The notes under the pieces were generated by a model. It made no database searches. It had not been told where the DNA came from and worked only from the letters and a program-made list of their open reading frames with translations. Position numbers and translations under genes: made by a program. A DNA stretch of 64,000 bases from an uncultured Planctomycetaceae bacterium. Lineage in GTDB: Bacteria > Planctomycetota > Phycisphaerae > UBA1845 > UTPLA1. The first letter of the stretch is position 1; every line of letters begins with the position of its first letter. The stretch covers positions 3,558-67,557 of the forward strand of contig CAZRFP010000001.1 in the NCBI GenBank assembly GCA_964599535.1, in the 5' to 3' direction. Positions 1 through 64,000 of this stretch are shown one piece after another.

Positions 1-735
1 GCAGTGCGCGAAGACCTCATCCAGCCGCACATCGACGGCGAACTGCTGATGTTCCGCGATATCGTGCAATACGTATTCACCGACGACGGTAAGGGCGACG
101 GCCGTCTCATCCCGTCGCAGTACTCGAAAGTAATAGCGCTGGGCATTACGCCCAATGAGTCGTCTTCGATTTTCTCCATGTTCGGCGAAGAAGGCGGCAT
201 GGTCGCGATGGCGGCGCGCCACGCCGGCCGCGTCGAGACGCTGGACAAGTATGAAGAACTGTGGGCCGACATGGAACGATATCGCCGGTTGCCGCTGTAC
301 GATTCGAACCGCAAGAAGGCCGACTCATTGCTGATGAACCTTCAGGAGGGCGAGAACGGCCTGCGCTACGCGCTCGTGCATCAACTGCTGCCGAGCCTGA
401 ACTATGCCGATCAGATCATCCGCGAATGCGCGATGGAAAACGCGGCGACGCGTGTCGCCGTGCTGATCGCGATGCACCATGCCGAGCGCGGCCATTGGCC
501 CAGCGGCTTGAGCGAACTGGACGCGGTTCGACTGGGCGAAGCGCCGGTCGACGTGTACGACGGAACCGCGTTGAAGTACATCTTCGGCGACGACGGTCGG
601 CCGGTAGTTTACAGCATCTATCGAAACATGAAAGACGACAAGGGTTCGGCCGACCTCATCTCGGACGGATCGCGCGGCGACAAGTCGCAGAAGGTGCCCG
701 CGGATCGCGTGTACTTCCCGATGCCGCGCGATTGA
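1..735 (+). CDS. hypothetical protein, 5'-truncated by the window edge
   Basis: The reading frame of ORF 4..735 is open back to base 1, with a TGA stop at 733-735. Composition looks coding. I recognise no motif. Confidence 0.5.
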   Translation, partial: AVREDLIQPHIDGELLMFRDIVQYVFTDDGKGDGRLIPSQYSKVIALGITPNESSSIFSMFGEEGGMVAMAARHAGRVETLDKYEELWADMERYRRLPLYDSNRKKADSLLMNLQEGENGLRYALVHQLLPSLNYADQIIRECAMENAATRVAVLIAMHHAERGHWPSGLSELDAVRLGEAPVDVYDGTALKYIFGDDGRPVVYSIYRNMKDDKGSADLISDGSRGDKSQKVPADRVYFPMPRD

Positions 736-753
736 CACATGATCCGCGGCGAG

Positions 754-801
754 ATCAGAGCCGCGCCCGTCAGGAAGCGGTGGACCGAGCGTCGAGAAAA
801 C
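754..801 (+). repeat. ~48-bp direct repeat box, copy 1 (ATCAGAGCCGCGCCCGTCAGGAAGCGGTGGACCGAGCG...)
   Basis: Near-identical to 1050..1097, sharing the core AAGCGGTGGACCGAGCG. A second shared box, AGTGAAGCT(G)AACGC, occurs at 811-825 and 1172-1185. Confidence 0.7.
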
Positions 802-937
802 GACTCGACAAGTGAAGCTGAACGCGAATAGCGAATGAAGAATGGCGAGTGTAGAGACAGGGGCGGTGCCTCATGCGTCTTCCACACTCAACATTCTTCA
901 TTCTGCATTCCCCCTCACCGCGCAAACAGCGTTGTCG

Positions 938-1038
938 TAGACCGGGACAGACGACTTTGCGGGTCGGGGGAGCATCGGCGTCCCGCTGGTGCGCACGGAT
1001 CGATTCACTACAACCCGAATATCCGGTTGTCTCGACCC
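938..1038 (-). repeat. dispersed ~100-bp intergenic repeat, copy A (inverted relative to copies B and C)
   Basis: The reverse complement aligns along its length with 38495..38591 and 43323..43420. The shared core is GGGTTGNNGTGAWTCGATCCGTKCGCACCRGCGGGACGYCGATGC. Confidence 0.7.
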
Positions 1039-1049
1039 AGAAGATCACC

Positions 1050-1097
1050 ATCAGAGCCACGCCCCTCAAGAAGCGGTGGACCGAGCGGAGAGAAATC
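1050..1097 (+). repeat. ~48-bp direct repeat box, copy 2
   Basis: Matches 754..801 with a few substitutions. Together they bracket dispersed-repeat copy A. Confidence 0.7.
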
Positions 1098-1378
1098 TGT
1101 CCTTATAGTGAATTTGAACACAATCGGGTAAGTGGAAGCATGGGTTGATGTGTCATAGGGGTTTTCGGCGAAGTGAAGCTAACGCCCACCCGCACGATTT
1201 ACGTTGCGGTTGCAAAGCACGGCTTCGCGGTTCGGGCGTGTAGATGATCGCGAAGATATTGACCGTCGCACGAATGATGGACCGTCGCGCGGTGATTCAT
1301 CATCGCACGGAAGTCAATCACGTTGCGGAATGTGAATCAGCCTGTGGAATTCAGATCGCGACGTGGCGTGCGGGTGAA

Positions 1379-3304
1379 TTAACGAGCGGTCTCTTGCAGC
1401 GTAAGAAGCGCCTGGATTGCCGGCTGCATGGCGGGGCTTTGTTCCTTGCCCTGAATGACTTCCCGCAGAATCGCATAGGCCGCATCCTGTTCGGACTTGC
1501 GCTCGTCGGGCTCGCGCGTCAGCGCTGCAAGCAGCAAGTGCGACGCGGCTTGACCGAGATCGGCCTGCCACTTGTAGTCTTTGCCCTGCACGACGACGCC
1601 ATCGACGCGCGACTTGGCGCGGGCCAGTTCCTTTGAAACACCCTCGTAGGATTTGACGGCCTTGGCGGCTTCGGTCTTGGCCTTGTCACGAAGATCGTCG
1701 ATCTTTGCGTCGATGTCGGCGGGCATGTCTCGCCCGACGCGTGCGGCGATGCCGAGTTGGGCGATGTGATGTGATCGTATCCAGTCGAGTTGATCGGCGC
1801 GCGTCATCGCCGCGCTGTGAGCGCATTCGGCGACGATCGTGTCGATCGAAGCTTTCATGTCGGCGTCGTCGATGATCATCTGCAGCCGCTCGCGTTCCGG
1901 TTCCGTAGCGTCGGCTTGTGCCGTGCGGGCTTCGTTGACGCGCGTGGTGGCGGCGGTCGAGGCTTTATTGGCGGCCTGCACGGCCTGCGCGAAGAACTTG
2001 ATGGCGTTTTCAGCGGCCTGGTCGGCGTTGCGATGGTGGTTCTCGGCCTTGGAGAGCAGCTCGTCGATGACGATGAGCTGCTCGTCCGACGCAGTGGATG
2101 CGGCGCGCGCGCGTGATTTCATTTCGTCGCGCATGCGAATCGCATCGGCGCGGCGCTGCTGCAGCGTGGCGAGCAACGCCTCCCGGCCGGCCAGTTGCTC
2201 GCGGCGCAGCTCGAGGAAGTGCGCCAGATCACGAACACCCACGATCTGCCGGCCGTCTTCGTACCGCGTTTCGATCAAGTCTCCGCCGAGCGGCGGCGCG
2301 ATGGTCGTCGCATCGGACAGCGTGCCGTTTCGCATATTGTCGGCGGCGGCCTCCGCGGCGCGAGCGGCGCGCGAGAGGCTGGCGTACTCGCCGTTCTCTT
2401 CATGGATGGGTGCGCCGGACGTTTCGAGTTCGATCATTCGGCGGCGTGCCGCGGCGGCATGCTCTTCCTGTTCGTTGATCATCGCCTGGCCTTCGCTGAC
2501 GGCTTTGGCGATGGCGCCGATTTCGTTGTTGAGTCGGCCGATCTCCTGCTGCTCGCGCTCGATCTGACCTGCGAGTTCGGTGATGGATTCGTCCGGAACG
2601 CGCGCCGCGACCGACCGGGCGTTGCGCTGGAGCGCTGCAACCGAATCGACCAGCTCCTGCGCAGTGTCGCGATATTGCGCCGACTGCCACGCCTCGAATC
2701 CGGCGCGGTTTCGCTCGATCCGGCCCTTCGCGTAGAGCAGAATGGCCTGAACGCGGTTGGCTTCCATGTGCGTCGAAACGTTGGCGCCCCCGGCCGACGC
2801 GCCGGTCAGACGGGCCACGGCCTTGTCGGCCTCTCCGAGCAGTTTCTTGTGCTGCTGGGTGTACTTGTTGTCGACTTCGCCGGGAGCGGCCTTGTACTTG
2901 AGCGGGCCGGACTCGATCGGCTTTTCGGCGGTGCTCAGACCGGCCGCGCGATCGGCGTCATCGGTCTCCTTGAGGGCCCTTGACGAATGGTTCAGGCTGT
3001 CCATCAGGTCCTTGGAGATGATGTCCTGATTCTGGCGGACCAGTTCGTCGATGCGCGACGCGTCCAGCTTGGCGGCGGCGCCGGCGAGCAAGCGGGCGTC
3101 GGCCAGTGCGGCGAGACTCTCATCGAGATTGAAGATGACGCGGCGGACCTCGTCGATCGGATCGGCCACGAGCCTATCGAGCCGTTTGGCGTCGTTACTC
3201 AGTGAGTTGAGATAGAGTGGCGAAGAGATCAGCGCGGCGACGACAACGAAAGCGACGGCGCCTCCGACCATACCGCCGACACCGATGGTGGAATTATGTG
3301 CCAA
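1379..3304 (-). CDS. membrane-anchored coiled-coil protein (hypothetical)
   Basis: 641-aa ORF with a TTG start preceded by GAGGAG 8 nt upstream. The N-terminal hydrophobic helix is GGMVGGAVAFVVVAALISSPLY. The remainder is A/E/R/Q-rich, heptad-like sequence. Confidence 0.7.
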   Translation of the reverse strand: MAHNSTIGVGGMVGGAVAFVVVAALISSPLYLNSLSNDAKRLDRLVADPIDEVRRVIFNLDESLAALADARLLAGAAAKLDASRIDELVRQNQDIISKDLMDSLNHSSRALKETDDADRAAGLSTAEKPIESGPLKYKAAPGEVDNKYTQQHKKLLGEADKAVARLTGASAGGANVSTHMEANRVQAILLYAKGRIERNRAGFEAWQSAQYRDTAQELVDSVAALQRNARSVAARVPDESITELAGQIEREQQEIGRLNNEIGAIAKAVSEGQAMINEQEEHAAAARRRMIELETSGAPIHEENGEYASLSRAARAAEAAADNMRNGTLSDATTIAPPLGGDLIETRYEDGRQIVGVRDLAHFLELRREQLAGREALLATLQQRRADAIRMRDEMKSRARAASTASDEQLIVIDELLSKAENHHRNADQAAENAIKFFAQAVQAANKASTAATTRVNEARTAQADATEPERERLQMIIDDADMKASIDTIVAECAHSAAMTRADQLDWIRSHHIAQLGIAARVGRDMPADIDAKIDDLRDKAKTEAAKAVKSYEGVSKELARAKSRVDGVVVQGKDYKWQADLGQAASHLLLAALTREPDERKSEQDAAYAILREVIQGKEQSPAMQPAIQALLTLQETAR

Positions 3305-3861
3305 GGCAAGGACTCCTCATGATCCGCGCGGATGCGCCGGGCAGGCGGGTGCAATGCTCAGTTCCCCCCAGGAAGGCATGTCCCCAACACGTTGGAATCA
3401 CGTTATTTAACACGGAAAAAGGCCAAATGTCAATCGAACGGGCCGTCGGCGCGGCGAGATGCGCGGCGTTTGGCCACTGATTCTTGGCCCTCAGGGGGTT
3501 ATCGCCCGTTCACGGCCGTTCAAGCGGCGGACGACGTTGCACCGCGGGCGATTCGACGAAAGCCGTACGCTATGATATATCCGTACGCTTCGGCCGCACG
3601 GTCGTCCGATCCGAGTGCGCCGGCGGTCAAGGTGGACACGATACCAGCGAACACCCCAGAGGAACCCTCTGAATGAGCAGTTCGAAAGTCGCAATTCTAC
3701 GTACTTCGCCCGCCACGGTGCTGGCGGATTATCACCGCCTGCTGAACCTGGCCGACTACCAATCGGTCGTCGCGAAGGACGCGGACACGGCGCTCAAGAT
3801 CAACATCATTTGACACTTCTTCTTTCCCGCTAGCAGCACGACGCCCTGGCAGCTTGAGCGC

Positions 3862-4965
3862 GTGATCCGTGCGATGAAGCAGGACGGCTACGATCCGAAC
3901 CTGATCCACGGCTGCCACAACCGCACCGTCGTCATCGACGCCCATCTCGGCGAGCGCGAGAATAAACAGGTCAACGTAACTGATGCCCACGGGCTTCGAA
4001 ACGTGCACCTGTATGAAGGCGAAGAGTGGATCCACGTTCGCGACGCGGTCGGCGAGCTGGCGGACAAGTTCATTTGTCTCAATGAGGTCTATCCCAAGGG
4101 CTTCCACATTCCCAGGCGATTTATCGGCGAGAACATTATCCATCTGCCGACGGTCAAGACGCACATCTTCACCACGACAACCGGCGCGATGAAGAACGCC
4201 TTCGGCGGGCTGCTCAACGAACATCGCCACTGGACGCACCCGGTCATTCACGAGACGCTCGTCGATCTGTTGATGATCCAGAAGAAGATTCATCGCGGCG
4301 TGTTCGCGGTGATGGATGGCACCTTCGCCGGCGACGGCCCCGGTCCGCGCTGCATGATGCCGCACGTGAAGAATGTGATACTCGCGAGTGCCGATCAGGT
4401 GGCGATCGACGCCGTCGCGGCGAAGCTGATGGGCCTCGATCCGATGTCGATCAAGTTCATCAAGATCGCGCATGAGATGGGGCTGGGCTGCGGCGATCCG
4501 CGCAAAATTGAACTGGTCGGCGATCTGGATGCGGCCAACGAAAACTGGAACTTTGTCGGCCCGTTCAAAAAGATGACATTTGCCTCGCGCATGCAGCACA
4601 AGATCTATTGGGGGCCGCTGAAGAAACCGATCGAATGGTCGCTCAAGACGGTGCTCGCGCCGTGGGCCTATATTGCCAGCGTCATCTATCACGACAGCTT
4701 CTGGTACCCGATGAAGGCGAAGAAGATGATGCGAGAGGTACTTAACAGCGAATGGGGCCGGCTGTTCCGCAACTGGGAGCACGTGCAGCCAGACGCCGAG
4801 GGGCGCGGATATCCGAGCGTCGGCGGCGATGGCGCGGAGTTGAAGCGTGTCGGCTTTCAGGCGTTTCTCAAGTCGCTGGGCATTCTGGGTACATGCATCA
4901 CCGAGGCGCCGGAGTTCGCGGCGCGAAAGCGCCGCGCGGCGCAGCGCCCGCGCGAAATGCACTGA
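3862..4965 (+). CDS. DUF362 domain protein; the ORF as called lacks its N-terminus (see finding on the in-frame TGA at 3811-3813)
   Basis: Family-typical segments are IIHLPTVKTHIFTTTTGAMKNAFGG and DGTFAGDGPGPR..ILASADQVAIDAVAAKLMGLDP. The same frame continues upstream to ATG 3673, interrupted only by one TGA. Confidence 0.85.
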   Translation: MIRAMKQDGYDPNLIHGCHNRTVVIDAHLGERENKQVNVTDAHGLRNVHLYEGEEWIHVRDAVGELADKFICLNEVYPKGFHIPRRFIGENIIHLPTVKTHIFTTTTGAMKNAFGGLLNEHRHWTHPVIHETLVDLLMIQKKIHRGVFAVMDGTFAGDGPGPRCMMPHVKNVILASADQVAIDAVAAKLMGLDPMSIKFIKIAHEMGLGCGDPRKIELVGDLDAANENWNFVGPFKKMTFASRMQHKIYWGPLKKPIEWSLKTVLAPWAYIASVIYHDSFWYPMKAKKMMREVLNSEWGRLFRNWEHVQPDAEGRGYPSVGGDGAELKRVGFQAFLKSLGILGTCITEAPEFAARKRRAAQRPREMH

Positions 4966-5001
4966 TGGACGCTTCGGTCGCCAAATCGCCGCAGCGAAAA
5001 C

Positions 5002-6051
5002 TCAACCGCCAATCTGCGACATCTGCCGATTTCCAAAATAGGAATGCACTTCGGGCTTGAAGGCCACGCAGCGCACGAATGCATCGCGCAGCGCGCTGTC
5101 GGCGGTTGTGCCCTGGCCTGCCGCGCGGAGGAGCGGGCGAAGCTCGACTTCGCCGCCATCAAACAGGCAGCTTCGCAACTGACCTTCGGCCGTCAGGCGC
5201 AGTCGATTGCACGTCGAGCAAAACGGTTTGGACATCGCGCTGATGAAGCCGATGCGCCCTTTCGCCCCGGCGATCCGTTGAATCACAGCCGGACCGTGGC
5301 CGGTGTCCGGCGCGTCGGGCGCGAGCGGGCCGAGGCGCGATTCGATGCGCCCGCGGATTTCAGCTTCGCCAATGAACCGCGCTTCGTACTCGCCGCCGAG
5401 CGCCGTTCGACCAAGCGGCATGTATTCGATGAATCGCACGGTGAGATCGTAACGAAGCGTCAGCGAGGCGAAGTCGGCGAACTCGTCGTCATTGATGCCG
5501 CGCATCGCGACGCAATTAATCTTGGGATGGCGAAAGCCGGCGTTGACCGCGGCATGTATCCCGCGCCATACCGCGCGGATGTCCGCGCCACGCGTGATTT
5601 CGCGAAACCGCTTCGCGCTCAGCGTGTCCAGGCTGACCGTGACGCGGTCGAGACCGGCCGCCTTGAGCACCGCCGCGAATTCGGCCAGCAGCGAGCCGTT
5701 GGTCGTCATGGAAACTTCCGGCGCGCCGGGCAGGGTCTTCAGCATGGCGACGAGTCGCGGCAGATCGTGCCGAACAAGCGGCTCGCCGCCGGTCAGCTTG
5801 AAGCCTCGTATGCCGTGGCTCATGGCCGCCCGTGCGACGGTCACGATCTCTTCGAAAGTCAGCAGATCGGCGCGCGGCACCCAGTCGAGTTTGTCCTCGG
5901 GCATGCAATAGACGCATCGAAAATTGCAGCGATCGGTCACGCTGATGCGCAGGGTCTTCACGGCGGAAATTTGCCGCGGACCGGTGATGGACCGTTCGCT
6001 TTCGGGCCGCGTGTCGAGCGCGGGTTCGAGGATGTTCAGTGCAACGCCCAT
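5002..6051 (-). CDS. moaA: GTP 3',8-cyclase (molybdenum cofactor biosynthesis protein A), radical SAM
   Basis: Carries the CNFRCVYC radical-SAM cluster motif within RISVTDRCNFRCVYCMPED. Has a C-terminal CSTCNRLRLTAEG motif. Length is 349 aa. Confidence 0.9.
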   Translation of the reverse strand: MGVALNILEPALDTRPESERSITGPRQISAVKTLRISVTDRCNFRCVYCMPEDKLDWVPRADLLTFEEIVTVARAAMSHGIRGFKLTGGEPLVRHDLPRLVAMLKTLPGAPEVSMTTNGSLLAEFAAVLKAAGLDRVTVSLDTLSAKRFREITRGADIRAVWRGIHAAVNAGFRHPKINCVAMRGINDDEFADFASLTLRYDLTVRFIEYMPLGRTALGGEYEARFIGEAEIRGRIESRLGPLAPDAPDTGHGPAVIQRIAGAKGRIGFISAMSKPFCSTCNRLRLTAEGQLRSCLFDGGEVELRPLLRAAGQGTTADSALRDAFVRCVAFKPEVHSYFGNRQMSQIGG

Positions 6052-6221
6052 TTCGGCCCATCGTACAAGAAAAGAGCCGCGTTCGGTATCGCCGTGGGCC
6101 TAAATGCAAGGCCCGCTAAAATTGACCCGCCGAGCGCGCCGACGGAGAATGGCCCCGCTCAAGCCGGTCGGCGCGCAAATCGCGCCTTTTGGCTCAGGGA
6201 CGGGCATTGAAAGCCGCCGCA

Positions 6222-6887
6222 ATGGATGGAACCTATTCTCACGCACAGCGTCCAATCTCCATGAAGGACGCGGTCCATCTTGCAACGGATGGCGATGTCG
6301 ATACGGACGACGCCGCTCTGATCGACGCCTGTCGCAGAGGCGAGACAGCGGCCTATGGGCGTCTGGTCCGCCGCTATCAGGATCGCGTCTACAACTTGTG
6401 CAGGCGCATGTGTTCCAGCCGCGAGGATGCGGAGGACTTTGCGCAGGAGGCGTTCGTGAGGGCGCTGCAGTCCCTGAATCAGTTCGCCGAGCGGTCGCGA
6501 TTCTACACATGGGTGTATCGCATCGCGGTGAACCTGATCATCAGCGCCCGGCGCAAGGACGGCCATCGGCCGTCGTCGTCGCTCGACGCGCCGACGCGGG
6601 GCGGTGACGGTGAATCTTCGGAAAGCCGAGCCACCGGTCTGCCGTCACGGGAATTGCGGCCTGACGAGGGTGCAGCCGGCAGCGAACGCGACGCGCTCGT
6701 GCTGCACGCCCTGACATTGCTGGAGGAAGATCAGCGCGCGGTGGTCGCGCTGCGGGATATGGAATCACTGAGCTACGAGGAAATCGCCGAGATATTGAAT
6801 GTGCCGACGGGCACGGTGAAATCGCGCCTGCATCGGGCGCGTCTGGCGCTGCGGGATATTCTCGCACCGATGCTGGGGATGGAATGA
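6222..6887 (+). CDS. ECF-type RNA polymerase sigma-70 family factor
   Basis: Region 2 reads YGRLVRRYQDRVYNLCRRM...AEDFAQEAFVRA..FYTWVYRIAVNL. Region 4 reads LSYEEIAEILNVPTGTVKSRLHRAR. The start is uncertain; alternatives are TTG 6189 and ATG 6261. Confidence 0.8.
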   Translation: MDGTYSHAQRPISMKDAVHLATDGDVDTDDAALIDACRRGETAAYGRLVRRYQDRVYNLCRRMCSSREDAEDFAQEAFVRALQSLNQFAERSRFYTWVYRIAVNLIISARRKDGHRPSSSLDAPTRGGDGESSESRATGLPSRELRPDEGAAGSERDALVLHALTLLEEDQRAVVALRDMESLSYEEIAEILNVPTGTVKSRLHRARLALRDILAPMLGME

Positions 6888-6893
6888 GCGGCT

Positions 6894-8768
6894 ATGGCGC
6901 TTGACGCGGACAATTTTGAACGGCTCAGCGCCTATCTCGATGGCGAACTGTCGCCGGCGGAGCGCGCGGAGATCGAGCGCTGGCTCGAACGCGACGCCGA
7001 GGCCCGATCGCTGTTCAACGAACTTCGACAAGTCGCGAGCATCGTTGCCGCGCTGCCGCGCGAGCGCGCCCCGGCCGACATGGCCGATGCCGTCGTCGCG
7101 CGATGCGAGCGCGCGGCGCTGCTCGGCGAGGCCGACTTCCGACCGCGCGGCGCCGCGGCGGCCGCGCGCTGGACGCGGCCGCTGGCACTGGCGGCATCAT
7201 TGCTGGTGGTTGCAACGATCGCCTGGATCGGCGTCCCTTTTTGGCCGGAGATCGAGCGCTCAGTCATGCAGATGGCGGACATGGAATCGGCGTCGGAAAT
7301 GAGACCCGCGGCCGAGTCAAATCGCGGGCCGCTGGCACTGAACGACGCAGCCGGGCGCGATCGCGAATCGGCTGCTGCACCGTCGGATAGCGTCGCCCGC
7401 GATGCGGCGTCGAACAACTTGAAGACTCACAGTGCGGGCCGCGAACACGCGTCGCCAACCTCAACGAAGGATGCCACTCAAGATCGCGACGGGCCAGCGC
7501 CGCCGTCTGTTGCAATGCATGATGAAGCGCGTCGCGATTTCAGTGCCGCAGTGCGTGAACGTCGAAAATTGGGTTTCGATGCTGGACAGCCTTCGCCGGA
7601 AGCGGTTGCCGCGCACGACGCCGGTGCATCGCCCGCGCCCGGCCGATCGGACATGTTGGTCGCCGCACCTGCGCCGACGCGGGCGAACGTTCAGCCATCG
7701 GAAGGCGCGGCCCATGTTGTGGCCTTCGGAAGTTACACAAACCGCGACGTGCAAAGCGCTCCGATCAGCGCGTTCGGCAATCGCGTCGATGTCGCGGTTG
7801 ACGATCCCAAAGTGGTCGAGCAGCTCGACGGGCTGATTCGCGCCAGCATGGAAGCCCAGGCCGTTCCCGACATGGCTTCGGCCGCGGCTGATGAAACGCT
7901 GCCCGCCGACCGCGCCTACTACTTCAGACGCGCCGAATGGCTAAGCGACGAGCATGCGGCGCATTCCGACGATGAACCTCGGCTGCGTGATGCGAAGCTC
8001 GGCTTTGCCGACGCACGCGACGATGCCGATGCGAGCGAAGCAGACGCCGGCGGCGCACGCGCGTATGTGTTGACTCTCCAGCGCAGCCAGGTCGCGCCAT
8101 TGCTGGCGTCGATGCAGACCTATCTCGAATCGCAGAATGTCGCATCGGCATGGACCACGAACGAACAACCCGTCGCACCTGATCGCGCGGCGGTTGAAAC
8201 CGTGAGTCAGCTTGTGGCCGGTCCGCCGATCGTGATGTCGCGCGTCGCGTCGCCAGAGGGGGGAGGGGGGCTTCGTGACGCCGAGCGTGATGCCGTTGAT
8301 GAAAGCAAGATCGCAGTTGGTGCGACGCGCCGCAGGTCGGCGACGGCGTCGGATGATCGGGCGGAGCTTTCGGATGAGGCGAAGTCCGCCGAATCAGCCG
8401 AGGCGGGTCCAACCGGCATTCAAGGCGGCGGACGGCGCGGCACGGCCAAGGAGCGTAGCAAATCGGCACGAGCCGGTTCGAGCGCGTCCGAAAGCGAGTT
8501 TGTCGGTCCTCCCGAGCCGACAGCAACGCGCCGTGCGGGTGACGGAGGCGCGGGCGTCGAGCGGCAACGCGCGATCGAGCGTTCGACTGACGATGCCGAA
8601 TATGTGACACTCGCCGTCCGCCTGCGATCGGATCCATCGCTGCGCGCCCAACGCCGCATCGAGGCCTTCCCCTCTGGGACGCAACCGTCGGGCAAAGCGC
8701 CGCCCACGTCACAGCCTGTCGTTCCGGCGACCACGCAGCCCGCGACTTCGGAGTCTCCCCGTGGCTAA
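6894..8768 (+). CDS. putative anti-sigma factor, single-pass membrane protein with a long low-complexity outer domain
   Basis: Begins 7 nt after the sigma gene. Has an N-terminal anti-sigma-like helix (LSAYLDGELSPAERAEIERWLERD). One TM segment (LALAASLLVVATIAWIGVPFW) is followed by about 500 aa of A/D/R/S-rich sequence. Confidence 0.6.
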   Translation: MALDADNFERLSAYLDGELSPAERAEIERWLERDAEARSLFNELRQVASIVAALPRERAPADMADAVVARCERAALLGEADFRPRGAAAAARWTRPLALAASLLVVATIAWIGVPFWPEIERSVMQMADMESASEMRPAAESNRGPLALNDAAGRDRESAAAPSDSVARDAASNNLKTHSAGREHASPTSTKDATQDRDGPAPPSVAMHDEARRDFSAAVRERRKLGFDAGQPSPEAVAAHDAGASPAPGRSDMLVAAPAPTRANVQPSEGAAHVVAFGSYTNRDVQSAPISAFGNRVDVAVDDPKVVEQLDGLIRASMEAQAVPDMASAAADETLPADRAYYFRRAEWLSDEHAAHSDDEPRLRDAKLGFADARDDADASEADAGGARAYVLTLQRSQVAPLLASMQTYLESQNVASAWTTNEQPVAPDRAAVETVSQLVAGPPIVMSRVASPEGGGGLRDAERDAVDESKIAVGATRRRSATASDDRAELSDEAKSAESAEAGPTGIQGGGRRGTAKERSKSARAGSSASESEFVGPPEPTATRRAGDGGAGVERQRAIERSTDDAEYVTLAVRLRSDPSLRAQRRIEAFPSGTQPSGKAPPTSQPVVPATTQPATSESPRG

Positions 8769-9936
8769 GAAGCGCGGCGGCAAATCCGGCGGCCCTCGAA
8801 AAGTTCGCGTCGACTTCCGCAAGCATTACGAGAAATCCACGCGCGACGGCCTCAAGTGGACGCGCCTCTACCGCGCGCGCGATATCGAACATGAAGACAC
8901 CGCCTCGGTTGAAAACGTCCGCGCCAAAGGCTCGCTCTCGCGCAGACGAACGATCATCGTCGACGAATCCCAGGCCGCTCAACTGAAGCGCGGCGTCGTC
9001 ATTCGCCTGCGCGGGTTAATCGTCGAAGTCGACGATGGCAAGTCAATCTGGGCCTGCACCGTGCGGCAGGTGCTCCGAAAGCTGTTGATCGCCGAGCGCC
9101 ATCCCGTCACGGTCGGTGATCGCGTCGGCTTCATGCCGGTCGAAGTCGGCGGCGAACAGTCGCGAACGGTCAGCGACGAACGCGAATACCCGGAAGGCGT
9201 CATCGACGAAGTCGAGGAACGAACGACGACGCTCGTGCGACACTACGAGCGCAAGCACCAGGCCGTCGCCGCGAACGTCGACAACGTCGTCATCGTTCTC
9301 GCCGCCGCGCAGCCCCCGCTGCGGACGCATCTGATCGATCGATACATCGTCGCGATTCATCTCGGCGGCATGCGACCCGTCGTCTGCATCAACAAGGCCG
9401 ATCTGGATGCCGACGGCGCGGCACTAGAGGCCGTCGAGCGCTACCGGTCGATCGGCTATGCATCGGTGCTTGTTTCCGCCGAGACGGGCGCGGGCGTCGA
9501 TGAGCTGAAGGAGATTCTTCGCGAGCGCACCAGCGTGCTCGTCGGCCCCAGCGGCGTCGGCAAGAGTTCGCTGCTCAACGCGCTCGATCCAAATCTGCGG
9601 CTGAAGATCGGCACGCTGAGCGATCTGGAGCGGGGCCGGCACACGACGACGACGGCGTCGCTACTGAAGTGGGCCTTCGGCGGCTACGTCGTGGACACGC
9701 CGGGCATGCGGCAGTTTGATCTGGTGGCGATCGATTCAGACGAGTTGGAGGCGTATTTCATCGAGTTTTGCGATCGGGTGCGTGAGTGCCGCTTTCCCGA
9801 TTGTTCGCACATCAACGAAGAGGGCTGCGCCATTCGATCCGCCGTTGAGACCGGAGCAATCCACGCCGAGCGATACGAAAGCTATGTTCGCCTGTTCGAA
9901 GAATGCCGCGAAAAAGAACGGAATCGGTATTCTTGA
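8761..9936 (+). CDS. rsgA: ribosome small-subunit-dependent GTPase A
   Basis: Shows circularly permuted GTPase motifs: NKADL, GPSGVGKSSLLNAL, GRHTTT and DTPG. The C-terminal zinc knuckle is CRFPDCSHINEEGC. The GTG start overlaps the anti-sigma stop by 8 nt. Confidence 0.9.
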   Translation: MAKKRGGKSGGPRKVRVDFRKHYEKSTRDGLKWTRLYRARDIEHEDTASVENVRAKGSLSRRRTIIVDESQAAQLKRGVVIRLRGLIVEVDDGKSIWACTVRQVLRKLLIAERHPVTVGDRVGFMPVEVGGEQSRTVSDEREYPEGVIDEVEERTTTLVRHYERKHQAVAANVDNVVIVLAAAQPPLRTHLIDRYIVAIHLGGMRPVVCINKADLDADGAALEAVERYRSIGYASVLVSAETGAGVDELKEILRERTSVLVGPSGVGKSSLLNALDPNLRLKIGTLSDLERGRHTTTTASLLKWAFGGYVVDTPGMRQFDLVAIDSDELEAYFIEFCDRVRECRFPDCSHINEEGCAIRSAVETGAIHAERYESYVRLFEECREKERNRYS

Positions 9937-10086
9937 GTTATTGATCTGGCGAACGATTAGACGATTGTGCGACGACTCAGTGCCTGACGTTGAGCCGGCG
10001 CATTCGCGCCTTCGCGTGTGTTACGATACACGTTGCGGTCGCGCTGTGTTCAGGCATAAATCGTTGCCGTGAAATCGACATCCATG

Positions 10087-10115
10087 AAAAAAGCCCCGAA
10101 CGCTGCGTTCGGGGC
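10087..10115 (-). terminator. rho-independent terminator for the minus-strand MgtC-family unit; may also act on rsgA
   Basis: A 10-bp perfect stem GCCCCGAACG/CGTTCGGGGC lies at 10093-10115. On the minus strand it is followed by TTTTTT (10092-10087). Confidence 0.6.
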
Positions 10116-10184
10116 GGTTATTCAAAAACAATCAAATACGCTCATGCGACGTGGTGCGCCGCAGACAATGCGGTGCAGCGCGGT

Positions 10185-10565
10185 TTACGGTGAATCCGCG
10201 TCAGGCGGCGCGCGAGACAACCGCCCTGCGGTCGATTCTTCACTCAGCGCGGCGGCGGTTGCGAGGGAATCCCGCGGCTCGCCAGCCACGTCGTTCGCGC
10301 GTGACAGCGCGGACTGCAAGTCTGCATTCGGCGCTACGGCCGATTGGACATTCGAAATCGCTTTAGACTGCGGGCCGCCCGGCGCGCTCGCCGAAAGTGC
10401 AGGCCCCATCTCGTAATCAACCACGAATGACGCATCGGACGATTCCGACGCATCCGGCTCCCACGCCACATACGCAAACGCGCACCCGGCGATCACCGCC
10501 AGTGCATAACGACCCATGCGCTGCAATCGTGTCGTCCAAGTTGATGTGTTCGTGTTGCCATCCAT
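10185..10565 (-). CDS. small hypothetical membrane protein
   Basis: Internal ATG at 10565 is preceded by GGGAGA 7 nt upstream. The predicted TM segment is YALAVIAGCAFAYVAW. The longer 219-aa ORF would overlap the upstream MgtC-family gene. No family recognised. Confidence 0.35.
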   Translation of the reverse strand: MDGNTNTSTWTTRLQRMGRYALAVIAGCAFAYVAWEPDASESSDASFVVDYEMGPALSASAPGGPQSKAISNVQSAVAPNADLQSALSRANDVAGEPRDSLATAAALSEESTAGRLSRAPPDADSP

Positions 10566-10797
10566 GACGAGTTCTCCCGCGTCGTGCGTGCTTCGTCCGT
10601 TCGACCATCCTGTCGAACCGTGTCCACGCATCTGCAACTTCATGCCGGTCATGATGATCGGCAGCGCATACGGGAAGTCCCCAGATTTTCCGGAATAAAT
10701 CCTGAGATTTAGCTCAAGTTGAGGCGCGGCCTCTGAACATACTGGCGTGCCGTTTGTTATCGGGACTTGGTGCGGGGCGGGCCCAGCATCGGCCAGC

Positions 10798-11493
10798 TTA
10801 TTCACTCGCCGCCGACAAGACGCCGGGCAGTTCGACGAGTCCACCGAGAAAGCCGCGATGCTCCCGATGGGCGGCGCAGCAGTCGATGCGAATGACGACG
10901 CGGCCGTCTTCGTGTGTCGCCGGACCGGACTTCACATCGTGCGGAAACGAATCGAGGATGGACTGAATTCTGAGCAACGTCTTGCCGGATTCATCGCCCA
11001 GCACCAGCTTCAGCCGTTCGATGCGACAGCGACCGAGCACTACGCGATCAATCGCGCCGGCCGCGCCGAGCGTCGCCAGAATCAGCAACGTGAAGAAAAG
11101 CCCGGCTGCCAGATGGCCTGTGCCGAGAACGACGCCGACGGCGGCCGTTGCCCAGATGCCCGCTGCGGTGGTGACGCCGACGAGCAGTCCGCGTTCACGA
11201 ATGATCGCGCCCGCGCCGAGAAAGCCGATGCCGGAAACGACTTGCGCCGCGACGCGCGCCCGATCGCCGATATGATCGCCGATGATGAGGATCGACGCCT
11301 GCGTGAAGATGGCCGATCCGAGGCAGATTAAGACGAGCGTGCGCAGGCCGGTGGGCTTTCGGGCGCGCTGGCGTTCCAGGCCGATCAGGCCGCCGCAGAC
11401 GACGGCGGCGGCGGTCGAGAGGATGCCGGCCCACTGGGGGCCGACCACTGCGTGAATATCTCCGAGCCAGGGCTGCAACCATTCCGGCATCAT
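10798..11493 (-). CDS. MgtC/SapB family membrane protein
   Basis: Family-typical segments are GLIGLERQRARKPTGLRT and VSGIGFLGAGAII...GVTTAAGIWATAAVG. Confidence 0.85.
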   Translation of the reverse strand: MMPEWLQPWLGDIHAVVGPQWAGILSTAAAVVCGGLIGLERQRARKPTGLRTLVLICLGSAIFTQASILIIGDHIGDRARVAAQVVSGIGFLGAGAIIRERGLLVGVTTAAGIWATAAVGVVLGTGHLAAGLFFTLLILATLGAAGAIDRVVLGRCRIERLKLVLGDESGKTLLRIQSILDSFPHDVKSGPATHEDGRVVIRIDCCAAHREHRGFLGGLVELPGVLSAASE

Positions 11494-11605
11494 GACTTTC
11501 CTCCGAGTGTCCGCCCCTTGCGACCGCCGCGAAAGGCCTATCTAATGTCGGGCTTTCGACTCGTAAATCAAGCGGTTTTCCAACCAAACCGCAAGGAGCG
11601 CACCT

Positions 11606-12928
11606 TTGGATATCGCAAAACTCGAAAAGAAGATCACCAGCAAGAAGGCCCTTATCGGCGTGATGGGCATGGGCTACGTCGGACTGCCGCTGGCGCGGAC
11701 TTTCGGCAAGGCGGGTTATCCCATTCTCGCCTTCGACGTCGATCCGCAGAAGATCAAAATGCTCAACGCCGGCAAGAGCTACATCCAGCACATCCCCGAT
11801 TCGCAGATTCAGACGCTGATCGACTCGAAGCGCTTCCGCGCCACCGCCGACATGGGCGAACTCGGCAAGCCTGACGTCATCGTCATCTGCGTGCCGACGC
11901 CCCTTTCCAAGACGCGCGACCCGGACATGAGCTATGTCGAGTCCACCGCCCACGCCATCGCCAGGACGCTGCGCCCCGGCCAGCTCGTCACCCTCGAATC
12001 CACCACTTATCCCGGAACGACGCGCGATCTGGTCAAGCCCATCCTCGAGAAAGGCAGCAAGCTCAAGGCCGGACGAGATTTCTTCCTCGCCTACAGCCCC
12101 GAGCGCGAAGACCCCGGCCGTCAGGACTACACCACCGAGACCATTCCCAAGGTCGTCGGCGGCTACGACGCGAAGAGCCGACGCCTCGCGATGGCGCTCT
12201 ATTCAAACTCGATCGCCAAGGCCGTGCCCGTGGCGAACTGCGAAGTCGCCGAGGCCGCGAAGATTCTGGAAAACGTCTACCGCTGCGTCAACATCGCCAT
12301 GGTCAATGAGCTGAAGGTGCTCTTCGACAAGATGGGCATCGACGTGTGGGACGTGATCAACGCCGCCAAGACCAAGCCCTTCGGCTTTTCCGCGTTCTAT
12401 CCCGGCCCCGGCCTCGGCGGCCACTGCATCCCCATCGATCCGTTCTACCTCACCTGGAAGGCCCGGCAGTACGGCGAGTCGACGCGCTTCATCGAGCTGG
12501 CCGGCGAGATCAACACCCACATGCCGGAATACGTCATCAACCGGCTGGCCATGGCGCTCAACGACCGCAAGAAGTCGATCAAAGGCTCGCGCATCCTCGT
12601 GCTCGGCCTGGCCTACAAGAAAGACGTGGACGACATCCGCGAAAGCCCGAGCATCGAGCTGATCCACATCCTCCGCGACCGCGGGGCGCTGGTCGATTAC
12701 AACGACCCCCACGTGCCCAAGACCCACAAGGGCCGCGAGCACGATCTGCGCATGGTGTCGGTCCCGCTGACGGCGGCCAACCTGAAGAAGTACGACGCCG
12801 TGCTCATCTCGACCGATCACTCGGCCTACGACTACGGCTTCATCGTTCGCAACGCCAGGCTGGTGGTCGACGCGCGCAACGCCACCATCGGCGTGAAGCG
12901 CGGCCGCGAGAAGATCGTGAAGGCGTGA
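11606..12928 (+). CDS. nucleotide-sugar (UDP-N-acetylhexosamine-type) dehydrogenase
   Basis: Rossmann motif GVMGMGYVGLP; family motifs VPTPL, ESTTYPGTT, YSPERxDPG and GGHCIP. The TTG start is preceded by AAGGAG 6 nt upstream. Confidence 0.85.
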   Translation: MDIAKLEKKITSKKALIGVMGMGYVGLPLARTFGKAGYPILAFDVDPQKIKMLNAGKSYIQHIPDSQIQTLIDSKRFRATADMGELGKPDVIVICVPTPLSKTRDPDMSYVESTAHAIARTLRPGQLVTLESTTYPGTTRDLVKPILEKGSKLKAGRDFFLAYSPEREDPGRQDYTTETIPKVVGGYDAKSRRLAMALYSNSIAKAVPVANCEVAEAAKILENVYRCVNIAMVNELKVLFDKMGIDVWDVINAAKTKPFGFSAFYPGPGLGGHCIPIDPFYLTWKARQYGESTRFIELAGEINTHMPEYVINRLAMALNDRKKSIKGSRILVLGLAYKKDVDDIRESPSIELIHILRDRGALVDYNDPHVPKTHKGREHDLRMVSVPLTAANLKKYDAVLISTDHSAYDYGFIVRNARLVVDARNATIGVKRGREKIVKA

Positions 12929-12949
12929 GGCCGGACGTGGAATTGGGCC

Positions 12950-13244
12950 CCATGTGCCCGATTTCGTGCCTGAAACACCCCGTTTCCGGCCCCATTTGCC
13001 CCGTTTGGCGCCCGAAACGCTCCGTTTGTGACACTTTTTGAAGCAAAAAGTGACACAAATGCGCCGTTTATGTACGGAAACGCCCGTTTGATGACCCGAA
13101 ATGCCCCGTTCATGGCCGGAAACGCGCGGTTCAGGGTCAGAAATGCAGGGTTTATGGCCGGAAATCCCGCGTTGATGACCGGAAATGCAGGGTTTATGAC
13201 CCGAAATGCACGGTGGATGACCCGAAACAGGCGGCCCGTGGGCG
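12950..13244. repeat. tandem array 1: about 13 phased units of a degenerate 21-bp repeat (consensus about ATGACCGGAAATGCAGGGTTT)
   Basis: GAAA(T/C) cores start at 12972, 13014, 13056 (CAAAT), 13077, 13098, 13119, 13140, 13161, 13182, 13203 and 13224. All spacings are exact multiples of 21. Confidence 0.85.
13025..13059. repeat. AT-rich inverted repeat embedded in array 1
   Basis: TTTGTGACACTTTTT-gaagc-AAAAAGTGACACAAA, with 15-nt arms and one mismatch. It sits about 100 bp downstream of the dehydrogenase stop. Confidence 0.75.
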
Positions 13245-13267
13245 TGGATGGCCGCATTGTCGCGAGG

Positions 13268-13338
13268 GGATGATGGAGCCTGTACGCACCGGCGAGACGC
13301 CGATGCTCCCCGGCCCTGTCAGTGGTTGGACCCGGTCT
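13268..13338 (+). repeat. partial copy D of the dispersed ~100-bp repeat (core only)
   Basis: ACGCACCGGCGAGACGCCGATGCTCCCCGG matches the core of copies A, B and C. It lies between the two 21-bp arrays. Confidence 0.55.
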
Positions 13339-13339
13339 G

Positions 13340-13510
13340 CCCGACACCCGGATTCCAGCCCCCGGTACCGGGTTTCAGGCCCCCTGTACCGGATTTCAGG
13401 TCCCCGGTACCCGGTTTCAGGCCCCCGTGGTCCGGTTTCGAGCACCAGGTTCCAAGCCTCAAGCCCCCTGCACCCGGCTTTAGGCCCCCGTCGCCCGGTC
13501 GCCAGCCGCC
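13340..13510. repeat. tandem array 2: about 7-8 phased units of a second 21-bp repeat (consensus about GTACCGGTTTCAGGCCCCCG)
   Basis: TTC cores occur at 13353, 13374, 13395, 13416, 13437 and 13479 (TTT), with a degenerate unit at 13458. The period is exactly 21 bp. Confidence 0.75.
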
Positions 13511-13518
13511 CGGCTCCG

Positions 13519-15006
13519 CTATCGGCCCCGCTCACTCAGGACCGGCGGGGTCGTTGGCTCGGGCAGGCCCTCGGCCATCGATCGGCGAGGGTGGGCGTGG
13601 CGCACCCCCGTCTTCGTGTCGAAAAAGTTGAGCATCAGGCTGTAGAAGTAGTCCTTGCAGTAGGCCGCGAAGCCGTCGTGGCCACCCCCCTTGAGGATGA
13701 TGCCGGCGACGTTGGGGTTTTTCGTTTCGGCGAAGACGTCGGCGACCTCCTGGGCGTAGGCCAGCGGATCGTCGGAGGCGTGCAGGATCAGCACCGGCAC
13801 GCGGGCCGACTCCAGCTTGCGGCCGGAGGGGCGGCCCTTGTAGGGCAGGAAGCGCAGATAGTCGAAGCCGTCGTCCATGAAGCCGTCGTAATCGAAGCCC
13901 GAGTCGACCAGCTCGCGATGGATGAGGCGGCGCAGGCTGCCGTCAACATCGTCGTAACCGCGCAGCCTGGCCCGCCAGTTGACCGTGTTCTGCACGGCGT
14001 TGAGCACGGGGTTTTTGAGGATGGGCCACTGATGATCGAGGGCATCGACGGTGTTGGTCTCGAAGTCGAGCACCGGCGAGATGCAGAAGACGCCGGCCTT
14101 GAAGTAGAGCTGGTCGCCACGCGGATGGAGAAACGGCTTCAGCCGGGGAGAAACGCTGGGGTGGTCGTCATCGCGGCCGTTTTCCCAGACGGCGAGAAGT
14201 GCGACGTTGGCGTTCCAACTGAAGGCGACGACGCCGGTCTCGCGCACGTGCGGCAGGGCCTCGACCCAGCGGGCGACGGCGATGAGATCGCCGGCCTCAA
14301 GAGTGCCGTAGTTGTAGGGGATGTCGGGGTAGCGGGCGTGGGTCTGGCCGTGGCCGCGGAACTCGAGCGAGAGGACGTGATAGCCGGCATCGGTGAAGAA
14401 GGCGCCGATGTCACGGGCGCGTTTTCGCATGTTGTCGCCGAGCAGGCCGGGCAGCAGGATGATGCAGTCCGCTTCGACGATGCGGCCGCCCTCGCGCGCC
14501 CAGCCGACGCGGGCCGAGAGGCTGAGCGTGTCGTTGATGGGAACCCAGATGTCGTCGAAGCCGTCCCAGGGCGGCGCGGGGTTAATGGTGGCGTTGGTGC
14601 TGCCGGTGACTTGCGCCGTGTGGGAGATGCCGGAGAGATTGCCGATGAGGGTGTGGAGCATCGACTTGATCTTGCGGAAGTGGGCGAAGACATCGACGGG
14701 CTTGCCGGATGCGTCCGTCAACTGCTCGGTGACGAGGGGTCGAAGCCGGCGCTCGTCATAGGGAAGCAGATGGGCCAACTCGACGTGCGCTCGGCGGGTC
14801 CATTCGCGCACGTTGCGGGGGGGGTGGTCTTCCTTGTAACCGACCGGGATGACATCCTGCGGATCGTAAGTAAAGGACCGCTCCGAAAAACAGCCGGCGC
14901 ACAGAGCGAGGACGAATATGGATGCGGGGGCGAGGGAATGACGGGGATTGAACAAGGAACTCTCCAGGAGCGACGCCCGCCGGTTGCGAACTTTCGCGCC
15001 AAGCAC
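13519..15006 (-). CDS. alpha/beta-hydrolase fold protein (YheT/ABHD-like), probably secreted or lipid-anchored
   Basis: Hydrophobic N-terminus is SIFVLALCAGC. Has an HGQT oxyanion-region-like segment. The nucleophile region reads VVAFSWNANV. Later segments are HASDDP and GGGHDGF. GTG start. Confidence 0.7.
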   Translation of the reverse strand: MLGAKVRNRRASLLESSLFNPRHSLAPASIFVLALCAGCFSERSFTYDPQDVIPVGYKEDHPPRNVREWTRRAHVELAHLLPYDERRLRPLVTEQLTDASGKPVDVFAHFRKIKSMLHTLIGNLSGISHTAQVTGSTNATINPAPPWDGFDDIWVPINDTLSLSARVGWAREGGRIVEADCIILLPGLLGDNMRKRARDIGAFFTDAGYHVLSLEFRGHGQTHARYPDIPYNYGTLEAGDLIAVARWVEALPHVRETGVVAFSWNANVALLAVWENGRDDDHPSVSPRLKPFLHPRGDQLYFKAGVFCISPVLDFETNTVDALDHQWPILKNPVLNAVQNTVNWRARLRGYDDVDGSLRRLIHRELVDSGFDYDGFMDDGFDYLRFLPYKGRPSGRKLESARVPVLILHASDDPLAYAQEVADVFAETKNPNVAGIILKGGGHDGFAAYCKDYFYSLMLNFFDTKTGVRHAHPRRSMAEGLPEPTTPPVLSERGR

Positions 15007-15448
15007 GGGGGGGCGACATCATCCGAATCGATTCGATACGAATCCTCAGCCGAGATCGGGACCGAGCCGGCGGATTCACGTTCGCGCGAGATTGCAGAGG
15101 ACAGCCTAACCGCAAGTGGCTGGCTCGGTCTACGTCAATTATATCGTGCGGTCGTTTCCGCAATCGGCTGCGTCGTTTAGGATGTCGGCGGTCGGCTGAA
15201 GGTTACGCCGGGCGGGGGCTGATGGGAACGAAGCACAGGCTGCTGCGTCCACGGCCACGGCGGGCGGCAAATATTTTGCCGATTTTCGATCGAATCCGAC
15301 CCGGGCTAACTTGATTCATGCGGCCAAGTTGTAAATACTATGGCCGCTTAACAGATCTGACCGGGCGCGGGCAAAGACTCAGCCGCGCGATGGGCTGCCA
15401 AGGAACCCGCCGCTGGGCGGTGGCTTGTCATTTTCGGGAGCGTGGTTG

Positions 15449-16399
15449 ATGGGTGCGGTCGAGATTCGGGATTTGCATCGAAACCCCCAGAGCAACGTCG
15501 TGCCGATGTTGCTCAACCTGGGTGGGGTTGCGATTGCGCTGACCGCGCTCGCCACGGGCTGGCCGTCCGACAACTGGCTTTGGACATCGGCCTGGATACT
15601 CTGGCTGACCTACTTCCAGCACACCTGGATGACGATCTTTCACGAAGACGTTCACTACGCCTTGTACCGCGCCAAGTGGCACAACATCATGAACGGCATG
15701 ATCGTCGGCACGCTGCTGACCGTGCCGTTCGCCGTCTACCGACACGTTCACATCCGCCATCACAACCGGATGAACCATCCGGAGGATTGGGAACTGTGGC
15801 CGTATGTTGATCCGTCGAAATCGCTGGGCTTTCGGCGGGTGTTCATGATCTTTGACGTGGTCTTGGGCTTGTGGGTCGCGCCGCTGATTTACAGCCGCAT
15901 CTTCTGGTCGAAGAACTCTCCGCTGAAGGAGCCGTCGCAGCGCCGGCGCATCCTGCTGGAGTACGCGATCATCCTGATCTTCTGGGGAGCGATCTGGGGG
16001 CTTGTTGCATACACCGGTGCGTGGTGGCTCTTCGCGAAGATGTACCTGATACCGGCGTGGCTTTCAGGCGTCGTGCAGACCTTCCGCAAGTTCACCGAGC
16101 ATCTGGGCCTGCCGCTGGGCACGCCGATGGAGGGGGCGCGCACGGTGATTCCGCAGGATGCGCTCGGCAAGGCCGTCGCGTATACGAGCTTTCATATCAC
16201 GGCCCACGGCGTGCATCATCAGTATCCGCAGATGCCGCACGAGAATCTCGAAAAGGCGCTGGCCGTGGAGCGCGAAGCCCATCCAGACGCGCCGGTGTTT
16301 AACAGCCATGTCAGGGCTTTTTGCGACATGGTCCGCCATCTCTGGCATCCCGGCATCGGTGTCAACGCGCGGTCCGCCTCGACGGCGAGCGACAATTAG
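15449..16399 (+). CDS. fatty acid desaturase family membrane protein
   Basis: Three histidine boxes: HEDVH, HIRHH and HGVHH. Several TM segments. The ATG is preceded by GGGAG 8 nt upstream; the alternative start is TTG 15425. Confidence 0.8.
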   Translation: MGAVEIRDLHRNPQSNVVPMLLNLGGVAIALTALATGWPSDNWLWTSAWILWLTYFQHTWMTIFHEDVHYALYRAKWHNIMNGMIVGTLLTVPFAVYRHVHIRHHNRMNHPEDWELWPYVDPSKSLGFRRVFMIFDVVLGLWVAPLIYSRIFWSKNSPLKEPSQRRRILLEYAIILIFWGAIWGLVAYTGAWWLFAKMYLIPAWLSGVVQTFRKFTEHLGLPLGTPMEGARTVIPQDALGKAVAYTSFHITAHGVHHQYPQMPHENLEKALAVEREAHPDAPVFNSHVRAFCDMVRHLWHPGIGVNARSASTASDN

Positions 16400-16453
16400 T
16401 CCGCTTTCAACCGCCGCCGACAATCCGCGACACTCAACAGACGTGGACGACAC

Positions 16454-17812
16454 ATGAAAGAATGGTATTTTCCAGGCCCGCTCGACGTGTTGCTTCGCCA
16501 TCCGCGGCGCAGCGCCGACGAGCTGCGCGCCATGGCTGATGCCCAGCTTCGCAGGCTGCTCGTTCACGCCGGCGCGCATGTGCCACTGTATCGCGATTTG
16601 TGGCGGCGCGCGGGGTTTGATCCGCGCGACGTCAAGACCGCCGACGATCTGCGGTCCGCGCCGATGGTCGACAAGGACACGATCGTCAGCGCCGGCGATG
16701 CGGCGGTGGATGAGCGCCTGGTCCATCAGCCATTGGACACGATGAGCACGAGCGGCACGTCGGGGCGTTCGATCACGATCCGCCGCATTCCGCGCGAGAT
16801 GCGGCTTGCGCGGCGCTCGTATCTGCGTTCGCTCATGCTGGTCGGCGGCCGCCCGTGGCATCGCACGGTCACCATGGCGAGCACCTGGCTGGCAAAGAAA
16901 AAGGGGCTGATCATGAGCGTGATCGCCCGGGCGAAGTACATCCACCCGCAAACGCCGATCGACGAGCAGATTCGCTTGCTGCATGAATTTCGGGCGCAAT
17001 ATCTGATCGGACAGACGGGCGGTCTTTATCTGCTGGCGCGGGAGCTTCTGCGGCGCTCAGAGCGTTTTCCGCTTCGAATCGTCGCGCCGACCGGTGCAAC
17101 GCTGATGCCGCCGATGCGCGAGGCGCTGCGCGAGGCCTTCGGCGTCGATCCGCGCGATCTGTACGGCGCGGTCGAACTTGGCGCGGTGTCATGGCAATGT
17201 CGTAGCGGCAGCTACCATGTCGATGCCGATCGAATGATCGTCGAAATCGTCGACGAGGCCGGGCGACCGGTGCCGACGGGCGAAACCGGACAGGTCGTCT
17301 GCACGAGCCTGTTCGGCTATACGATGCCGCTGATTCGTTATCGACTGCTGGATGTGGCGTCGTTGTTGCCCGGCGCATGTCCTTGCGGGCTGGCGTTTCC
17401 GATGATGGGTCCGGTGCAGGGGCGGATCAACGACTTTCTGCCGACGCCGCGCGGCGATCTCGTCTCGCCGCATTATCTGTATCACATATTCGACCATGCC
17501 GGCAGTCATCCGGTGAAAGAGTGGCGGATCATCCAGCACGCGGTTGATTCGATGACGTACGAGTACGTGCCCGAAGACCGCTTCGACCCGAATGCGCTTG
17601 AACACGGGATGAACGTGATTCGCGATCGCTTCGGGCCAAAGCTGCGACTTGAAGTGCGCCGCGTAGACAGCGTGCCGATGACGCCGAACGGCAAGCGGAC
17701 GTGCATCGTGTCCGAATTGAAGCCGGACGACTTCGGCGGCATGCGCCCGTGGGACGCGGCGGCCGCCGCGGGAATGTCGAGCGATCTGGAGAAACAGTTG
17801 ACAGCGGTGTGA
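16454..17812 (+). CDS. adenylate-forming enzyme, phenylacetate-CoA ligase / coenzyme F390 synthetase (CapK-like) family
   Basis: Motifs are TSGTSGRS (a variant of the AMP-binding TSGTTG), YGAVELG, and a C-terminal NGKR lysine region. Length is 452 aa. Confidence 0.7.
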   Translation: MKEWYFPGPLDVLLRHPRRSADELRAMADAQLRRLLVHAGAHVPLYRDLWRRAGFDPRDVKTADDLRSAPMVDKDTIVSAGDAAVDERLVHQPLDTMSTSGTSGRSITIRRIPREMRLARRSYLRSLMLVGGRPWHRTVTMASTWLAKKKGLIMSVIARAKYIHPQTPIDEQIRLLHEFRAQYLIGQTGGLYLLARELLRRSERFPLRIVAPTGATLMPPMREALREAFGVDPRDLYGAVELGAVSWQCRSGSYHVDADRMIVEIVDEAGRPVPTGETGQVVCTSLFGYTMPLIRYRLLDVASLLPGACPCGLAFPMMGPVQGRINDFLPTPRGDLVSPHYLYHIFDHAGSHPVKEWRIIQHAVDSMTYEYVPEDRFDPNALEHGMNVIRDRFGPKLRLEVRRVDSVPMTPNGKRTCIVSELKPDDFGGMRPWDAAAAAGMSSDLEKQLTAV

Positions 17813-17883
17813 TGTCGTCGCCGCGCGGCGATGGGCACTGCTGCAGTGTCAAACAGGAAAACGCCTGATTCGAATTGAGACCG

Positions 17884-18897
17884 ATGCTCATTCTTGCAAA
17901 ACAAGCTGCCCTCATTGAGCGCGTACCGTCGATGGTTATTCTGATCGGCGTGTTCTTTGTTGGTCTGATCATATTTCATCTGCTGGAGCGGTTGTTTCCG
18001 CCGATCGTGCCGAAGTACGCGGCCGGTCCGACGCGGCGCGGCTATCTCGCCGACATCACGGCGAGCCTCGTGGACGGGCCGGTCCTGTCGAGCCTGACGA
18101 AGATGGCCGCTTATTCACTGATTATCTTCATGCCCAGCTTCCATTTTGACGGGATGGCGGCGTGGCCCTGGTGGATGCAGTTCGCGGTCTTTCTGCTCGT
18201 CAATGATTTCCTGCGGTATTGGCTGCATCGGTGGCATCATTCGAACGATTTTCTCTGGCGGATCCATCGCGTGCATCACACCGTCGTCGAGATGGACGCG
18301 CTGTCGACCTTTCGCGTCCACGCGCTGGAAGCGATCATCAAATACGGCCTGATCGTGCTGCCGTTCCACTTCGTGAATGTTGATCGGTCAGTGATATTGA
18401 TCTACTCCTCCGTCGATATCCTCAAGGGCTTCTGGCACCATGCGAATCTGCGCACGTATATCGGTCCGCTGAATTACATCTTCAACTCGGCCGAGCTGCA
18501 CTGGTGGCACCACTCAACCGAGGCGAAGGGCCAGCTTGCGAATTACGGTTCGATCTTCTCGATCTGGGACTGGCTCTTTGGCACGGCGTATTACGACAAA
18601 GGCAAGTGGCCTGAGAAAATCGGCGTCGAGGGGATGGAGAACTTTCCCGACACTTATCACGAGCTTTTGACGACGGTGCTTTACGACGATGCGGAGGCGA
18701 TGCGGCGCTATCCGAGCAGGGCATTTCCGATTGATATCGATGATGAACCAGCCGAAACGCTCGCCCCGGATTCGGCCGCCGGCACGAACGCGCCGCGGCC
18801 CGAGCTTCGGCGCGAGCCGGCACCGGCGGCTCGTCGCGCGGGCGGAGAGCAGATTGCCGCGAATCCCCCGATGGCTCCAGCCGTTGATCCGTCCTGA
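17884..18897 (+). CDS. fatty acid hydroxylase superfamily (sterol desaturase-like) membrane protein
   Basis: Histidine boxes are HRWHH, HRVHH and WWHH within TM-rich sequence. The C-terminal ~60 aa is a Pro/Ala-rich tail. The alternative start is TTG 17875. Confidence 0.8.
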   Translation: MLILAKQAALIERVPSMVILIGVFFVGLIIFHLLERLFPPIVPKYAAGPTRRGYLADITASLVDGPVLSSLTKMAAYSLIIFMPSFHFDGMAAWPWWMQFAVFLLVNDFLRYWLHRWHHSNDFLWRIHRVHHTVVEMDALSTFRVHALEAIIKYGLIVLPFHFVNVDRSVILIYSSVDILKGFWHHANLRTYIGPLNYIFNSAELHWWHHSTEAKGQLANYGSIFSIWDWLFGTAYYDKGKWPEKIGVEGMENFPDTYHELLTTVLYDDAEAMRRYPSRAFPIDIDDEPAETLAPDSAAGTNAPRPELRREPAPAARRAGGEQIAANPPMAPAVDPS

Positions 18898-18976
18898 CGC
18901 TTTATCTGACAAACCGTCGTCGCCGGAAGCGAGTCTGCACCGCGCGAGATTGTGATTCTGCATGATCGCATTGGAT

Positions 18977-20419
18977 TCACGTTGCTTCCGGCTCGGCGTT
19001 CAATTCCTCGTCGTTGATTCGCGCATTCTTGTCCACTGACCATTGCCAGGCTTTGCACTCTACGCGCTCTACGATGAGATAGGTCGCCACCGCGCATGCC
19101 AGCGCGACGACGTAGGGAAACTCGCTTTCTGCGAGGTATTCCATCGAAATCCACACGCCCATGCCCACCAGGAGCGTCGCATAAGCCGCGACCGGTCCGC
19201 CGCGCTGTCGAAACAGCCCGAAGAACACAATCACCACGACGCCCGCGCTTCCGAACGCCGAGGCGGTTTCCACCAGATCCATCACGCCTCCGCCGTAGAC
19301 CGCAAAGAAAAAAGCGATCACGCCAAAGCACATCACGGCCATTCGATTCAGTCGCAACTTGTGTTCCGGCGGAACCGGCCGCCAGGAGCAGACCAGGTTT
19401 TCCGTTGTCAGAGCGGAGGCGGCCAGCAGGGCGCTGTCGACCGTCGAAAGGATGGCCGACAACAGCGCGCCGACGAAGATGATGTACAGCACCGGTCCGA
19501 CGTGCATTCGCACGACGGTCGCGAGCAGTTGCTCGTGGTCTTCAATATCCGGCACGATATGCGGACCGAGCAGTCCGATCGTGATCGGGATGATACCGAT
19601 GAAAAGGTACATGGCTGACGCACCGAAGCAGGCGCGGCGTGCGACAGTCGGCGATCGCGCGGCGAGTACGCGAGCGATCAACTCCTGTGCAACGACGGAG
19701 CCGCAGATCGGCACGAGCCATTGTTCCGCGTTGACGAAGAGCGAAGAATGCCACGCCCCATGTGACGGAAACAGCGTGAGCCGGTGCGTATCGATTTCCG
19801 CCAGCGCCGCCGAGACGCCGCCGACACTGCTGAGGATGGCAAAGAATGCAAGGATCAGGCCGATGATCAGGATGCCGCCCTGCAAGATGTCGGTAATGGC
19901 GTCGGCCATGAGTCCGCCGGCCATGGTGTAAATGATGACGACGCCGGCGGCGATGGCGATGGCGGTGTTGGTGCTGAGGGTCGATGATGCCGCGAGAATC
20001 TGGCCGAAGGCGCGAATCTGCGCCCCGGCCCATATCACCGATGTGGGCACCATCATGAGCGTGGCGAGCCGTTCGACGCCGGGTGAATAGCGCTGGCGAA
20101 ACAAATCGCTGAGCGTCATGAGGCCGCGATTCCAAAGCGGTTTCGCGAGAACGAGACCCATGAGGAGGATGCACAGCCCGTAGCCGAAGGGATCATGCGC
20201 GGCGGCGAAAAGTCCTTCGCTGTGTATCTTTGAGGTCGAACCGATGCACGTTTCCGCGCCGAACCACGTGGCGAAGATGCTGAACGTGGCAAGCAGATAG
20301 CCGAAGCTGCGTCCGGCCAGCACGTAGTCGGTTTCGTCCTTGATTCTGCGCGAGACGTAAAATCCGATGCCAAGCTGCACGGCCATGTAAGCGCCGACGC
20401 CGATGAGCGTGTAGTTCAA
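18977..20419 (-). CDS. sodium:solute symporter (SSS) family transporter
   Basis: The N-terminus GIGFYVSRRIKDETDYVLAGRSFG..TWFGAETCIG is typical of SSS proteins. About 13 TM segments. Confidence 0.85.
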   Translation of the reverse strand: MNYTLIGVGAYMAVQLGIGFYVSRRIKDETDYVLAGRSFGYLLATFSIFATWFGAETCIGSTSKIHSEGLFAAAHDPFGYGLCILLMGLVLAKPLWNRGLMTLSDLFRQRYSPGVERLATLMMVPTSVIWAGAQIRAFGQILAASSTLSTNTAIAIAAGVVIIYTMAGGLMADAITDILQGGILIIGLILAFFAILSSVGGVSAALAEIDTHRLTLFPSHGAWHSSLFVNAEQWLVPICGSVVAQELIARVLAARSPTVARRACFGASAMYLFIGIIPITIGLLGPHIVPDIEDHEQLLATVVRMHVGPVLYIIFVGALLSAILSTVDSALLAASALTTENLVCSWRPVPPEHKLRLNRMAVMCFGVIAFFFAVYGGGVMDLVETASAFGSAGVVVIVFFGLFRQRGGPVAAYATLLVGMGVWISMEYLAESEFPYVVALACAVATYLIVERVECKAWQWSVDKNARINDEELNAEPEAT

Positions 20420-20514
20420 CGAGGTCTCCTGTTCCGGATTTCCATGCCGAAACGCGCATGGCCCTGGCGCGGCCGATCAACCCGCAAACGAAGCATTATC
20501 TGACATTCAATCTG

Positions 20515-21657
20515 TCATTCAATGGCGGCGCACGCATCGATTTGTTTCGCCGTTTCTTCGGCGACGGCTTCGACCGAGAGATCGTTCATGCATTTGTGCT
20601 GATGCGGGCACTGGTGGAGGCGGCGGAAATAGCATGGCGAGCACGCCAGCGGCAGACGCACGACATCGCCGATTCGCCCGTGGGGGCCGGTGCGCGCCGG
20701 ATTCGTCGGACCGAAGAGCGCCACGAGCGGTCGCTGGTGCGCGGCCGCGATGTGCATCGGCGCTGAATCGGCCGTGACGACGACGGCCGCGCGGTCGATC
20801 ATGGCGGCAAGTTGGCGAAAGGTCGTTTGTCCGCAGAGGTTAATCGCGGCGGCGGCCGTGCCGGTGGCATCGCGCGCGGCCTGTACGGCGCGATCGGCGT
20901 CATCGCGATCCGATGCCGCGCCGACGAGCACGGCGGGGATGCCGTGGCGATCGAAGAGCATTCGGGCGAGTCGTCCGAATCGCTCGGGCGGCCAACGCTT
21001 GGTCTCCCATCGGGTTCCGGGCACAAGCAGGGCGAAGCGTTGATCGGAGTTGATGCGCGATTGTGTCAGGAGTGCCTCTGACGCGGCACGATCGTCGCTC
21101 GTCACCGCGACGCGAAAATCGCGCGGGGCGTCGCCGAAGCCGAGCAGCGCCGCGACGGCGTGCAGTTTGTCGGCGGCGTGCATATCGCGCGGCAGGGGCG
21201 GGATGCGGCGATTGTAGAATATCCACGCCATCTCGCGGCTGTCTCGAAAGCCGATGCGAACAGGCGCGCCCGAGAAGATCGACATGAATCCGCTGCGGAT
21301 CAGCCCTTGCAAGTCGATCACAAGCTCGAACCGTCTTGTCCGCAGCTCGCGCACGAATGTCCAGAAATCCAATGTGACGCGAAGGCTCCTGCCGATGCGG
21401 GCGAAATGGCGGCGGTCAAACGGGATGATCTCGCTCAACGCCGGATCGGCTTCGAGAAGATTGACGAAAGGCGTCGCCACAAGCCACGCAATGTGCGCTG
21501 CGGGATAGCGCCGGCGAAGCCCGCGCAGGATCGGCAGCGCGTGAATGATGTCGCCCGGCGAACTGGGCTTGATGATGAGGATGCGATTAAACTCGCGGCC
21601 GGACAGTTCGGGTGACGACCGCGGAAAATCGAGTTGACCGGTTTCCACTTCGCTCAT
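20515..21657 (-). CDS. glycosyltransferase family 9 (heptosyltransferase-like)
   Basis: Family-typical segments are ILIIKPSSPGDIIHALPIL, GTRWETKRWP and TADSAPMHIAAA. There is a 4-nt overlap (ATGA) with prmC upstream. Confidence 0.85.
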   Translation of the reverse strand: MSEVETGQLDFPRSSPELSGREFNRILIIKPSSPGDIIHALPILRGLRRRYPAAHIAWLVATPFVNLLEADPALSEIIPFDRRHFARIGRSLRVTLDFWTFVRELRTRRFELVIDLQGLIRSGFMSIFSGAPVRIGFRDSREMAWIFYNRRIPPLPRDMHAADKLHAVAALLGFGDAPRDFRVAVTSDDRAASEALLTQSRINSDQRFALLVPGTRWETKRWPPERFGRLARMLFDRHGIPAVLVGAASDRDDADRAVQAARDATGTAAAAINLCGQTTFRQLAAMIDRAAVVVTADSAPMHIAAAHQRPLVALFGPTNPARTGPHGRIGDVVRLPLACSPCYFRRLHQCPHQHKCMNDLSVEAVAEETAKQIDACAAIE

Positions 21658-22556
21658 GCGGATATTGTAAAGGCGAGCGTTCGCTCAATCCCGGCGAGAT
21701 CGCGGCATCGTGCGGCTGGTCGAAGTCCGGATGCGCTGTTGAAGAGCGATACGATATCGTCGCCCTGGCTGCGGCCGATCTCGAGCAGGAGCAGTCCGTC
21801 CGGCTTGAGCATCGAGGCAACGGTCGACGCCAGCCGGCGGTAGACCTCCAGCCCGTCGTCGCCGGCAAAGAGTGCCAGATGGGGTTCGAAGTTTCGAACA
21901 TTCGGCGCGAGCGTGTCTGCATCGCGCTGTGCGACATATGGCGGATTTGAGACGATGAGGTCGAATCCGCCCTCTGGTGCCATGCCCGCCGGCAGATCGA
22001 GCAAATCGGCCTCGACGAATCGAATACGATCCGCGACGCCGTGTGTTTGCGCGTTCTCCTCGGCGACGACCAGCGCCGCCTGGGATATGTCCGACGCGAC
22101 GGCGGCGAGATGCGGCACGCGCTTGGCGAGCGTGACGGCGAGACATCCGCTGCCCGTGCCGATGTCGAGCATCGTGCAGGATTCGGGGCGGACGGATGCG
22201 ATCCATGCCAGCGCTTGTTCGATGATTAACTCGGTCTCAGGCCGCGGAATGAGTACGTCCGGCGTGACTCTGAAGTCGAGCGAGTAGAACTCGCGCCGTC
22301 CGACGAGGTAGGCAATCGGATGATGTTCGGCGGCGGCCTTGACGAGTTCGCGATATTCGGCGCGCTGCTCGGGCGTGGGCGATTCGTTGAATCGCGTGTA
22401 GAGCATGATCTTCTTGCACTGCAGGACTTTGGCCAGCAGCAATTCGGCGCAGAGGCGGGCGTCGTCGATGCCCTTGGACTGAAAATGCTGCCGCGTCCAG
22501 TCGAGCAGCTTGCCGATGGTCCATTCGCCGTTGGTCTGGGTGGCAGGTTTGCTCAT
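21654..22556 (-). CDS. prmC: peptide chain release factor N5-glutamine methyltransferase
   Basis: Carries the SAM motif LDIGTGSGC and the catalytic SNPPY, preceded by the typical HemK N-terminal domain. Confidence 0.85.
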   Translation of the reverse strand: MSKPATQTNGEWTIGKLLDWTRQHFQSKGIDDARLCAELLLAKVLQCKKIMLYTRFNESPTPEQRAEYRELVKAAAEHHPIAYLVGRREFYSLDFRVTPDVLIPRPETELIIEQALAWIASVRPESCTMLDIGTGSGCLAVTLAKRVPHLAAVASDISQAALVVAEENAQTHGVADRIRFVEADLLDLPAGMAPEGGFDLIVSNPPYVAQRDADTLAPNVRNFEPHLALFAGDDGLEVYRRLASTVASMLKPDGLLLLEIGRSQGDDIVSLFNSASGLRPAARCRDLAGIERTLAFTISA

Positions 22557-22567
22557 GGGGTTCCGAT

Positions 22568-23482
22568 TCAGCGCGCTTCACACGGGGCCGGCGGCGTATC
22601 GTAAGCGATGCCGGCGCACACTTCCACGACCGCGCGCATCGCGGCGACGTCGTGGACGCGCACCAGGTCCGCGCCAGCCAGCGCCGCATGCGCGACCGCC
22701 GCAGCCGTTCCGAACAGCCGCGCCGGCGACGCAGCCGCGCCGGGGGCGGCGGGATCGGCCTCGCCGAGAAGCTCGCCAACTAATCGCTTGCGCGAGACGC
22801 CGATGAGCAGCGGCCGCTTCGCGCCGAATTCGGCCGCCGCCGCGCGGATGAGGGCGAGATTGTGCGCCCTCGTCTTGCCGAAGCCGATGCCGGGATCGAC
22901 GATCATCCGCCGATCCACATCGATGCCGGCGGCGGCGAGCGCTTCGGCCCGCTCGTCGAAGAACGCGCCGACGTCGGCGACGACATCCTGATAATGCGGA
23001 TCGCGCTGCATGGTCTGCGGCGTGCCGAGCATGTGCATAATGATGAAGGGCGCTCCGCTATCGGCCAGCAGGCGCGGCATGGCGGGATCGTGCCGCGCGC
23101 CCGACACGTCGTTGATGATGTCCGCCCCGGCATCGATCGCCGCGCGGGCGACGGCGGCGTCGCGCGTGTCGATCGAGATGGGCGTCGTGACGCCCGCGGC
23201 GCGCGCCGCTCGGATGACCGGCACAACGCGCGTGATCTGTTCCTCGGTCGGCACGCCGGTCGAACCGGGCCGCGTGGATTCGCCGCCAATGTCGATGACG
23301 TCGGCGCCGTCGCGTTGCATCTCGACGGCGTATGCGACGGCGTCGCCAGTCGAAAGGAATCGGCCTCCGTCGCTGAAGCTGTCGGGCGTGACGTTGAGCA
23401 CGCCCATGATGAGGCATCGCCGGCCGAAGCGCAGCTCGCCGCGTGGCGTGGGCAGTGTGCGCAGGGGGCGGCGAATCGGCAT
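22568..23482 (-). CDS. folP: dihydropteroate synthase
   Basis: Motifs are GVLNVTPDSFSDGG, DIGGESTRPG and GFGK. The start is set at MPIRRP; the longer ORF reaching 23566 has an implausible N-terminus. Confidence 0.9.
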   Translation of the reverse strand: MPIRRPLRTLPTPRGELRFGRRCLIMGVLNVTPDSFSDGGRFLSTGDAVAYAVEMQRDGADVIDIGGESTRPGSTGVPTEEQITRVVPVIRAARAAGVTTPISIDTRDAAVARAAIDAGADIINDVSGARHDPAMPRLLADSGAPFIIMHMLGTPQTMQRDPHYQDVVADVGAFFDERAEALAAAGIDVDRRMIVDPGIGFGKTRAHNLALIRAAAAEFGAKRPLLIGVSRKRLVGELLGEADPAAPGAAASPARLFGTAAAVAHAALAGADLVRVHDVAAMRAVVEVCAGIAYDTPPAPCEAR

Positions 23483-23693
23483 GGCGCTTTCGGGGATCAC
23501 GCGGGGATGATAGGCTGATTCGCCACGGCAACAAGTGTTGCGGGATTTCCTTGCGCTGTGGAGCATGGCGCCGTGAAGGAAAGGCGCTGAGGCGCCGGCG
23601 TCTCGTCGGTGCGGTCAGCGGCATTCGACACGGTCCAGACGCCCGTGCCACAGAGCGCGAGCGGAAATCGCCTTACGAAGTGGAACGCGCGGA

Positions 23694-26288
23694 ATGGCGG
23701 CGAATACACACATGGCCGGCGGTGAAACGATGACTGCACCTCTTCCGCGCCGGCAACTGGCGCTGCTTCTGCTTGCGCCGGCCGGCATGGCGATCGTTCT
23801 GGGCTTTCCAACGCTTCGAGCCGACTTCACCAGCGGCGATGATCAGCGATTCATCACCGAGCACTTCCTCGTGGCCAATGCATCGCTTGAAAACGCGCTT
23901 CGGCTGCTTGCCATTGTTCACGGCGACTTATACCAGCCGCTGCCGATGCTCAGCTTTCAGGCGAACTACGCCGCCGCGGAGCCGATGCCGGACTCCCGCT
24001 TTGGCGTCAGCGCGTGGGGTTTTCATTTGACGAATGTGCTGCTGCATGCCGCGAATGCCGCGATGGCGGCACTGTTGGCGCTGCGGCTGTCGCGAAGGCC
24101 GGCCGTCGCGGTGCTCGCCGGGCTGATGTTTGCATGCCATCCATTTGCGGTGGAAGCGGTGGCATGGGTCTCCGGGCGAATGATGCTGATGGGCGCGTTC
24201 TTCGCGCTGGCGACGATGCTGTTGTGCCTGCGAGTCAGCGCGGCGGAATCGACGGCTGCAATCGCGAGCGGCGGCCGCCGCATGACGTCGCCCACGTTAC
24301 AGTGGATCATCGCGGCGCTCGCATGGCTGGCGTCGCTGCTGTCGAAGGTGCTGCCGACGGTTCCACTCGCCGCGGCCTGGCTGGCTTATCGTGAACGAAC
24401 ATCGCTGCGGCGGCGAGAGGTCGTGCTGTATGGCGCGCTGCTTGTCATGGCCGTCGCCGCGGCGGCGCTGGCGGTGAAGACATCGCGCGCGGCGGGCTTC
24501 GTCGGCGAGGATGGCGAGTTCGCTGCGACGCCGTTCGTGAGTCCGGCGCTGGCGACGGGCTATTACATCGAAAACTACTTTCTGCCCCGGCGGCTTTCAC
24601 CGTGGGTTCCGCCGGCCGATGGTGTCACAATCGCGTCGCCCATGTTCTGGCGGGCCGCACTGGAGATCGCCGCTCTTGCCGCCCTTGCGGCGTGGCTGCG
24701 AAAGCAATCGCCGACCGCCCTCGCGGGGATCGTCCTGTTCGCGCTGCTGCTCGCGCCGTTTCTTTTCACGACGGCCGCGCGGCGGTTTCTCGCGGCCGAT
24801 CGGTACATGTATCTGCCGATCTTCGGACTGCATCTGGCCGTCGCCGATCTGCTGGTGCGGCTGTCGGACCGGCTCGATCGCGCGCTGATGCCGTCACTAC
24901 GTCATCGCTATCTCTTGCTGCCTGCCGCCGTGATGCTCGCACCCTGGCTGATGATCGGGTGGAACCTCTCGCTCGCGTGGAGCGATACCGTCTCGCGCGA
25001 TCTGCGCGTGGCAGCCGTTTACCCCGATCATCCGCTGGTGCACTATGAACTGGCAAAGGCTTACAACTTCTCGGCACGGCCGGACCGCGCGCTCGACGTG
25101 ATCGACCGCGCCCGCGAACGTTGGCCGGACAACCCCCGCCTCGCCGCGCAGGCCGGCGAGGCGTTTCGCCTGCAAGAGGATTGGGCATTCGCCGAGAAGG
25201 AACTGGCCTACGCCGCGAAGCACATGCCCGGCCACACGACGACGCGCTATCACCTCGCGCTGGTGCTCGAGCAACTTGGCCGTCGCGAAGAGGCCGCCGC
25301 GCAGCTCGCGGAGATCGTCGCTTCGCGTCCGGGATATCTGCCGGCGTGGACATCGCTCGGTCGGCTGCGCCGCGCGGCCGGTGACGAGGACGGCGCGATC
25401 AATGCCTACAACCGTGCGCTGGAGATCAACGCCGACCATCGCACGGCGCTGCTCGAATTGGCGAACTTGTACATCGCGCGGAACCGCGCAGCCGACGCGA
25501 TACCCCTGCTGCAGCGCGTGCTGCGGAACGACTCGCGCGACGCGCGGGCCAGATTCACTTTCGCCGTTGCGCTGGTGGCGGTCGACCGCGCGGCTGACGC
25601 ATTGCCGCACTATGACTTGCTGATCGCCGGAGACGAGGCCAATGTCGTTTTGCGATTGAATCGCGGCGCGGCCTGCGCCCACGTCGGAGCGCTCGAGAAG
25701 GCCGAGCAGGACTATCTCTATGTCGCGACGGAGCGGCCGGAGATACTCGAACCGTTCATCGCGCTGCACGAATTGCTCGTGCAGCAGCGGCGCTTCGATC
25801 GTAACCGAGAGCTTTGGCAGTTTCGCACGGAGCGGATCGGTCACACGCCGGAGAACATGGCCTGCATGACGTGGGCGCACATGCTGGCGGGCGACAGGAC
25901 GAGCGCCGAAGCGGCGTATGGCGAGTTGTCGGAGGGCACGCCAAGCCTGGCGCTGGCGCGATGGGCGTTCGCTCATGACGCCTTGCGGCGCGGGGATGAT
26001 GAGGCGCTGGCCGGGCAGCTCGACGCAATCGTTCGATGGCCGGCCGAGCCGGCTTTATCGTCGCAGTCCGATCGGCTCGAATGGCACGGGCGGGTCATCC
26101 AGCCGGCACTCAGCGGCCTGCCTGTGGAGATCCGAAATTCGCGCGCTGGTCGTGTGACGCTTGCGTGCTGCCTGTATTACACAGGCCGAAGTGACGTAGC
26201 GACGGAGTTGTTGGAGCAGATTGCGCGTGAGACTGAGCGAGATGAATGGGTGGAGCGTGCGCGGTCGTATCTCAAGTACGTTCAGTAA
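23694..26288 (+). CDS. GT-C-like (PMT/TMTC-type) polytopic membrane domain fused to C-terminal TPR repeats
   Basis: The first ~430 aa have many TM helices, with a DDQRF...YQPL loop after TM1. About 400 aa of TPR-like repeats follow (e.g. AINAYNRALEINADHRTALLELANLY). Confidence 0.7.
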   Translation: MAANTHMAGGETMTAPLPRRQLALLLLAPAGMAIVLGFPTLRADFTSGDDQRFITEHFLVANASLENALRLLAIVHGDLYQPLPMLSFQANYAAAEPMPDSRFGVSAWGFHLTNVLLHAANAAMAALLALRLSRRPAVAVLAGLMFACHPFAVEAVAWVSGRMMLMGAFFALATMLLCLRVSAAESTAAIASGGRRMTSPTLQWIIAALAWLASLLSKVLPTVPLAAAWLAYRERTSLRRREVVLYGALLVMAVAAAALAVKTSRAAGFVGEDGEFAATPFVSPALATGYYIENYFLPRRLSPWVPPADGVTIASPMFWRAALEIAALAALAAWLRKQSPTALAGIVLFALLLAPFLFTTAARRFLAADRYMYLPIFGLHLAVADLLVRLSDRLDRALMPSLRHRYLLLPAAVMLAPWLMIGWNLSLAWSDTVSRDLRVAAVYPDHPLVHYELAKAYNFSARPDRALDVIDRARERWPDNPRLAAQAGEAFRLQEDWAFAEKELAYAAKHMPGHTTTRYHLALVLEQLGRREEAAAQLAEIVASRPGYLPAWTSLGRLRRAAGDEDGAINAYNRALEINADHRTALLELANLYIARNRAADAIPLLQRVLRNDSRDARARFTFAVALVAVDRAADALPHYDLLIAGDEANVVLRLNRGAACAHVGALEKAEQDYLYVATERPEILEPFIALHELLVQQRRFDRNRELWQFRTERIGHTPENMACMTWAHMLAGDRTSAEAAYGELSEGTPSLALARWAFAHDALRRGDDEALAGQLDAIVRWPAEPALSSQSDRLEWHGRVIQPALSGLPVEIRNSRAGRVTLACCLYYTGRSDVATELLEQIARETERDEWVERARSYLKYVQ

Positions 26289-26763
26289 GCCAAGAAGAAT
26301 TGGCAAGCGAACGTGTGAAGGGATTGTTTGAGGCGAACGATTTTGACGTGCCGGTGGTATTCACGCGCGGCGCGCCACCGTTTCCTGACGGGCTTGGCTC
26401 TGAATGCGCGGCTTTGATAGTCCGGCCCACGACTTCTCATTGTTGCGCGGCATGCTTTCTAACGGTCGCGTCTGGGATGTGCGGGCCTGATTGTTCGGAA
26501 CGAGTTGAGTGCTTCATGACTTCTCGACTGCGTGAGAATCCGCATGAGGCATTCCGGCGGGGCGGGTTTCCGCGCGGCGATCGCCCTGACTGGGGGCTGG
26601 TCGGGATTCCAACTTACGATGAGATAACCAGTTAGCCGGCGCGGCACCGGCGTTGCAGTGTCCTCCCTCATCGAGCGATCGATATGCGTCCGCGGGCGAC
26701 GCCGAATGGGCGGCGCGGCTGGGGTTCGGATGCGGCGACGCGCGAGGACGAGGACGGTCAGCC

Positions 26764-28473
26764 ATGAAAACCGCGACGATGCAACAAGCCCGCACACACT
26801 CAGTCGACGCACATCGCGAGGGGCCGCGCGGCGTTGATCTGCTGCACAATCCGACACTGAACAAGGACGCGGCCTTCACGCTGGCCGAACGTGATCGACT
26901 CGGTCTGCGCGGACTGGTGCCGTACAGCCGTCTCTCGATCGAGCAGCAGATTCAGCTTGAGATGGAGCGACTGCGCGCCAAGAGTAGTGATCTGGAGAAG
27001 TTCATCGGGCTGGTCTCGCTGCAGGATCGCAATGAGACGCTGTTCTATCGGGTGATGATCGAGAATCTGCCCGAACTGATGCCGATCGTCTACACGCCGG
27101 TCGTGGGTCATGCCTGCCAGCAATACAGCCATATCTATCGGCGGCCGCGCGGCCTGTGGATCACGCCGGATGACATCGATCGCATTCCGGATATTCTGAG
27201 CAATTCACCGAATAAGGACGTTCGCTTGATTGTCGTAACCGACAACGAGCGCATTCTCGGGCTGGGTGATCAGGGCGCCGGCGGCATCGGCATTCCGATC
27301 GGCAAGATTTCGCTGTACGTCGCCGGCGCCGGCATTCATCCGTCGCGCACGCTGCCGATCAGCCTCGATGTGGGCACGAACAATGCCGATTTGCTGAACG
27401 ATCCGTTCTACATGGGCTATCGCGAGCGGCGCCTGCGCGGCGAGGCGTATGACAAGTTCATCGAGGCCTTCGTCGAGGCGGTGCGCGAGGTGTTCCCCCG
27501 TGCTCTGGTGCAGTGGGAAGACTTTCACAAGAACATCGCGTTCGGCATTCTCGATCGCTATCGCCGGCGGATCACGAGCTTCAACGACGACATCCAGGGC
27601 ACCTCGGCCGTGGCGCTGGCCGGCATGCTCGCTTCGCTGCGAATCACGAAGACAAAGCTGGCCGATCAGCGGATTCTCTACGTCGGCGCGGGCGCGGCGG
27701 GCGTGGGCATCGGCCGGCTGGTGCGCTCAGCGATGATCGAGCAGGGCGTCGACGCCCGCGCGATCAAGCTCTCGCAGGTCTTCATGGATACGAACGGTCT
27801 GCTGCATAAGGGCCGCCCGATTCAGGACGCCCACAAGCAGGAGTTCGCCCTTGATGCCGAAGCGATGGCACACTACGGCATGGACAAGAACCCGCCAATG
27901 AGCCTGCTCGACGTGGTGCATCATGTGAAGCCGACGATCATCCTCGGCGCGACGGCCACGCCGGGCACCTTCAGCGAGGCGGTCATCAAGGAGATGGCGC
28001 GGCACGTGGAGCGGCCGGTCGTGCTGCCGTTCAGCAATCCGACATCGAAAGCCGAGTGCACGCCGGAAGAGGCGATCCGTTGGACGGACGGCCGCGCGCT
28101 GGTGGCAACGGGCAGTCCGTTCGCGCCGGTGACGTATCGCGGCAAGACGCACGTGATCGGTCAGGGCAACAACGTGTTCATCTTCCCCGGCGTGGGCCTG
28201 GGCACGATCCTCTCTGAAATGCGCGAGGTGACGGATACGGTCTTCCTTGTCGCGGCCAAGACGCTGGCGGAGTGCATCACGCAGGATCGGCTCGATGCCG
28301 GTGCGATCTATCCGGATCAGAGCATGCTTCGCGAAGTGAGCCGTCGCATCGCCTGCGCCGTGGTTCGCGAGGCGCGCGACTCCAAGCTGGGGCGCATCGT
28401 CGACGACCGCGAGATCGAAAGCTGGGTTGACTCGAAGGTGTGGTATCCGAAATATGAGGACGATGTGGACTAG
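26764..28473 (+). CDS. maeA: NAD-dependent malic enzyme
   Basis: Motifs are [38 protein letters not shown] and GAGAAGVG. Length is 569 aa from ATG 26764. Confidence 0.9.
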
Positions 28474-28483
28474 GCGCAGGCCG

Positions 28484-28753
28484 CTAAGAGTCCGGCGTTG
28501 TTAAAGTGCTGTTGGCGCAGCGCGAATCGGCCACGGATCGCGGGGCAACCGGCGGTCCGGCATCGCGAGAGAGACGCACGATATACTTCGCGTTGCACTG
28601 TCGACATCGAAATACGCGGCTGGGCGCGAGGCGGCGGAGAATCGCCGGATGCTCGCAATTGGGGCAGAGGACGTATGCCGGAAGCGCGCCAGCTTCGTTC
28701 GGCTCGATGTCTCGATACAGATTTCGGGCGACCATTTCCAGAAGTTCCTTCAC
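28484..28753 (-). CDS. small hypothetical Zn-ribbon protein
   Basis: 89 aa with CPNC...CRQC pairs and a GTG start. Convergent with the malic enzyme gene, with stops 10 bp apart. Confidence 0.4.
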   Translation of the reverse strand: MKELLEMVARNLYRDIEPNEAGALPAYVLCPNCEHPAILRRLAPSRVFRCRQCNAKYIVRLSRDAGPPVAPRSVADSRCANSTLTTPDS

Positions 28754-29015
28754 AGGGTGCGCCGTGAACGGATATAAAATCCGGTTCGACGGTGCTTCAG
28801 AGACCAGCCCACTCTCTTACATCCCTACGATCGACTAAACGATGCACACACGATGATATTTCGCATCCGCGCCGGATTATTTTGAAGCCGATAATTTCGG
28901 TCTGTGGCAGCGAGGGCACGCGAAAAGTATGGCATATTGATTGCTGTGTGCGTCGTAACGGCGTACATCGCGGAATGGAGCGGCATGTCGCATCGCAGCC
29001 GGCACACATGTGCAT

Positions 29016-29054
29016 AAAAAAGCGAGGCCCCGGAAGAAAAATCCGGGGCCTCGC
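29016..29054 (-). terminator. rho-independent terminator of the giant exoprotein gene
   Basis: A 13-bp perfect stem GCGAGGCCCCGGA/TCCGGGGCCTCGC lies at 29022-29054. On the minus strand it is followed by TTTTTT (29021-29016). Confidence 0.8.
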
Positions 29055-29120
29055 TGGATGAACTTAAGTTGGCCGAACCGACCGCATGGGTCGGAATTGC
29101 CGAGTTGGTGACCGCGCGTC

Positions 29121-32100
29121 TTATGGCGCCAGCAACGCCGCGACCATGCCGTCCACGTCGCCGACATCCATCACGCCGTTGTCGTTGAAGTCACCGGGGC
29201 ACAGATCGGCCGTATCGACCGACTGATCCATGATGGCGTTGACGAAGAGCTGCAAGTCGGCGCCGTCCACGTCGCCGCTGCCATCCATGTCGCCGGTTGC
29301 CGGCGTTTCCGGATTGCCGCAGCCGCAGTTGCCGGGCGACGTCTTCTCCGGATCGTTCGGGCAGTCGTCTTCGCAATCGGGCGTGCCGTCTTGGTCGGAG
29401 TCGATGGGCGTGTTGATGCACTCGCCTGCATCGCAGACATCCTCGGTGCATGGGTCGTCGTCGTCGCATTCAATGTCATCGACGCAGCCTTCGCAATCAT
29501 CGGGGATGCCGTTGTGGTTGGCATCGTTCTGCGTGCCCGCGCCGAATTCGCAGCCGTCTGAAACGCCGTTTTCGTTGCAATCCGGCAGGTCCTGGCAGGC
29601 ATCGAGTATGCCGTCAGGCCGCGCCGGCGCGTTGCCCGTGTCGTTCAGGAAGGCTTCCAGATCGGCGAAATCCTGCGCGGTGAAGCCGGGGAAGGCGCCG
29701 CCGGGATGGTTGGTCGGCGGCAGGAGCTTGTTCGAGATGGTGGTTCTCGACTTGTTCCTCAGGCTCGGTCCGGGGCAGGGTCCGCCGGGTCCGCCGCAGT
29801 CAACGCCGAAAGCGCCGGGGCCGTGGCAGCCGAAGCAGAACGTGCTGATGAGAATGCCGCCGTCCGAAGGCGCGCCGGTCGGACCGCCGTCGCAGTCGCC
29901 GCCGCCGGCAGCGATGTCGCACTCGTCGGGAATGCCGTTGTTGTTGCAGTCCTGACTGGTGCCGTTGGCGATGTCGATGGCATCGGTGATGCCGTTCTCG
30001 TTGCAGTCGCACGGGTCGATCGGTTCGCCCTGTGTCGAGATGATCAGGCCCCAACTGACGAGCGAACCTGTATCACCCGAAGCGCGGTCGATCACACGCA
30101 GGTTCCAAGTGCCCTGTGCGTTCATGCCGTTGAATGCGCTGAGTGGGTTATTCGGCGTGTAGCTCGGCGGCGATGTCAGGTTTGTCGTGCAGCGGTCCTC
30201 AATGGTGCCGCCGACGCCCTGATCGTCGATGATCACGTTTACCAGGTTGTCCGCCGCGCAGCCATATGGCGATCCGGAATGGCACGTGCCGGCCTCGCCC
30301 ATGCGCTGAATCATGGCGACGGTTGTTCCGTTGTGCTCGATCTCAATGCACAGGTCGCCGACCCATGTGTGTGTGATGTTCAGCAGCACGTTGACATCCG
30401 TCACGAGGTAGGACGTGGGCACGGTGATGGTGCGCACGACGCCGGTCGCGTTGTTGTCCGGAATCGCGGCGGGGTAGCCCGCGCCGGAACCGTTGTATTC
30501 GTTGACAGCCGAGGAGGGTTCGCAATCGTCTGGAATGCCGTTGTTGTTGCAGTCGAAGCTGTTGCCGACGTCGATATCTTCGCCGTCATCAACGCCGTTG
30601 TTATTGCAGTCGCCGTTGGCGAACTGGCAATTTGAATTGCAATATTCACCGGGGGGATCGCACTGCTCGCCGGCCTCGACGATGTCGTTGCCGCATTCGC
30701 CGCAGGGGAACGCCGAGTTGGAGACGAGCAGATTGCCCGTGCCGAAGTTGCCGGAGTTCCAACCGCCGACGCGAATAAGATATCGCTGCCAGGCGACCAC
30801 CGGCGTGATGATCGTACTCTTGAATCCGCCGCCGCTCGCGCCGCAAGCGTTGTTCGGATCATCGTCGTTGCAGGCGACGAAGATGCGCGACGTGCAGCTC
30901 TCGCCGTCCCACGTGTAGAGCACAAGATCGGTGTCGTAGCTCGCGCTGCCGCCGAGCTGATCGCAGGTCGTGACCGTGAGCGTGCCGTTGCAGGGCGAGA
31001 GATAGTCATACCAGATGTCATTGAACGTCTGGCCGCCGTCGCCGGCCGTGACGCACTGGGCGTGTGGCTCGCCGTCGGTCGTCGCGCCGATCGTGCTGAA
31101 CGGATGGAGTCCGTCAGTGATCGGGAAGGCATCATCGCAGTTGTCATTCGTCTCGATCATGCAGTTGAAGCAGCCGTCGCCGGGGATGTCGTTGCCGTCG
31201 TCGCACTGCTCGCCGGGATCGAGTTCGCCGTTGCCGCACAGGCTGGGCGGCGCGGCACAGACGATCTTGTAGATCGAGCCGAGGATACTGACGACATACA
31301 TCTCGCCTGCGGCGTCTTCACCGAACGACACGATGCCTTGGATCGCGCCGCCGGCCGCCTGCTCTGTCTGCAAGTCCGTCACGCTGCCGTTGTAGCGGAA
31401 GCGCTTGATGTAGTTGCCCAGATAGTCGGCGTAGAAATACGAGCCGCTCAGCCAGGGCATTTCGCAGCCGCGATAGACATGGCCGCCGGTGATCGAGCCG
31501 GTGCCCTGTCCATCGCCGTGAGACTCTTCGCGAATCGGCAGGACCAGGCCGACGTTGCACGTGCAGCCCGAGAGACCGGTGCAGAGTGTGCCTTCCATGC
31601 AGCGCCAGCCGTAGTTTAATCCGCCCGGCGAACCGGCCGCGGTGAAGTTGATCTCCTCGCGGGCATCCTGTCCGACATCTGCGATCCAGAGATCACCCGT
31701 GAGCCGGTCGAAGCTGAATCGCCAGGGATTTCGCAGACCCTTGGCCCAGACTTCCGGCAGATGCGGTGAGCCGGGATTGTCGGCCGGCACATAGGTCGGC
31801 GGGTTATCGACATCGAGGCGGAGCATCTTGCCGAGCAGAGAGGCGTTGCTCTGCGCGCGGCCGAACGGATCGTTTGCGTTTCCGCCGTCGCCCATGCCGA
31901 CATAGAGCTTGCCATCGGGACCGAACTGGATGCATCCGCCGTTGTGGTTCGCGAAGTCTTGTGTGATGGTCTTCAGAATGGTGGCCGAACCGGCGTTCGC
32001 GGTGTTCGACGCGGGGTTGCCGCCCGTTGCCTGATAGCGCGCGACAACGGTGTTGCCCGACGTGTTCGTGTAATTTACGTAGAAGTAAGCGTTGTTCTGC

Positions 32101-34274
32101 CAATTCGGATGGAACGCAAGGCCGAGCAGTCCGCGCTCGCCGCTTGAGCTGACGATCGAACTCAGGTTCAAATACGGCGTGGCCTCGACCGTGTAAGACG
32201 GCAGATTCACGATCTTGATGCGGCCGGTCTGTTCGACGACGAACAGGCGCGACGTATCGCCCGGCGCGGCATAGACCCCGACCGGCACGCTGAGTCCGGT
32301 GATGACTTCTGAAAATGCAAGATTGCAGGGCTCAAACGACTGGCACTCGTCGGGAACGCCGTCATTGTTGCAGTCCTGACTGGTGCCGTTGGCAATGTCG
32401 TCCGAGTCTTCCACGCCGTTGGGCTGGCAGTCCTGTGGACCGATGGCCGGTCCGACCGTCGCGGCCGTGACGCTTGCGGGCGATCCGGTTCGGAAGAGCG
32501 TGAGCGTCGCGTTGGACGATGTTGGTGCCTGATCGCAGTCGAAGCGGAAGTTGTAGAGCGTTCCCCAGAGCAGGGCGTTCGAGTTTGCACCGATGTCGGT
32601 CATGGTCCAGCTTACGACGCCGCCGGCCGCGCTGCCGGTCCAGTCAGTGCCGTCGCGTGTGACGGCGCCCTCGCCGTCGTTGTCGTAGTAGTTCACATCG
32701 CGGAAGCCGATGTTGGAAACCGTCGCCGCCGGATCGACCGGAATGCTGAAGACCTTTACGCCGCGATGCGAATTCAAGTTCTGCACGGCGTATTCATAAT
32801 GGAAGAGTCCGCCGCCGATGTTGGTGGCTTTGGCGGAAACGATGATGAGTCCGTCGTTGGGCACCTGTACGTCGGTTTCGGTGACGCTGGGATCCTGATG
32901 TTTCCAGGCGCGGATGGCGCAATCGGAGCGCATCGTGGTTCCGGCGAGCGAGAAGGTGCGATTACCGCCGGCGCTACCGCCGACCGTGATCTGGCGATAG
33001 GAGGCGTTGTTGTTGTCGTTTCCTGCTTCGGCGTCGTCCTTGGCGATGTACTGCGACTCGACGAAGTACAGGGCGCCGGGTTCATTCAGATCGGCCTCGC
33101 GAATGCGCAGGCGTCGACCGGTGTTGGACGAGTAGCCGCCGGGATTGCTGATGGGATGGATGTGAACGCCGGTGGAGGGATTGACCTGCCACTTCGGCCC
33201 GGCGCCCGACTGTCCGCCGTTTCGCGTTGCGGCATAGGGATCGGCGCAGCCGACGCCCAGCGCGCTGCCGCCACTGCCGCTCTGACAGGTGCAGCAGAGA
33301 TTATTCTGGAGAGCGAAAAAGCCGTGCTTCAGCCATGACTGGCCGAGTTGCTCAAAGCGCGTGGCGCCGTCCGATGCGGTGTAGTAACGATAGAAGTTCT
33401 GGCCGATGACCGGGTGCAGACCAATGCCTCCCGAGTCGCCGGAAATCCACTGGAGCGTTTGCGTGCCGATGTTGCAGGAGTAGGTGCCGACTGAAAAGGC
33501 GTCATATAAAACGCCACCCACTGATTCCGATGCGTAATTCGCTATCTCGTGCATTTCACCGACGATCACGTCCGGGCCGGTGTTGCCCTGGCACGACCAG
33601 TCGCGCGGTGCGCCGTCGCCGTCGTCTTGGCCGGTCGAGGGGATCAGAACGTCGCCCATTTCGACCAGTGCGTCGCCGCCGGTCCAAGTGGCCGGCGCGA
33701 CGACTTCGAGCGCGCCGATGGACAATCCGGCGAGCTTGGGGCTTCCCATGGCGTCGGCCAGTTCTTCGCTGATCGCAAGGTGCGCCGCTTCGAGAAGGAA
33801 GCGGCTCGACGCATGATCCATGCCGATCTTTGCATCGGCCACATGCAGCATCGGGCCTTTGAGTGCGCTGCTGCCGCTGTAGATGTCGAACGATACGCCG
33901 TCTTCCGTGTCGATCGGCACGATCTTGAAACCACGCAGCACGATCGTCGCCTCGCCGTGGCGAATGATGATGTCGTCGCCATGGCGCAGATCGCCGATCG
34001 GTCGGCTGGTGAGCATTCCGCCGACTTCGGTAAGGCTCATCGACGCGCCGTCGTTGACGTGAAGCGCGACGACGTTCTGATCGAAGGCGGGATCGACGCG
34101 GAGCAGGTCCGCGTCGCCCTGCTGGATTTCGATGCCATACTGGTCGAGCGTCGGTCGATCGAGCAGCAGGCGCGTTTCACCACCGACAACAGCCCAGACC
34201 GAATCGGCCCGGGCCAAGCTGGGACACAAACAACAACAAAGTGCGAGCGCAGCGAGTGTGTACCTCTGGATCAT
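29121..34274 (-). CDS. giant secreted mosaic protein. Domains: PQQ-type (soluble glucose/sorbosone dehydrogenase-like) beta-propeller, Cys-rich repeat, proprotein-convertase P-domain, CXXCH module, TSP3-like repeats, dockerin-like C-terminus
   Basis: The start MIQRYTLAALALCCCLCPSLARA (signal peptide) has GGAGAAGG upstream. Propeller motifs are GLLGLAFHPNW, NHNGGCIQFGPDGKLYVGMGDGG, GLRNPWRFSFD and GLNYGW. The P-domain is THTWVGDL..GTWNLRV.D. The haem motif CFGCH lies at 29823-29837. DSDQDGTPDCEDDCPNDP is TSP3-like. GDMDGSGDVDGADL and GDFNDNGVMDVGDV are dockerin-like. Confidence 0.9.
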   Translation of the reverse strand: MIQRYTLAALALCCCLCPSLARADSVWAVVGGETRLLLDRPTLDQYGIEIQQGDADLLRVDPAFDQNVVALHVNDGASMSLTEVGGMLTSRPIGDLRHGDDIIIRHGEATIVLRGFKIVPIDTEDGVSFDIYSGSSALKGPMLHVADAKIGMDHASSRFLLEAAHLAISEELADAMGSPKLAGLSIGALEVVAPATWTGGDALVEMGDVLIPSTGQDDGDGAPRDWSCQGNTGPDVIVGEMHEIANYASESVGGVLYDAFSVGTYSCNIGTQTLQWISGDSGGIGLHPVIGQNFYRYYTASDGATRFEQLGQSWLKHGFFALQNNLCCTCQSGSGGSALGVGCADPYAATRNGGQSGAGPKWQVNPSTGVHIHPISNPGGYSSNTGRRLRIREADLNEPGALYFVESQYIAKDDAEAGNDNNNASYRQITVGGSAGGNRTFSLAGTTMRSDCAIRAWKHQDPSVTETDVQVPNDGLIIVSAKATNIGGGLFHYEYAVQNLNSHRGVKVFSIPVDPAATVSNIGFRDVNYYDNDGEGAVTRDGTDWTGSAAGGVVSWTMTDIGANSNALLWGTLYNFRFDCDQAPTSSNATLTLFRTGSPASVTAATVGPAIGPQDCQPNGVEDSDDIANGTSQDCNNDGVPDECQSFEPCNLAFSEVITGLSVPVGVYAAPGDTSRLFVVEQTGRIKIVNLPSYTVEATPYLNLSSIVSSSGERGLLGLAFHPNWQNNAYFYVNYTNTSGNTVVARYQATGGNPASNTANAGSATILKTITQDFANHNGGCIQFGPDGKLYVGMGDGGNANDPFGRAQSNASLLGKMLRLDVDNPPTYVPADNPGSPHLPEVWAKGLRNPWRFSFDRLTGDLWIADVGQDAREEINFTAAGSPGGLNYGWRCMEGTLCTGLSGCTCNVGLVLPIREESHGDGQGTGSITGGHVYRGCEMPWLSGSYFYADYLGNYIKRFRYNGSVTDLQTEQAAGGAIQGIVSFGEDAAGEMYVVSILGSIYKIVCAAPPSLCGNGELDPGEQCDDGNDIPGDGCFNCMIETNDNCDDAFPITDGLHPFSTIGATTDGEPHAQCVTAGDGGQTFNDIWYDYLSPCNGTLTVTTCDQLGGSASYDTDLVLYTWDGESCTSRIFVACNDDDPNNACGASGGGFKSTIITPVVAWQRYLIRVGGWNSGNFGTGNLLVSNSAFPCGECGNDIVEAGEQCDPPGEYCNSNCQFANGDCNNNGVDDGEDIDVGNSFDCNNNGIPDDCEPSSAVNEYNGSGAGYPAAIPDNNATGVVRTITVPTSYLVTDVNVLLNITHTWVGDLCIEIEHNGTTVAMIQRMGEAGTCHSGSPYGCAADNLVNVIIDDQGVGGTIEDRCTTNLTSPPSYTPNNPLSAFNGMNAQGTWNLRVIDRASGDTGSLVSWGLIISTQGEPIDPCDCNENGITDAIDIANGTSQDCNNNGIPDECDIAAGGGDCDGGPTGAPSDGGILISTFCFGCHGPGAFGVDCGGPGGPCPGPSLRNKSRTTISNKLLPPTNHPGGAFPGFTAQDFADLEAFLNDTGNAPARPDGILDACQDLPDCNENGVSDGCEFGAGTQNDANHNGIPDDCEGCVDDIECDDDDPCTEDVCDAGECINTPIDSDQDGTPDCEDDCPNDPEKTSPGNCGCGNPETPATGDMDGSGDVDGADLQLFVNAIMDQSVDTADLCPGDFNDNGVMDVGDVDGMVAALLAP

Positions 34275-34788
34275 TCCTACCTTCTCCCTTTTTAAGATTG
34301 CGAAAACCACTCCCTGTGCGGAGTGCGAAAACTCTGCATCGCGGCATAAGCAGCGAATCAAGCGCGGGTTGGAACTCGGTATCAGACGTCCCGTGTGGAT
34401 CGGTCGGACGGACGGGCGAGTGGAGAAAACATGTCGGAAACGTCCGCGTGGGGACGAACTCGCCCCGACTGCCTCTGGGACCTTTGCGGTACCGAGGTTC
34501 GGAAGGACCTACTCCTACCTACCCCTTATTGATATCTACTATTACCGGATCAGCAGGGGTGAATCAAGCAAACGCATCGGTGAAAAGTCCGTGAATCTTC
34601 GGCATGATGCTTGAGGGGCGAAAAAACGTGGACCTGCGCAAAAATTCCCATCACCCGACTTTCAGTAGATCGCGTGTTAACGCTACCAGGCTCGATGCCG
34701 GATTCCGGATTCACGCGCCGTTACGCACGATGTGCGCCTGCGTGTTCGCGCTACAATTGGCTCGCATATTTAGGAATCGGACGGCGCC

Positions 34789-35286
34789 GTGACATCAGGC
34801 GGCTCCGCTTATCGAAGACTGAGAGGCATGCTGACGCCGCTGGAGGACATTCCAAACCTGATCGAAACGCTCGCGCGCGATCCACGCGCGGGCGGCGAGA
34901 CGTGGACGCTCGCGCAGATCGCGGACCATCTGGCGCGGACGATTGAATGGCAGCTTGGCATGTCGCCGCCGGGAGGTCTGCCCGCGAGGCTGCCGCCGAT
35001 GTGGCTTCGTCGCGTGTATCGCGCGATCTTCCTTCGCGCGGGCCGGCTGCCTCGGAATGTGCCGACGATCGAATCGCTCGTTCCACCGCCGAACGTGATG
35101 CCGGCCGACGCGATCGCGCGGCTTCGCAGGTCGATCAAACTGCTCGGCGCGGCGTCGGAGCCGTTTCCGGCGCATCCATTCTTTGGTGTCATGACGAAGG
35201 CACGCTGGATTCGCTTTCATGAGGTACACGCGGCACATCATCTGCGAAGCGCGAAAGAAGCCGGGAAGGTGCAGCACGGGGCGTAG
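34789..35286 (+). CDS. DinB-superfamily protein (DUF1569-like)
   Basis: The segments WTLAQIADHLARTIEW and HPFFGVMTKARWIRFHEVHAAHHL are typical of the family. GTG start; the alternative is ATG 34828. Confidence 0.65.
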   Translation: MTSGGSAYRRLRGMLTPLEDIPNLIETLARDPRAGGETWTLAQIADHLARTIEWQLGMSPPGGLPARLPPMWLRRVYRAIFLRAGRLPRNVPTIESLVPPPNVMPADAIARLRRSIKLLGAASEPFPAHPFFGVMTKARWIRFHEVHAAHHLRSAKEAGKVQHGA

Positions 35287-35337
35287 AAAAAGGCCGTGCA
35301 GCTCGATGAAGGCCGAGAGTATGGGCTCCTTCGAATC

Positions 35338-36222
35338 CTACGCGCCACGCGCGTGACTCTGCGATCTGCATTCGTCGGCGATTCTGATCATCTCCGCGAT
35401 GGATCCCCCAACGCGCACGGCCGGAAGCGCGGGGAGTTCGAGTTCGGCGAGCGCCTTTCCGCCGACGGCCAGTGTCGTGTCATGTTTGTTGCACCACTCC
35501 GCGAGGTTCTCGATTCCGGACCGAAGCTCGTCCGCGTTTCGCACGGAACTGATGCTGATCCAGATCAATCGAGGGGCGTGGCGCTCGGCTGCGCATTGAA
35601 TGGCGTCAAACGGCGTGTCGGGACCAAGGTTGACGGCATGCCAGCCATCGGCGGCCAATGCAACCGACGCGAGAAGCGACGGCAGGTGATAGGGATCGCC
35701 GGGGCAACCACCTCCCACGGCGACATGGTCGGCGCCCTTCGGCTCGACCAGCAGGCGCAATTGTTCGACAGCTTGTATGCAGATGTCGGTTGCGCGATGT
35801 TCGATGTAGATTCCTCCGCGATCGTGCTGCCACAGTTCGCCAAGCCGGCTCATGGCCGAACGAATCGGCCCGTCGGCGATGTCCGCCACCGTCCATCCGC
35901 TGAAATAGAGCGAGAGCAGCAGCCCGCGCGCTTCGCGCGCGTTGCCGTCTCGAAGCCAGGCGAAAAGTGAATCAGCGGGCGAATCTGCCGAAACGACTGA
36001 CTCGGGTGGGGTCGGAATCTCCGACAACCCGAGAATGTCGGGCCGCAAAAGCGGAGCTTTTATATCTCGAATGAACCGGATGGCCTCTCCGATGGTGATC
36101 CGCCTGTGGCCCCCGGCGGTTCGCGATACATGCACTAAGCCCTCGTCGGCCCAGCGCTTAAGTGATGATTCACTGACGCCGATGGCTGTTGCAAGCTCTC
36201 GGGGCGATATGATGGGCTTCAT
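35338..36222 (-). CDS. HTH (MerR/excisionase-type) transcriptional regulator with a C-terminal cobalamin-binding-like domain (CarH/LitR-like architecture)
   Basis: The N-terminus ISPRELATAIGVSESSLKRWADEGL is the HTH. The C-terminus GGGCPGDPYHLPSLLASVALAADGWHAVNLGPDTP resembles a B12-binding Rossmann domain. ATG 36222 is preferred; the alternative is TTG 36237. Confidence 0.7.
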   Translation of the reverse strand: MKPIISPRELATAIGVSESSLKRWADEGLVHVSRTAGGHRRITIGEAIRFIRDIKAPLLRPDILGLSEIPTPPESVVSADSPADSLFAWLRDGNAREARGLLLSLYFSGWTVADIADGPIRSAMSRLGELWQHDRGGIYIEHRATDICIQAVEQLRLLVEPKGADHVAVGGGCPGDPYHLPSLLASVALAADGWHAVNLGPDTPFDAIQCAAERHAPRLIWISISSVRNADELRSGIENLAEWCNKHDTTLAVGGKALAELELPALPAVRVGGSIAEMIRIADECRSQSHARGA

Positions 36223-36249
36223 GCTTCCTGCTTCCAATCGTTTTGAACA

Positions 36250-36306
36250 ATTATATCGAATTTCCGTTCAAGTCAATCTTGACTCTTGAGAATCGGGGCT
36301 TATGAT
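36250..36306. promoter_or_regulatory. divergent sigma-70-like promoters sharing a palindromic -35 region
   Basis: Plus strand: TTGACT (36279-84), 16-nt spacer, TATGAT (36301-06), directed toward folE. Minus strand: TTGACT (reverse complement of 36271-76), 15-nt spacer, TATAAT (reverse complement of 36250-55), directed toward the regulator. AGTCAAtcTTGACT is a perfect palindrome. The patch is AT-rich in a GC-rich genome. Confidence 0.5.
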
Positions 36307-36380
36307 GAACGATATGGACGATTTAAGTGATTAGTCGTTCGATTTCAAATGGGCGTGTCATGCTCGCCAAGGAGAATAAG

Positions 36381-37067
36381 GTGTCTGAGATACCCATCCC
36401 CTCAATGATCGATTCGCACCGGCTCAGCGGCTTGAGACTTCATTCGGAAGATGCCCATCGCCATGACAGCGAGTCCGTTACTTTGCCGGCAGGGAGAGCC
36501 ATTGACCTCGCACGAATCGAACGGGCGGTCCGCGAGATTCTTTTCGCGGTCGGCGAGGACCCGCAGCGTGAGGGATTGCGGGAGACGCCTCGGCGCGTCG
36601 CCCGTGCGTATCGCGACCTGTTCGACGGACTTACGGACGATGCCGGGCGGCACCTCCGGCGCACCTTTGAGCACGAATCCGACCAGGTGGTTGTTGTCGG
36701 CGGCATCGACTTCAGCAGCATGTGCGAACACCACTTGCTGCCTTTTTTCGGCAAGGCGCATATCGCCTATCTGCCCGGTCATGGTCGCGTCGTCGGGTTA
36801 TCGAAACTGGCGCGTACGGTCGATGTCTTCGCTCGTCGTCCGCAGTTGCAGGAGCGTCTCTCCGAGCAGATTGCCGAGGCACTCGATGCGCACCTGTCGC
36901 CGCGCGGCGTTTGCGTGGTGCTCGAGGCGGAGCATCTGTGCATGAAACTTCGCGGCTCGTGCAAGCCCGCCGCCATGACGACGACGCTCGCCGTTCGCGG
37001 TCTGTATCGCGCCGATGCGTCGGCTCGTGCCGAAGCCCTGTCACTCATGAGAATTCGGTCGCACTGA
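36381..37067 (+). CDS. folE: GTP cyclohydrolase I
   Basis: Motifs are [29 protein letters not shown] and [19 protein letters not shown]. The GTG at 36381 is preceded by AAGGAG 6 nt upstream. Alternative starts are 36327 and 36360. Confidence 0.9.
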
Positions 37068-37134
37068 AGCGCGCGAGCGTTCGCCGCGTGCGGCCTGAAT
37101 CTGATTCAATGATGAATCGAAAGGTGGATCACGT

Positions 37135-38028
37135 ATGAGAACACAAATTGGAATCACATCCCTGATGTTGGCGGTTTGTTGCGTTGCCGGGCTAGGCGTT
37201 CTGGCCATGGCCGACAATAACAAGAACGAACCGAAGGACATCGTGCAGACGGCCATTGCCGCCGGACAGTTCAAGACGCTCGTCAAGGCCGTGAAGGCGG
37301 CAGGACTGGTTGAGACGCTCAGCAGCAACGGCCCGTTTACGGTTTTTGCGCCGACGGATGAGGCGTTTGCCAAGCTGCCGGCGGGCGCGCTGGATGGCCT
37401 TTTGAAGAATCCGGAAGCGCTCCGCAGCGTACTGCTGTATCACGTGGTTCCAGGCAAGGTCATGGCGGCCGATGTTGTAAAGCTCAAGACGGCCAAGACG
37501 GCGCTGGGGCAATCCGTGAAGATCGACACGCAGAAGGGCGTGCGCGTGAACGAAGCGAACGTCGTCACGACGGATATCGCCACTTCGAACGGCGTCATTC
37601 ATGTGATTGATTCGGTCATTCTACCGAAGAACGACATCATCGAGGCGGCGCGGTCTGCCGGTTCGTTCAAGACGCTGCTGACGGCCATCGAAGCGGCCGG
37701 ACTGACGGACACGCTTCGCGGCGACGGTCCGTTCACGGTATTCGCTCCGACGGACGATGCGTTTGCCAAGCTGCCCAAGGACGCGCTCGCGGCACTGCTG
37801 AAGGACAAGGAGAAACTCACTGCGGTCCTGACGTACCACGTCGTTTCCGGCAAGGTAATGGCCAAGGATGTGGTGAAACTGAAAGAAGCCAAGACGGTTC
37901 AGGGGCAGTCCGTGAAAATCGATGCGTCGAGCGGCGTGAAGGTGAATCAGTCGGCGGTGATCGCGACGGATGTACCCGCGACGAACGGCGTCATTCATGT
38001 CATTGATACAGTCTTAATGCCGATGTAA
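37135..38028 (+). CDS. secreted protein with two fasciclin (FAS1) domains
   Basis: Signal peptide present. The duplicated segment [16 protein letters not shown] ... [11 protein letters not shown] occurs twice. Confidence 0.9.
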
Positions 38029-38053
38029 TCGGTTGAATGGGACATATGCAGCA

Positions 38054-38072
38054 ACTTGCCATGCAGGCAAGT
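38054..38072 (+). other. intercistronic stem-loop between the fasciclin and DUF378 genes
   Basis: ACTTGCC-atgca-GGCAAGT, a 7-bp stem extendable by 2 bp, with no T-tract. AAGGAG lies 8 nt downstream, ahead of ATG 38092. Confidence 0.4.
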
Positions 38073-38091
38073 GCCATAAAGGAGAAACAAC

Positions 38092-38313
38092 ATGAAAGCG
38101 ATGAGTCTGATGGCTGTCGTGCTGCTCGTGGTCGGTGGCTTGAATTGGGGCCTGGTGGGCGTGGCTAACTTTGATCTGGTGGCGACGCTGTTCGGCGCCG
38201 GCTCGACCTTGTCAAAGATCGTTTACACGCTGGTGGGAGCGGCGGCTGTTTTTCAGGCGCTGACGCTGACATCGACGCTCAAGCAGCGTGAAGCTCACGC
38301 CATGACGGCCTGA
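38092..38313 (+). CDS. DUF378 family small membrane protein
   Basis: 73 aa with two TM helices and the hallmark GGLNWGLVG..FDLV. Confidence 0.85.
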   Translation: MKAMSLMAVVLLVVGGLNWGLVGVANFDLVATLFGAGSTLSKIVYTLVGAAAVFQALTLTSTLKQREAHAMTA

Positions 38314-38344
38314 GCAGTAACCCGGGTTTGAAAGCGATGAAAAG

Positions 38345-38380
38345 GGGCGCTCGATGGATCGATTCGAGCGCTCTTTTTCT
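38345..38380 (+). terminator. rho-independent terminator after the DUF378 gene
   Basis: Stem GCGCTCGA/TCGAGCGC (38347-38371) is followed by TTTTTCTT. Confidence 0.75.
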
Positions 38381-38494
38381 TGCGCAAGGTTTGCCTTAAA
38401 CGGAGTGACGACGCCTTGGCATCATCGAGCCGGTCTAGCATACACTGTTGTTTCGCAGGTGATGCCGGGAATCGCGCGGCGGTGCAGACTCGTA

Positions 38495-38591
38495 GGCCAA
38501 GACAACCGAAATCTCGGGTTGATGTGATTCGATCCGTTCGCACCGGCGGGACGTCGATGCTCCCCGACCCGCAAAGCCGTCTGTTCCGGCC
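38495..38591 (+). repeat. dispersed ~100-bp intergenic repeat, copy B
   Basis: Aligns with 43323..43420 and with the reverse complement of 938..1038. It ends 2 nt before the stop codon of the convergent minus-strand gene. Confidence 0.7.
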
Positions 38592-38593
38592 TG

Positions 38594-39880
38594 CTAGTCG
38601 ATTCGCACGCGGGCGGGCGCGGCGGAGGGGTTTTCGGCAAGTTCTTCGAGACGTTCGATCTGCGAGCGGAGGACTTCGGCCTGCGGCGAATCGGGGTATT
38701 GATCGATAACGCGCCGCGCCAGATCAAGCCCTTCGATGTAGCGGCCGGTTCGGACGAGGTCCATGAACTGTGCCTCTAGTCGCTGCCGGGTTTCAATTTC
38801 CGCGTTTCCTTCGAGCGTGTGCAACTGCATGCGGAGGGCCTCGGATTCTTCGGAGCCGGGGAATCGCTCGATAAACGCTTTTGCGGCGACGAAGGCTTCT
38901 TCCCAGCGGCGGCGCGTGACGAAGCGTTGCACTTCGGCGCTCATGCGGCGTTTCTGTTCGTCGTTGAATACGCGATGATCGCGCTCGATGCGCAGGATGA
39001 GCTGCCGGGCTTCGGCCGAGTCCGGATGGCGCTGCTGAAGATTCTGGGCCAACTCGCGGGCGCGGGTCCATGCCGAAATGCTGATGAGGTCTTCGACTTC
39101 GCGGGTCGTGTTGCGAACGTCTTCGGATTCGTGTCGCTCGCGCGACCTTTCGACATCGGCATAGACGCCGGCCGCACGCTTATCTTCGGGATGTCGGCGC
39201 GTGATGTGATCGGCCAGTTCGCGAGCCTGCGTGAAATTGCCCTCGCGCGCGAGCGTCTTGATGCGCGTGATGGCTTCCTCGATCTCCTCGTTGGCGACGC
39301 GGATTCGCTTCTGTTCGCGGGCCTCGTCGGAGAGCAGCGAGTTATCACGAATGTCGCTGAGTATGGCGATGGCCTCCCGCCATTGCGCGGCGACGGCCTC
39401 TGCCTCGGCGGTATCTGTCTTCGAGGTTGTTGAGCGAGAGGTTCGATCGCCGTCGGTCGAGGGCGCGGGCAGTTCGCTTCGTTCATATTGGAAGCGCTCC
39501 ATTCGCGTGAACGAGCGATGCAGATCGCGCAGCACGCGCAGCAGCGCCGCGATGCCGACGAGCAATCCGCCCAGTGCCAGGCCGCTCGCCAGATGAAGGC
39601 TGAAGCGATTGAGATCGTTGACGAAGTTCAGCGTCGGACTGCTGTCCAGCCAGCCGGTGCGGGCGTACATCTCCAGGGTGCCGACGATGACGAGCAGAAA
39701 GAGCACAACGGCGCCGACGATGCGCAGCCATGCGGCCGTTCGCGACTCGCGCTCATCCTGCGGCGGTGTAGGTTTTGTCGGATCGTTCATGGATGATAAC
39801 GTTCGACGGATGTCGGCATCGCCGGGCAGGCGCAGTCGGGGCGCATATCTCCCCCCCTCATTCAGGATATTATACACCAT
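38594..39880 (-). CDS. membrane protein with a C-terminal array of TPR-like helical repeats (hypothetical)
   Basis: Two TM helices, then 4-5 repeats of the pattern A+.L...Q+.PDS.EA..L. The alternative start is ATG 39790. Confidence 0.6.
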   Translation of the reverse strand: MVYNILNEGGRYAPRLRLPGDADIRRTLSSMNDPTKPTPPQDERESRTAAWLRIVGAVVLFLLVIVGTLEMYARTGWLDSSPTLNFVNDLNRFSLHLASGLALGGLLVGIAALLRVLRDLHRSFTRMERFQYERSELPAPSTDGDRTSRSTTSKTDTAEAEAVAAQWREAIAILSDIRDNSLLSDEAREQKRIRVANEEIEEAITRIKTLAREGNFTQARELADHITRRHPEDKRAAGVYADVERSRERHESEDVRNTTREVEDLISISAWTRARELAQNLQQRHPDSAEARQLILRIERDHRVFNDEQKRRMSAEVQRFVTRRRWEEAFVAAKAFIERFPGSEESEALRMQLHTLEGNAEIETRQRLEAQFMDLVRTGRYIEGLDLARRVIDQYPDSPQAEVLRSQIERLEELAENPSAAPARVRID

Positions 39881-39890
39881 GCAGGCCGTT

Positions 39891-40196
39891 TCAAGCGGGA
39901 AGGTCCGTATCTCGCCGTTTCAGCGCCCCCAGCGGCGCGTCCAAGTATCGCCGATGACAAGCGGTGCAGAGATCGTATCGCAGGGCGCGATAGACCTGGT
40001 TCTCGATCTCATCCGGGGTTTGGACGGCCATTTTTCGGATCAGGCTCTCAATCTCGGACTTATGATCGCGTTCCGCGTCGGCGGCCGTGATCTCCAGGCG
40101 GCCTGCGGCGGCGAAAGCTTCGATCTTAATGATGAAGTGATTCGAGCCGTCGCGGGCGAGGGTTTCTCGGCAGACATCGCATTGATAGCGGATCAT
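39891..40196 (-). CDS. small hypothetical protein with a split CxxC...CxxC (Zn-ribbon-like) signature
   Basis: 101 aa with CDVC at the N-terminus and CTAC near the C-terminus. Tightly spaced in the operon: 10 nt to the downstream gene and 57 nt from the upstream Ppx gene. Confidence 0.5.
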   Translation of the reverse strand: MIRYQCDVCRETLARDGSNHFIIKIEAFAAAGRLEITAADAERDHKSEIESLIRKMAVQTPDEIENQVYRALRYDLCTACHRRYLDAPLGALKRRDTDLPA

Positions 40197-40253
40197 CGTG
40201 GGCGCGGTCCCTTCCGGTCGGTGCGTAAGCGTGGGGCCAATTCGTGCATTTTA

Positions 40254-42002
40254 TCAGGAAGGTTCGGCTGCGACATCGGCGATGACCGGTGGCGGTGAGT
40301 CAGCCTCTGACGACACACTGAGATGCAGTCGCGCGCCCAGTTCGCGCTGGAACAGGGCTTCGTGTCGTCGGGTGGTGTACAGCTCAAGCTCGACATCATG
40401 CTCTGTCAGCACGTCGATGAAAACGTCGTCTCCCTCGATTCGGCATCGGACATCGCGAACGACTGAATAATGCGTGCGGTCGAGAGCGTTTGCGATGCGC
40501 AGCAGCACGGACAGCTTTCGCACCGGTCGACGCAACGACGGATGCAGATGGCGGAAGCTGTAGTGTGATTTCTTGGGGCGTTCCTTGCGATGGTAGCGGG
40601 CGATGTTGGCGATGATCTCGATTTCCTGCTCATCGAAGCCCTTGAGTTCGCCGTTTCGGATGAGGTAGTAGCCGTGCTTATGGTGACCGCGCTGGCTGAT
40701 GAGATAGCCGACATCGTGCAGCAGTGCGGCGTGTGACAGGAGTTCCTTGAAGCGCCCGTCGACGCCGTGGAGCGGCTGCAAGTCGTCGAAGATTCGCATG
40801 GCGAGCCGGGCGACTTGTTCGGCGTGTTCGCGTCGGTAGTCGCATCGCTCGGCAAGCTGGATGACGCTGCGAAGGCGCGGATTGGGCCATGCGGCGCGGG
40901 CGCGGAGCTTGCGCCGGTGGCTGCTGATGTAGTCGATGATGACACCTTCGCGGAGGGCGAAATCGCAGTACTCTATTTCCTCGATGCCGAGGGTTTTCAT
41001 GACCATGTGGAGCAGGGTGCATGCCGGGATGCTGGCATCGACGCGGCGGGCATCCATTCCCGGCACGCGCAGCCGCTCGGCGCGGCTCATGGAAGACATG
41101 CGGGCCAGAACCTGCTTGATGCCGTCGTGGCTTGTCCTGGGATTGGGCGCTTCGTCGTCTTCGAGCGTGCCGTGCAGGTGCGAGCAGATGAGGCTCAGGC
41201 TTTTGATCGCGCCGCTGGTGCCGATGCAGTGCGGCGTCGCGGGCAGCGCGCGGGCGAAGTTGTAGAGCGGCGACAGCTCGCGCTGGATCTGCCGGCGCAT
41301 CTGTTTGATCTCGTGGCCGGTCGGCGGATCAGACTTGATGAAGAGTTCGGCCAGCCGCGAACCGCCGAGCTTGACGCTGTGTATGAAAGAGGCGCGGCGC
41401 GAATTTCCGATGATGAATTCGACGCTGCCGCCGCCGATGTCGATGATTAGATTGTCCGCCAGCCCCAGCGACATGGCGTGGCGCACGCCGAGGTAGATCA
41501 AGCGGCCTTCTTCTTCGCAGGTGATGACGCGCAAGTCGAGTCCGGTTTCTCGCCAGACTCGGTCGACGAACTCACCGCCGTTTTGTGCCTCTCGAACGGC
41601 ACTGGTCGCGACGGCTTTGATCTTGGTGACGCCCTTGAGTTCGGCCATCTTGACGAAGCGTTTGAGCGCGCCGATGCCGGCGTCCATGGCCTCGGGCGTG
41701 AGCAGGTGTTCGGTGAATCCGCCTCGGCCGAGCTGCACCATGTCCTTGTCGGCGCCGAGGACTTTGAAGTCGCCGCGCGGCGAGATTTCGGCCATGACGA
41801 GGTGAATGCTGTTGGTGCCGACATCGATCGCGCCGAACTTCATCGGCGCGGGCGATGCGGAACGGCGGCGGTCGATCGAATCGACCGTCGCGTAAAGGGC
41901 GTCGTCCGCGGCGTCGAACGCGACACGCGTGAATCCATCGGGGCGGCCGCGGTCTTCGGTCAGGTCGGTCGCCAGAGGCGCTTCGTCTGCGGATTCAGTC
42001 AT
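40254..42002 (-). CDS. ppx: Ppx/GppA-family phosphatase with a C-terminal HD domain (exopolyphosphatase / pppGpp phosphohydrolase type)
   Basis: AIDVGTNSIHLV and DIGGGSVE are the ASKHA-fold motifs. LLHDVGY..HHKH is the HD domain. The alternative start is ATG 41843 (MKFGAIDVG). Confidence 0.85.
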   Translation of the reverse strand: MTESADEAPLATDLTEDRGRPDGFTRVAFDAADDALYATVDSIDRRRSASPAPMKFGAIDVGTNSIHLVMAEISPRGDFKVLGADKDMVQLGRGGFTEHLLTPEAMDAGIGALKRFVKMAELKGVTKIKAVATSAVREAQNGGEFVDRVWRETGLDLRVITCEEEGRLIYLGVRHAMSLGLADNLIIDIGGGSVEFIIGNSRRASFIHSVKLGGSRLAELFIKSDPPTGHEIKQMRRQIQRELSPLYNFARALPATPHCIGTSGAIKSLSLICSHLHGTLEDDEAPNPRTSHDGIKQVLARMSSMSRAERLRVPGMDARRVDASIPACTLLHMVMKTLGIEEIEYCDFALREGVIIDYISSHRRKLRARAAWPNPRLRSVIQLAERCDYRREHAEQVARLAMRIFDDLQPLHGVDGRFKELLSHAALLHDVGYLISQRGHHKHGYYLIRNGELKGFDEQEIEIIANIARYHRKERPKKSHYSFRHLHPSLRRPVRKLSVLLRIANALDRTHYSVVRDVRCRIEGDDVFIDVLTEHDVELELYTTRRHEALFQRELGARLHLSVSSEADSPPPVIADVAAEPS

Positions 42003-42071
42003 GTAGTCTTGATCGGTCGGAATGGCAGTCCTCTTGCGGTGGCGTTTGGGGCGGTCGTGCCTGGCGCGATG

Positions 42072-43013
42072 TCAGACGCGCTCAACGGCGAGCCGCGGGT
42101 TCGCGACGGCGGCGCGAGGGGCGGCCGACCCGTCTGATTGTACCCGACCGAGGACCTGCGACTCAATCGCGGCGCGCAAACGAGGCCAGCCGATCAGAAT
42201 CTCGCTCAGTTCGTCGTTCATTCGGCGGGCGCGCCGGGCGGCGTAGTCGAGAATTTTGGCGGACCATTCGGGGCCGGCGGCCAGCATTTGCTCGTCTCGA
42301 GCGAGTTGCGTGAGCAGTCGGGCGGCACAGAAATGATCGTTCCATGCGCCGAGGCGATCCTGCATGGCGGCGAATTGTCTGAGCAGATCGTCTCGATTTT
42401 CGCCATCGAGTCGCGTCATCAGCTCGGTTGTATAGCGCAGCGCCTTGAGGCGAATGCGCGTCTTATGGATACCCGGTCCGTGATCGCGCGACGGCGGACG
42501 ATCGAGAAGTGTCTCGGCCTTCTGGCGCCAGAATTCCCGGGCGGATGCCAAAAGATTCTTGTTGCGTCGGCGCGTTTGAATTCGGTCAATGGACTGGCAG
42601 AGTTCGGCGACTTCACGCCGGACGGCGTTCGGGCTTAATCGACGGATGGTCTTTCGCGCGGCGACGAGGTCGTCTTCGCGATGGATGACGAGCATGCCTT
42701 GCAGTTTGGCGATGTCGTCGGCGCCGCTCAGCCCGTCGTGCTTTGAATCGGCCAGGGCGATGAGCAGCACGTCGGCATCGCGGACATCGCGGAGCGAGTT
42801 GCGCACGGCGCGGAGCTTCTTCTGATGTTTGGCGCAGCGCTTCGCGCCCATCGAGCGGCCGATCAATTCGAGAGGCTCTGTCAGGCGGCGCGATGCGACG
42901 CGTAATTCGTGAACGGCCTCGATGTCGCGCGTGGCTGCCACGCGCGTTAGCGCGGACTCCAAGCGATCAAGGTGCTTTGAGACAAACTTTACCAGCCCGT
43001 CAGTGGGTGACAT
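42072..43013 (-). CDS. CHAD domain protein
   Basis: Repeated His/Arg-rich helices are VHELRVASRRL, LRDVRDADV and HKTRIRLKALRY. Lies immediately upstream of ppx. Confidence 0.8.
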   Translation of the reverse strand: MSPTDGLVKFVSKHLDRLESALTRVAATRDIEAVHELRVASRRLTEPLELIGRSMGAKRCAKHQKKLRAVRNSLRDVRDADVLLIALADSKHDGLSGADDIAKLQGMLVIHREDDLVAARKTIRRLSPNAVRREVAELCQSIDRIQTRRRNKNLLASAREFWRQKAETLLDRPPSRDHGPGIHKTRIRLKALRYTTELMTRLDGENRDDLLRQFAAMQDRLGAWNDHFCAARLLTQLARDEQMLAAGPEWSAKILDYAARRARRMNDELSEILIGWPRLRAAIESQVLGRVQSDGSAAPRAAVANPRLAVERV

Positions 43014-43322
43014 GCCCGCAGCTCCTGCAATGTCGGCGACGATTCTGGTTTAGACATGGTTGAATCGCTGATTCGGATATTACCGCGCCGCGCGGTTCAT
43101 TTGAATCGATTTGTGCCTCGTCATTGCATAAAGTGGGTCATGCGTCGAGCGTTTATCGATATAAGCTTCGGAATGACATGTTGTTAATGCGTCCGAATCT
43201 GAATATTAAGTTTTGCCGCGACGGAAAATCACAGGTGGTGAAGTGCGAAAAAAGTGTTCGAAATGAGCTTGTCATGTAGGTGGGCTGTGTAGAGCGCTTG
43301 CGCCGCGTGCCTTGAGGCAAGT

Positions 43323-43420
43323 GGGCCGAAAAATCCGAGATTTCGGGTTGTGGTGATTCGATCCGTGCGCACCGGCGGGACGCCGATGCACCCGGACACC
43401 CAAAGTCACCTGTCTCGGCG
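43323..43420 (+). repeat. dispersed ~100-bp intergenic repeat, copy C
   Basis: Aligns with copy B across GGGTTGTGGTGATTCGATCCGTGCGCACCGGCGGGACGCCGATGC. Lies 30 nt beyond the hldE stop codon. Confidence 0.7.
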
Positions 43421-43450
43421 TATTAAAGCAGGCGTTGGATTGCAACAGGC

Positions 43451-44929
43451 TTACAAATTTCGAATCTTCTCGACGATTCCCGATGTGCTCAGGCCTTCGA
43501 CCATCGGCGCGAGGACGACGCGACCGCCGCGCGATTCGACGAATTCCTGCCCCGCGATCGGCTTACCTTCCCAGTCGCGGCCTTTGACGAGTACATCCGG
43601 CGAGACGGCCTCGATCAGTCGCTGCGGTGTGTCTTCATCGAACAAGACGATGTAGTCCACATCGGACATGGCGGCGAGAACGGCCGCGCGCTCGGACTGC
43701 CCGACGATGGGACGGCCTGCGCCTTTGTTGAGGCGTCTGATCGAAGCGTCGGAGTTGAGGCCGACCACGACGACGTCGCCGCATTCCTTGCACAGCGCAA
43801 AGGTCGCGGCGTGGCCCGCATGGATGAGATCGAAGCAGCCGTTGGTGAAGACCATCTTCTGTCCGCGGGCGCGTCGGCGCGAGAGTTCGGGAACGATCTG
43901 CTCGACGGTTCGGAGTTTGCCGAGGCTTTTGTGGTGCTCGAGCATGATCTCGCCGAGGACTTCGTCGCGTGTGATGGGCACGCAGCCGAACTTCTCTACC
44001 TCCAGCCCGCCGGCGATGTTGGCCAGCGCGGCGGCCTCGCGCAAGTCTCCGCCTGCGGCCATCGCGACGGCCATCGCGGCGAGCACTTCGTCGCCCGCGC
44101 CTGTGACGTCGTATACGTCGCGCCGCTTGGTGGGGACGTGCTCAAACGCGCCGTCGGGACCGATGATCGCCATGCCGTCGGCATCGAGTGTGACGCAGGC
44201 AAACCGCGTGCGGCAGGCATCGAGGATGGTGCGTGACGCCGTCTCGACCGCGTCCATGCCGCGCAGGCGCAGGCCGGTGAGGCGCTCGGTTTCGGCGCGA
44301 TTGGGCGTAACGGCGAAGGCGCCCGCGTAGCGGCCGTAGTTTTCGATGTTCGCCGGATCGACGAGCACCGGCGCGCCTCGGCGCTCGGCCAGTTTGATCA
44401 CCTCGCGGCAGAGTGCCTCGGTGACGACACCCTTGTTGTAGTCTTCGATGCAGACGACGGAGCAGCGCGCGAGGCGCCGCTCGATCTGCTCGAGAAGGCG
44501 GCGCGTCGTCGTCTCGCTGATCGGCTCGGTCGATTCGTCGTCGATGCGGATGAGCTGCTGTCGATGTTTGTGCTGCGCCAGGCCGATGAGGCGCGTCTTG
44601 CGCGTCGTGCGGCGGCCGGGGATTTTGACCAGCCCGCTCGCGTCCGCGCCGGCGGATTGCAGCATGTCCGTCAGGCGGTCGCCGTCGGACTGATCTCCGA
44701 TCATGCCGACGCAGTGGGCGACGGCGCCCAGCGCCGCGACATCGGCCGCGACCGATCCCGCGCCGCCGAGCGCGTCTTCCTCGCTGACGACGCGCAGCAC
44801 GGGCACGGGGGCCTCCGGGCTGATGCGCTCGGCGTCGCCGTAGAGGTAGTGGTCGATCATGAAGTCGCCCACGACGAGAATGTGGGCGTCCTTGGGCTTT
44901 TCGAGCAATTCACACAGCCGCTGCCACAT
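43451..44929 (-). CDS. hldE: bifunctional D-beta-D-heptose 7-phosphate kinase / D-beta-D-heptose 1-phosphate adenylyltransferase
   Basis: N-terminal ribokinase-like segments are VVGDFMIDHY and DVTGAGDE. The C-terminal cytidylyltransferase segment is FTNGCFDLIHAGH. The ATG at 44929 has GGAG 8 nt upstream; the longer ORF reaches 44980. Confidence 0.9.
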   Translation of the reverse strand: MWQRLCELLEKPKDAHILVVGDFMIDHYLYGDAERISPEAPVPVLRVVSEEDALGGAGSVAADVAALGAVAHCVGMIGDQSDGDRLTDMLQSAGADASGLVKIPGRRTTRKTRLIGLAQHKHRQQLIRIDDESTEPISETTTRRLLEQIERRLARCSVVCIEDYNKGVVTEALCREVIKLAERRGAPVLVDPANIENYGRYAGAFAVTPNRAETERLTGLRLRGMDAVETASRTILDACRTRFACVTLDADGMAIIGPDGAFEHVPTKRRDVYDVTGAGDEVLAAMAVAMAAGGDLREAAALANIAGGLEVEKFGCVPITRDEVLGEIMLEHHKSLGKLRTVEQIVPELSRRRARGQKMVFTNGCFDLIHAGHAATFALCKECGDVVVVGLNSDASIRRLNKGAGRPIVGQSERAAVLAAMSDVDYIVLFDEDTPQRLIEAVSPDVLVKGRDWEGKPIAGQEFVESRGGRVVLAPMVEGLSTSGIVEKIRNL

Positions 44930-45515
44930 GGGCGAGACTCCGGACGCGGCGAAACCATGCCGCACACAAAACGCGGGCACGATGCGCTGATACGACGGCT
45001 ATTCTATTGTTGACGCGGCGGGTTGCCATGACCGATTGCCTGCGCTCCGGCTCGAAACCTCATCGCGATGGCAGAAGGGTATCGCATCGGCGCAAAACAG
45101 GGTTTCGCGGTCCGGGTGCAAGGCAGTGCTTTGCGTTCCCGTTTTTCATCTGTATCGTGGCAATCGGCTCCACGCCCCGGGTCCCAACTTTCGAGTCTCA
45201 AGCCCTATGCCGCCAGCCTCTCGCTTGCAGCCCTAACATTATTGCCAATGGTGTTTTACAAGCGACCGTATGCGTTTCGGCTGCGAACGGGCCTCTTGAC
45301 CGCAGGGTGGAATCCGCGTTTTCAGCCTTTCGGCGGTCGCTGCGACCCCTCTATCAGCACTATGGCGCAAGATTTGTCCAATAAAAACTCAAGTCGGCAA
45401 CTTTCGCCCGCCGAATTCTCATTATCGGATGTTCCGCGAGGGTTGCGCCGAAAAGGCCGGCCTGAATTTTCAAAATATGCAAGCGGCCATCGTGCCGTGT
45501 GAGGGTTTCCGCGCT

Positions 45516-46886
45516 ATGAGAATCATCGCCATCGCCAATCAGAAGGGCGGATGCGGCAAAACGACGGTTTCGATCAATCTGGCGGCGTGTCTTGCCCGAG
45601 AGGGTCAGCGCACGCTCGTCGTTGATCTCGATCCGCAGGGTCACTGCGCGCTGGGTCTGGCCGTGCCGGAGGAGCAGATTGAAGTGAGCGTCGCGTCGAT
45701 TCTGGCGCACGATCCGGGCGAGAATCATGTCGATCTCAGCCGGGTGATCTGGCAGATATCCACGAACTTCGATCTGATCCCCTCGAAGATTGACCTTTCG
45801 GCGCTCGAGCGATCGCTGGCGAATGTGGACGGCCGCGAGCGTCGCTTGCAGCAAGCGCTGCGTTCGATTCACGGGCGTTACGACTTTGTGATTATTGATA
45901 CGCCGCCGACGATCGGCTATCTGACCGAGAGCGCGTTGTATGCGGCCGATGAGGTCATCGTGCCGGTCGATACGGGCTATTTTTCGCTGCATGGTCTGTC
46001 GAAGCAGTTGGAGACGATCCGGCGGCTTCGGTCGACGTGGGATCGCCAGATGACGCTTCGCATTCTGGCGAATCATTACGACGTTCGCACGAAGCTGGCC
46101 CGCGAGATTCTGGCAGAGCTTCGCAAGCGGCACGGCGATGCCATGTTTGCGACATTCATCAACTTCAACACGAAGCTGAAGGAAAGCTCCAGTCTCGGCC
46201 AGCCCATTACGGAATACGATCCCGCGAGCAGCGGCTGCCGCGACTTTGTTCGGTTCGCGCGCGAGTTGATTGCGCTGCGGCCGAGCGCCGCGCCGACGGA
46301 AGTGGTGAATTCGGCGGTCGCCATTCAGTCCGCGCCGACGCTTCAGGTGGCTGAGCCACAGCGTCCGGCGACGCCGGTCGCGCGCAGCGCAACGGAGCTG
46401 AGCCTGCTGGCGCGCGCCGACGCGTTGGCGGCGGATGCGAGCAAGCTGCTGGCGACATCTCAGACGCTGATCGGCTCCGGCCGCGGCGCGTCGAGCGGAG
46501 AAGCCTGGTCCGCGAACGAGAATCGCAGCACTCTGATTCAGCGGGATGCGGCGCTATCACACGTCGAGACGGCGCGGAAGATCGAACGCATCTACGGACC
46601 TCAGCCGGTCGAAGACGGCATCGTCTTCATCACGCGCGCGGCTGGCGCGCATCGCGTTCAGATCGCGGGCGACTTCAACGATTGGAACCCGGCCCGCTCG
46701 CCGATGATGCGCATCGACGAGGATACGTTTCAGATCCGACTTCCGCTTCGTCCGGGTCGCTACGGCTATCGCTTTGTCATCGACGGGCAATGGCGGAACG
46801 ATCCCGCGAACCATCGCACCGAGCTGAATCCTTTCGGCGAGTTGAACAACATTGTCGAGTACAGCGGCATGTCGGCCGCCATCTGA
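45516..46886 (+). CDS. ParA/MinD-type P-loop ATPase fused to a C-terminal CBM48 / AMPK-beta-like glycogen-binding module
   Basis: The deviant Walker A is IANQKGGCGKTT, followed by VVDLDPQG and IIDTPP. An Ala/Ser/Pro linker comes next. The C-terminal module reads HRVQIAGDFNDWNP...GRYGYRFVIDGQWRNDP. Confidence 0.85.
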   Translation: MRIIAIANQKGGCGKTTVSINLAACLAREGQRTLVVDLDPQGHCALGLAVPEEQIEVSVASILAHDPGENHVDLSRVIWQISTNFDLIPSKIDLSALERSLANVDGRERRLQQALRSIHGRYDFVIIDTPPTIGYLTESALYAADEVIVPVDTGYFSLHGLSKQLETIRRLRSTWDRQMTLRILANHYDVRTKLAREILAELRKRHGDAMFATFINFNTKLKESSSLGQPITEYDPASSGCRDFVRFARELIALRPSAAPTEVVNSAVAIQSAPTLQVAEPQRPATPVARSATELSLLARADALAADASKLLATSQTLIGSGRGASSGEAWSANENRSTLIQRDAALSHVETARKIERIYGPQPVEDGIVFITRAAGAHRVQIAGDFNDWNPARSPMMRIDEDTFQIRLPLRPGRYGYRFVIDGQWRNDPANHRTELNPFGELNNIVEYSGMSAAI

Positions 46887-47156
46887 CGATTGTCTGCCAT
46901 TCCTGCGCCGCTCCGATTTTTCCCGCGCGCAGTTCCCTCCTGCGGCGAATCGCATCATTGCACGAACGCACTGAATCTTGCCCGGCTCCGCGAGGGTCGA
47001 TAGAATCAACGTCGATCAATCTCGCCGGGCCTGCATCTACCGTGATACACAGCGGCCCGAAGCGGCGAAGCGTGCGATAGCCCAGGGTCGTCGCCGCGAC
47101 GCCGGAAATTCCTCGCATCACGCGCGTTCACGACATCGGCAAGGGAGCAAGCAGGG

Positions 47157-56288: not shown

Positions 56289-59068
56289 GCGCTGTGCCGC
56301 GAGACATTCCCGCACCATCGAAATCGCCGCCCGGCGTTGACGCGGCCTACGCCGCCGAGCGCGCCAAATGGGTTGATCGGCAGACCAAGGACACGCTCGA
56401 TTGGGGCCATCAGCAGGCCGAGTCGCTCTGGGAAAAGCTCTACGCGCCGTATGATCCGATCGTTGACGGTCGATGCGTGCTGGACCTTGGCTGCTCTTGG
56501 GGCTATCTGCTGAAGTATCTTGCGGAGCGGTTCAATCCGTCGCAGTTGACCGGTGTCGACATCAAGCCCTGGTGGGAGACGACGGATCATGGCTGGGATT
56601 ACTCGAAGCTTGGCGATCGGCTTCAGTTTCACGCGGGCGATCTGGCCGACATCTGGGCGATTCCGCCGGAATCGCTCGATTTGATCTTGTGCACATCGGT
56701 GCTTCAGTACATGAAGCCGGAGCAGATCGAGGCGAATCTCTGCCGGGCTTATGATCTGCTGCGCCCCGGCGGCGAGATGCTGCTACGCACGCGCGTGTAC
56801 ACATCGTATATCGGGGCGGATCTGCATCGCGACATCGAGCTGCCTTACGCGCATCTGCTCTATCCGGAGCGCGAACTGGCCGAGTTTGTGCGCGCGAAAA
56901 ACGGCAAGGAGCCGCCCTATCTCAACTGGCTTACGGCGTCGACTTATCTGGCGATCTTCGTTCGCAGCGGCTTTGAAATACTCGATTGCCGTCGTCGGAT
57001 GAATAAGCACGCGCCGGCCGTGATGGAGCGCGTTGCAAAGGCCTATCCATGGATTTCACCCGAGGAGCTTTTTTGCGCGGAGATCGAGGCGCGGCTCGTT
57101 CGGCCGCTGGAGCCGGAGGATATTCGTCGATTCGGCCGAATGGTCTCGACGCGCGTCAAGGGCGCGGCCGTCGTCAATCCACACGCGGGATACGACGTGC
57201 CGCGCGCGGAGGCGCGGCTCGATGCGGCGCTGGGCGCTGGTGGGCGGCCGTTCATGATTCCGATGCGCCGTCCGGCACGGGCGCTGGAGGACGCGACGGC
57301 GATCGTTGAACGCGACGAATTCGTGATTCAGGCACATCCGGCGGTGAAGCTGAATCGGCCGGTGACGTGGCTGGAGGATCCGCTGTCCGACCGCAACTGG
57401 CGATTCTGGTTTCAGTCCGGCGCGCCGATCAGCACGCTGTTGCAGGCCTATCAGTCGTCGGGCGATGCTCGCTACTTGTCTCGCGCGGCCGAGCTGGTCG
57501 ATGCGTGGATCTGCACATCGCTCGACAAACGGGAAGGTGTCGATATGACGTGGCACGATCACGCGACGGCGATGCGTGCGATGACACTGCTTTACTTCTG
57601 GGAAGTTTGGCGGGAAAGCGACGCCGGCACCACCGATGGAACGCGCCCGTTAGCGGCGCGCGTGCTGGCGACGCTGATCGCGCATGCGCGGGTGCTGGCG
57701 AACGAGACGTTTTACATGCCGCAGCACAATCACGGTTTGGATCAGGCCCGTGCGCTGTTGGCGCTGGCATTGAACTTGCGCGAGACGGAAGAAGCCGCCG
57801 ACTGGGAAGCTCTTTCGCGCCGGCGCGTGGAGGAGCAGATTCGCGATACGATTTCGGCGGACGGCGTTCACTTCGAACACACGCCGGACTATCAGGGCCA
57901 TGTCTACCGAATGCTGGCCGAGCTGGATGCGTTTCTTTCGCGCTATGGGCAGCCCTGGCCGCTCCTGTGCGAGACGATGGATCGGATGATGACGTTCCTC
58001 GCGCACTGCCTGAAGCCGAATGGCGACTGGCCGAACATCGGCGACACAACGCCGGGCGGTCCGGCGAATGTCGTATTGTCGATGGATGATCGGCTGGAAG
58101 ACCATCCGGAGTTTCAGTTTGCATTGACGGGCGGTCGCGCGGGTTCGCCTCCGGTGGCGCGCGATCTGGTGCTTCCCGACAGCGGCTACGCGATCTTTCG
58201 CGAGAGCTGGGACGCTCGACTTGTGGATCGCGCGGTACAGATCATCTTCTGCGCCGCATACAACACGCGCACGCACAAGCATCAGGACGACCTGTCATTT
58301 GTCGTTCACGGCTTTGGGCGCGAACTGCTGGTCGATGCCGGCAAGTATAAATATGAATACGAGCACCCCATGCGGCAATTCTGCGAAAGCGCGTGGGGCC
58401 ACAACGTGGTCACGCACGACGGCGCGCCGGCTTCGTGGGACACCGATTACATCGGGCGCAGTGGCATTGTGGCGTCGTGGCAGTGCGGCGACACATCGGC
58501 CGTGGAAGGCGAGCATCATCTCTACGAGGGCGCGGTTGTTCGTCGGCTGCTGGTGTGGCGGCGGCCGGATGTCATTCTGGTCGTGGATTGGGCGGGCGGT
58601 CGAAAGGCGGCATGGCGACAGGTGTTCAATGTCGCGCCGGAGTTTGATGTGTGCGTCGATGGGCGGCTGGCGACAGCCGCGGCGCGCGACGGCGGCCCGG
58701 TCGTGCGCGTGTTTTCGATTGCGCCGGATGCGCCTTCGATTTCGCTGCATCGCGGCGAAGAATCGCCGCCGCGCGGCTGGGCGTCGTTGAAGTCAGGTGT
58801 CATCGAGCCGACATGCTCGATCGTGTCAGCCATCGAGTCGGCCGCACCGTGCTGGGTCACGCTTATCACGCTCGACGAGGGGCCGGACCGCGCCCGGAAG
58901 ATCGAAGGCTCGGCCGCCGTTTCGCATGACGGAATGACCGTTGATTTCAAACTGGACGGCGTGGCGTCGCGGATCGGTTATCGTCGTGCAGGCGGCCGAG
59001 CGATTCTGGACGTCGACGGGCAAACCGCCGAGTCTGACATTCTGCCGCTGCCGTATCATCGACGATAA
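56285..59068 (+). CDS. fusion protein: SAM-dependent methyltransferase (N-terminal) plus heparinase II/III-like domain (C-terminal)
   Basis: LDLGCSWGY and RPGGEMLLRT mark the methyltransferase. DPLSDRNWRFWFQ, WHDHATAMR, HNHGLDQA, HTPDYQG, HKHQDDLS and GHNV mark the heparinase II/III-like domain. There is an ATGA overlap with the upstream methyltransferase gene. Confidence 0.8.
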   Translation: MSAVPRDIPAPSKSPPGVDAAYAAERAKWVDRQTKDTLDWGHQQAESLWEKLYAPYDPIVDGRCVLDLGCSWGYLLKYLAERFNPSQLTGVDIKPWWETTDHGWDYSKLGDRLQFHAGDLADIWAIPPESLDLILCTSVLQYMKPEQIEANLCRAYDLLRPGGEMLLRTRVYTSYIGADLHRDIELPYAHLLYPERELAEFVRAKNGKEPPYLNWLTASTYLAIFVRSGFEILDCRRRMNKHAPAVMERVAKAYPWISPEELFCAEIEARLVRPLEPEDIRRFGRMVSTRVKGAAVVNPHAGYDVPRAEARLDAALGAGGRPFMIPMRRPARALEDATAIVERDEFVIQAHPAVKLNRPVTWLEDPLSDRNWRFWFQSGAPISTLLQAYQSSGDARYLSRAAELVDAWICTSLDKREGVDMTWHDHATAMRAMTLLYFWEVWRESDAGTTDGTRPLAARVLATLIAHARVLANETFYMPQHNHGLDQARALLALALNLRETEEAADWEALSRRRVEEQIRDTISADGVHFEHTPDYQGHVYRMLAELDAFLSRYGQPWPLLCETMDRMMTFLAHCLKPNGDWPNIGDTTPGGPANVVLSMDDRLEDHPEFQFALTGGRAGSPPVARDLVLPDSGYAIFRESWDARLVDRAVQIIFCAAYNTRTHKHQDDLSFVVHGFGRELLVDAGKYKYEYEHPMRQFCESAWGHNVVTHDGAPASWDTDYIGRSGIVASWQCGDTSAVEGEHHLYEGAVVRRLLVWRRPDVILVVDWAGGRKAAWRQVFNVAPEFDVCVDGRLATAAARDGGPVVRVFSIAPDAPSISLHRGEESPPRGWASLKSGVIEPTCSIVSAIESAAPCWVTLITLDEGPDRARKIEGSAAVSHDGMTVDFKLDGVASRIGYRRAGGRAILDVDGQTAESDILPLPYHRR

Positions 59069-59106
59069 CCGTCGCCAGCGCGCCGCCGAAGCGCTTCGCA
59101 CGACGC

Positions 59107-60390
59107 TCACACTTCGCGCTCCAGCGCCACGAGGTCGTCATAGGTTTCGCGGCGGCGCACCACGCGGAATGTCGCGCCGTCCACGAGAATCTCCGGCGGC
59201 GCGGGTCGCGTGTTGTAGTGGCTGGCCATGACAAAACCGTAGGCCCCCGCGCTGAAAATGGCGACGAGATCACCGCGCTTCATCGGGGGCAGCATCCGCT
59301 GCTTTGCCAGAAAATCGCCGCTTTCGCAGACCGGACCGACCACGTCCATCGGCATGAGGCCGGGCATTGACGCTCCCTCGCCGCGACGATCGGGCACGAA
59401 GCCCGGACCCGGTCGAACAGGCCAGACAAAATGATACGCCTCGTACAGCGCCGGACGGATCAGGTCGTTCATGCCGGTATCGACGATGAGAAAGTCGCGG
59501 TCGCCGGATTTCTTGAGATAGAGCACACGCGTGAGCAGTATGCCCGCATTGGCGGCGATGGAGCGGCCAGGCTCGAGAATAATCTGCAGGCCGCGGTTTG
59601 CGATCAGCGGCACGATGGCTTCGGCGTACGTGACGGCCGGCGGGGCTTCCTCTTCACGATAGTGCGCGCCGAAACCGCCGCCGATATCGAGGGTGTCGAT
59701 GGCGAAGCCCGCGCGGCGCAGCTCGTCGATGAGCGCGAGGCCCTTTTCGATGGCCTGCACGTAGGGTTCGACACTGTTGACAGGCGAGCCGATGTGCAAA
59801 TGGATGCCGCAGAGCTTCACATGCGGCTGTCGCCCGTAAGTGTCGAAGGCGCGGCGCGCTCTTTCGAGGTCGACTCCAAATTTCGTTTCGCGCTTGCCGG
59901 TGGAAGTGTAGCGATGCGTCCTGGGATCGACATCGGGGTTGACGCGCAATGCCGCGCGGACGACTGCACGGCGCTCGCGGGCGATGGTGATGAGATTTTC
60001 GAGTTCGGCTTCGGATTCGACGTTGAACCAGCCGATCTCGGCATCGATGCCGGCATGAATCTCTGCATCGGTCTTGCCGACGCCGGCGAAGACGATTTTC
60101 GACGGATTGCCGCCGGCATCGAGCGCTCGGCGCAGTTCGCCGCCGGAGACGACATCGAACCCTGCGCCCTGCTCGCGCAGCAATCGACAGATATTCAGAT
60201 TGGCGCAGCTCTTGATCGAGTAACAGATGATCGGATCGAGCGAGGCAAACGCGGCCGCGACGGCGCGGTAATGGTGAATAAACGTGGCGCTGGAATAGAC
60301 ATATGCAGGCGTGCCGATGCGCTGCGCGATGTCGCGCGCGGGCACGTCTTCGCAGTGCAATTCTCCGTCGCGATAGTGAAAGTGATCCAT
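59107..60390 (-). CDS. lysA: diaminopimelate decarboxylase
   Basis: TPAYVYS, YSIKSCANL (PLP lysine), HIGS, GGGFG, EPGRSI, CESGD and GAYG are present. The start is set at MDHFHY; the 571-aa ORF extension is rejected. Confidence 0.9.
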   Translation of the reverse strand: MDHFHYRDGELHCEDVPARDIAQRIGTPAYVYSSATFIHHYRAVAAAFASLDPIICYSIKSCANLNICRLLREQGAGFDVVSGGELRRALDAGGNPSKIVFAGVGKTDAEIHAGIDAEIGWFNVESEAELENLITIARERRAVVRAALRVNPDVDPRTHRYTSTGKRETKFGVDLERARRAFDTYGRQPHVKLCGIHLHIGSPVNSVEPYVQAIEKGLALIDELRRAGFAIDTLDIGGGFGAHYREEEAPPAVTYAEAIVPLIANRGLQIILEPGRSIAANAGILLTRVLYLKKSGDRDFLIVDTGMNDLIRPALYEAYHFVWPVRPGPGFVPDRRGEGASMPGLMPMDVVGPVCESGDFLAKQRMLPPMKRGDLVAIFSAGAYGFVMASHYNTRPAPPEILVDGATFRVVRRRETYDDLVALEREV

Positions 60391-60532
60391 GATGCGTTCG
60401 CGTGGCCGACGGTCTGCACGGCGGCCGCCATGGCCGAGTTGCATTCGCCGCGCCGTGGGCGACGGAGCGTATGAGTAAGGCGGCGGCCGAGACCGGTCAA
60501 GCCTTTGCATGATTCGCGCGACGCGGCATCGC

Positions 60533-61171
60533 TCATCCGTCGGCAGGCTGATTCGCGGGCATCGTCGTCGGCTTGGGCGGCAGGTCGATCTTCCGCGCTT
60601 CATCGGCGATCTCGCGGATTTTCTTTTCGTCGGCCGCTTTGATGATCTGCCCTGAGAGGATGCCGCCGTAGTTTGTGCCGAACCAGGTTCCGGCGTAGAA
60701 GCCGCCATAGACCATGACACGAGCGGAGTATTCGCCGAGCATGGGCAGCGCGGTCTTGTCGAGCGTGATGACGGGCGTGTCTCCGGCCCAGACGACGCGC
60801 ACGCTGAAGGGCAGCTCGACATCGCGATCAGCGAATTCGACGCGGGCGGTGATGACCCAGTTGTCTTCCAGACCGCGTGAGACGCCTTTGATCGTGTAGC
60901 GCTCGGGACGCGGCGGCGAGAGCGGGGCCTTGCCCTTCAGGCCCTCCGCGTTGGTCATCTGCCATGTGCCAAGGAAGACGACATCGGTGAGCATGTCTTT
61001 GAATCGGGCTTCGCGCTGCTTTCGGACCTCCGCAGGCGACGGCTTTCGCGTCGCGGGTGGATCATTGCCGGCGGGCGGCTCGGATGCGAGCGACAGAAAT
61101 TGTTCGGCCGGCGGCAACACGACGAGCACGGTCAGGGCAAGTAATACGGCGGCGGCTTTCGTGGATTTCAT
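60533..61171 (-). CDS. secreted hypothetical protein
   Basis: 212 aa with signal peptide MKSTKAAAVLLALTVLVVL. No motif recognised. Confidence 0.55.
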   Translation of the reverse strand: MKSTKAAAVLLALTVLVVLPPAEQFLSLASEPPAGNDPPATRKPSPAEVRKQREARFKDMLTDVVFLGTWQMTNAEGLKGKAPLSPPRPERYTIKGVSRGLEDNWVITARVEFADRDVELPFSVRVVWAGDTPVITLDKTALPMLGEYSARVMVYGGFYAGTWFGTNYGGILSGQIIKAADEKKIREIADEARKIDLPPKPTTMPANQPADG

Positions 61172-61391
61172 GGCAATCTCCAGCGCTGGGACGCTGCGGA
61201 AATCAAACGTCGGTTCGGCGAAGAGTCAAAACGCGGGAACCGGGGCGGAGCAAAGTCACGGGTTGATATTCGCACCAAGTCGGGGACAATGTCTCCGTGT
61301 GCGACGGCCCTCCGTGCCGGTTGACGTTCCAGTCCGGCTCGCGTTTCGCGGGCGGTCCTCGCCTTGTCATCCATTATAGAAGGGAACGAAT

Positions 61392-63539
61392 ATGACACAC
61401 GCTTCTTTCCATCGTGCCGGTCGGTTTTTCATCTCCTTGCTGGTTCTTTCGGCAGCTCATTGCTCAACGTCTCAGAAAGGCCGGGTCGCGCAGACGGGGG
61501 CTTATCCCGAGACGGCCAAGGTTGATCAGGTCGACACGATCCACGGCGTTCAAGTGGCCGATCCTTATCGCTGGCTCGAGGACGACAACGCGGAGGAAAC
61601 GAAGGCCTGGGTCGCGGCACAGAATAAAGTGACGTTTGCCCATCTCGAGCGCATCGCCGAAAGAAAGACGATTCATCGCCGGCTTGAAAAGCTGTGGAAC
61701 TTCGAGCGTTTCGGCACGCCGCAGAAACGCGGGAATCGCTACTTTTATTCGCGCAACGACGGCCTGCAGAATCAGAACGTGATGTACGTGATGGACGGTC
61801 TGAACGGCACGCCGCGCGTTCTGCTCGATCCGAACACGTTCTCGGCGGACGGCACGGTGGCGCTGTCGAACTTCGACATCGACAACGACGGCACGAAGGT
61901 GGTCTACGGCGTATCCGACGGCGGTTCCGACTGGCGCACGTTTCGCGTGCGGGATGTCGCGACGGGCGAAGACCTGCCCGACAAGATCGAGTGGGTGAAG
62001 TTTTCCGGCGCGGCCTGGTCGCGCGGCGGCAAGGGCTTCTTCTACAGCCGCTACGACGCGCCCAAAGAGGGCGAAAAGCTCTCGGGCGCGAACTATTTCC
62101 AGAAGCTGTATTACCACACGCTCGGCACGCCGCAGTCGGAAGATCAGCTTGTTTATGAGCGGCCGGACCAGAAGGAATGGGGCTTCGCCTCGACGGTCAG
62201 TGACGACGGCGGCTATCTGATGATCTCGGTGTGGCAGGGGACGGAGCGGAAGAACCGGCTGTTTTACAAGGTTCTAACGGTGGCCGATGCTCCGGTGATC
62301 GAGCTGTTGAACGACTTCGACGCGGAGTACGAGTTTATCGACAACGACGGGCCTGTCCTCTGGATTCGCACGGACTTAAGCGCGCCGCGCGGCCGGGTGA
62401 TTGCGATCGACCTTCGCGCACCGGAGCGCGAGAACTGGCGCGAAGTGATCGCGCAGCAGCCTGAGACACTTCAGTCCGTTTCGCTCGTGAACAACACGTT
62501 TGTCGCGAGCTATCTGAAAGACGCTCGCAGCGCGGTCCGATTTTACAACTTTGACGGGCGCGTGACGAAGGAAGTGGACCTGCCCGGCCTGGGCACGGCC
62601 TCCGGCTTTGGCGGCCGCCGCACGGACAAGGAGACGTTCTTCGCGTTTGCGAACTTCAGCAATCCGTGGACGGTCTATCGCTACGACTTCACGACGGACA
62701 AGAGCGAAGTCTTCCGCAAGCCGAAGGTCGACTTCAATCCGGACGACTACGAAACCAAGCAGGTCTTCTACAGCAGTAAGGACGGTACGCAGATTCCCAT
62801 GTTCATCTGCCACAGGAAGGGCCTGAAGCTCGACGGCAACACGCCGACGATGCTCTACGGTTACGGCGGATTCAACATTTCGCTCTCTCCCTCCTTCAGT
62901 GTGTCAAACCTCGTCTGGATGGAAATGGGCGGCGTCTATGCGCAGGCTAATCTGCGCGGCGGTGGTGAATACGGCAAAGAGTGGCACGACGCCGGCCGAC
63001 TCCTCAAGAAACAGAACGTTTTTGATGATTTCATCTCCGCAGCCGAGTGGCTCGTCGCGAACAACTACACGTCCAACAAAAAGCTGGCCATCTCCGGCGG
63101 CAGCAACGGCGGATTGCTCGTCGGCGCGTGCATCACGCAGCGGCCTGACCTGTTCGGCGCGGCGCTGCCGGCCGTGGGCGTGCTGGACATGCTGCGGTTT
63201 CACTTGTTTACGATCGGCTGGGCGTGGACGAGCGACTATGGCAAGGTGGAGGACGAGTCGACGTTTCGCTATCTGCTGGGTTACTCGCCCTATCACAACG
63301 TGACGCCGGGCACATGCTATCCGCCGACGCTGATCACGACGGGCGATCATGACGACCGCGTTGTTCCCGCGCACAGCTTCAAGTTCGCCGCGGCGCTGCA
63401 GGAGGCCCAGTCGTGCGACAATCCGGTGCTGATCCGCATCGAAACGCGCGCAGGCCACGGCGCGGGCAAGCCGACAAAATTCCAGATCGAGGAAGCAACC
63501 GATCGGATGGCATTCGTGCGAAACGCGATGGGCGAGTGA
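61392..63539 (+). CDS. prolyl oligopeptidase (S9A family serine peptidase)
   Basis: The N-terminal propeller carries DPYRWLED. The catalytic domain has GGSNGGLLVGA, then D (GDHDDRV) and H (AGHGAG). Confidence 0.9.
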   Translation: MTHASFHRAGRFFISLLVLSAAHCSTSQKGRVAQTGAYPETAKVDQVDTIHGVQVADPYRWLEDDNAEETKAWVAAQNKVTFAHLERIAERKTIHRRLEKLWNFERFGTPQKRGNRYFYSRNDGLQNQNVMYVMDGLNGTPRVLLDPNTFSADGTVALSNFDIDNDGTKVVYGVSDGGSDWRTFRVRDVATGEDLPDKIEWVKFSGAAWSRGGKGFFYSRYDAPKEGEKLSGANYFQKLYYHTLGTPQSEDQLVYERPDQKEWGFASTVSDDGGYLMISVWQGTERKNRLFYKVLTVADAPVIELLNDFDAEYEFIDNDGPVLWIRTDLSAPRGRVIAIDLRAPERENWREVIAQQPETLQSVSLVNNTFVASYLKDARSAVRFYNFDGRVTKEVDLPGLGTASGFGGRRTDKETFFAFANFSNPWTVYRYDFTTDKSEVFRKPKVDFNPDDYETKQVFYSSKDGTQIPMFICHRKGLKLDGNTPTMLYGYGGFNISLSPSFSVSNLVWMEMGGVYAQANLRGGGEYGKEWHDAGRLLKKQNVFDDFISAAEWLVANNYTSNKKLAISGGSNGGLLVGACITQRPDLFGAALPAVGVLDMLRFHLFTIGWAWTSDYGKVEDESTFRYLLGYSPYHNVTPGTCYPPTLITTGDHDDRVVPAHSFKFAAALQEAQSCDNPVLIRIETRAGHGAGKPTKFQIEEATDRMAFVRNAMGE

Positions 63540-63571
63540 GTCGTTCACTGGCCGGTTAATGTTGAGAAGGA

Positions 63572-64000
63572 TTAGATATCGCCGGCGTGCGGACGCTTCG
63601 TCCGCGCCGGCTGGTTGGAGACGACGAGCCAGTCATCGTCGTCCGAACCGGCTCGGCCGCGGTCGATGTCGAACCAGACGAAGGCGGTCGGTCGCAGCAC
63701 GAGCATCAGCATATCGAACTGGTCGCGCGTGATGACAAAATAGACCGGTTTGTCCGCGGCGAGCAGTTCGCTGATGCGCCGGCCGACCATCAGTTGCAGA
63801 TCTGTTTTGTCGGCGTCGGCGTGTTTCGCACGAAGTTCGAAGGGGTCGACCACCTGTCGAATCGGGCGATTGGCATAGAAGACCACGCGCCCATCGGGCT
63901 GATTGCCGGCCCAATAGACGTTTTCATCGCGGCCGATTTCCGATTTCTCAAGTTGTTGCGCCAGTGCCATCGAGTCGGCGACGTCATCCAGACGGGGTCC
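63572..64000 (-). CDS. hypothetical protein, C-terminal part only; the frame is open to the window edge
   Basis: Stop at 63572. The frame is open through 64000, beyond the Met at 63970. No motif recognised. Confidence 0.45.
   Translation of the reverse strand, partial: GPRLDDVADSMALAQQLEKSEIGRDENVYWAGNQPDGRVVFYANRPIRQVVDPFELRAKHADADKTDLQLMVGRRISELLAADKPVYFVITRDQFDMLMLVLRPTAFVWFDIDRGRAGSDDDDWLVVSNQPARTKRPHAGDI

Follow-up and report, generated by a model that had tools for sequence, protein, structure and literature searches.

The 590-bp gap between the convergent genes for a UDP-glucose/GDP-mannose dehydrogenase (udg) and an alpha/beta hydrolase consists of repeats throughout, as the earlier note on this DNA had proposed, and is best explained as an expanded, rearranged copy of a non-coding, non-autonomous MITE/REP-like mobile element of ~105 bp (probability about 0.7). 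Besides this copy (A), the window, a 64,000-nucleotide stretch from an uncultured Planctomycetaceae bacterium (GCA_964599535.1, CAZRFP010000001.1:3558-67557) that was analysed as a whole, carries three dispersed copies (B, C and D). The element would be bounded by weak terminal inverted repeats and contain a 5′ hairpin module followed by a linker, a 27-nt core conserved across Phycisphaerae and a 3′ module, and would insert just past stop codons in a fixed orientation. In copy A the 5′ hairpin module would have been amplified in tandem, likely by slipped-strand mispairing or unequal recombination, to give array 1; one array-1 unit would have become a palindrome, probably via template switching, with its length unchanged; and a second, unrelated 21-bp palindrome-plus-spacer unit would have been amplified across the core, giving array 2. 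Mobilisation would presumably be in trans, by a transposase, and the block would be expected to lack an essential function.

Organisation of the intergenic block

The block and its flanks contain the following features (window coordinates).

11606–12928, + strand: udg, the left flank (Pfam search of window ORFs)
12929–13518, no strand: whole repeat-built intergenic block, udg stop to hydrolase stop, 590 bp
12946–13029, + strand: left part of array 1, four units of 21 bp with a higher-order period of 42 bp and the same phase as the right part
13030–13050, no strand: palindromic unit of array 1, one 21-bp unit replaced by the AT-rich palindrome CACTTTTTG-AAG-CAAAAAGTG
13051–13239, + strand: right part of array 1, nine direct units with consensus GGCCGGAAATGCnCGGTTtAT, homologous by sequence match to the 5′ hairpin module of the element
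13240–13284, + strand: two degenerate units, or remnant of the hairpin module, plus linker, running up to the core at 13285
13285–13311, + strand: REP-like palindromic core CGCACCGGCGAGACGCCGATGCTCCCC, common to >117 loci in Phycisphaerae MAGs
13312–13347, + strand: 3′ module of the dispersed element, aligning with copies B, C and D
13348–13494, + strand: array 2, ~7 units, the 21 bp of each made up of a 12-bp palindrome CCCGGTACCGGG and a further 9 bp
13453–13465, − strand: 13-mer CAAGCCTCAAGCC, reverse complement of GGCTTGAGGCTTG in the 27-bp spacer of the closest relative
13519–15006, − strand: alpha/beta hydrolase gene, the right flank, its stop codon adjoining array 2

Period-21/42 arrays were reported by TRF at 12946–13027, 13057–13227 (8.1 copies of 21 bp, 72% matches) and 13348–13439 (3.9 copies, 83–85% matches), and lag-21 autocorrelation of the arrays gave z = 13–15 against shuffles. 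The strict 21-bp periodicity described in the earlier note was thus borne out by both of the checks proposed there; the core motifs listed with it, GAAA(T/C) for array 1 and TTC for array 2, need correction at 13056 (CAAAT) and 13479 (TTT). The arrays are offset from each other by 3 bp relative to the 21-bp register (13348−12946 = 19×21+3) and neither contains an indel, while 3–5 indels would be expected in them from the ratio of intergenic indels to substitutions between the window and its closest relative (41/647; probability of zero about 0.006–0.04). A search for tRNA and tmRNA found none.

Array 1 (12946–13239) comprises 13 recognisable direct units, all in phase 0 in a PWM scan (register 12946+21k). 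The palindromic unit between its two parts is exactly 21 bp long and unrelated in sequence to the other array-1 units; the palindrome has perfect 9-nt arms (13032–13040 and 13044–13052), and the T5/A5 tracts of the unit lie in the same columns as the AAAY/TTTAT clusters of the others. The array-1 PWM scores 20.5 bits (null 5.8 ± 2.7) when matched to the copy-B 5′ hairpin module (AACCGAAATCTCGGGTTGATG), and its best match in copy D is at the same position as in copy B. A likeness between one 21-bp unit and the 5′ part of the element had been pointed out before; the match identifies the array-1 unit as homologous to the hairpin module and hence array 1 as a tandem amplification of that module, of which copies B, C and D have one each and copy A has about 13–16 units. 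The hairpin of the parental module has been lost in the array-1 units. A scan of JGI metagenomes for two adjacent array-1 units gave six isolated chance matches and no array, and no enrichment of GAAAY was seen beside cores in other genomes.

When array 2, the final units of which are degenerate, was compared by PWM and local alignment with array 1 (both orientations), the core and the element, no similarity reached significance. The earlier note had taken the two arrays to be opposed and roughly inverted versions of one another, which this comparison does not support, and had read the locus as a local amplification of element modules, which applies to array 1 and not to array 2. The 13-mer shared in inverted orientation with the relative's spacer is possibly a remnant of the ancestral spacer, and hints that ancestral spacer DNA was amplified and inverted to give array 2.

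Dispersed copies, core family and closest relative

The core in the spacer between the arrays belongs, as had been noticed before, to a dispersed element of about 100 bp, now found in four copies in the window. The other three are as follows.

937–1043, − strand: copy D of the ~105-bp element, within an insertion of ~375 bp (about 750–1125) that is absent in the relative
38482–38593, + strand: copy B, ending at the stop codon of a TPR gene
43320–43431, + strand: copy C, 19 nt from the hldE stop codon

L132, an independent assembly, also contains copy C. Over their full length, copies B, C and D can be aligned with the central part of locus A, giving a common architecture across A–D. The core sequence CGCACCGGCGRGACGYCGATGC occurs four times, at 13285 (+), 38539 (+), 43368 (+) and 972–993 (−); the 27-nt core, which includes TCCCC, is an imperfect palindrome with stem CACCGGCG/CGCCGATG and loop AGA. 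In all four copies the 3′ side points towards the 3′ end of a gene, 0–20 nt past the stop codon. In a consensus fold of the element, columns 4–16 pair with columns 95–107, weakly and without compensatory changes.

A scan with one genome per species placed the core at at least 117 loci, nearly all in Phycisphaerae/Planctomycetota MAGs and many per MAG, and by sequence match the window core is a member of this Phycisphaerae family. With a crude ORF filter, 29 of 140 core instances lie inside an ORF. Across the 117 listed loci, 49 cores are oriented to gene ends and 27 to gene starts, a weaker bias than that of the window. About one-third of the instances at the listed loci of other genomes have an inverted (head-to-head) partner core directly upstream, whereas the four window cores are singletons without a doublet. 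In several listed loci (L005, L007, L015, L039 and L101) the core, alone or with flanks, is tandemly reiterated, with periods of 35 bp (3.4 copies; L005), 58 bp (five copies; L101) and 66 bp (L007), and in L108 and L081 tandem 19-mers lie beside it. The flanks are lineage-specific and often tandem-repetitive ((CAA)n-like tracts, 19-mers, 8-mers): in the listed loci tandem repeats number 1.04 per kb where a core lies within 150 bp and 0.25 per kb elsewhere, uncorrected for coding content. No match to the core was found in viral contigs.

The closest syntenic relative is a 123-kb contig (ERZ17990957 NODE_56; stretches L119, L133 and L136 compared), collinear with the window at 85–91% nucleotide identity over about 50 kb. 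The adjacency of udg and the hydrolase gene is preserved there, and the hydrolase homologue is 86% identical. All four element sites are empty in this relative.

Site A: 27 bp in the relative, 590 bp in the window
Site B: 7 bp in the relative, 112 bp in the window
Site C: 6 bp in the relative, 112 bp in the window
Site D: absent in the relative, insertion of ~375 bp containing the element in the window

No core with up to four mismatches was found in loci L119 and L133 of the relative, and more distant relatives (L120, L121, L130 and L131) are not syntenic at these junctions. The element sites are thus polymorphic for insertion/deletion, and the four empty sites show the element (about 105 bp) to be inserted or deleted as one discrete unit; in this two-way comparison the difference fits either insertion or precise deletion. 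A Pfam search of window ORFs revealed no transposase or RAYT, and clustering of all ORFs of the 117 listed loci gave no recurrent transposase/RAYT-like family, so that the argument for mobility is drawn entirely from the empty sites. If read as insertions, the four element differences accumulated within 64 kb since the split from a relative 85–91% identical would point to recent activity of a small mobile repeat family in Phycisphaerae with a strongly conserved 27-nt palindromic core. Rfam gave no credible match for the block or the element at gathering or permissive thresholds, and a literature search found no description of such elements in Phycisphaerae. Counting against the mobile-element reading are the weakness of the terminal inverted repeats, the lack of a visible target-site duplication at the element junctions, and array 2, which is underivable from any element module.

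Among known systems, the REP/BIME/REPIN elements of enterobacteria and Pseudomonas (PMC3733652, PMC3116915, PMC2817692, PMC3333891) share with this family a short imperfect GC-rich palindrome, extragenic location, high copy number, frequent inverted doublets (here at loci in other genomes, not among the window copies), tandem reiteration with flanks and a preference for gene 3′ ends; REP clusters are likewise reiterated in tandem together with flanking DNA (PMC3733652). The core is an imperfect stem-loop palindrome within the 20–40 nt typical of REPs, and is mostly extragenic and abundant (four copies in 64 kb, >117 loci). In contrast to REP/REPIN sequences, no RAYT was found in the window or recurrently at the listed loci, and the core hairpin has no clear flanking GTAG/CGTC tag; the only GTAG lies some 45 nt away from the core, where copy B begins on its 5′ side. 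The window core is, moreover, a singleton inside a ~105-bp element with extra modules, and it is the flanking modules that are amplified, in direct orientation at 21 bp, rather than the core or REPs in alternating orientation.

The BOX elements of Streptococcus pneumoniae (boxA-(boxB)n-boxC; PMC3049150, PMC1315331) are similarly modular, MITE-like, intergenic and length-polymorphic between strains, with boxB repeated in tandem a variable number of times between boxA and boxC (PMC3049150); here too an internal module forms a variable tandem array between constant modules. BOX differs in its unrelated sequence and lineage and in its unit (boxB about 45 nt, compared with 21 nt here); in the block the amplification involves two different modules, which flank a central palindromic core, and the ~13 units exceed the usual boxB count. 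Like MITEs (PMC3184786), the element is about 100 bp long, non-coding and multi-copy, with imperfect terminal inverted repeats and clean, precise presence/absence sites (four of four empty in the relative); unlike MITEs, it has weak terminal inverted repeats and shows no visible target-site duplication, and no parent IS for it was found. Because some hallmarks of REPs and of MITEs are lacking or open to question, the element is placed in the broad class of small modular interspersed repeats and in no named family.

Helical phasing and predicted curvature of array 1

Neutral slippage would leave several features of the block unexplained: the exact 21-bp period in two unrelated arrays, the absence of indels, the conserved length and A/T phase of the palindromic unit, and the extreme predicted curvature of array 1. 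The earlier note had argued that a period of two helical turns puts every core on one face of the DNA, and for array 1 this argument is strengthened by A/T clusters every 10.5 bp. The A/T-versus-G/C spectrum of array 1 has a power of 11.5 at 10.5 bp (shuffle maximum 1.7), no power at 21 bp and ≤1.9 at other harmonics, and in 10–11-bp A/T periodicity array 1 outranks every other 147-bp window of the 64 kb (7.3; 99th percentile 1.68). Because its unit equals two helical turns with A/T clusters every 10.5 bp, strong bending is predicted for array 1.

Curvature was calculated with a dinucleotide wedge model using the Bolshoy 1991 parameters, checked against the wedge/direction form of the same table. 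Array 1 has a predicted mean of 41 degrees per 31 bp, the highest of the 64 kb (median 11.5, 99th percentile 34), with the maximum of the window predicted at 13037, in the palindromic unit, and a predicted end-to-end/contour ratio of 0.18 against a window median of 0.95. In the same model only 3.2% of random 21-mers of the same composition, repeated 14 times, are as compact, as are none of 1000 column-permuted versions. Tandemised modules of copies B, C and D are predicted to be far less curved than array 1, and array 2 has no predicted curvature. Substitutions preserving W/S identity in array 1 are in excess (36% vs 26%), short of significance.

Phased A-tracts are known to bend DNA, as in kinetoplast minicircles and in curved DNA upstream of promoters. 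Array 1 resembles such DNA in having A/T clusters in helical phase over many turns and a predicted curvature of similar order to that of an A6-tract control in the same wedge model. Unlike classical A-tract DNA, its tracts are only A3–4/T3–5, with A and T alternating on one strand; it derives from a tandem mobile-element module, and its curvature is a prediction.

Array 1 might accordingly have been kept as a helically phased bent platform for a DNA-bending or topology protein between the convergent genes, a reading that must be considered doubtful. Its appeal lies in the 10.5-bp A/T power, strongest in the 64 kb, in a predicted compactness exceeding 96.8% of random tandem 21-mers and all 1000 column-permuted versions, in the much lower predicted curvature of the tandemised parental modules, and in the absence of indels together with the A/T phase preserved by the palindromic unit. 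REP/BIME clusters can be strong gyrase sites, BIME-2 clusters independently of transcription (PMC6379681), which is the closest precedent; by analogy with these gyrase-binding clusters, candidate proteins would be gyrase, a nucleoid-associated protein or the element's own transposase. On the other side, the block is missing in the closest relative and is therefore not required, the array-1 unit was not found as an array in the JGI metagenomes, array 2 is not predicted to be curved, the W/S-preserving excess lacks significance, A3 tracts are shorter than classical bending A-tracts, the curvature depends on the wedge parameters adopted, and a tail probability of 3% is not decisive. Curvature, phase, absence of indels and the common 21-bp period leave room for structural constraint, without demonstrating one.

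A more far-reaching version, more doubtful again, would see array 1 as a selected 10.5-bp-phased superstructure of ~28 turns, forming nearly a full loop that might wrap a topology or nucleoid protein, the repeat element having been domesticated in Planctomycetota as a device for shaping DNA, and constraint accounting for the 21-bp period that the arrays have in common. Should the curvature be real and selected, array 1 would offer a compact natural case in which a repeat element has become a module for bending DNA; otherwise, the locus is an ordinary, if elegant, repeat expansion.

Alternative explanations of the block

The earlier note had also compared the geometry with that of iterons, which would make the block a replication origin or partition centromere, its phased repeats bound by an initiator or ParB/ParR-like protein around an AT-rich unwinding element. 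Strictly phased 21-bp direct repeats, within the 17–22 bp of iterons, in two clusters around a central region and with an AT-rich palindrome inside, do recall plasmid iterons and parC/sopC centromeres. Unlike these, the block lies on a chromosome, between the stop codons of two housekeeping genes, and is missing as a whole in the syntenic relative. No rep, parB, parR or transposase gene was identified among window ORFs (Pfam) or in the gene calls of the relative, both of which showed housekeeping genes only, and the sole CbiA/ParA-like gene of the window is 32 kb away. DnaA-box matches (≤1 mismatch) number zero in the block and six in the window, the chance level; the AT-rich tract is only about 21 bp; and the cumulative GC skew keeps rising, without a lasting turn near 13 kb. 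An origin or centromere was rejected on these grounds as highly improbable. LytTR binding sites have a 9+12 = 21-bp spacing, and a LytTR binding array was also considered; it was dropped, as the window has no LytTR gene and the site is not a promoter region.

An assembly artefact, in which a multi-copy element caused reads to be joined chimerically or repeats to be collapsed, is just as improbable. Two short-read contigs do break near the block (L123 just past the core, while L118 starts inside the hydrolase gene), and array 2 is known from one assembly only. However, L123, a Logan contig from another run (SRR31189356), is 100% identical to the window over 11211–13314, a span that takes in the whole of array 1 as well as the core and excludes an artefact for array 1; the array-1 units, being ~30% diverged, could not have been collapsed, and the join of udg to the hydrolase gene is confirmed by synteny in the relative.

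An RNA-level role for the block, as a 3′-UTR element of the hydrolase and/or udg mRNA that blocks exonucleases, terminates transcription or, through its repeated short hairpins, soaks up a protein, is unlikely. Such roles have been suggested for REP and BOX elements; for REPs, parts in terminating transcription and stabilising mRNA have been proposed (PMC3733652). A role of this kind would suit an element that in the window follows stop codons by 0–20 nt and always in one orientation (49:27 in the listed loci of the family), and the core and array-2 units (CCCGGTACCGGG) could form GC-rich hairpins. Against this, the 590-nt fold is only marginally better than shuffles on the two strands (z = −1.5 and −2.3), the parental hairpin is lost in the array-1 units, a promoter/terminator scan of the block gave nothing above chance, Rfam has no match, no covariation is seen (in three sequences only) and the block is absent in the relative.

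The arrays are non-coding, and the proposal that their 21-bp (7-codon) repeats encode a heptad-repeat protein has next to no probability. ORFs of 81–171 aa do traverse both arrays on both strands, the period is divisible by 3 and free of indels, and a partial ORF of 160 aa called over array 1 in L123 corresponds to the 171-aa minus-strand ORF. GC content by codon position is, however, flat in the array ORFs (0.63/0.55/0.61), compared with 0.6/0.43/0.8–0.89 in real genes; variation among units shows no period of 3; the ORF takes in the dispersed non-coding core and overlaps udg in antisense; and the block is absent in the relative. Pfam gave no match, and phmmer against 1.8 billion representatives gave weak matches only (best 5.6e-10), to other periodic ORFs; one of these (L135) proved to be an unrelated 21-bp palindromic tandem array on another high-GC contig. 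For annotation and assembly, gene callers put spurious heptad-repeat ORFs on arrays of this kind, and short-read contigs break at the core.

Flanks of the core and contig ends

Short-read assemblies are evidently fragmented by the 27-nt REP-like palindrome that forms the core of the ~105-bp dispersed element. Two contigs from independent short-read data on the same organism show this: L123 (SRR31189356) stops at window position 13314, immediately past the core, and L118 has an end at 14274, within the hydrolase gene.

Several Phycisphaerae MAGs carry long A/C-rich, (CAA)n-type tracts (AACAACAAAAACAA...) directly upstream of the core (loci L016, L024, L027, L043, L045, L046, L083, L099, L103, L105 and L116), another type of lineage-specific flank, likewise repetitive. 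Core doublets in other genomes are embedded in a larger palindromic element with CTAGTG ... CACTAG at its outer ends (e.g. L001, L006, L041, L091, L093 and L109). CACTAG is enriched 41-fold ~30 nt downstream of cores, and the doublet-bearing element resembles a MITE bounded by terminal inverted repeats.

Repeat pair around element copy D

One of the four copies of the dispersed element in the window, copy D, is flanked on both sides by a 46-nt sequence (ATCAGAGCCGCGCCCGTCAGGAAGCGGTGGACCGAGCG...), the two copies of which are 89% identical.
754-799, 46-nt sequence, left copy
937-1043 (-), element copy D
1050-1095, 46-nt sequence, right copy
No match to the 46-nt sequence was found among all fetched loci. 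The pair lies within a ~375-bp insertion that is missing from the closest syntenic contig (ERZ17990957 NODE_56), and may either represent a second type of dispersed repeat or have arisen by segmental duplication.

Phased arrays and repeat-bearing genes

An unrelated, high-GC contig (L135; ENA ERZ27256640 k141_1022681) contains ~11 tandem 21-bp units (GACGCCTTCAGCGTCTTGAAC; 1640-1870), each with a GACGC/GCGTC palindrome. A gene caller read the array as coding for a heptad protein ('LNDAFSV'), so short palindromes that are arrayed in 21-bp phase and mistaken for genes may be a recurrent feature.

Within the window, repeats are present in the following ORFs and genes.
29121-34361 (-), 1746-aa ORF with ~90-nt Cys/Asp-rich units repeated internally (repeat family D2)
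47157-53294, heparinase II/III-domain gene
56285-59068, paralogous heparinase II/III-domain gene
The homologue of the 1746-aa ORF in the syntenic relative has GSDH, DUF4215, P_proprotein and Dicty_CTDC matches. The two heparinase II/III paralogues, fused to a glycosyltransferase domain in one case and a methyltransferase domain in the other, have in common the diverged DNA repeats D8 and D9, identified ~10 kb apart by the window repeat search.

Follow-up and report, generated by a model that had tools for sequence, protein, structure and literature searches.

A predicted exported planctomycete protein carrying a glucose/sorbosone dehydrogenase-type propeller, a haem c module and an uncatalogued core domain

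The window analysed, a 64,000-nucleotide stretch from the genome of an uncultured Phycisphaerae-type planctomycete, carries on its minus strand a complete gene whose intact reading frame encodes a single polypeptide of 1717 residues, as an initial annotation made from the sequence had proposed. An orthologue (P0002) is 89% identical across 100% of this length. The ATG at 34274 follows GGGAGAAGGTAGGA, with a Shine-Dalgarno-like GGGAGAAGG upstream, and the same methionine is the start in orthologues. The N-terminus, MIQRYTLAALALCCCLCPSLARA followed by an aspartate, is a predicted Sec signal peptide whose n-h-c pattern is also present in orthologues; as judged from sequence, the protein is exported from the cytoplasm. 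Along the gene, from its 5' flank to its 3' flank, the features are:

34275..35337 (-): upstream intergenic region of 1,063 bp, with blocks shared with the relative L008
29121..34274 (-): complete gene, 1717 residues plus stop codon
34206..34274 (-): predicted signal peptide, residues 1-23, cleavage after ARA (sequence reading)
33675..34205 (-): optional N-terminal beta-sandwich, residues 24-200 (AF2 pLDDT ~90 or higher)
32412..33599 (-): core domain, residues 226-621 (AF2 pLDDT 91, pTM 0.92)
31293..32285 (-): six-bladed GSDH propeller, residues 664-994 (Pfam PF07995)
31944..31946 (-): His777, counterpart of the catalytic base (sGDH His144; GNHFGG in YliI), from alignments
31728..31733 (-): Arg848-Asn849, counterpart of the PQQ O5/O4-binding pair (sGDH Arg228/Asn229), from alignments
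31314..31334 (-): last-blade strand IVSFGED, aligned with R-x-R-D-V of PQQ enzymes
31161..31244 (-): DUF4215 / myxococcal Cys-rich acidic repeat, residues 1011-1038 (Pfam 29 bits; NCBIfam TIGR02232 25.9 bits)
30933..31151 (-): galactose-binding-domain-like module, residues 1042-1114 (PF23759, GBD_T9SS_assoc, weak)
30042..30401 (-): proprotein-convertase P-domain, residues 1292-1411 (PF01483)
29610..29903 (-): mono-haem class I cytochrome c module, residues 1458-1555 (profile A1, Pfam Cytochrom_C)
29823..29837 (-): CFGCH haem-attachment motif, C1480, C1483 and H1484
29706..29708 (-): His1523, invariant in A1, at the position of the Met haem ligand of the class I fold
29352..29468 (-): Cys-rich Dicty_CTDC-like repeat with one TSP3-like acidic motif, residues 1603-1641 (PF00526, E 2.6e-5, below cut-off)
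29124..29330 (-): dockerin-like tail, two Ca-loop/helix repeats, residues 1649-1717 (PF00404, weak)
29021..29055 (-): intrinsic terminator, 66 nt past the stop codon, a 14-bp stem followed by TTTTTT

The gene does have its own terminator, as proposed, with 11 G-C pairs in the stem and a T-run after it. The upstream untranslated region had been put at about 500 bp; in fact 1,063 bp separate the gene from its upstream neighbour. Two blocks of this region are 80-100% identical to L008, against which the gene's first 1,500 nt show 88% identity, and searches of this region for an Rfam family and a sigma-70-like promoter matched neither. No conserved operon partner and no electron acceptor was identified. 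The source genome, on which the searches for absent genes are based, is 92% complete. More than 200 relatives of the family were seen in Phycisphaerae metagenome-assembled genomes, ocean samples among them.

The annotated coordinates of the propeller and the P-domain agree with the Pfam positions. The suggestion of a glucose/sorbosone-dehydrogenase-like propeller is upheld by PF07995, which matches at 123 bits against a cut-off of 25 (E 2.1e-35). In a PDB sequence search the E value was 6.8e-35 for Hedgehog-interacting protein and 8.9e-23 to 1.2e-8 for PQQ sugar dehydrogenases, by which measure the propeller is closest to the former, and NCBIfam TIGR03606, the glucose/sorbosone family of PQQ-dependent dehydrogenases, scored 66 bits against a cut-off of 434.55. 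That the propeller is of PQQ type holds for some of the residues involved. His777 lies in ANHNGG, of which NHNGG is at least 90% conserved in the family; the Hedgehog-interacting protein also keeps this histidine, so it does not discriminate. The second site, GLR848N849PW, aligns with G(I/H)RNPQG of YliI, 2ISM, 3A9G, 3DAS and sGDH (Arg430/Asn431 in CcPDH), and the pair is likewise at least 90% conserved, whereas the Hedgehog-interacting protein has His-Asp there. Family members also keep the DVGQ..EEIN loop and NYGW. For the Ca2+ loop, where the reference pattern in PQQ dehydrogenases is E(H/Q)GP..DE(I/V)N, the query reads DVGQDAREEIN against EFGQDTWDELN in 3DAS; the sGDH ligands Gly247/Pro248 act through main-chain carbonyls, and sequence alone is indecisive here.

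The part of the PQQ assignment that did not stand concerns the last blade, where two arginines clamp the PQQ carboxylates (sGDH Arg406/Arg408; QRIRDV in YliI). This R-x-R is present in 4/4 bacterial PQQ sugar dehydrogenases with the last blade aligned (2g8s, 7cdy, 2ism, 3a9g) and absent from the query, which reads QGIVSF, with Gly-Ile-Val at the site and Gly and Val at the Arg positions; CcPDH Arg621 also lacks a counterpart. The family consensus is IVSFGED, like ILGFGED of the Hedgehog-interacting protein, and of the paralogues in the genome C5 retains one Arg and C11 none. Neither pqqC nor a true pqqE was found in the 92%-complete genome, and PQQ dependence is therefore unproven. Escherichia coli has YliI and does not make PQQ, so scavenging of the cofactor would be possible. 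The similar propeller of Teredinibacter turnerae TERTU_3803 did not bind PQQ in vitro (PMC10916295). A propeller with such an intermediate residue set could reveal whether those of the Hedgehog-interacting-protein type bind any cofactor.

The CFGCH motif lies exactly where it had been placed (residues 1480-1484, nt 29823-29837), and a check of its context supports a true cytochrome. Both cysteines and the histidine of the motif are invariant across the aligned modules. Shuffling the 1717-residue protein would be expected to give one CXXCH in only 4% of cases, and 108/120 relatives hold one or two, against a chance expectation of 0.03-0.04 per protein. When profile A1 was compared with PDB, the best 60 rows were all c-type cytochromes or cytochrome-bearing proteins (best E 2.8e-9), and positions 10-83 of 104 aligned to QcrC, close to the full length. 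Pfam Cytochrom_C (PF00034) matched 22/22 family members (best 1.3e-7), the query module alone scoring 17.9 bits, below the cut-off of 21.3. From these comparisons, CFGCH sits in a conserved class I cytochrome c module of about 100 residues. No conserved Met sixth ligand ('MP' motif) was found in the module alignment. His1523, part of T-x-H-P-G-G, is paired in the alignment with the NMP methionine of QcrC, which from the class I fold we take to be a haem ligand; this His is the likely sixth ligand in a predicted His/His ligation. Haems ligated in this way are usually of low potential. Matches above cut-off to the CcsA/CcmC-type family PF01578, haem-attachment machinery, are present on two contigs, and haem would be expected to be incorporated into the module. 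Towards the C-terminus, at the corresponding place, relatives carry either the mono-haem type or a Pfam-recognised di-haem type, so that some haem c module is retained whichever the type. The mono-haem type was found only within this family, 27/30 matches also carrying GSDH; a compact, family-specific module with a predicted His/His haem is easily testable.

Among 150 representatives chosen through the core domain alone, CXXCH is present in 14/17 with the propeller versus 9/133 without it (Fisher p 2.6e-11, relatedness uncontrolled). Those nine core-domain proteins have cytochrome c and no propeller, and relatives with the core, DUF4215, the galactose-binding-like module and cytochrome c also exist without it. 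In the query, the propeller is separated from the haem by more than 450 residues, which include three other modules. A redox pairing of the two is plausible, because of the cytochrome fold context, the conservation of the motif and its co-occurrence with the propeller. The idea of a self-contained surface redox enzyme is supported as regards the haem and its co-occurrence with the propeller, and not as regards PQQ dependence, dockerin anchoring or an extracellular location, the sequence showing export from the cytoplasm only.

The remaining C-terminal modules are partly as had been described. The DUF4215-like repeat and the P-domain are both recognised by Pfam, the latter at 34.9 bits against a cut-off of 21 (E 1.7e-8). 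PF23759 reaches 25 bits against a cut-off of 27 in the query (E 2.4e-5) and exceeds the cut-off in relatives. The protein has 69 cysteines and four CNxNGxxDxC linkers, and no carbohydrate-binding module (CBM) family was detected by Pfam. The proposed TSP3 repeats had no Pfam match and come down to one TSP3-like motif found by eye (DSDQDGTPDCEDDCPND, residues 1625-1641). In the 69-residue tail, two Ca-binding loop and helix repeats can be read directly (GDMDGSGDVDGADLQLFVNAIM and GDFNDNGVMDVGDVDGMVAALL), and the duplicated D-x-D/N-x-D/N-G loop plus helix sustains the description as dockerin-like, even though PF00404 (Dockerin_1) scores 13.5 bits, below the cut-off of 22.9 (E 0.087); the PDB dockerin 5lxv_B matched at E 0.23. 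Cys-rich repeats, galactose-binding-like domains, P-domains and dockerin-like tails are typical of surface or secreted proteins. Anchoring through a dockerin finds no counterpart in the genome: at 92% completeness it has 43 dockerin-like PF00404 matches and 0 matches to cohesin PF00963, and in this phylum a tail of this sort is therefore not to be taken for a cellulosome anchor.

The explanation we prefer, tentatively and at somewhat short of an even chance, is an exported multi-module redox protein with a propeller dehydrogenase and a haem c on one chain. The propeller would be the substrate-oxidising module, probably a dehydrogenase acting on a sugar or glycan, its cofactor probably a scavenged PQQ-type quinone. 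Electrons would pass to the C-terminal haem c module, with His1523 as the likely sixth ligand, and from there to an external acceptor. The N-terminal beta-sandwich, the core domain, the galactose-binding-like module and the P-domain would serve in targeting or binding, and the tail would be a calcium-loop module carried by at least 40 exported proteins of the organism. We infer that the propeller is catalytic, and likewise its cofactor and substrate, which way the electrons run, and whether the protein ends up in the periplasm or at the cell surface. Several results weigh against this explanation: the lost last-blade arginines and the TIGR03606 score of 66 bits against 434.55; the ligand-binding, non-catalytic nature of the best PDB relatives, the Hedgehog-interacting proteins; the lack of pqqC and pqqE; the cytochrome module's 17.9 bits against a Pfam cut-off of 21.3; the low potential of a His/His haem, which would suit a PQQH2 donor poorly; the stretch of more than 450 residues and three modules separating propeller from haem; the nine core proteins with cytochrome c and no propeller; and the lack of a conserved operon partner. 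The failure of the T. turnerae propeller to bind PQQ points the same way (PMC10916295). In its favour are the 123-bit GSDH match and the conserved active-site motifs, retention of the Arg-Asn pair that the non-enzymatic Hedgehog-interacting protein has lost, the CcsA-type cytochrome c assembly genes, the family-only mono-haem module (27/30 with GSDH) and the co-occurrence of propeller and CXXCH. Precedents are CcPDH (PMC6881789, PMC5960967), TERTU_3803/2567 (PMC10916295, PMC12055684) and six-bladed PQQ propellers with cytochrome c4/c551 (bioRxiv 10.64898/2026.07.10.737718).

Some of the same evidence fits a tethered electron shuttle, an account that we consider rather doubtful, in which the propeller would only bind a ligand, as the Hedgehog-interacting protein does, and the haem c would be reduced by another donor. 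Its model is Cbp2D of Cellvibrio japonicus, which combines a cytochrome with carbohydrate-binding modules and has no dehydrogenase. The cytochrome domain of that protein (CjX183, 7b21) is a weak A1 match (E 0.0058), the query having His in place of Met and no detected CBM. The Hedgehog-interacting proteins at the head of the PDB matches, the loss of R-x-R, the lack of PQQ synthesis genes, the propeller-less relatives with core, DUF4215, galactose-binding-like module and cytochrome c, and the T. turnerae result (PMC10916295) all speak for it. It sits less well with the at least 90% conservation of the catalytic His and of the Arg-Asn pair, the latter missing from the Hedgehog-interacting protein, with the strong co-occurrence of propeller and cytochrome within the core-domain family, and with the common pairing of six-bladed PQQ propellers with cytochromes c (bioRxiv 10.64898/2026.07.10.737718).

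A periplasmic respiratory dehydrogenase would share the electron path of the preferred explanation and differ from it in location and acceptor: electrons from sugar oxidation would pass through haem c into the respiratory chain, the binding modules and tail being scaffolding only. This we regard as unlikely, given the 69 cysteines, the Cys-rich repeats, the galactose-binding-like and P-domains and the dockerin-like tail, which are generally of surface or secreted type, and the presence of the same tail on 43 other reading frames of the genome. T. turnerae homologues of such architecture have, moreover, been found in secretomes (PMC12055684). On the other side, only a Sec signal peptide is apparent, with no recognised outer-membrane export signal, haem c attachment is periplasmic and CcsA is present, the genome offers no AA10 LPMO partner, and published propeller-cytochrome complexes are modelled as feeding terminal oxidases (bioRxiv 10.64898/2026.07.10.737718).

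The domain combination had been thought undescribed, a view contradicted by publications on secreted proteins of bacteria in which GSDH-like, cytochrome c and binding modules occur (PMC10916295, PMC12055684, PMC8981238) and by the fungal CcPDH (PMC6881789); propeller-cytochrome fusions of this kind are already known. Like the query, T. turnerae TERTU_3803, TERTU_2567 and TERTU_2913 are large bacterial proteins with a signal peptide, and between them have a GSDH- or SGL-like propeller, a c-type cytochrome and uncharacterised beta-sandwich domains; TERTU_3803 and TERTU_2567 carry carbohydrate-binding modules and have homologues detected in secretomes, and PQQ binding by the TERTU_3803 propeller could not be demonstrated (PMC10916295, PMC12055684). 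Their X183 cytochromes are His/Met-ligated, at +11 to +124 mV (PMC10916295). These proteins are from Gammaproteobacteria, with X122 (Cip1-like) domains in TERTU_3803/TERTU_2913 and CBM-type modules in TERTU_3803/TERTU_2567, whereas the planctomycete query has a Hedgehog-interacting-protein-like propeller, His for Met, the uncatalogued core, a galactose-binding-like module and a P-domain as its binding modules, and a dockerin-like tail. Cbp2D is also an extracellular multi-module protein in which a small c-type cytochrome is tethered to binding modules (PMC8981238, PMC12542752), but it has CBM2 and no dehydrogenase propeller, and its cytochrome reduces LPMOs (PMC8981238). By analogy, the query may work like these X183-type mosaics (Cbp2D, TERTU_2913/3803).

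In the pyranose dehydrogenase CcPDH of Coprinopsis cinerea (AA8-AA12-CBM1), one secreted chain similarly unites a cytochrome and a binding module with a six-bladed propeller of PQQ type, electrons passing from sugar to PQQ, to haem and to an external acceptor, an LPMO (PMC4332668, PMC6881789, PMC5960967). It is fungal and has a b-type AA8 beta-sandwich cytochrome with Met/His ligation, whereas the query cytochrome is c-type and not AA8. A search of the genome for an AA10 LPMO found none. Assignment to the CAZy AA12 quinohaemoproteins of CcPDH type was rejected on the absence of CcPDH from the query's PDB sequence matches at E <= 1, the c-type cytochrome and the missing Arg621 counterpart. The soluble PQQ dehydrogenases (YliI/Asd 2G8S, P. 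aerophilum 3A9G/3A9H, T. thermophilus 2ISM, S. coelicolor 3DAS, A. calcoaceticus sGDH 1C9U) share with the query the GSDH family, the catalytic His, Arg-Asn, NYGW and, in sequence, a DE(I/V)N-like loop. The query lacks the last-blade R-x-R and is closer to the Hedgehog-interacting protein, and those enzymes are single-domain and have no fused cytochrome. The six-bladed PQQ propellers whose genes are paired with those of cytochrome c4 or c551 resemble the query in being functionally coupled to a c-type cytochrome of class I as the proposed acceptor (Voutsinos et al., bioRxiv 10.64898/2026.07.10.737718). Those are separate periplasmic proteins from adjacent genes, in contrast to the fusion within one 1717-residue mosaic, and the propellers have the full set of nine CcPDH-type PQQ residues, often along with residues that bind lanthanides, the query set being incomplete. 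Exported proteins with a dehydrogenase-like propeller and haem are candidate extracytoplasmic electron movers during polysaccharide breakdown; for those from bacteria, no substrate, cofactor or acceptor is known to have been proven.

The newer part of the protein is its N-terminal core domain of about 400 residues, which is uncatalogued. The 600 residues that had been left unassigned divide into two parts, this core (226-621) and a beta-sandwich before it (24-200). The latter is missing from many relatives and had no match in Pfam or NCBIfam. Foldseek gave a local match to the HtaA haem-binding domain 6jsa (prob 1.0, TMt 0.55), which, as the result came without an aligned query range, is only provisionally placed in this beta-sandwich. 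The core is modelled as a double beta-sandwich with a Cys/His/Trp-rich insert; its sequence had no match in Pfam, NCBIfam or PDB, and its Foldseek TM values against PDB were 0.29 or less, the matches being adhesin-type and arrestin-type beta-sandwiches. These matches would suit a plain adhesin or structural surface protein with an incidental CXXCH, no haem and a degenerate relic of a propeller, as would the lack of both propeller and cytochrome in most core-domain proteins and in the three paralogues in the same genome. Such a protein is nevertheless highly improbable, considering that CXXCH, an invariant distal His and helices patterned as in cytochromes are conserved together in 108/120 relatives where 0.03-0.04 is expected, that the best 60 A1 rows in PDB are all cytochromes or cytochrome-bearing proteins, and that the propeller active-site motifs are at least 90% conserved. 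It is also quite improbable, if less so, that the core is a new Planctomycetota catalytic or substrate-presenting domain, joining propeller and low-potential His/His haem c in a new kind of cell-surface oxidoreductase acting on a polymer or mineral; under that reading the propeller-less proteins with core and cytochrome c would be its minimal redox form. Whatever its role, the domain is well predicted and occurs in thousands of planctomycete proteins (2,773 clusters at 50% identity, mostly from Planctomycetota), and it merits both a structure and an entry of its own among the protein families. It often accounts for the entire protein, save for a signal peptide and a tail.

The 1717-residue product is encoded by a single unbroken frame (29121-34274, minus strand), as had been claimed, and several modules attributed to it in the initial annotation are recovered by profile searches, among them the GSDH-like propeller, the DUF4215-like repeat and the proprotein-convertase P-domain.

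Modules recognised in the protein (minus strand of the window)
Residues 664-994: GSDH propeller (Pfam, 2.1e-35)
Residues 1011-1038: DUF4215 (Pfam)
Residues 1042-1114: galactose-binding-like domain (Pfam, weak match)
Residues 1292-1411: proprotein-convertase P-domain (Pfam)

NCBIfam adds a myxococcal Cys-rich repeat. The TSP3-like repeats are only partly borne out, as Pfam detects none but one TSP3-like motif can be seen by eye. A CNxNGxxDxC linker occurs four times between the major modules (residues 635, 1242, 1443 and 1566; 29925-32400, minus strand). A longer, TTG-initiated frame extending to 34361 was rejected in favour of the ATG at 34274. Immediately before this ATG stands GGGAGAAGGTAGGA, and its Met is also the start of the orthologues, which have the same signal-peptide pattern (MIQRYT..LARA|DSVW). 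The G+C content of the gene is approximately equal to that of the adjacent sequence.

The CFGCH motif lies exactly where it had been placed (29823-29837, residues 1480-1484), and its context is that of a cytochrome c domain. A search of protein collections returned 209 relatives, of which the best 120 were analysed; among these, one or two CXXCH motifs are found in 108 of the 120, always in the C-terminal part, while composition predicts approximately 0.03-0.04 per protein and a motif appears in just 4% of shuffled versions of the query. All source-named relatives in this set of 120 are Phycisphaerae or Planctomycetota metagenome-assembled genomes, and their automatic annotation, where there is any, is 'PQQ-dependent sugar dehydrogenase'. 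Relatives with a single motif have in common a module of about 100 residues, DCDGGPxG..G..(I/L)F...CxxCH..DGxGG..PGPNIRN..R..IW..L.PPT.HPGG....F..QDFADLEAFL.D.G.RGRPD. When a profile of 22 diverse copies was compared with the PDB, c-type cytochromes or cytochrome-bearing proteins occupied all 60 of the rows listed (best E-value 2.8e-9), with the alignment to the QcrC cytochrome domains spanning positions 10-83 of 104 and a further match to the CjX183 domain of Cbp2D (E = 0.0058). The Pfam models Cytochrom_C and Cytochrome_CBB3 match all 22 copies, although the query copy by itself falls below the cut-off. No conserved Met is present in the module alignment; instead the invariant His1523, in T-x-H-P-G-G, aligns with the Met of the QcrC NMP motif, which we take from the fold to be the haem ligand. 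We infer that the module adopts a class I fold with predicted His/His ligation, and the motif can be predicted from profile, Pfam and conservation evidence to bind haem, as originally proposed.

Other relatives carry, in the same C-terminal part of the chain, a di-haem CKECH...CIxCH module, recognised directly by Pfam; hence the relatives retain haem c in one form or the other. The similarity between the two types is weak (E about 1e-3) and driven by the CXXCH itself, such that they were handled as distinct cytochrome modules. This genome, which encodes CcsA-type cytochrome c assembly proteins, has a single copy of the mono-haem module. Matches to the module in a large collection were confined to the query's family, with GSDH present in 27 of the 30. 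That the protein has no redox function at all seems highly improbable.

The association between propeller and haem was studied in 150 representatives picked through the core domain alone. CXXCH is present in 14 of the 17 core proteins with a propeller, compared with 9 of the 133 without one (odds ratio 64, Fisher p = 2.6e-11, a value that overstates the case as relatedness was not controlled for). Of the three propeller proteins that lack the motif, two have lengths of just 851 and 706 aa and could be truncated. That cytochrome modules of two different types are used speaks for selection rather than mere inheritance. The nine proteins in which core and cytochrome occur in the absence of a propeller have no further recognised redox domain, and this keeps alive the alternative of a non-catalytic propeller accompanying a cytochrome that serves as a tethered shuttle, a less probable arrangement.

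The evidence on the propeller itself is divided. Its closest solved structures are Hedgehog-interacting proteins (6.8e-35), followed by the bacterial PQQ sugar dehydrogenases 3A9G, 3DAS, 2ISM, sGDH and YliI (8.9e-23 to 1.2e-8). The query and its family were aligned onto PDB alignments of E. coli YliI together with one canonical paralogue from the same genome. Judged by alignment, His777 in ANHNGG is the counterpart of the catalytic His (His144 of sGDH), while Arg848-Asn849 in GLRNPW correspond to Arg228/Asn229 of sGDH, a position at which Hedgehog-interacting protein has His-Asp. The DVGQDAREEIN loop aligns with E(H/Q)GP..DE(I/V)N and resembles the EFGQDTWDELN of 3DAS, and NYGW is retained. 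Across the family, conservation of 90% or above holds for NHNGG, RNPWRF, DVGQ, the greater part of the loop with EE(I), and the Asn of NYGW, whose Tyr is conserved at 60-90%. By contrast, the R-x-R of the last blade, found in YliI (QRIRDV), 7CDY (ERIREV), 2ISM (GRLREV) and 3A9G (GRLRDV), is replaced in the query by QGIVSF; this comparison covers those four structures, as the alignments to sGDH and 3DAS did not reach that blade. The family sequence here, IVSFGED, is similar to the ILGFGED of Hedgehog-interacting protein. The pocket therefore looks to be maintained, but with the canonical carboxylate clamp gone; a conserved Arg, in VYRG or in FRY, could be a candidate substitute for it.

The score against the NCBIfam PQQ subfamily model is far under the cut-off. 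The genome (4.4 Mb in 292 contigs, 92% complete) contains four GSDH genes. No pqqC was detected in it, a weak negative given that the control genomes likewise yielded no pqqC match, and no true pqqE was found, the matches to the pqqE model being generic and far below the cut-off. Furthermore, a T. turnerae propeller of similar kind did not bind PQQ in vitro (PMC10916295). The description of a PQQ-type dehydrogenase thus holds for the catalytic His and the Arg-Asn pair but not for the clamp or the cofactor genes, and with these observations set against each other PQQ dependence stays a possibility. A stand-alone paralogue on another contig (C30:18759-19964) lacks a cytochrome: its propeller, which belongs to the same subfamily and has the motifs ANHNGG, GLRNPWQFSFD and AFGED, is flanked only by a signal peptide and a dockerin-like tail.

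A dehydrogenase propeller passing electrons to the haem on the same chain is the interpretation we tentatively favour. Under this scheme the propeller would act as the dehydrogenase, the haem would deliver to an outside acceptor, and the binding modules would provide targeting. The initial annotation regarded the domain combination as undescribed; however, the same propeller-to-haem logic is known from the fungal CcPDH (PMC6881789, PMC5960967) and has been proposed for extracellular redox mosaics of T. turnerae and C. japonicus (PMC10916295, PMC12055684, PMC8981238), and widespread pairing of six-bladed propellers with cytochrome c has been reported (bioRxiv 10.64898/2026.07.10.737718). The query is consequently a variant of a known logic, rather than a new kind of protein. 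Its distinguishing features are a propeller nearest to Hedgehog-interacting protein and with a partial set of PQQ residues, a family-specific mono-haem module of the His type, and an uncatalogued domain very common in planctomycetes. A role as an LPMO reductase is unsupported here, as no AA10 LPMO was found in the genome.

As to location, the protein had been called extracellular; the evidence demonstrates export across the inner membrane only. A periplasmic-respiratory variant, which overlaps the dehydrogenase-to-haem reading and differs from it only in location and acceptor, is unlikely. The dockerin-like tail scores 13.5 bits, short of the 22.9 that Pfam requires, and the suggested dockerin anchoring is unsupported in that a genome search found no cohesin, on which ground cellulosome-type anchoring was rejected. 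As the genome has 43 Dockerin_1-like matches (E ≤ 0.01), 28 of which exceed the cut-off alone, such tails seem to be a common C-terminal module on the proteins this organism exports, not a cellulosome anchor.

Mapping the coverage of the relatives divides the region preceding the propeller into an optional part (approximately residues 1-220) and a core (approximately 220-640) present in nearly all relatives listed. A confident AF2 model of the N-terminal region, from 75 homologues, has a pLDDT of 88; in it a disordered linker connects a beta-sandwich (residues 24-200) to the core, which modelled alone reaches a pLDDT of 91 and a pTM of 0.92. Apart from one local match, Foldseek searches of the PDB with the two models gave nothing more specific than generic beta-sandwich arrays (arrestin, integrin legs and SdrG/SspB/Als adhesins; TM ≤ 0.29), leaving the fold unassigned. 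That local match, of the 627-residue N-terminal model to the HtaA haem-binding C-terminal domain 6jsa (prob 1.0, TMt 0.55, 194 aligned columns), came without a query range and probably belongs to the optional sandwich (33675-34205, minus strand), where Pfam does not detect HtaA.

Sequence profiles of the core match nothing in Pfam, NCBIfam or the PDB. An exhaustive HMMER search returns 2,773 matching clusters (50% identity; 1,345 at E ≤ 1e-30), mostly planctomycete, and in many of the proteins the core is accompanied by a signal peptide and a dockerin-like tail alone. Of 121 genomes sampled from the phylum, 23 have the core, at 1-11 copies each. GTDB species representatives have it at no fewer than 490 loci, the best 80 being almost all from uncultured Planctomycetota. 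Three further copies in this genome are accompanied by neither propeller nor CXXCH.

Copies of the core domain in the genome
32412-33599, minus strand of the window: core of the 1717-residue protein
C8:36232-37419: further core copy
C7:21445-22578: further core copy
C98:5507-6598: further core copy

The invariant residues include many Trp, Tyr, Asn, His, Lys and Arg, with four conserved Cys, a pattern that could conjecturally fit a glycan-binding or glycan-active site. H287, K316, H317, D345 and Y347 (positions 62, 91, 92, 120 and 122 of the core) are among the invariant ones. The core merits a family entry of its own, and a structure.

The gene is monocistronic, lying between an upstream MerR/B12-type regulator and a downstream convergent malic-enzyme gene, and has its own terminator as claimed, with a 14-bp stem 66 nt beyond the stop codon. 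The upstream untranslated region put at about 500 bp does not agree with the measured gap of 1,063 bp, in which neither an Rfam match at E ≤ 1 (riboswitch or known RNA) nor a sigma-70-like promoter was found. The surroundings are not alike among five orthologues, and no conserved operon or neighbour in these contexts gives a functional clue; the closest three share only the malic-enzyme gene and a small zinc-ribbon ORF, both downstream. This ORF (28484-28735, minus strand; about 83 aa, CPxC...CRQC) is on the same strand beyond the terminator, and is kept in sequence and position, between the large gene and the malic-enzyme gene, at the related loci L008 and L009. Two genes lie upstream of the 69%-identical orthologue at L009 (GCA_019636475.1). 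One (L009:2343-4409, minus strand) encodes a protein of 688 aa in which CXXCH occurs five times, with a faint MtrC/MtrF-domain match; the product of the other (L009:1-2286, plus strand) is large, and its matches are weak to MopE-type copper-binding sequences and faint to TSP3 and the P-domain. This is possibly an extracellular redox neighbourhood, which is absent from the window. Within 34275-35337, two blocks are 80-100% identical to L008, a distal one of about 400 nt and one of about 250 nt adjoining the ATG, and are at least as conserved as the gene's initial 1,500 nt (88% against L008).

What the first reader, a model, noticed from the sequence alone, without database searches (positions are those of the whole stretch)
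45516..46886. Orphan ParA-type ATPase fused to a glycogen-binding (CBM48/AMPK-beta-like) module
The N-terminal ~260 aa is a standard ParA/Soj ATPase with the deviant Walker A KGGCGKT. After a ~110-aa Ala/Ser/Pro linker comes a module reading HRVQIAGDFNDWNP...GRYGYRFVIDGQWRNDPAN, the signature of starch- and glycogen-binding CBM48 domains. There is no parB, parS or replicon gene nearby. ParA-like ATPases are known to position non-DNA cargo such as carboxysomes and chemoreceptor arrays. A built-in carbohydrate-binding adaptor therefore suggests nucleoid-based positioning or segregation of glycogen (or another alpha-glucan) granules without a separate adaptor protein. To my knowledge this has not been shown experimentally.
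Basis: partly seen in the sequence, partly recalled or inferred. Interest (0 to 1): 0.65.

Follow-up and report, generated by a model that had tools for sequence, protein, structure and literature searches.

The report
ParA ATPase fused to glycogen-binding module
This gene fuses a ParA-type "positioning" ATPase to a glycogen-binding domain; the fusion is conserved in hundreds of uncultured bacteria across several phyla and has not been studied, and it may be a machine that anchors or distributes glycogen stores inside the cell.

Summary
Window 45516-46886 (+) encodes a 456-aa protein with three parts:
- a Soj/ParA-type ATPase (residues 1-255, Walker A KGGCGKT);
- a ~105-aa linker;
- a C-terminal AMPK-beta-type CBM48 (residues 361-450).

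The CBM48 passes Pfam's threshold. Its model superposes on the AMPK beta glycogen-binding domain (TM 0.88-0.90). It keeps the sugar-contact residues (W390, R419, W426, G441, N444).

The fusion is an old, widespread family rather than a one-off. It occurs in Phycisphaerae, Omnitrophota, Desulfobacterota, Pseudomonadota and Auribacterota MAGs. No parB, parS or glg gene lies nearby.

- The linker holds a strongly conserved, Phycisphaerae-specific helix.
- In about 19 non-Phycisphaerae loci the next gene starts with a ParB-like peptide (K-LGRGL-DD-IS-x-IFLS). That gene is a likely ATPase-activating partner. It is absent from the window.

The most likely function is ATP-dependent tethering or positioning of cytoplasmic alpha-glucan (glycogen) relative to the nucleoid. 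This is inferred, not shown. I found no literature on it. I rate it a new variant of a known kind, interest about 0.6.

The parts
45516..46886 (+). ParA-CBM48 fusion gene (456 aa plus stop). An alternative upstream ATG at 45429 is used by automatic gene callers.
   Evidence: ORF list. The family alignment starts at MRI(I/V)A. A GAGGG sits about 11 nt upstream of 45516. The 485-aa version is on record in a metagenome assembly.
45516..46280 (+). Soj/ParA-type deviant Walker A ATPase domain (residues 1-255).
   Evidence: Pfam AAA_31 E 4.6e-53. PDB sequence hits: 8RAY ParA E 7e-48, T. thermophilus Soj E 1e-43, H. pylori Soj E 3e-37. Foldseek TMt 0.81-0.83 to 9A6N, 8RAY and 2BEK.
45543..45566 (+). 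Deviant Walker A K10-G-G-C-G-K15-T-T, with the signature lysine K10 and an unusual invariant Cys13.
   Evidence: Invariant in 86/86 family members and conserved across phyla.
46281..46595 (+). Linker (residues 256-360), mostly low-confidence or disordered and rich in Ala/Ser/Pro/Thr.
   Evidence: Composition. AF2 pLDDT is below 50 for residues 260-287 and 314-344. Length ranges from about 10 aa to over 250 aa among relatives.
46401..46475 (+). Conserved linker helix SLLARADALAADASKLLATSQTLIG (residues 296-320), specific to Phycisphaerae.
   Evidence: A301, A308, L311, L312 and L318 are invariant in 86/86. AF2 models a helix at 292-314 with pLDDT about 75-85. The motif is absent from Omnitrophota and Desulfobacterota members.
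46596..46865 (+). AMPK-beta-type CBM48 (glycogen/starch-binding) module, residues 361-450.
   Evidence: Pfam PF16561 and PF02922 above gathering. PDB phmmer best hit is the AMPK beta1 CBM 1Z0N, E 1.3e-9. AF2 pLDDT 93-97. Foldseek 4YEF_D TMt 0.90 at rmsd 1.2 A and 1Z0M_C TMt 0.88. W390, R419, W426 and G441 are invariant in 86/86; N444 is in 81/86.
44981..45515 (.). 535-bp divergent intergenic region between hldE (43451-44980, minus strand) and the fusion gene.
   Evidence: ORF list and Pfam. No Rfam family matches. Only weak consensus promoter and terminator matches.

Best explanation
The gene encodes a ParA/MinD-family positioning ATPase whose C-terminus carries its own binding module for cytoplasmic alpha-glucan (glycogen).

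Proposed mechanism:
1. ATP binding sandwiches two ATPase domains into a dimer through the signature lysine K10.
2. The dimer binds non-specific nucleoid DNA, through R191 and K220, which are the equivalents of the two Soj DNA-binding arginines.
3. The dimer also presents two CBM48 modules, which gives bivalent avidity for glycogen particles.
4. Glycogen granules or condensates are therefore tethered to the nucleoid and spread over it only while ParA is in the ATP state.
5. ATP hydrolysis releases them. The cycle keeps glycogen from coalescing at the poles and shares it between daughter cells.

In other phyla hydrolysis is probably triggered by the protein encoded immediately downstream, whose N-terminus looks like the ParA-activating peptide of ParB. 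In Phycisphaerae, including this window, the activator is unknown, and a lineage-specific conserved linker helix may take part in dimerisation or regulation.

Shown here: the domain identities, the fold, conservation of the catalytic, DNA-contact and sugar-contact residues, the wide phyletic spread, orphan status, and the partner gene in other lineages.

Inferred: binding to glycogen and to DNA, and all of the cell biology.

Whether glycogen is the cargo (with the nucleoid as track) or the surface on which the ATPase cycles (as the membrane is for MinD) cannot be decided from sequence.
For: - Both domains are confirmed by profile, by PDB sequence search and by fold.
- The AMPK beta1 residues whose mutation abolishes or weakens glycogen binding are W100, K126, W133 and G147 (PMC6274970). 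They align to W390, R419, W426 and G441, each invariant in 86/86. N150 aligns to N444 (81/86). The same positions hold in Omnitrophota, Desulfobacterota and other phyla.
- The nearest relatives of this CBM48 subtype sit in tandem arrays fused to GH13 alpha-amylase and GH57 catalytic domains, that is, alpha-glucan enzymes.
- No signal peptide is apparent and the protein carries a cytoplasmic ATPase domain, so the ligand should be cytoplasmic.
- The ATPase motifs are intact and invariant: KGGCGKT, DLDPQG and FVIIDTPP.
- The Arg of the Soj D-x-R-T motif is kept as R191, and K220 sits at the second Soj arginine position. B. subtilis Soj R189 and Caulobacter ParA R195 are DNA-binding residues (PMC10711552).
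- The fusion is kept under strong conservation. At least 120 protein clusters at 90% identity show it. About 70 of the best 80 genome loci carry it, spread over at least 5 phyla.
- It is not part of a parAB operon in any locus examined.
- About 19 loci have a downstream gene that starts with K-LGRGL-[DE][DE]-[IV]-S-x-[IVF]-F-L-S. This is the arrangement expected of a ParA plus activator pair.
- Biological rationale: in E. coli, which I assume (not checked) has no such protein, glycogen forms condensates that pile up at the old pole and skew nucleoid position and division (PMC12706056; PMC4836754).
Against: - No experiment exists, and I found no paper on this fusion.
- No glycogen-metabolism gene is linked to the fusion gene in the window or among the immediate neighbours in 62 loci.
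- Whether the host genomes make glycogen could not be checked.
- Some CBM48 modules bind other glycans. The feruloyl-esterase CBM48s (6RZN, 8BF3 with xylobiose) are also structural neighbours.
- K126 is replaced by Arg and L146 by Phe or Tyr.
- In this window and in all Phycisphaerae loci no activator was found, so a complete ratchet cannot be described.
- A few members of the same ParA clade lack CBM48 yet keep the partner. The core system therefore does not depend on the CBM.
- Envelope-polysaccharide genes recur near the gene in several clades. This leaves room for a BcsQ-like role.
Confidence: 0.45

Rival explanations
1. Glycogen sensor or regulator. The CBM48 does not move glycogen. Instead it reports on glycogen, as the AMPK beta CBM does. 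Binding to glycogen sequesters or inhibits a Soj-like ATPase. Energy-reserve status is thereby coupled to a nucleoid-associated process such as chromosome organisation, replication control or division-site choice.
For: The closest solved homologue of the module is the AMPK beta CBM, which acts as a glycogen sensor that inhibits the kinase. The ATPase is very close to chromosomal Soj (37-41% identity). From my own knowledge, Soj proteins have regulatory roles beyond segregation. No cargo-side adaptor was found in Phycisphaerae.
Against: No regulatory target is linked to the gene. The family has its own dedicated partner gene in other phyla. That is typical of positioning systems rather than of sensors.
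Confidence: 0.15
2. Scaffold for a glycan-making or glycan-degrading machine (BcsQ-like). The ATPase localises or assembles enzymes that synthesise, remodel or export a polysaccharide. The CBM48 holds the nascent or substrate glucan.
For: There is a full-length but sub-threshold match to BcsQ (Pfam CBP_BcsQ E 1.4e-16; NCBIfam TIGR03371 100.9 bits), and BcsQ structures appear among the fold hits (TMt 0.67-0.72). Glycan genes lie close by in several clades. In the window these are hldE upstream and a 2045-aa heparinase/GT-like protein, PMT_2 and methyltransferases downstream. L015-L018 have a GT-like protein upstream. Omnitrophota have an Alginate_exp-like porin in the operon.
Against: The BcsQ model score is below its cut-off (157.85), and Soj is a much better match. 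The neighbouring glycan genes are not orthologous between clades: the window GT-like protein against the L018 protein gives BLASTP E 0.01 over 32 aa. hldE synteny is limited to 7-8 closely related loci and is divergent. A promoter-like site separates the gene from the downstream cluster. No bcs genes are present.
Confidence: 0.15
3. The CBM48-like module is used as a protein-protein interaction domain, so the cargo is a protein complex and not a carbohydrate.
For: From my own knowledge, E-set/CBM48 domains can mediate protein contacts; the AMPK beta CBM packs on the kinase domain in the many AMPK complex structures among the hits. CBM48-less clade members work with the same partner.
Against: The positions that are invariant across phyla are exactly the sugar-stacking tryptophans and the polar sugar-contact residues. 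Their strict retention is hard to explain without carbohydrate binding.
Confidence: 0.1
4. It is simply the organism's chromosome-partition ParA, carrying an accessory domain, and it works with a ParB/parS encoded elsewhere.
For: The highest similarity is to chromosomal Soj/ParA. The rest of the genome is not visible.
Against: parB was not a recurrent immediate neighbour (seen in no more than one) of the 62 fusion loci (only the 25 most frequent of 78 families are listed). None was seen among the hits listed for the window's 64 kb, and the window has no parS. Related loci instead carry a dedicated non-ParB partner.
Confidence: 0.05

Closest known systems
Chromosomal Soj/ParA (T. thermophilus Soj 1WCV/2BEK, H. 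pylori Soj 6IUB, ParA 8RAY)
   Same: Same fold and size of the ATPase domain (TMt 0.79-0.83, 32-41% identity). It shares the deviant Walker A with signature lysine, and basic residues at the two Soj DNA-binding arginine positions.
   Different: No parB or parS partner is present. A C-terminal extension of about 200 aa ends in a CBM48. Walker A carries an invariant Cys (KGGCGKT). In other phyla the partner is a non-ParB protein.
McdA/McdB carboxysome positioning, and other orphan ParA systems for non-DNA cargo (PpfA/TlpT, ParC/ParP, PomXYZ)
   Same: The concept is the same: a ParA-type ATPase that positions a non-DNA cytoplasmic cargo, with a partner that carries an N-terminal activating peptide. 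McdA structures are among the hits (6NON E 1e-11).
   Different: In those systems the cargo is bound by the partner and not by the ATPase. Here the cargo-binding module is built into the ATPase itself, and the presumed cargo is a polysaccharide rather than a protein assembly.
MinD
   Same: A ParA/MinD ATPase with a surface-binding element appended to its C-terminus. ATP-driven dimerisation doubles the valency for that surface, and a partner triggers release.
   Different: MinD uses a short amphipathic helix that binds membrane. Here a folded 90-aa carbohydrate-binding domain sits at the equivalent position. MinD profiles score far below threshold. No minC or minE is present.
AMPK beta-subunit glycogen-binding domain, and plant PTST proteins (coiled coil plus C-terminal CBM48)
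   Same: Same CBM48 subtype (TMt up to 0.90, about 30% identity) with the same sugar-contact residues. As in PTST proteins (my knowledge), a helical segment precedes a C-terminal CBM48 that targets a partner activity to an alpha-glucan granule.
   Different: It is attached to a P-loop ATPase rather than to a kinase scaffold or a coiled-coil adaptor. It is bacterial. K126 is Arg and L146 is Phe or Tyr.
PhaM of Ralstonia eutropha (PHB granule-nucleoid tether; from my knowledge)
   Same: The proposed outcome is the same: storage granules attached to the nucleoid so that they are shared at division.
   Different: PhaM is not an ATPase and binds the granule through PHB synthase. There is no sequence relationship.
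BcsQ (cellulose secretion ParA/MinD ATPase)
   Same: ParA/MinD fold. There is a full-length but weak profile match, and both are associated with polysaccharide biology.
   Different: The score is below the family threshold. There are no bcs genes and no BcsR-like partner. BcsQ has no CBM.

Membership tests
ParA/MinD (deviant Walker A, SIMIBI) ATPases | Deviant Walker A KGGxGK[ST] with the N-terminal signature lysine | tested here: met
   K10-G-G-C-G-K15-T-T is invariant in 86/86. Pfam AAA_31 E 4.6e-53 and CbiA E 3.7e-21.
ParA/MinD (deviant Walker A, SIMIBI) ATPases | Walker A' and Walker B motifs, and the ParA fold | tested here: met
   D37-x-D39-P-Q and D123...D128-T-P-P are invariant. Foldseek TMt 0.81-0.83 to Soj/ParA structures.
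ParA/MinD (deviant Walker A, SIMIBI) ATPases | ATP-dependent dimerisation and partner-stimulated ATPase activity | not testable with these tools
   This needs biochemistry. Only a monomer could be modelled.
ParA/MinD (deviant Walker A, SIMIBI) ATPases | A cognate partner protein with an N-terminal activating peptide | tested here: inconclusive
   Found immediately downstream in about 19 related non-Phycisphaerae loci. Not found in the window (best HMM hit E 9.4) or in Phycisphaerae loci. The rest of the genome is unseen.
Chromosomal ParABS (Soj-Spo0J) | parA adjacent to parB, with parS sites nearby | tested here: not met
   No ParBc appears among the listed Pfam hits for the window or for the immediate neighbours of 62 loci. 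There are 0 parS-like sites with up to 3 mismatches in 64 kb.
Chromosomal ParABS (Soj-Spo0J) | Basic residues for non-specific DNA binding (B. subtilis Soj R189 and R218) | tested here: met
   R191 sits in YDVRTKL and K220 in NFNTKLKES, both invariant in 86/86. R191 aligns with the Arg of 'YDGRT' in T. thermophilus Soj and 'FDSRA' in 8RAY. The role of R189/R195 is taken from PMC10711552. The mapping of R218 rests on my own knowledge of the B. subtilis sequence.
CBM48 / AMPK1_CBM (glycogen- and starch-binding module) | Profile match above the curated threshold | tested here: met
   PF16561 scores 52.7 bits against 26.8. PF02922 scores 33.0 bits against 22.4.
CBM48 / AMPK1_CBM (glycogen- and starch-binding module) | Beta-sandwich fold superposable on solved CBM48 domains | tested here: met
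   The C-terminal model has pLDDT 88.7. Foldseek gives 4YEF_D TMt 0.90 at rmsd 1.2 A, 1Z0M_C TMt 0.88, and also GlgB N-domains.
CBM48 / AMPK1_CBM (glycogen- and starch-binding module) | Carbohydrate-contact residues (AMPK beta1 W100, K126, W133, G147, N150) | tested here: met
   These map to W390, R419 (a conservative K to R change), W426, G441 and N444. The first four are invariant in 86/86 and N444 is in 81/86. The residue roles are from PMC6274970.
CBM48 / AMPK1_CBM (glycogen- and starch-binding module) | Actual binding of alpha-1,4/1,6-glucan | not testable with these tools
   This needs a pull-down or ITC. Indirect support: the nearest relatives are fused to GH13 and GH57 domains.
BcsQ (cellulose biosynthesis ATPase) | Score above the NCBIfam TIGR03371 cut-off, and a bcs operon context | tested here: not met
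   100.9 bits against a cut-off of 157.85. No bcs genes are nearby.
MinD | A C-terminal amphipathic membrane-targeting helix, with minC/minE partners | tested here: not met
   The C-terminus is a CBM48. The conserved linker helix has a low hydrophobic moment of 0.25. minD_bact scores 47 bits against 212.9.
McdA (carboxysome positioning) | A carboxysome or McdB context, and McdA-type sequence | tested here: not met
   Only a distant match is seen (6NON E 1.2e-11, N-terminal half only). No carboxysome genes are in the window.

The most novel reading that the evidence does not exclude
This family is a dedicated, ATP-driven partition or positioning system for glycogen. It would be the first such machinery for a carbohydrate storage polymer, and the first ParA/MinD ATPase that binds its non-DNA cargo, or uses it as its working surface, through a built-in carbohydrate-binding module. 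In most phyla it works with a new type of partner that carries a ParB-like LGRGL activating peptide.
Probability: 0.35. Interest if true: 0.8.

Novelty: new variant of a known kind. Interest (0 to 1): 0.62.

Why it matters
ParA/MinD ATPases are the general bacterial solution for placing large objects such as chromosomes, plasmids, carboxysomes, chemoreceptor arrays and division sites. In every studied case the cargo is recognised by a separate adaptor protein.

Here the ATPase itself would recognise a polysaccharide. That would extend the principle to a new class of cargo and a new architecture.

It also bears on a current question. Recent work shows that glycogen forms condensates in E. coli. 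These collect at the old pole, displace the nucleoid and make division asymmetric (PMC12706056; PMC4836754). A conserved protein that could link glycogen to the nucleoid in an ATP-dependent way suggests that some bacteria actively control where glycogen sits and how it is inherited. It also gives a concrete gene to test this with.

The newly noticed LGRGL-peptide partner family offers a second handle for biochemistry.

Tried and rejected
1. Linker helix as a fused, in-cis copy of the partner's activating peptide. The hhalign comparison of 14 partner N-termini with 86 linker helices gave probability 0.5%. Rejected for lack of support.
2. A conserved glycosyltransferase neighbour. The Glyco_trans_1_2 protein upstream in L015-L018 and the window's 2045-aa downstream protein are not orthologous (BLASTP E 0.01 over 32 aa). 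Rejected.
3. Sizing the fusion family with an exhaustive search using the C-terminal 163 aa. The ranking was dominated by proteins with 3-17 tandem CBM48 copies, so it could not count the fusions. It did show which other proteins carry this CBM48 subtype.
4. A conserved gene neighbourhood across all 62 fusion loci (all-against-all clustering; Pfam on 117 immediate neighbours). No universal neighbour exists. Only clade-specific ones appear: hldE in 7-8 Phycisphaerae loci, an operon in Omnitrophota, and the LGRGL partner elsewhere.
5. An RNA element in the 535-bp upstream region or elsewhere. No Rfam match anywhere in the window.
6. parS. No match with up to 3 mismatches.
7. A search for the partner peptide anywhere in the window or in Phycisphaerae loci, by regex and by HMM over all six-frame ORFs. 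Nothing found.
8. Literature. Six searches combining ParA, CBM48, glycogen, cargo and positioning found nothing on this fusion. The original Soj DNA-binding paper (PMC2154430) is not held.
9. Whether AF2 docks the linker helix on the ATPase. No coordinates or PAE were available to me.
Full report
OBSERVATION

An open reading frame runs from 45429 to 46886 on the + strand. Alignment with 17 and then 85 relatives shows that the family begins at MR(I/T)(I/V)A. The start is therefore the ATG at 45516, with a GAGGG about 11 nt upstream, and the product is 456 aa. Automatic gene calling in a public metagenome assembly used the upstream ATG and recorded a 485-aa product. The same record shows that the window comes from an uncultured organism.

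Pfam places a ParA-type P-loop domain on residues 1-250: AAA_31 E 4.6e-53, CbiA E 3.7e-21. It places an AMPK1_CBM/CBM_48 module on residues 360-448. PF16561 scores 52.7 bits against a gathering cut-off of 26.8, and PF02922 scores 33.0 against 22.4.

THE TWO DOMAINS

The ATPase is closest to chromosomal Soj/ParA proteins. By sequence: 8RAY ParA E 7e-48, T. thermophilus Soj E 1e-43, H. pylori Soj E 3e-37. By predicted fold: TM-score 0.79-0.83 normalised to the target, at 32-41% identity. BcsQ, MinD, McdA, ParF and FlhG are clearly more distant.

The catalytic motifs are invariant in 86 family members: the deviant Walker A K10-GGCG-K15-TT, D37-x-D39-PQ, and D123...D128-TPP. The Cys in Walker A is a hallmark of the whole clade.

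R191, in YDVRTKL, aligns with the arginine of the Soj D-x-R-T motif. In B. subtilis Soj (R189) and Caulobacter ParA (R195) this arginine is needed for non-specific DNA binding (PMC10711552). K220, in NFNTKLKES, sits where B. subtilis Soj has its second DNA-binding arginine, R218. That second mapping rests on my own knowledge of the sequence. Both residues are invariant.

The C-terminal module was modelled twice. pLDDT is 93-97 within the full-length model and 88.7 on average for residues 346-456 alone. The stand-alone model superposes on the glycogen-binding domain of AMPK beta1 and beta2. Examples are 4YEF_D (TMt 0.90, rmsd 1.2 A) and 1Z0M_C (TMt 0.88). It also matches the N-domains of branching enzymes.

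Mutation of AMPK beta1 W100 or K126 abolishes glycogen binding, and mutation of W133 or G147 weakens it (PMC6274970). In the HMMER alignment these four residues and N150 correspond to W390, R419, W426, G441 and N444. I checked the register with the known S108 and T134 positions of beta1. The first four are invariant in 86/86 and N444 is kept in 81/86. The same pattern, GDFN-W ... Y-[RK]-F-DG-W-D-N ... G-N, holds in members from other phyla.

The nearest relatives of this CBM48 subtype in a library of 1.84 billion proteins are tandem arrays of 3-17 copies. Several of these are fused to GH13 alpha-amylase or GH57 catalytic domains. This points to alpha-glucan as the ligand.

THE LINKER

Residues 256-360 are 47% Ala/Ser/Pro/Thr and mostly low-confidence in the model. 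They do contain a well-conserved helix, SLLARADALAADASKLLATSQTLIG (residues 296-320). A301, A308, L311, L312 and L318 are invariant in 86/86, and a 4-3-4-3 spacing of Ala and Leu suggests a packing or coiled-coil seam. Its hydrophobic moment is low (0.25), so it does not look like a membrane-targeting helix.

The helix is restricted to Phycisphaerae. In Desulfobacterota the CBM48 follows the ATPase after only about 10 residues, and in some Phycisphaerae the linker exceeds 250 residues. A second short helix (KIERIYG, residues 349-359) directly precedes the CBM48.

DISTRIBUTION

A search of about 5.8 billion proteins returned at least 120 clusters at 90% identity with the same two-domain architecture, at 51-95% identity. 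Where a name was given, it was 'AAA family ATPase' or 'chromosome partitioning protein' from Phycisphaerae or Planctomycetota MAGs.

I then scanned one genome per GTDB species with two family-specific peptides, [IV]ANQKGGC and F[IV]NFNTKL. Among the best 80 loci, about 70 carry the C-terminal CBM48, three are cut by contig ends, and six or seven lack it. The best 80 are ranked by score, so they are enriched for fusions. The fraction should not be extrapolated to all 550.

The 80 loci come from these groups:
- Phycisphaerae and other Planctomycetota;
- Omnitrophota;
- Desulfobacterales and 'delta proteobacteria';
- Pseudomonadota and Gammaproteobacteria MAGs;
- Candidatus Auribacter;
- unclassified bacteria.

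The fusion is therefore old, widespread and under purifying selection.

CONTEXT

In the window the gene stands alone. Upstream and divergent lies hldE (43451-44980). Beyond it are a CHAD protein and Ppx/GppA. Downstream, after a 270-bp gap that contains a promoter-like site, lies a run of very large envelope-glycan genes.

A Pfam survey of 27 further large ORFs of the window listed no ParB, no second ParA and no glycogen enzyme among its 25 strongest families, all with E at or below 1.5e-15. No parS-like site and no Rfam element were found.

Across 62 fusion loci no neighbour family is universal. Pfam on 117 immediate neighbours gave HldE-type domains in 7-8 cases, all close Phycisphaerae relatives. 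It gave nothing resembling ParB or glycogen enzymes in two or more. The gene is therefore a true orphan ParA with respect to parB.

A PARTNER IN OTHER LINEAGES

While reading the neighbours I noticed something in Desulfobacterota, Pseudomonadota, Auribacterota and some unclassified lineages. The gene immediately downstream begins with a peptide such as MAKKSLGRGLDDISDIFLS, KKLGRGLEDISHLFLSS or KRLGRGLADVSHVFLSG.

A regex found 14 such loci, and an HMM built from them found about five more. In every case the gene lies directly after the ParA gene. There was no hit in any Phycisphaerae locus, and the best hit in the whole window had E = 9.4.

The peptide resembles the conserved N-terminus of ParB proteins (GLGRGLDALL), which contacts ParA and stimulates its ATPase; this is from my own knowledge. 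The rest of these partner proteins is diverse. Some are degenerate ParA/MinD-like P-loop proteins (L079: CbiA E 7e-8). Others match no family.

Members of the same ParA clade that lack CBM48 (L062, L069, L070) keep the partner. Omnitrophota have a different conserved operon. It includes a protein of about 158 aa with a short N-terminal motif, a very basic stretch and a small beta-barrel.

So the ancestral unit looks like an ATPase plus an activator, with the CBM48 added to the ATPase. I tested whether the Phycisphaerae linker helix could be an in-cis copy of the activator peptide. Profile comparison gives no support.

INTERPRETATION

The best-supported reading is a ParA/MinD-type positioning ATPase that binds cytoplasmic alpha-glucan through its own C-terminal module.

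ATP-driven dimerisation would create a DNA-binding surface and, at the same time, a bivalent glycogen-binding unit. Glycogen particles would then be held on the nucleoid in the ATP state and released on hydrolysis. This could spread glycogen along the cell and share it between daughters.

The layout also recalls MinD, where the surface-binding element sits at the C-terminus and gains avidity on dimerisation. Sequence alone cannot say whether glycogen is the cargo or the working surface.

All of this is inference. What is shown is the identity and integrity of the parts, their conservation, the absence of parB, parS and glg linkage, and the partner gene in other lineages.

The rival readings are given with their weights in the rival explanations:
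- a glycogen sensor that regulates a Soj-like function;
- a BcsQ-like organiser of a glycan-making machine;
- a CBM48 used for protein contacts;
- a plain chromosomal ParA.

Envelope-glycan genes recur near the gene, although they are not orthologous between clades. This is the main reason I keep the BcsQ-like rival alive.

NOVELTY

Six full-text searches found no paper on a ParA-CBM48 fusion or on ParA-type positioning of glycogen. The proteins are in public databases only under generic names.

Recent work shows that glycogen forms condensates in E. coli that accumulate at the old pole and cause asymmetric nucleoid position and division (PMC12706056; see also PMC4836754). The question of whether bacteria control glycogen placement is therefore timely.

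I classify the finding as a new variant of a known kind. It is a ParA/MinD positioning ATPase, but with a built-in carbohydrate-binding module and, in most phyla, a new type of partner.

VERDICT

- Observation: confirmed.
- Confidence in the glycogen-tethering or positioning mechanism: about 0.45.
- Interest: 0.62.

Noticed in passing
L052, L055, L056, L058, L059, L062, L067-L070, L072-L074, L077-L079, L082, L083: the gene starting within about 0-250 bp downstream of the ParA(-CBM48) gene (e.g. L055:11082-11645, L079:11089-11949): The downstream genes begin with a ParB-N-terminus-like peptide, K-LGRGL-[DE][DE]-[IV]-S-x-[IVF]-F-L-S. The rest of each protein is diverse: some are degenerate ParA/MinD-like P-loop proteins and some match no family. 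They are a candidate new family of ParA partners. None is present in the window or in Phycisphaerae loci.
   Followed up: partly
L048-L080 (Omnitrophota loci), about 4 kb around the fusion gene: A conserved operon. It holds an Alginate_exp-like porin (~476 aa), a 193-aa membrane protein, the ParA-CBM48 gene, a 108-aa membrane protein, and a ~158-aa protein. The last one has an N-terminal 'F-K-I-V-D-L-L-K-E-V-F-W-I-K' motif, a K/R/P-rich stretch and an EF-Tu-domain-2-like barrel.
   Followed up: partly
window 40254-43013 (-): A Ppx/GppA phosphatase (582 aa) and a CHAD-domain protein (313 aa) lie side by side, two genes upstream of the fusion gene. From my knowledge this pair is typically associated with polyphosphate granules. 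So genes for another storage polymer lie close by.
   Followed up: no
window 47157-59068 (+): A cluster of unusually large envelope-glycan genes. It comprises a 2045-aa protein with heparinase II/III N and C domains, a long coiled coil and a Glyco_trans_1_2 domain; a 708-aa PMT_2 protein; a 264-aa methyltransferase; and a 927-aa methyltransferase-heparinase II/III fusion.
   Followed up: partly
P0121-P0269 (hits of the C-terminal module in the representative library): The nearest relatives of this CBM48 are proteins made of 3-17 tandem AMPK1_CBM copies. A common class of about 480 aa has four copies. Some are fused to GH13 alpha-amylase (P0132, P0147) or GH57 (P0133).
   Followed up: partly
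window 45552-45554 (Cys13 of the Walker A): The Walker A reads KGGCGKT, with a cysteine that is invariant in 86/86 family members and across phyla. Most ParA/MinD proteins have Val, Ala or Ile at this position. It could be a clade marker or a redox-sensitive site.
   Followed up: no
window 45429 vs 45516: Public gene calls use the upstream ATG (485 aa). The family alignment and a GAGGG motif support ATG 45516 (456 aa). The 29-aa extension is not conserved.
   Followed up: yes
L062, L069, L070, L071, L075, L084: These members of the same KGGCGKT ParA clade lack the CBM48. They end in acidic or Pro/Ala-rich tails, or in nothing. Three of them still have the LGRGL partner downstream, so the ATPase-partner pair is the core and the CBM48 is an add-on.
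   Followed up: partly
window 29121-34361 (-): A 1746-aa ORF lies here. It was included in a pooled Pfam scan, but the hits could not be assigned to it individually.
   Followed up: no
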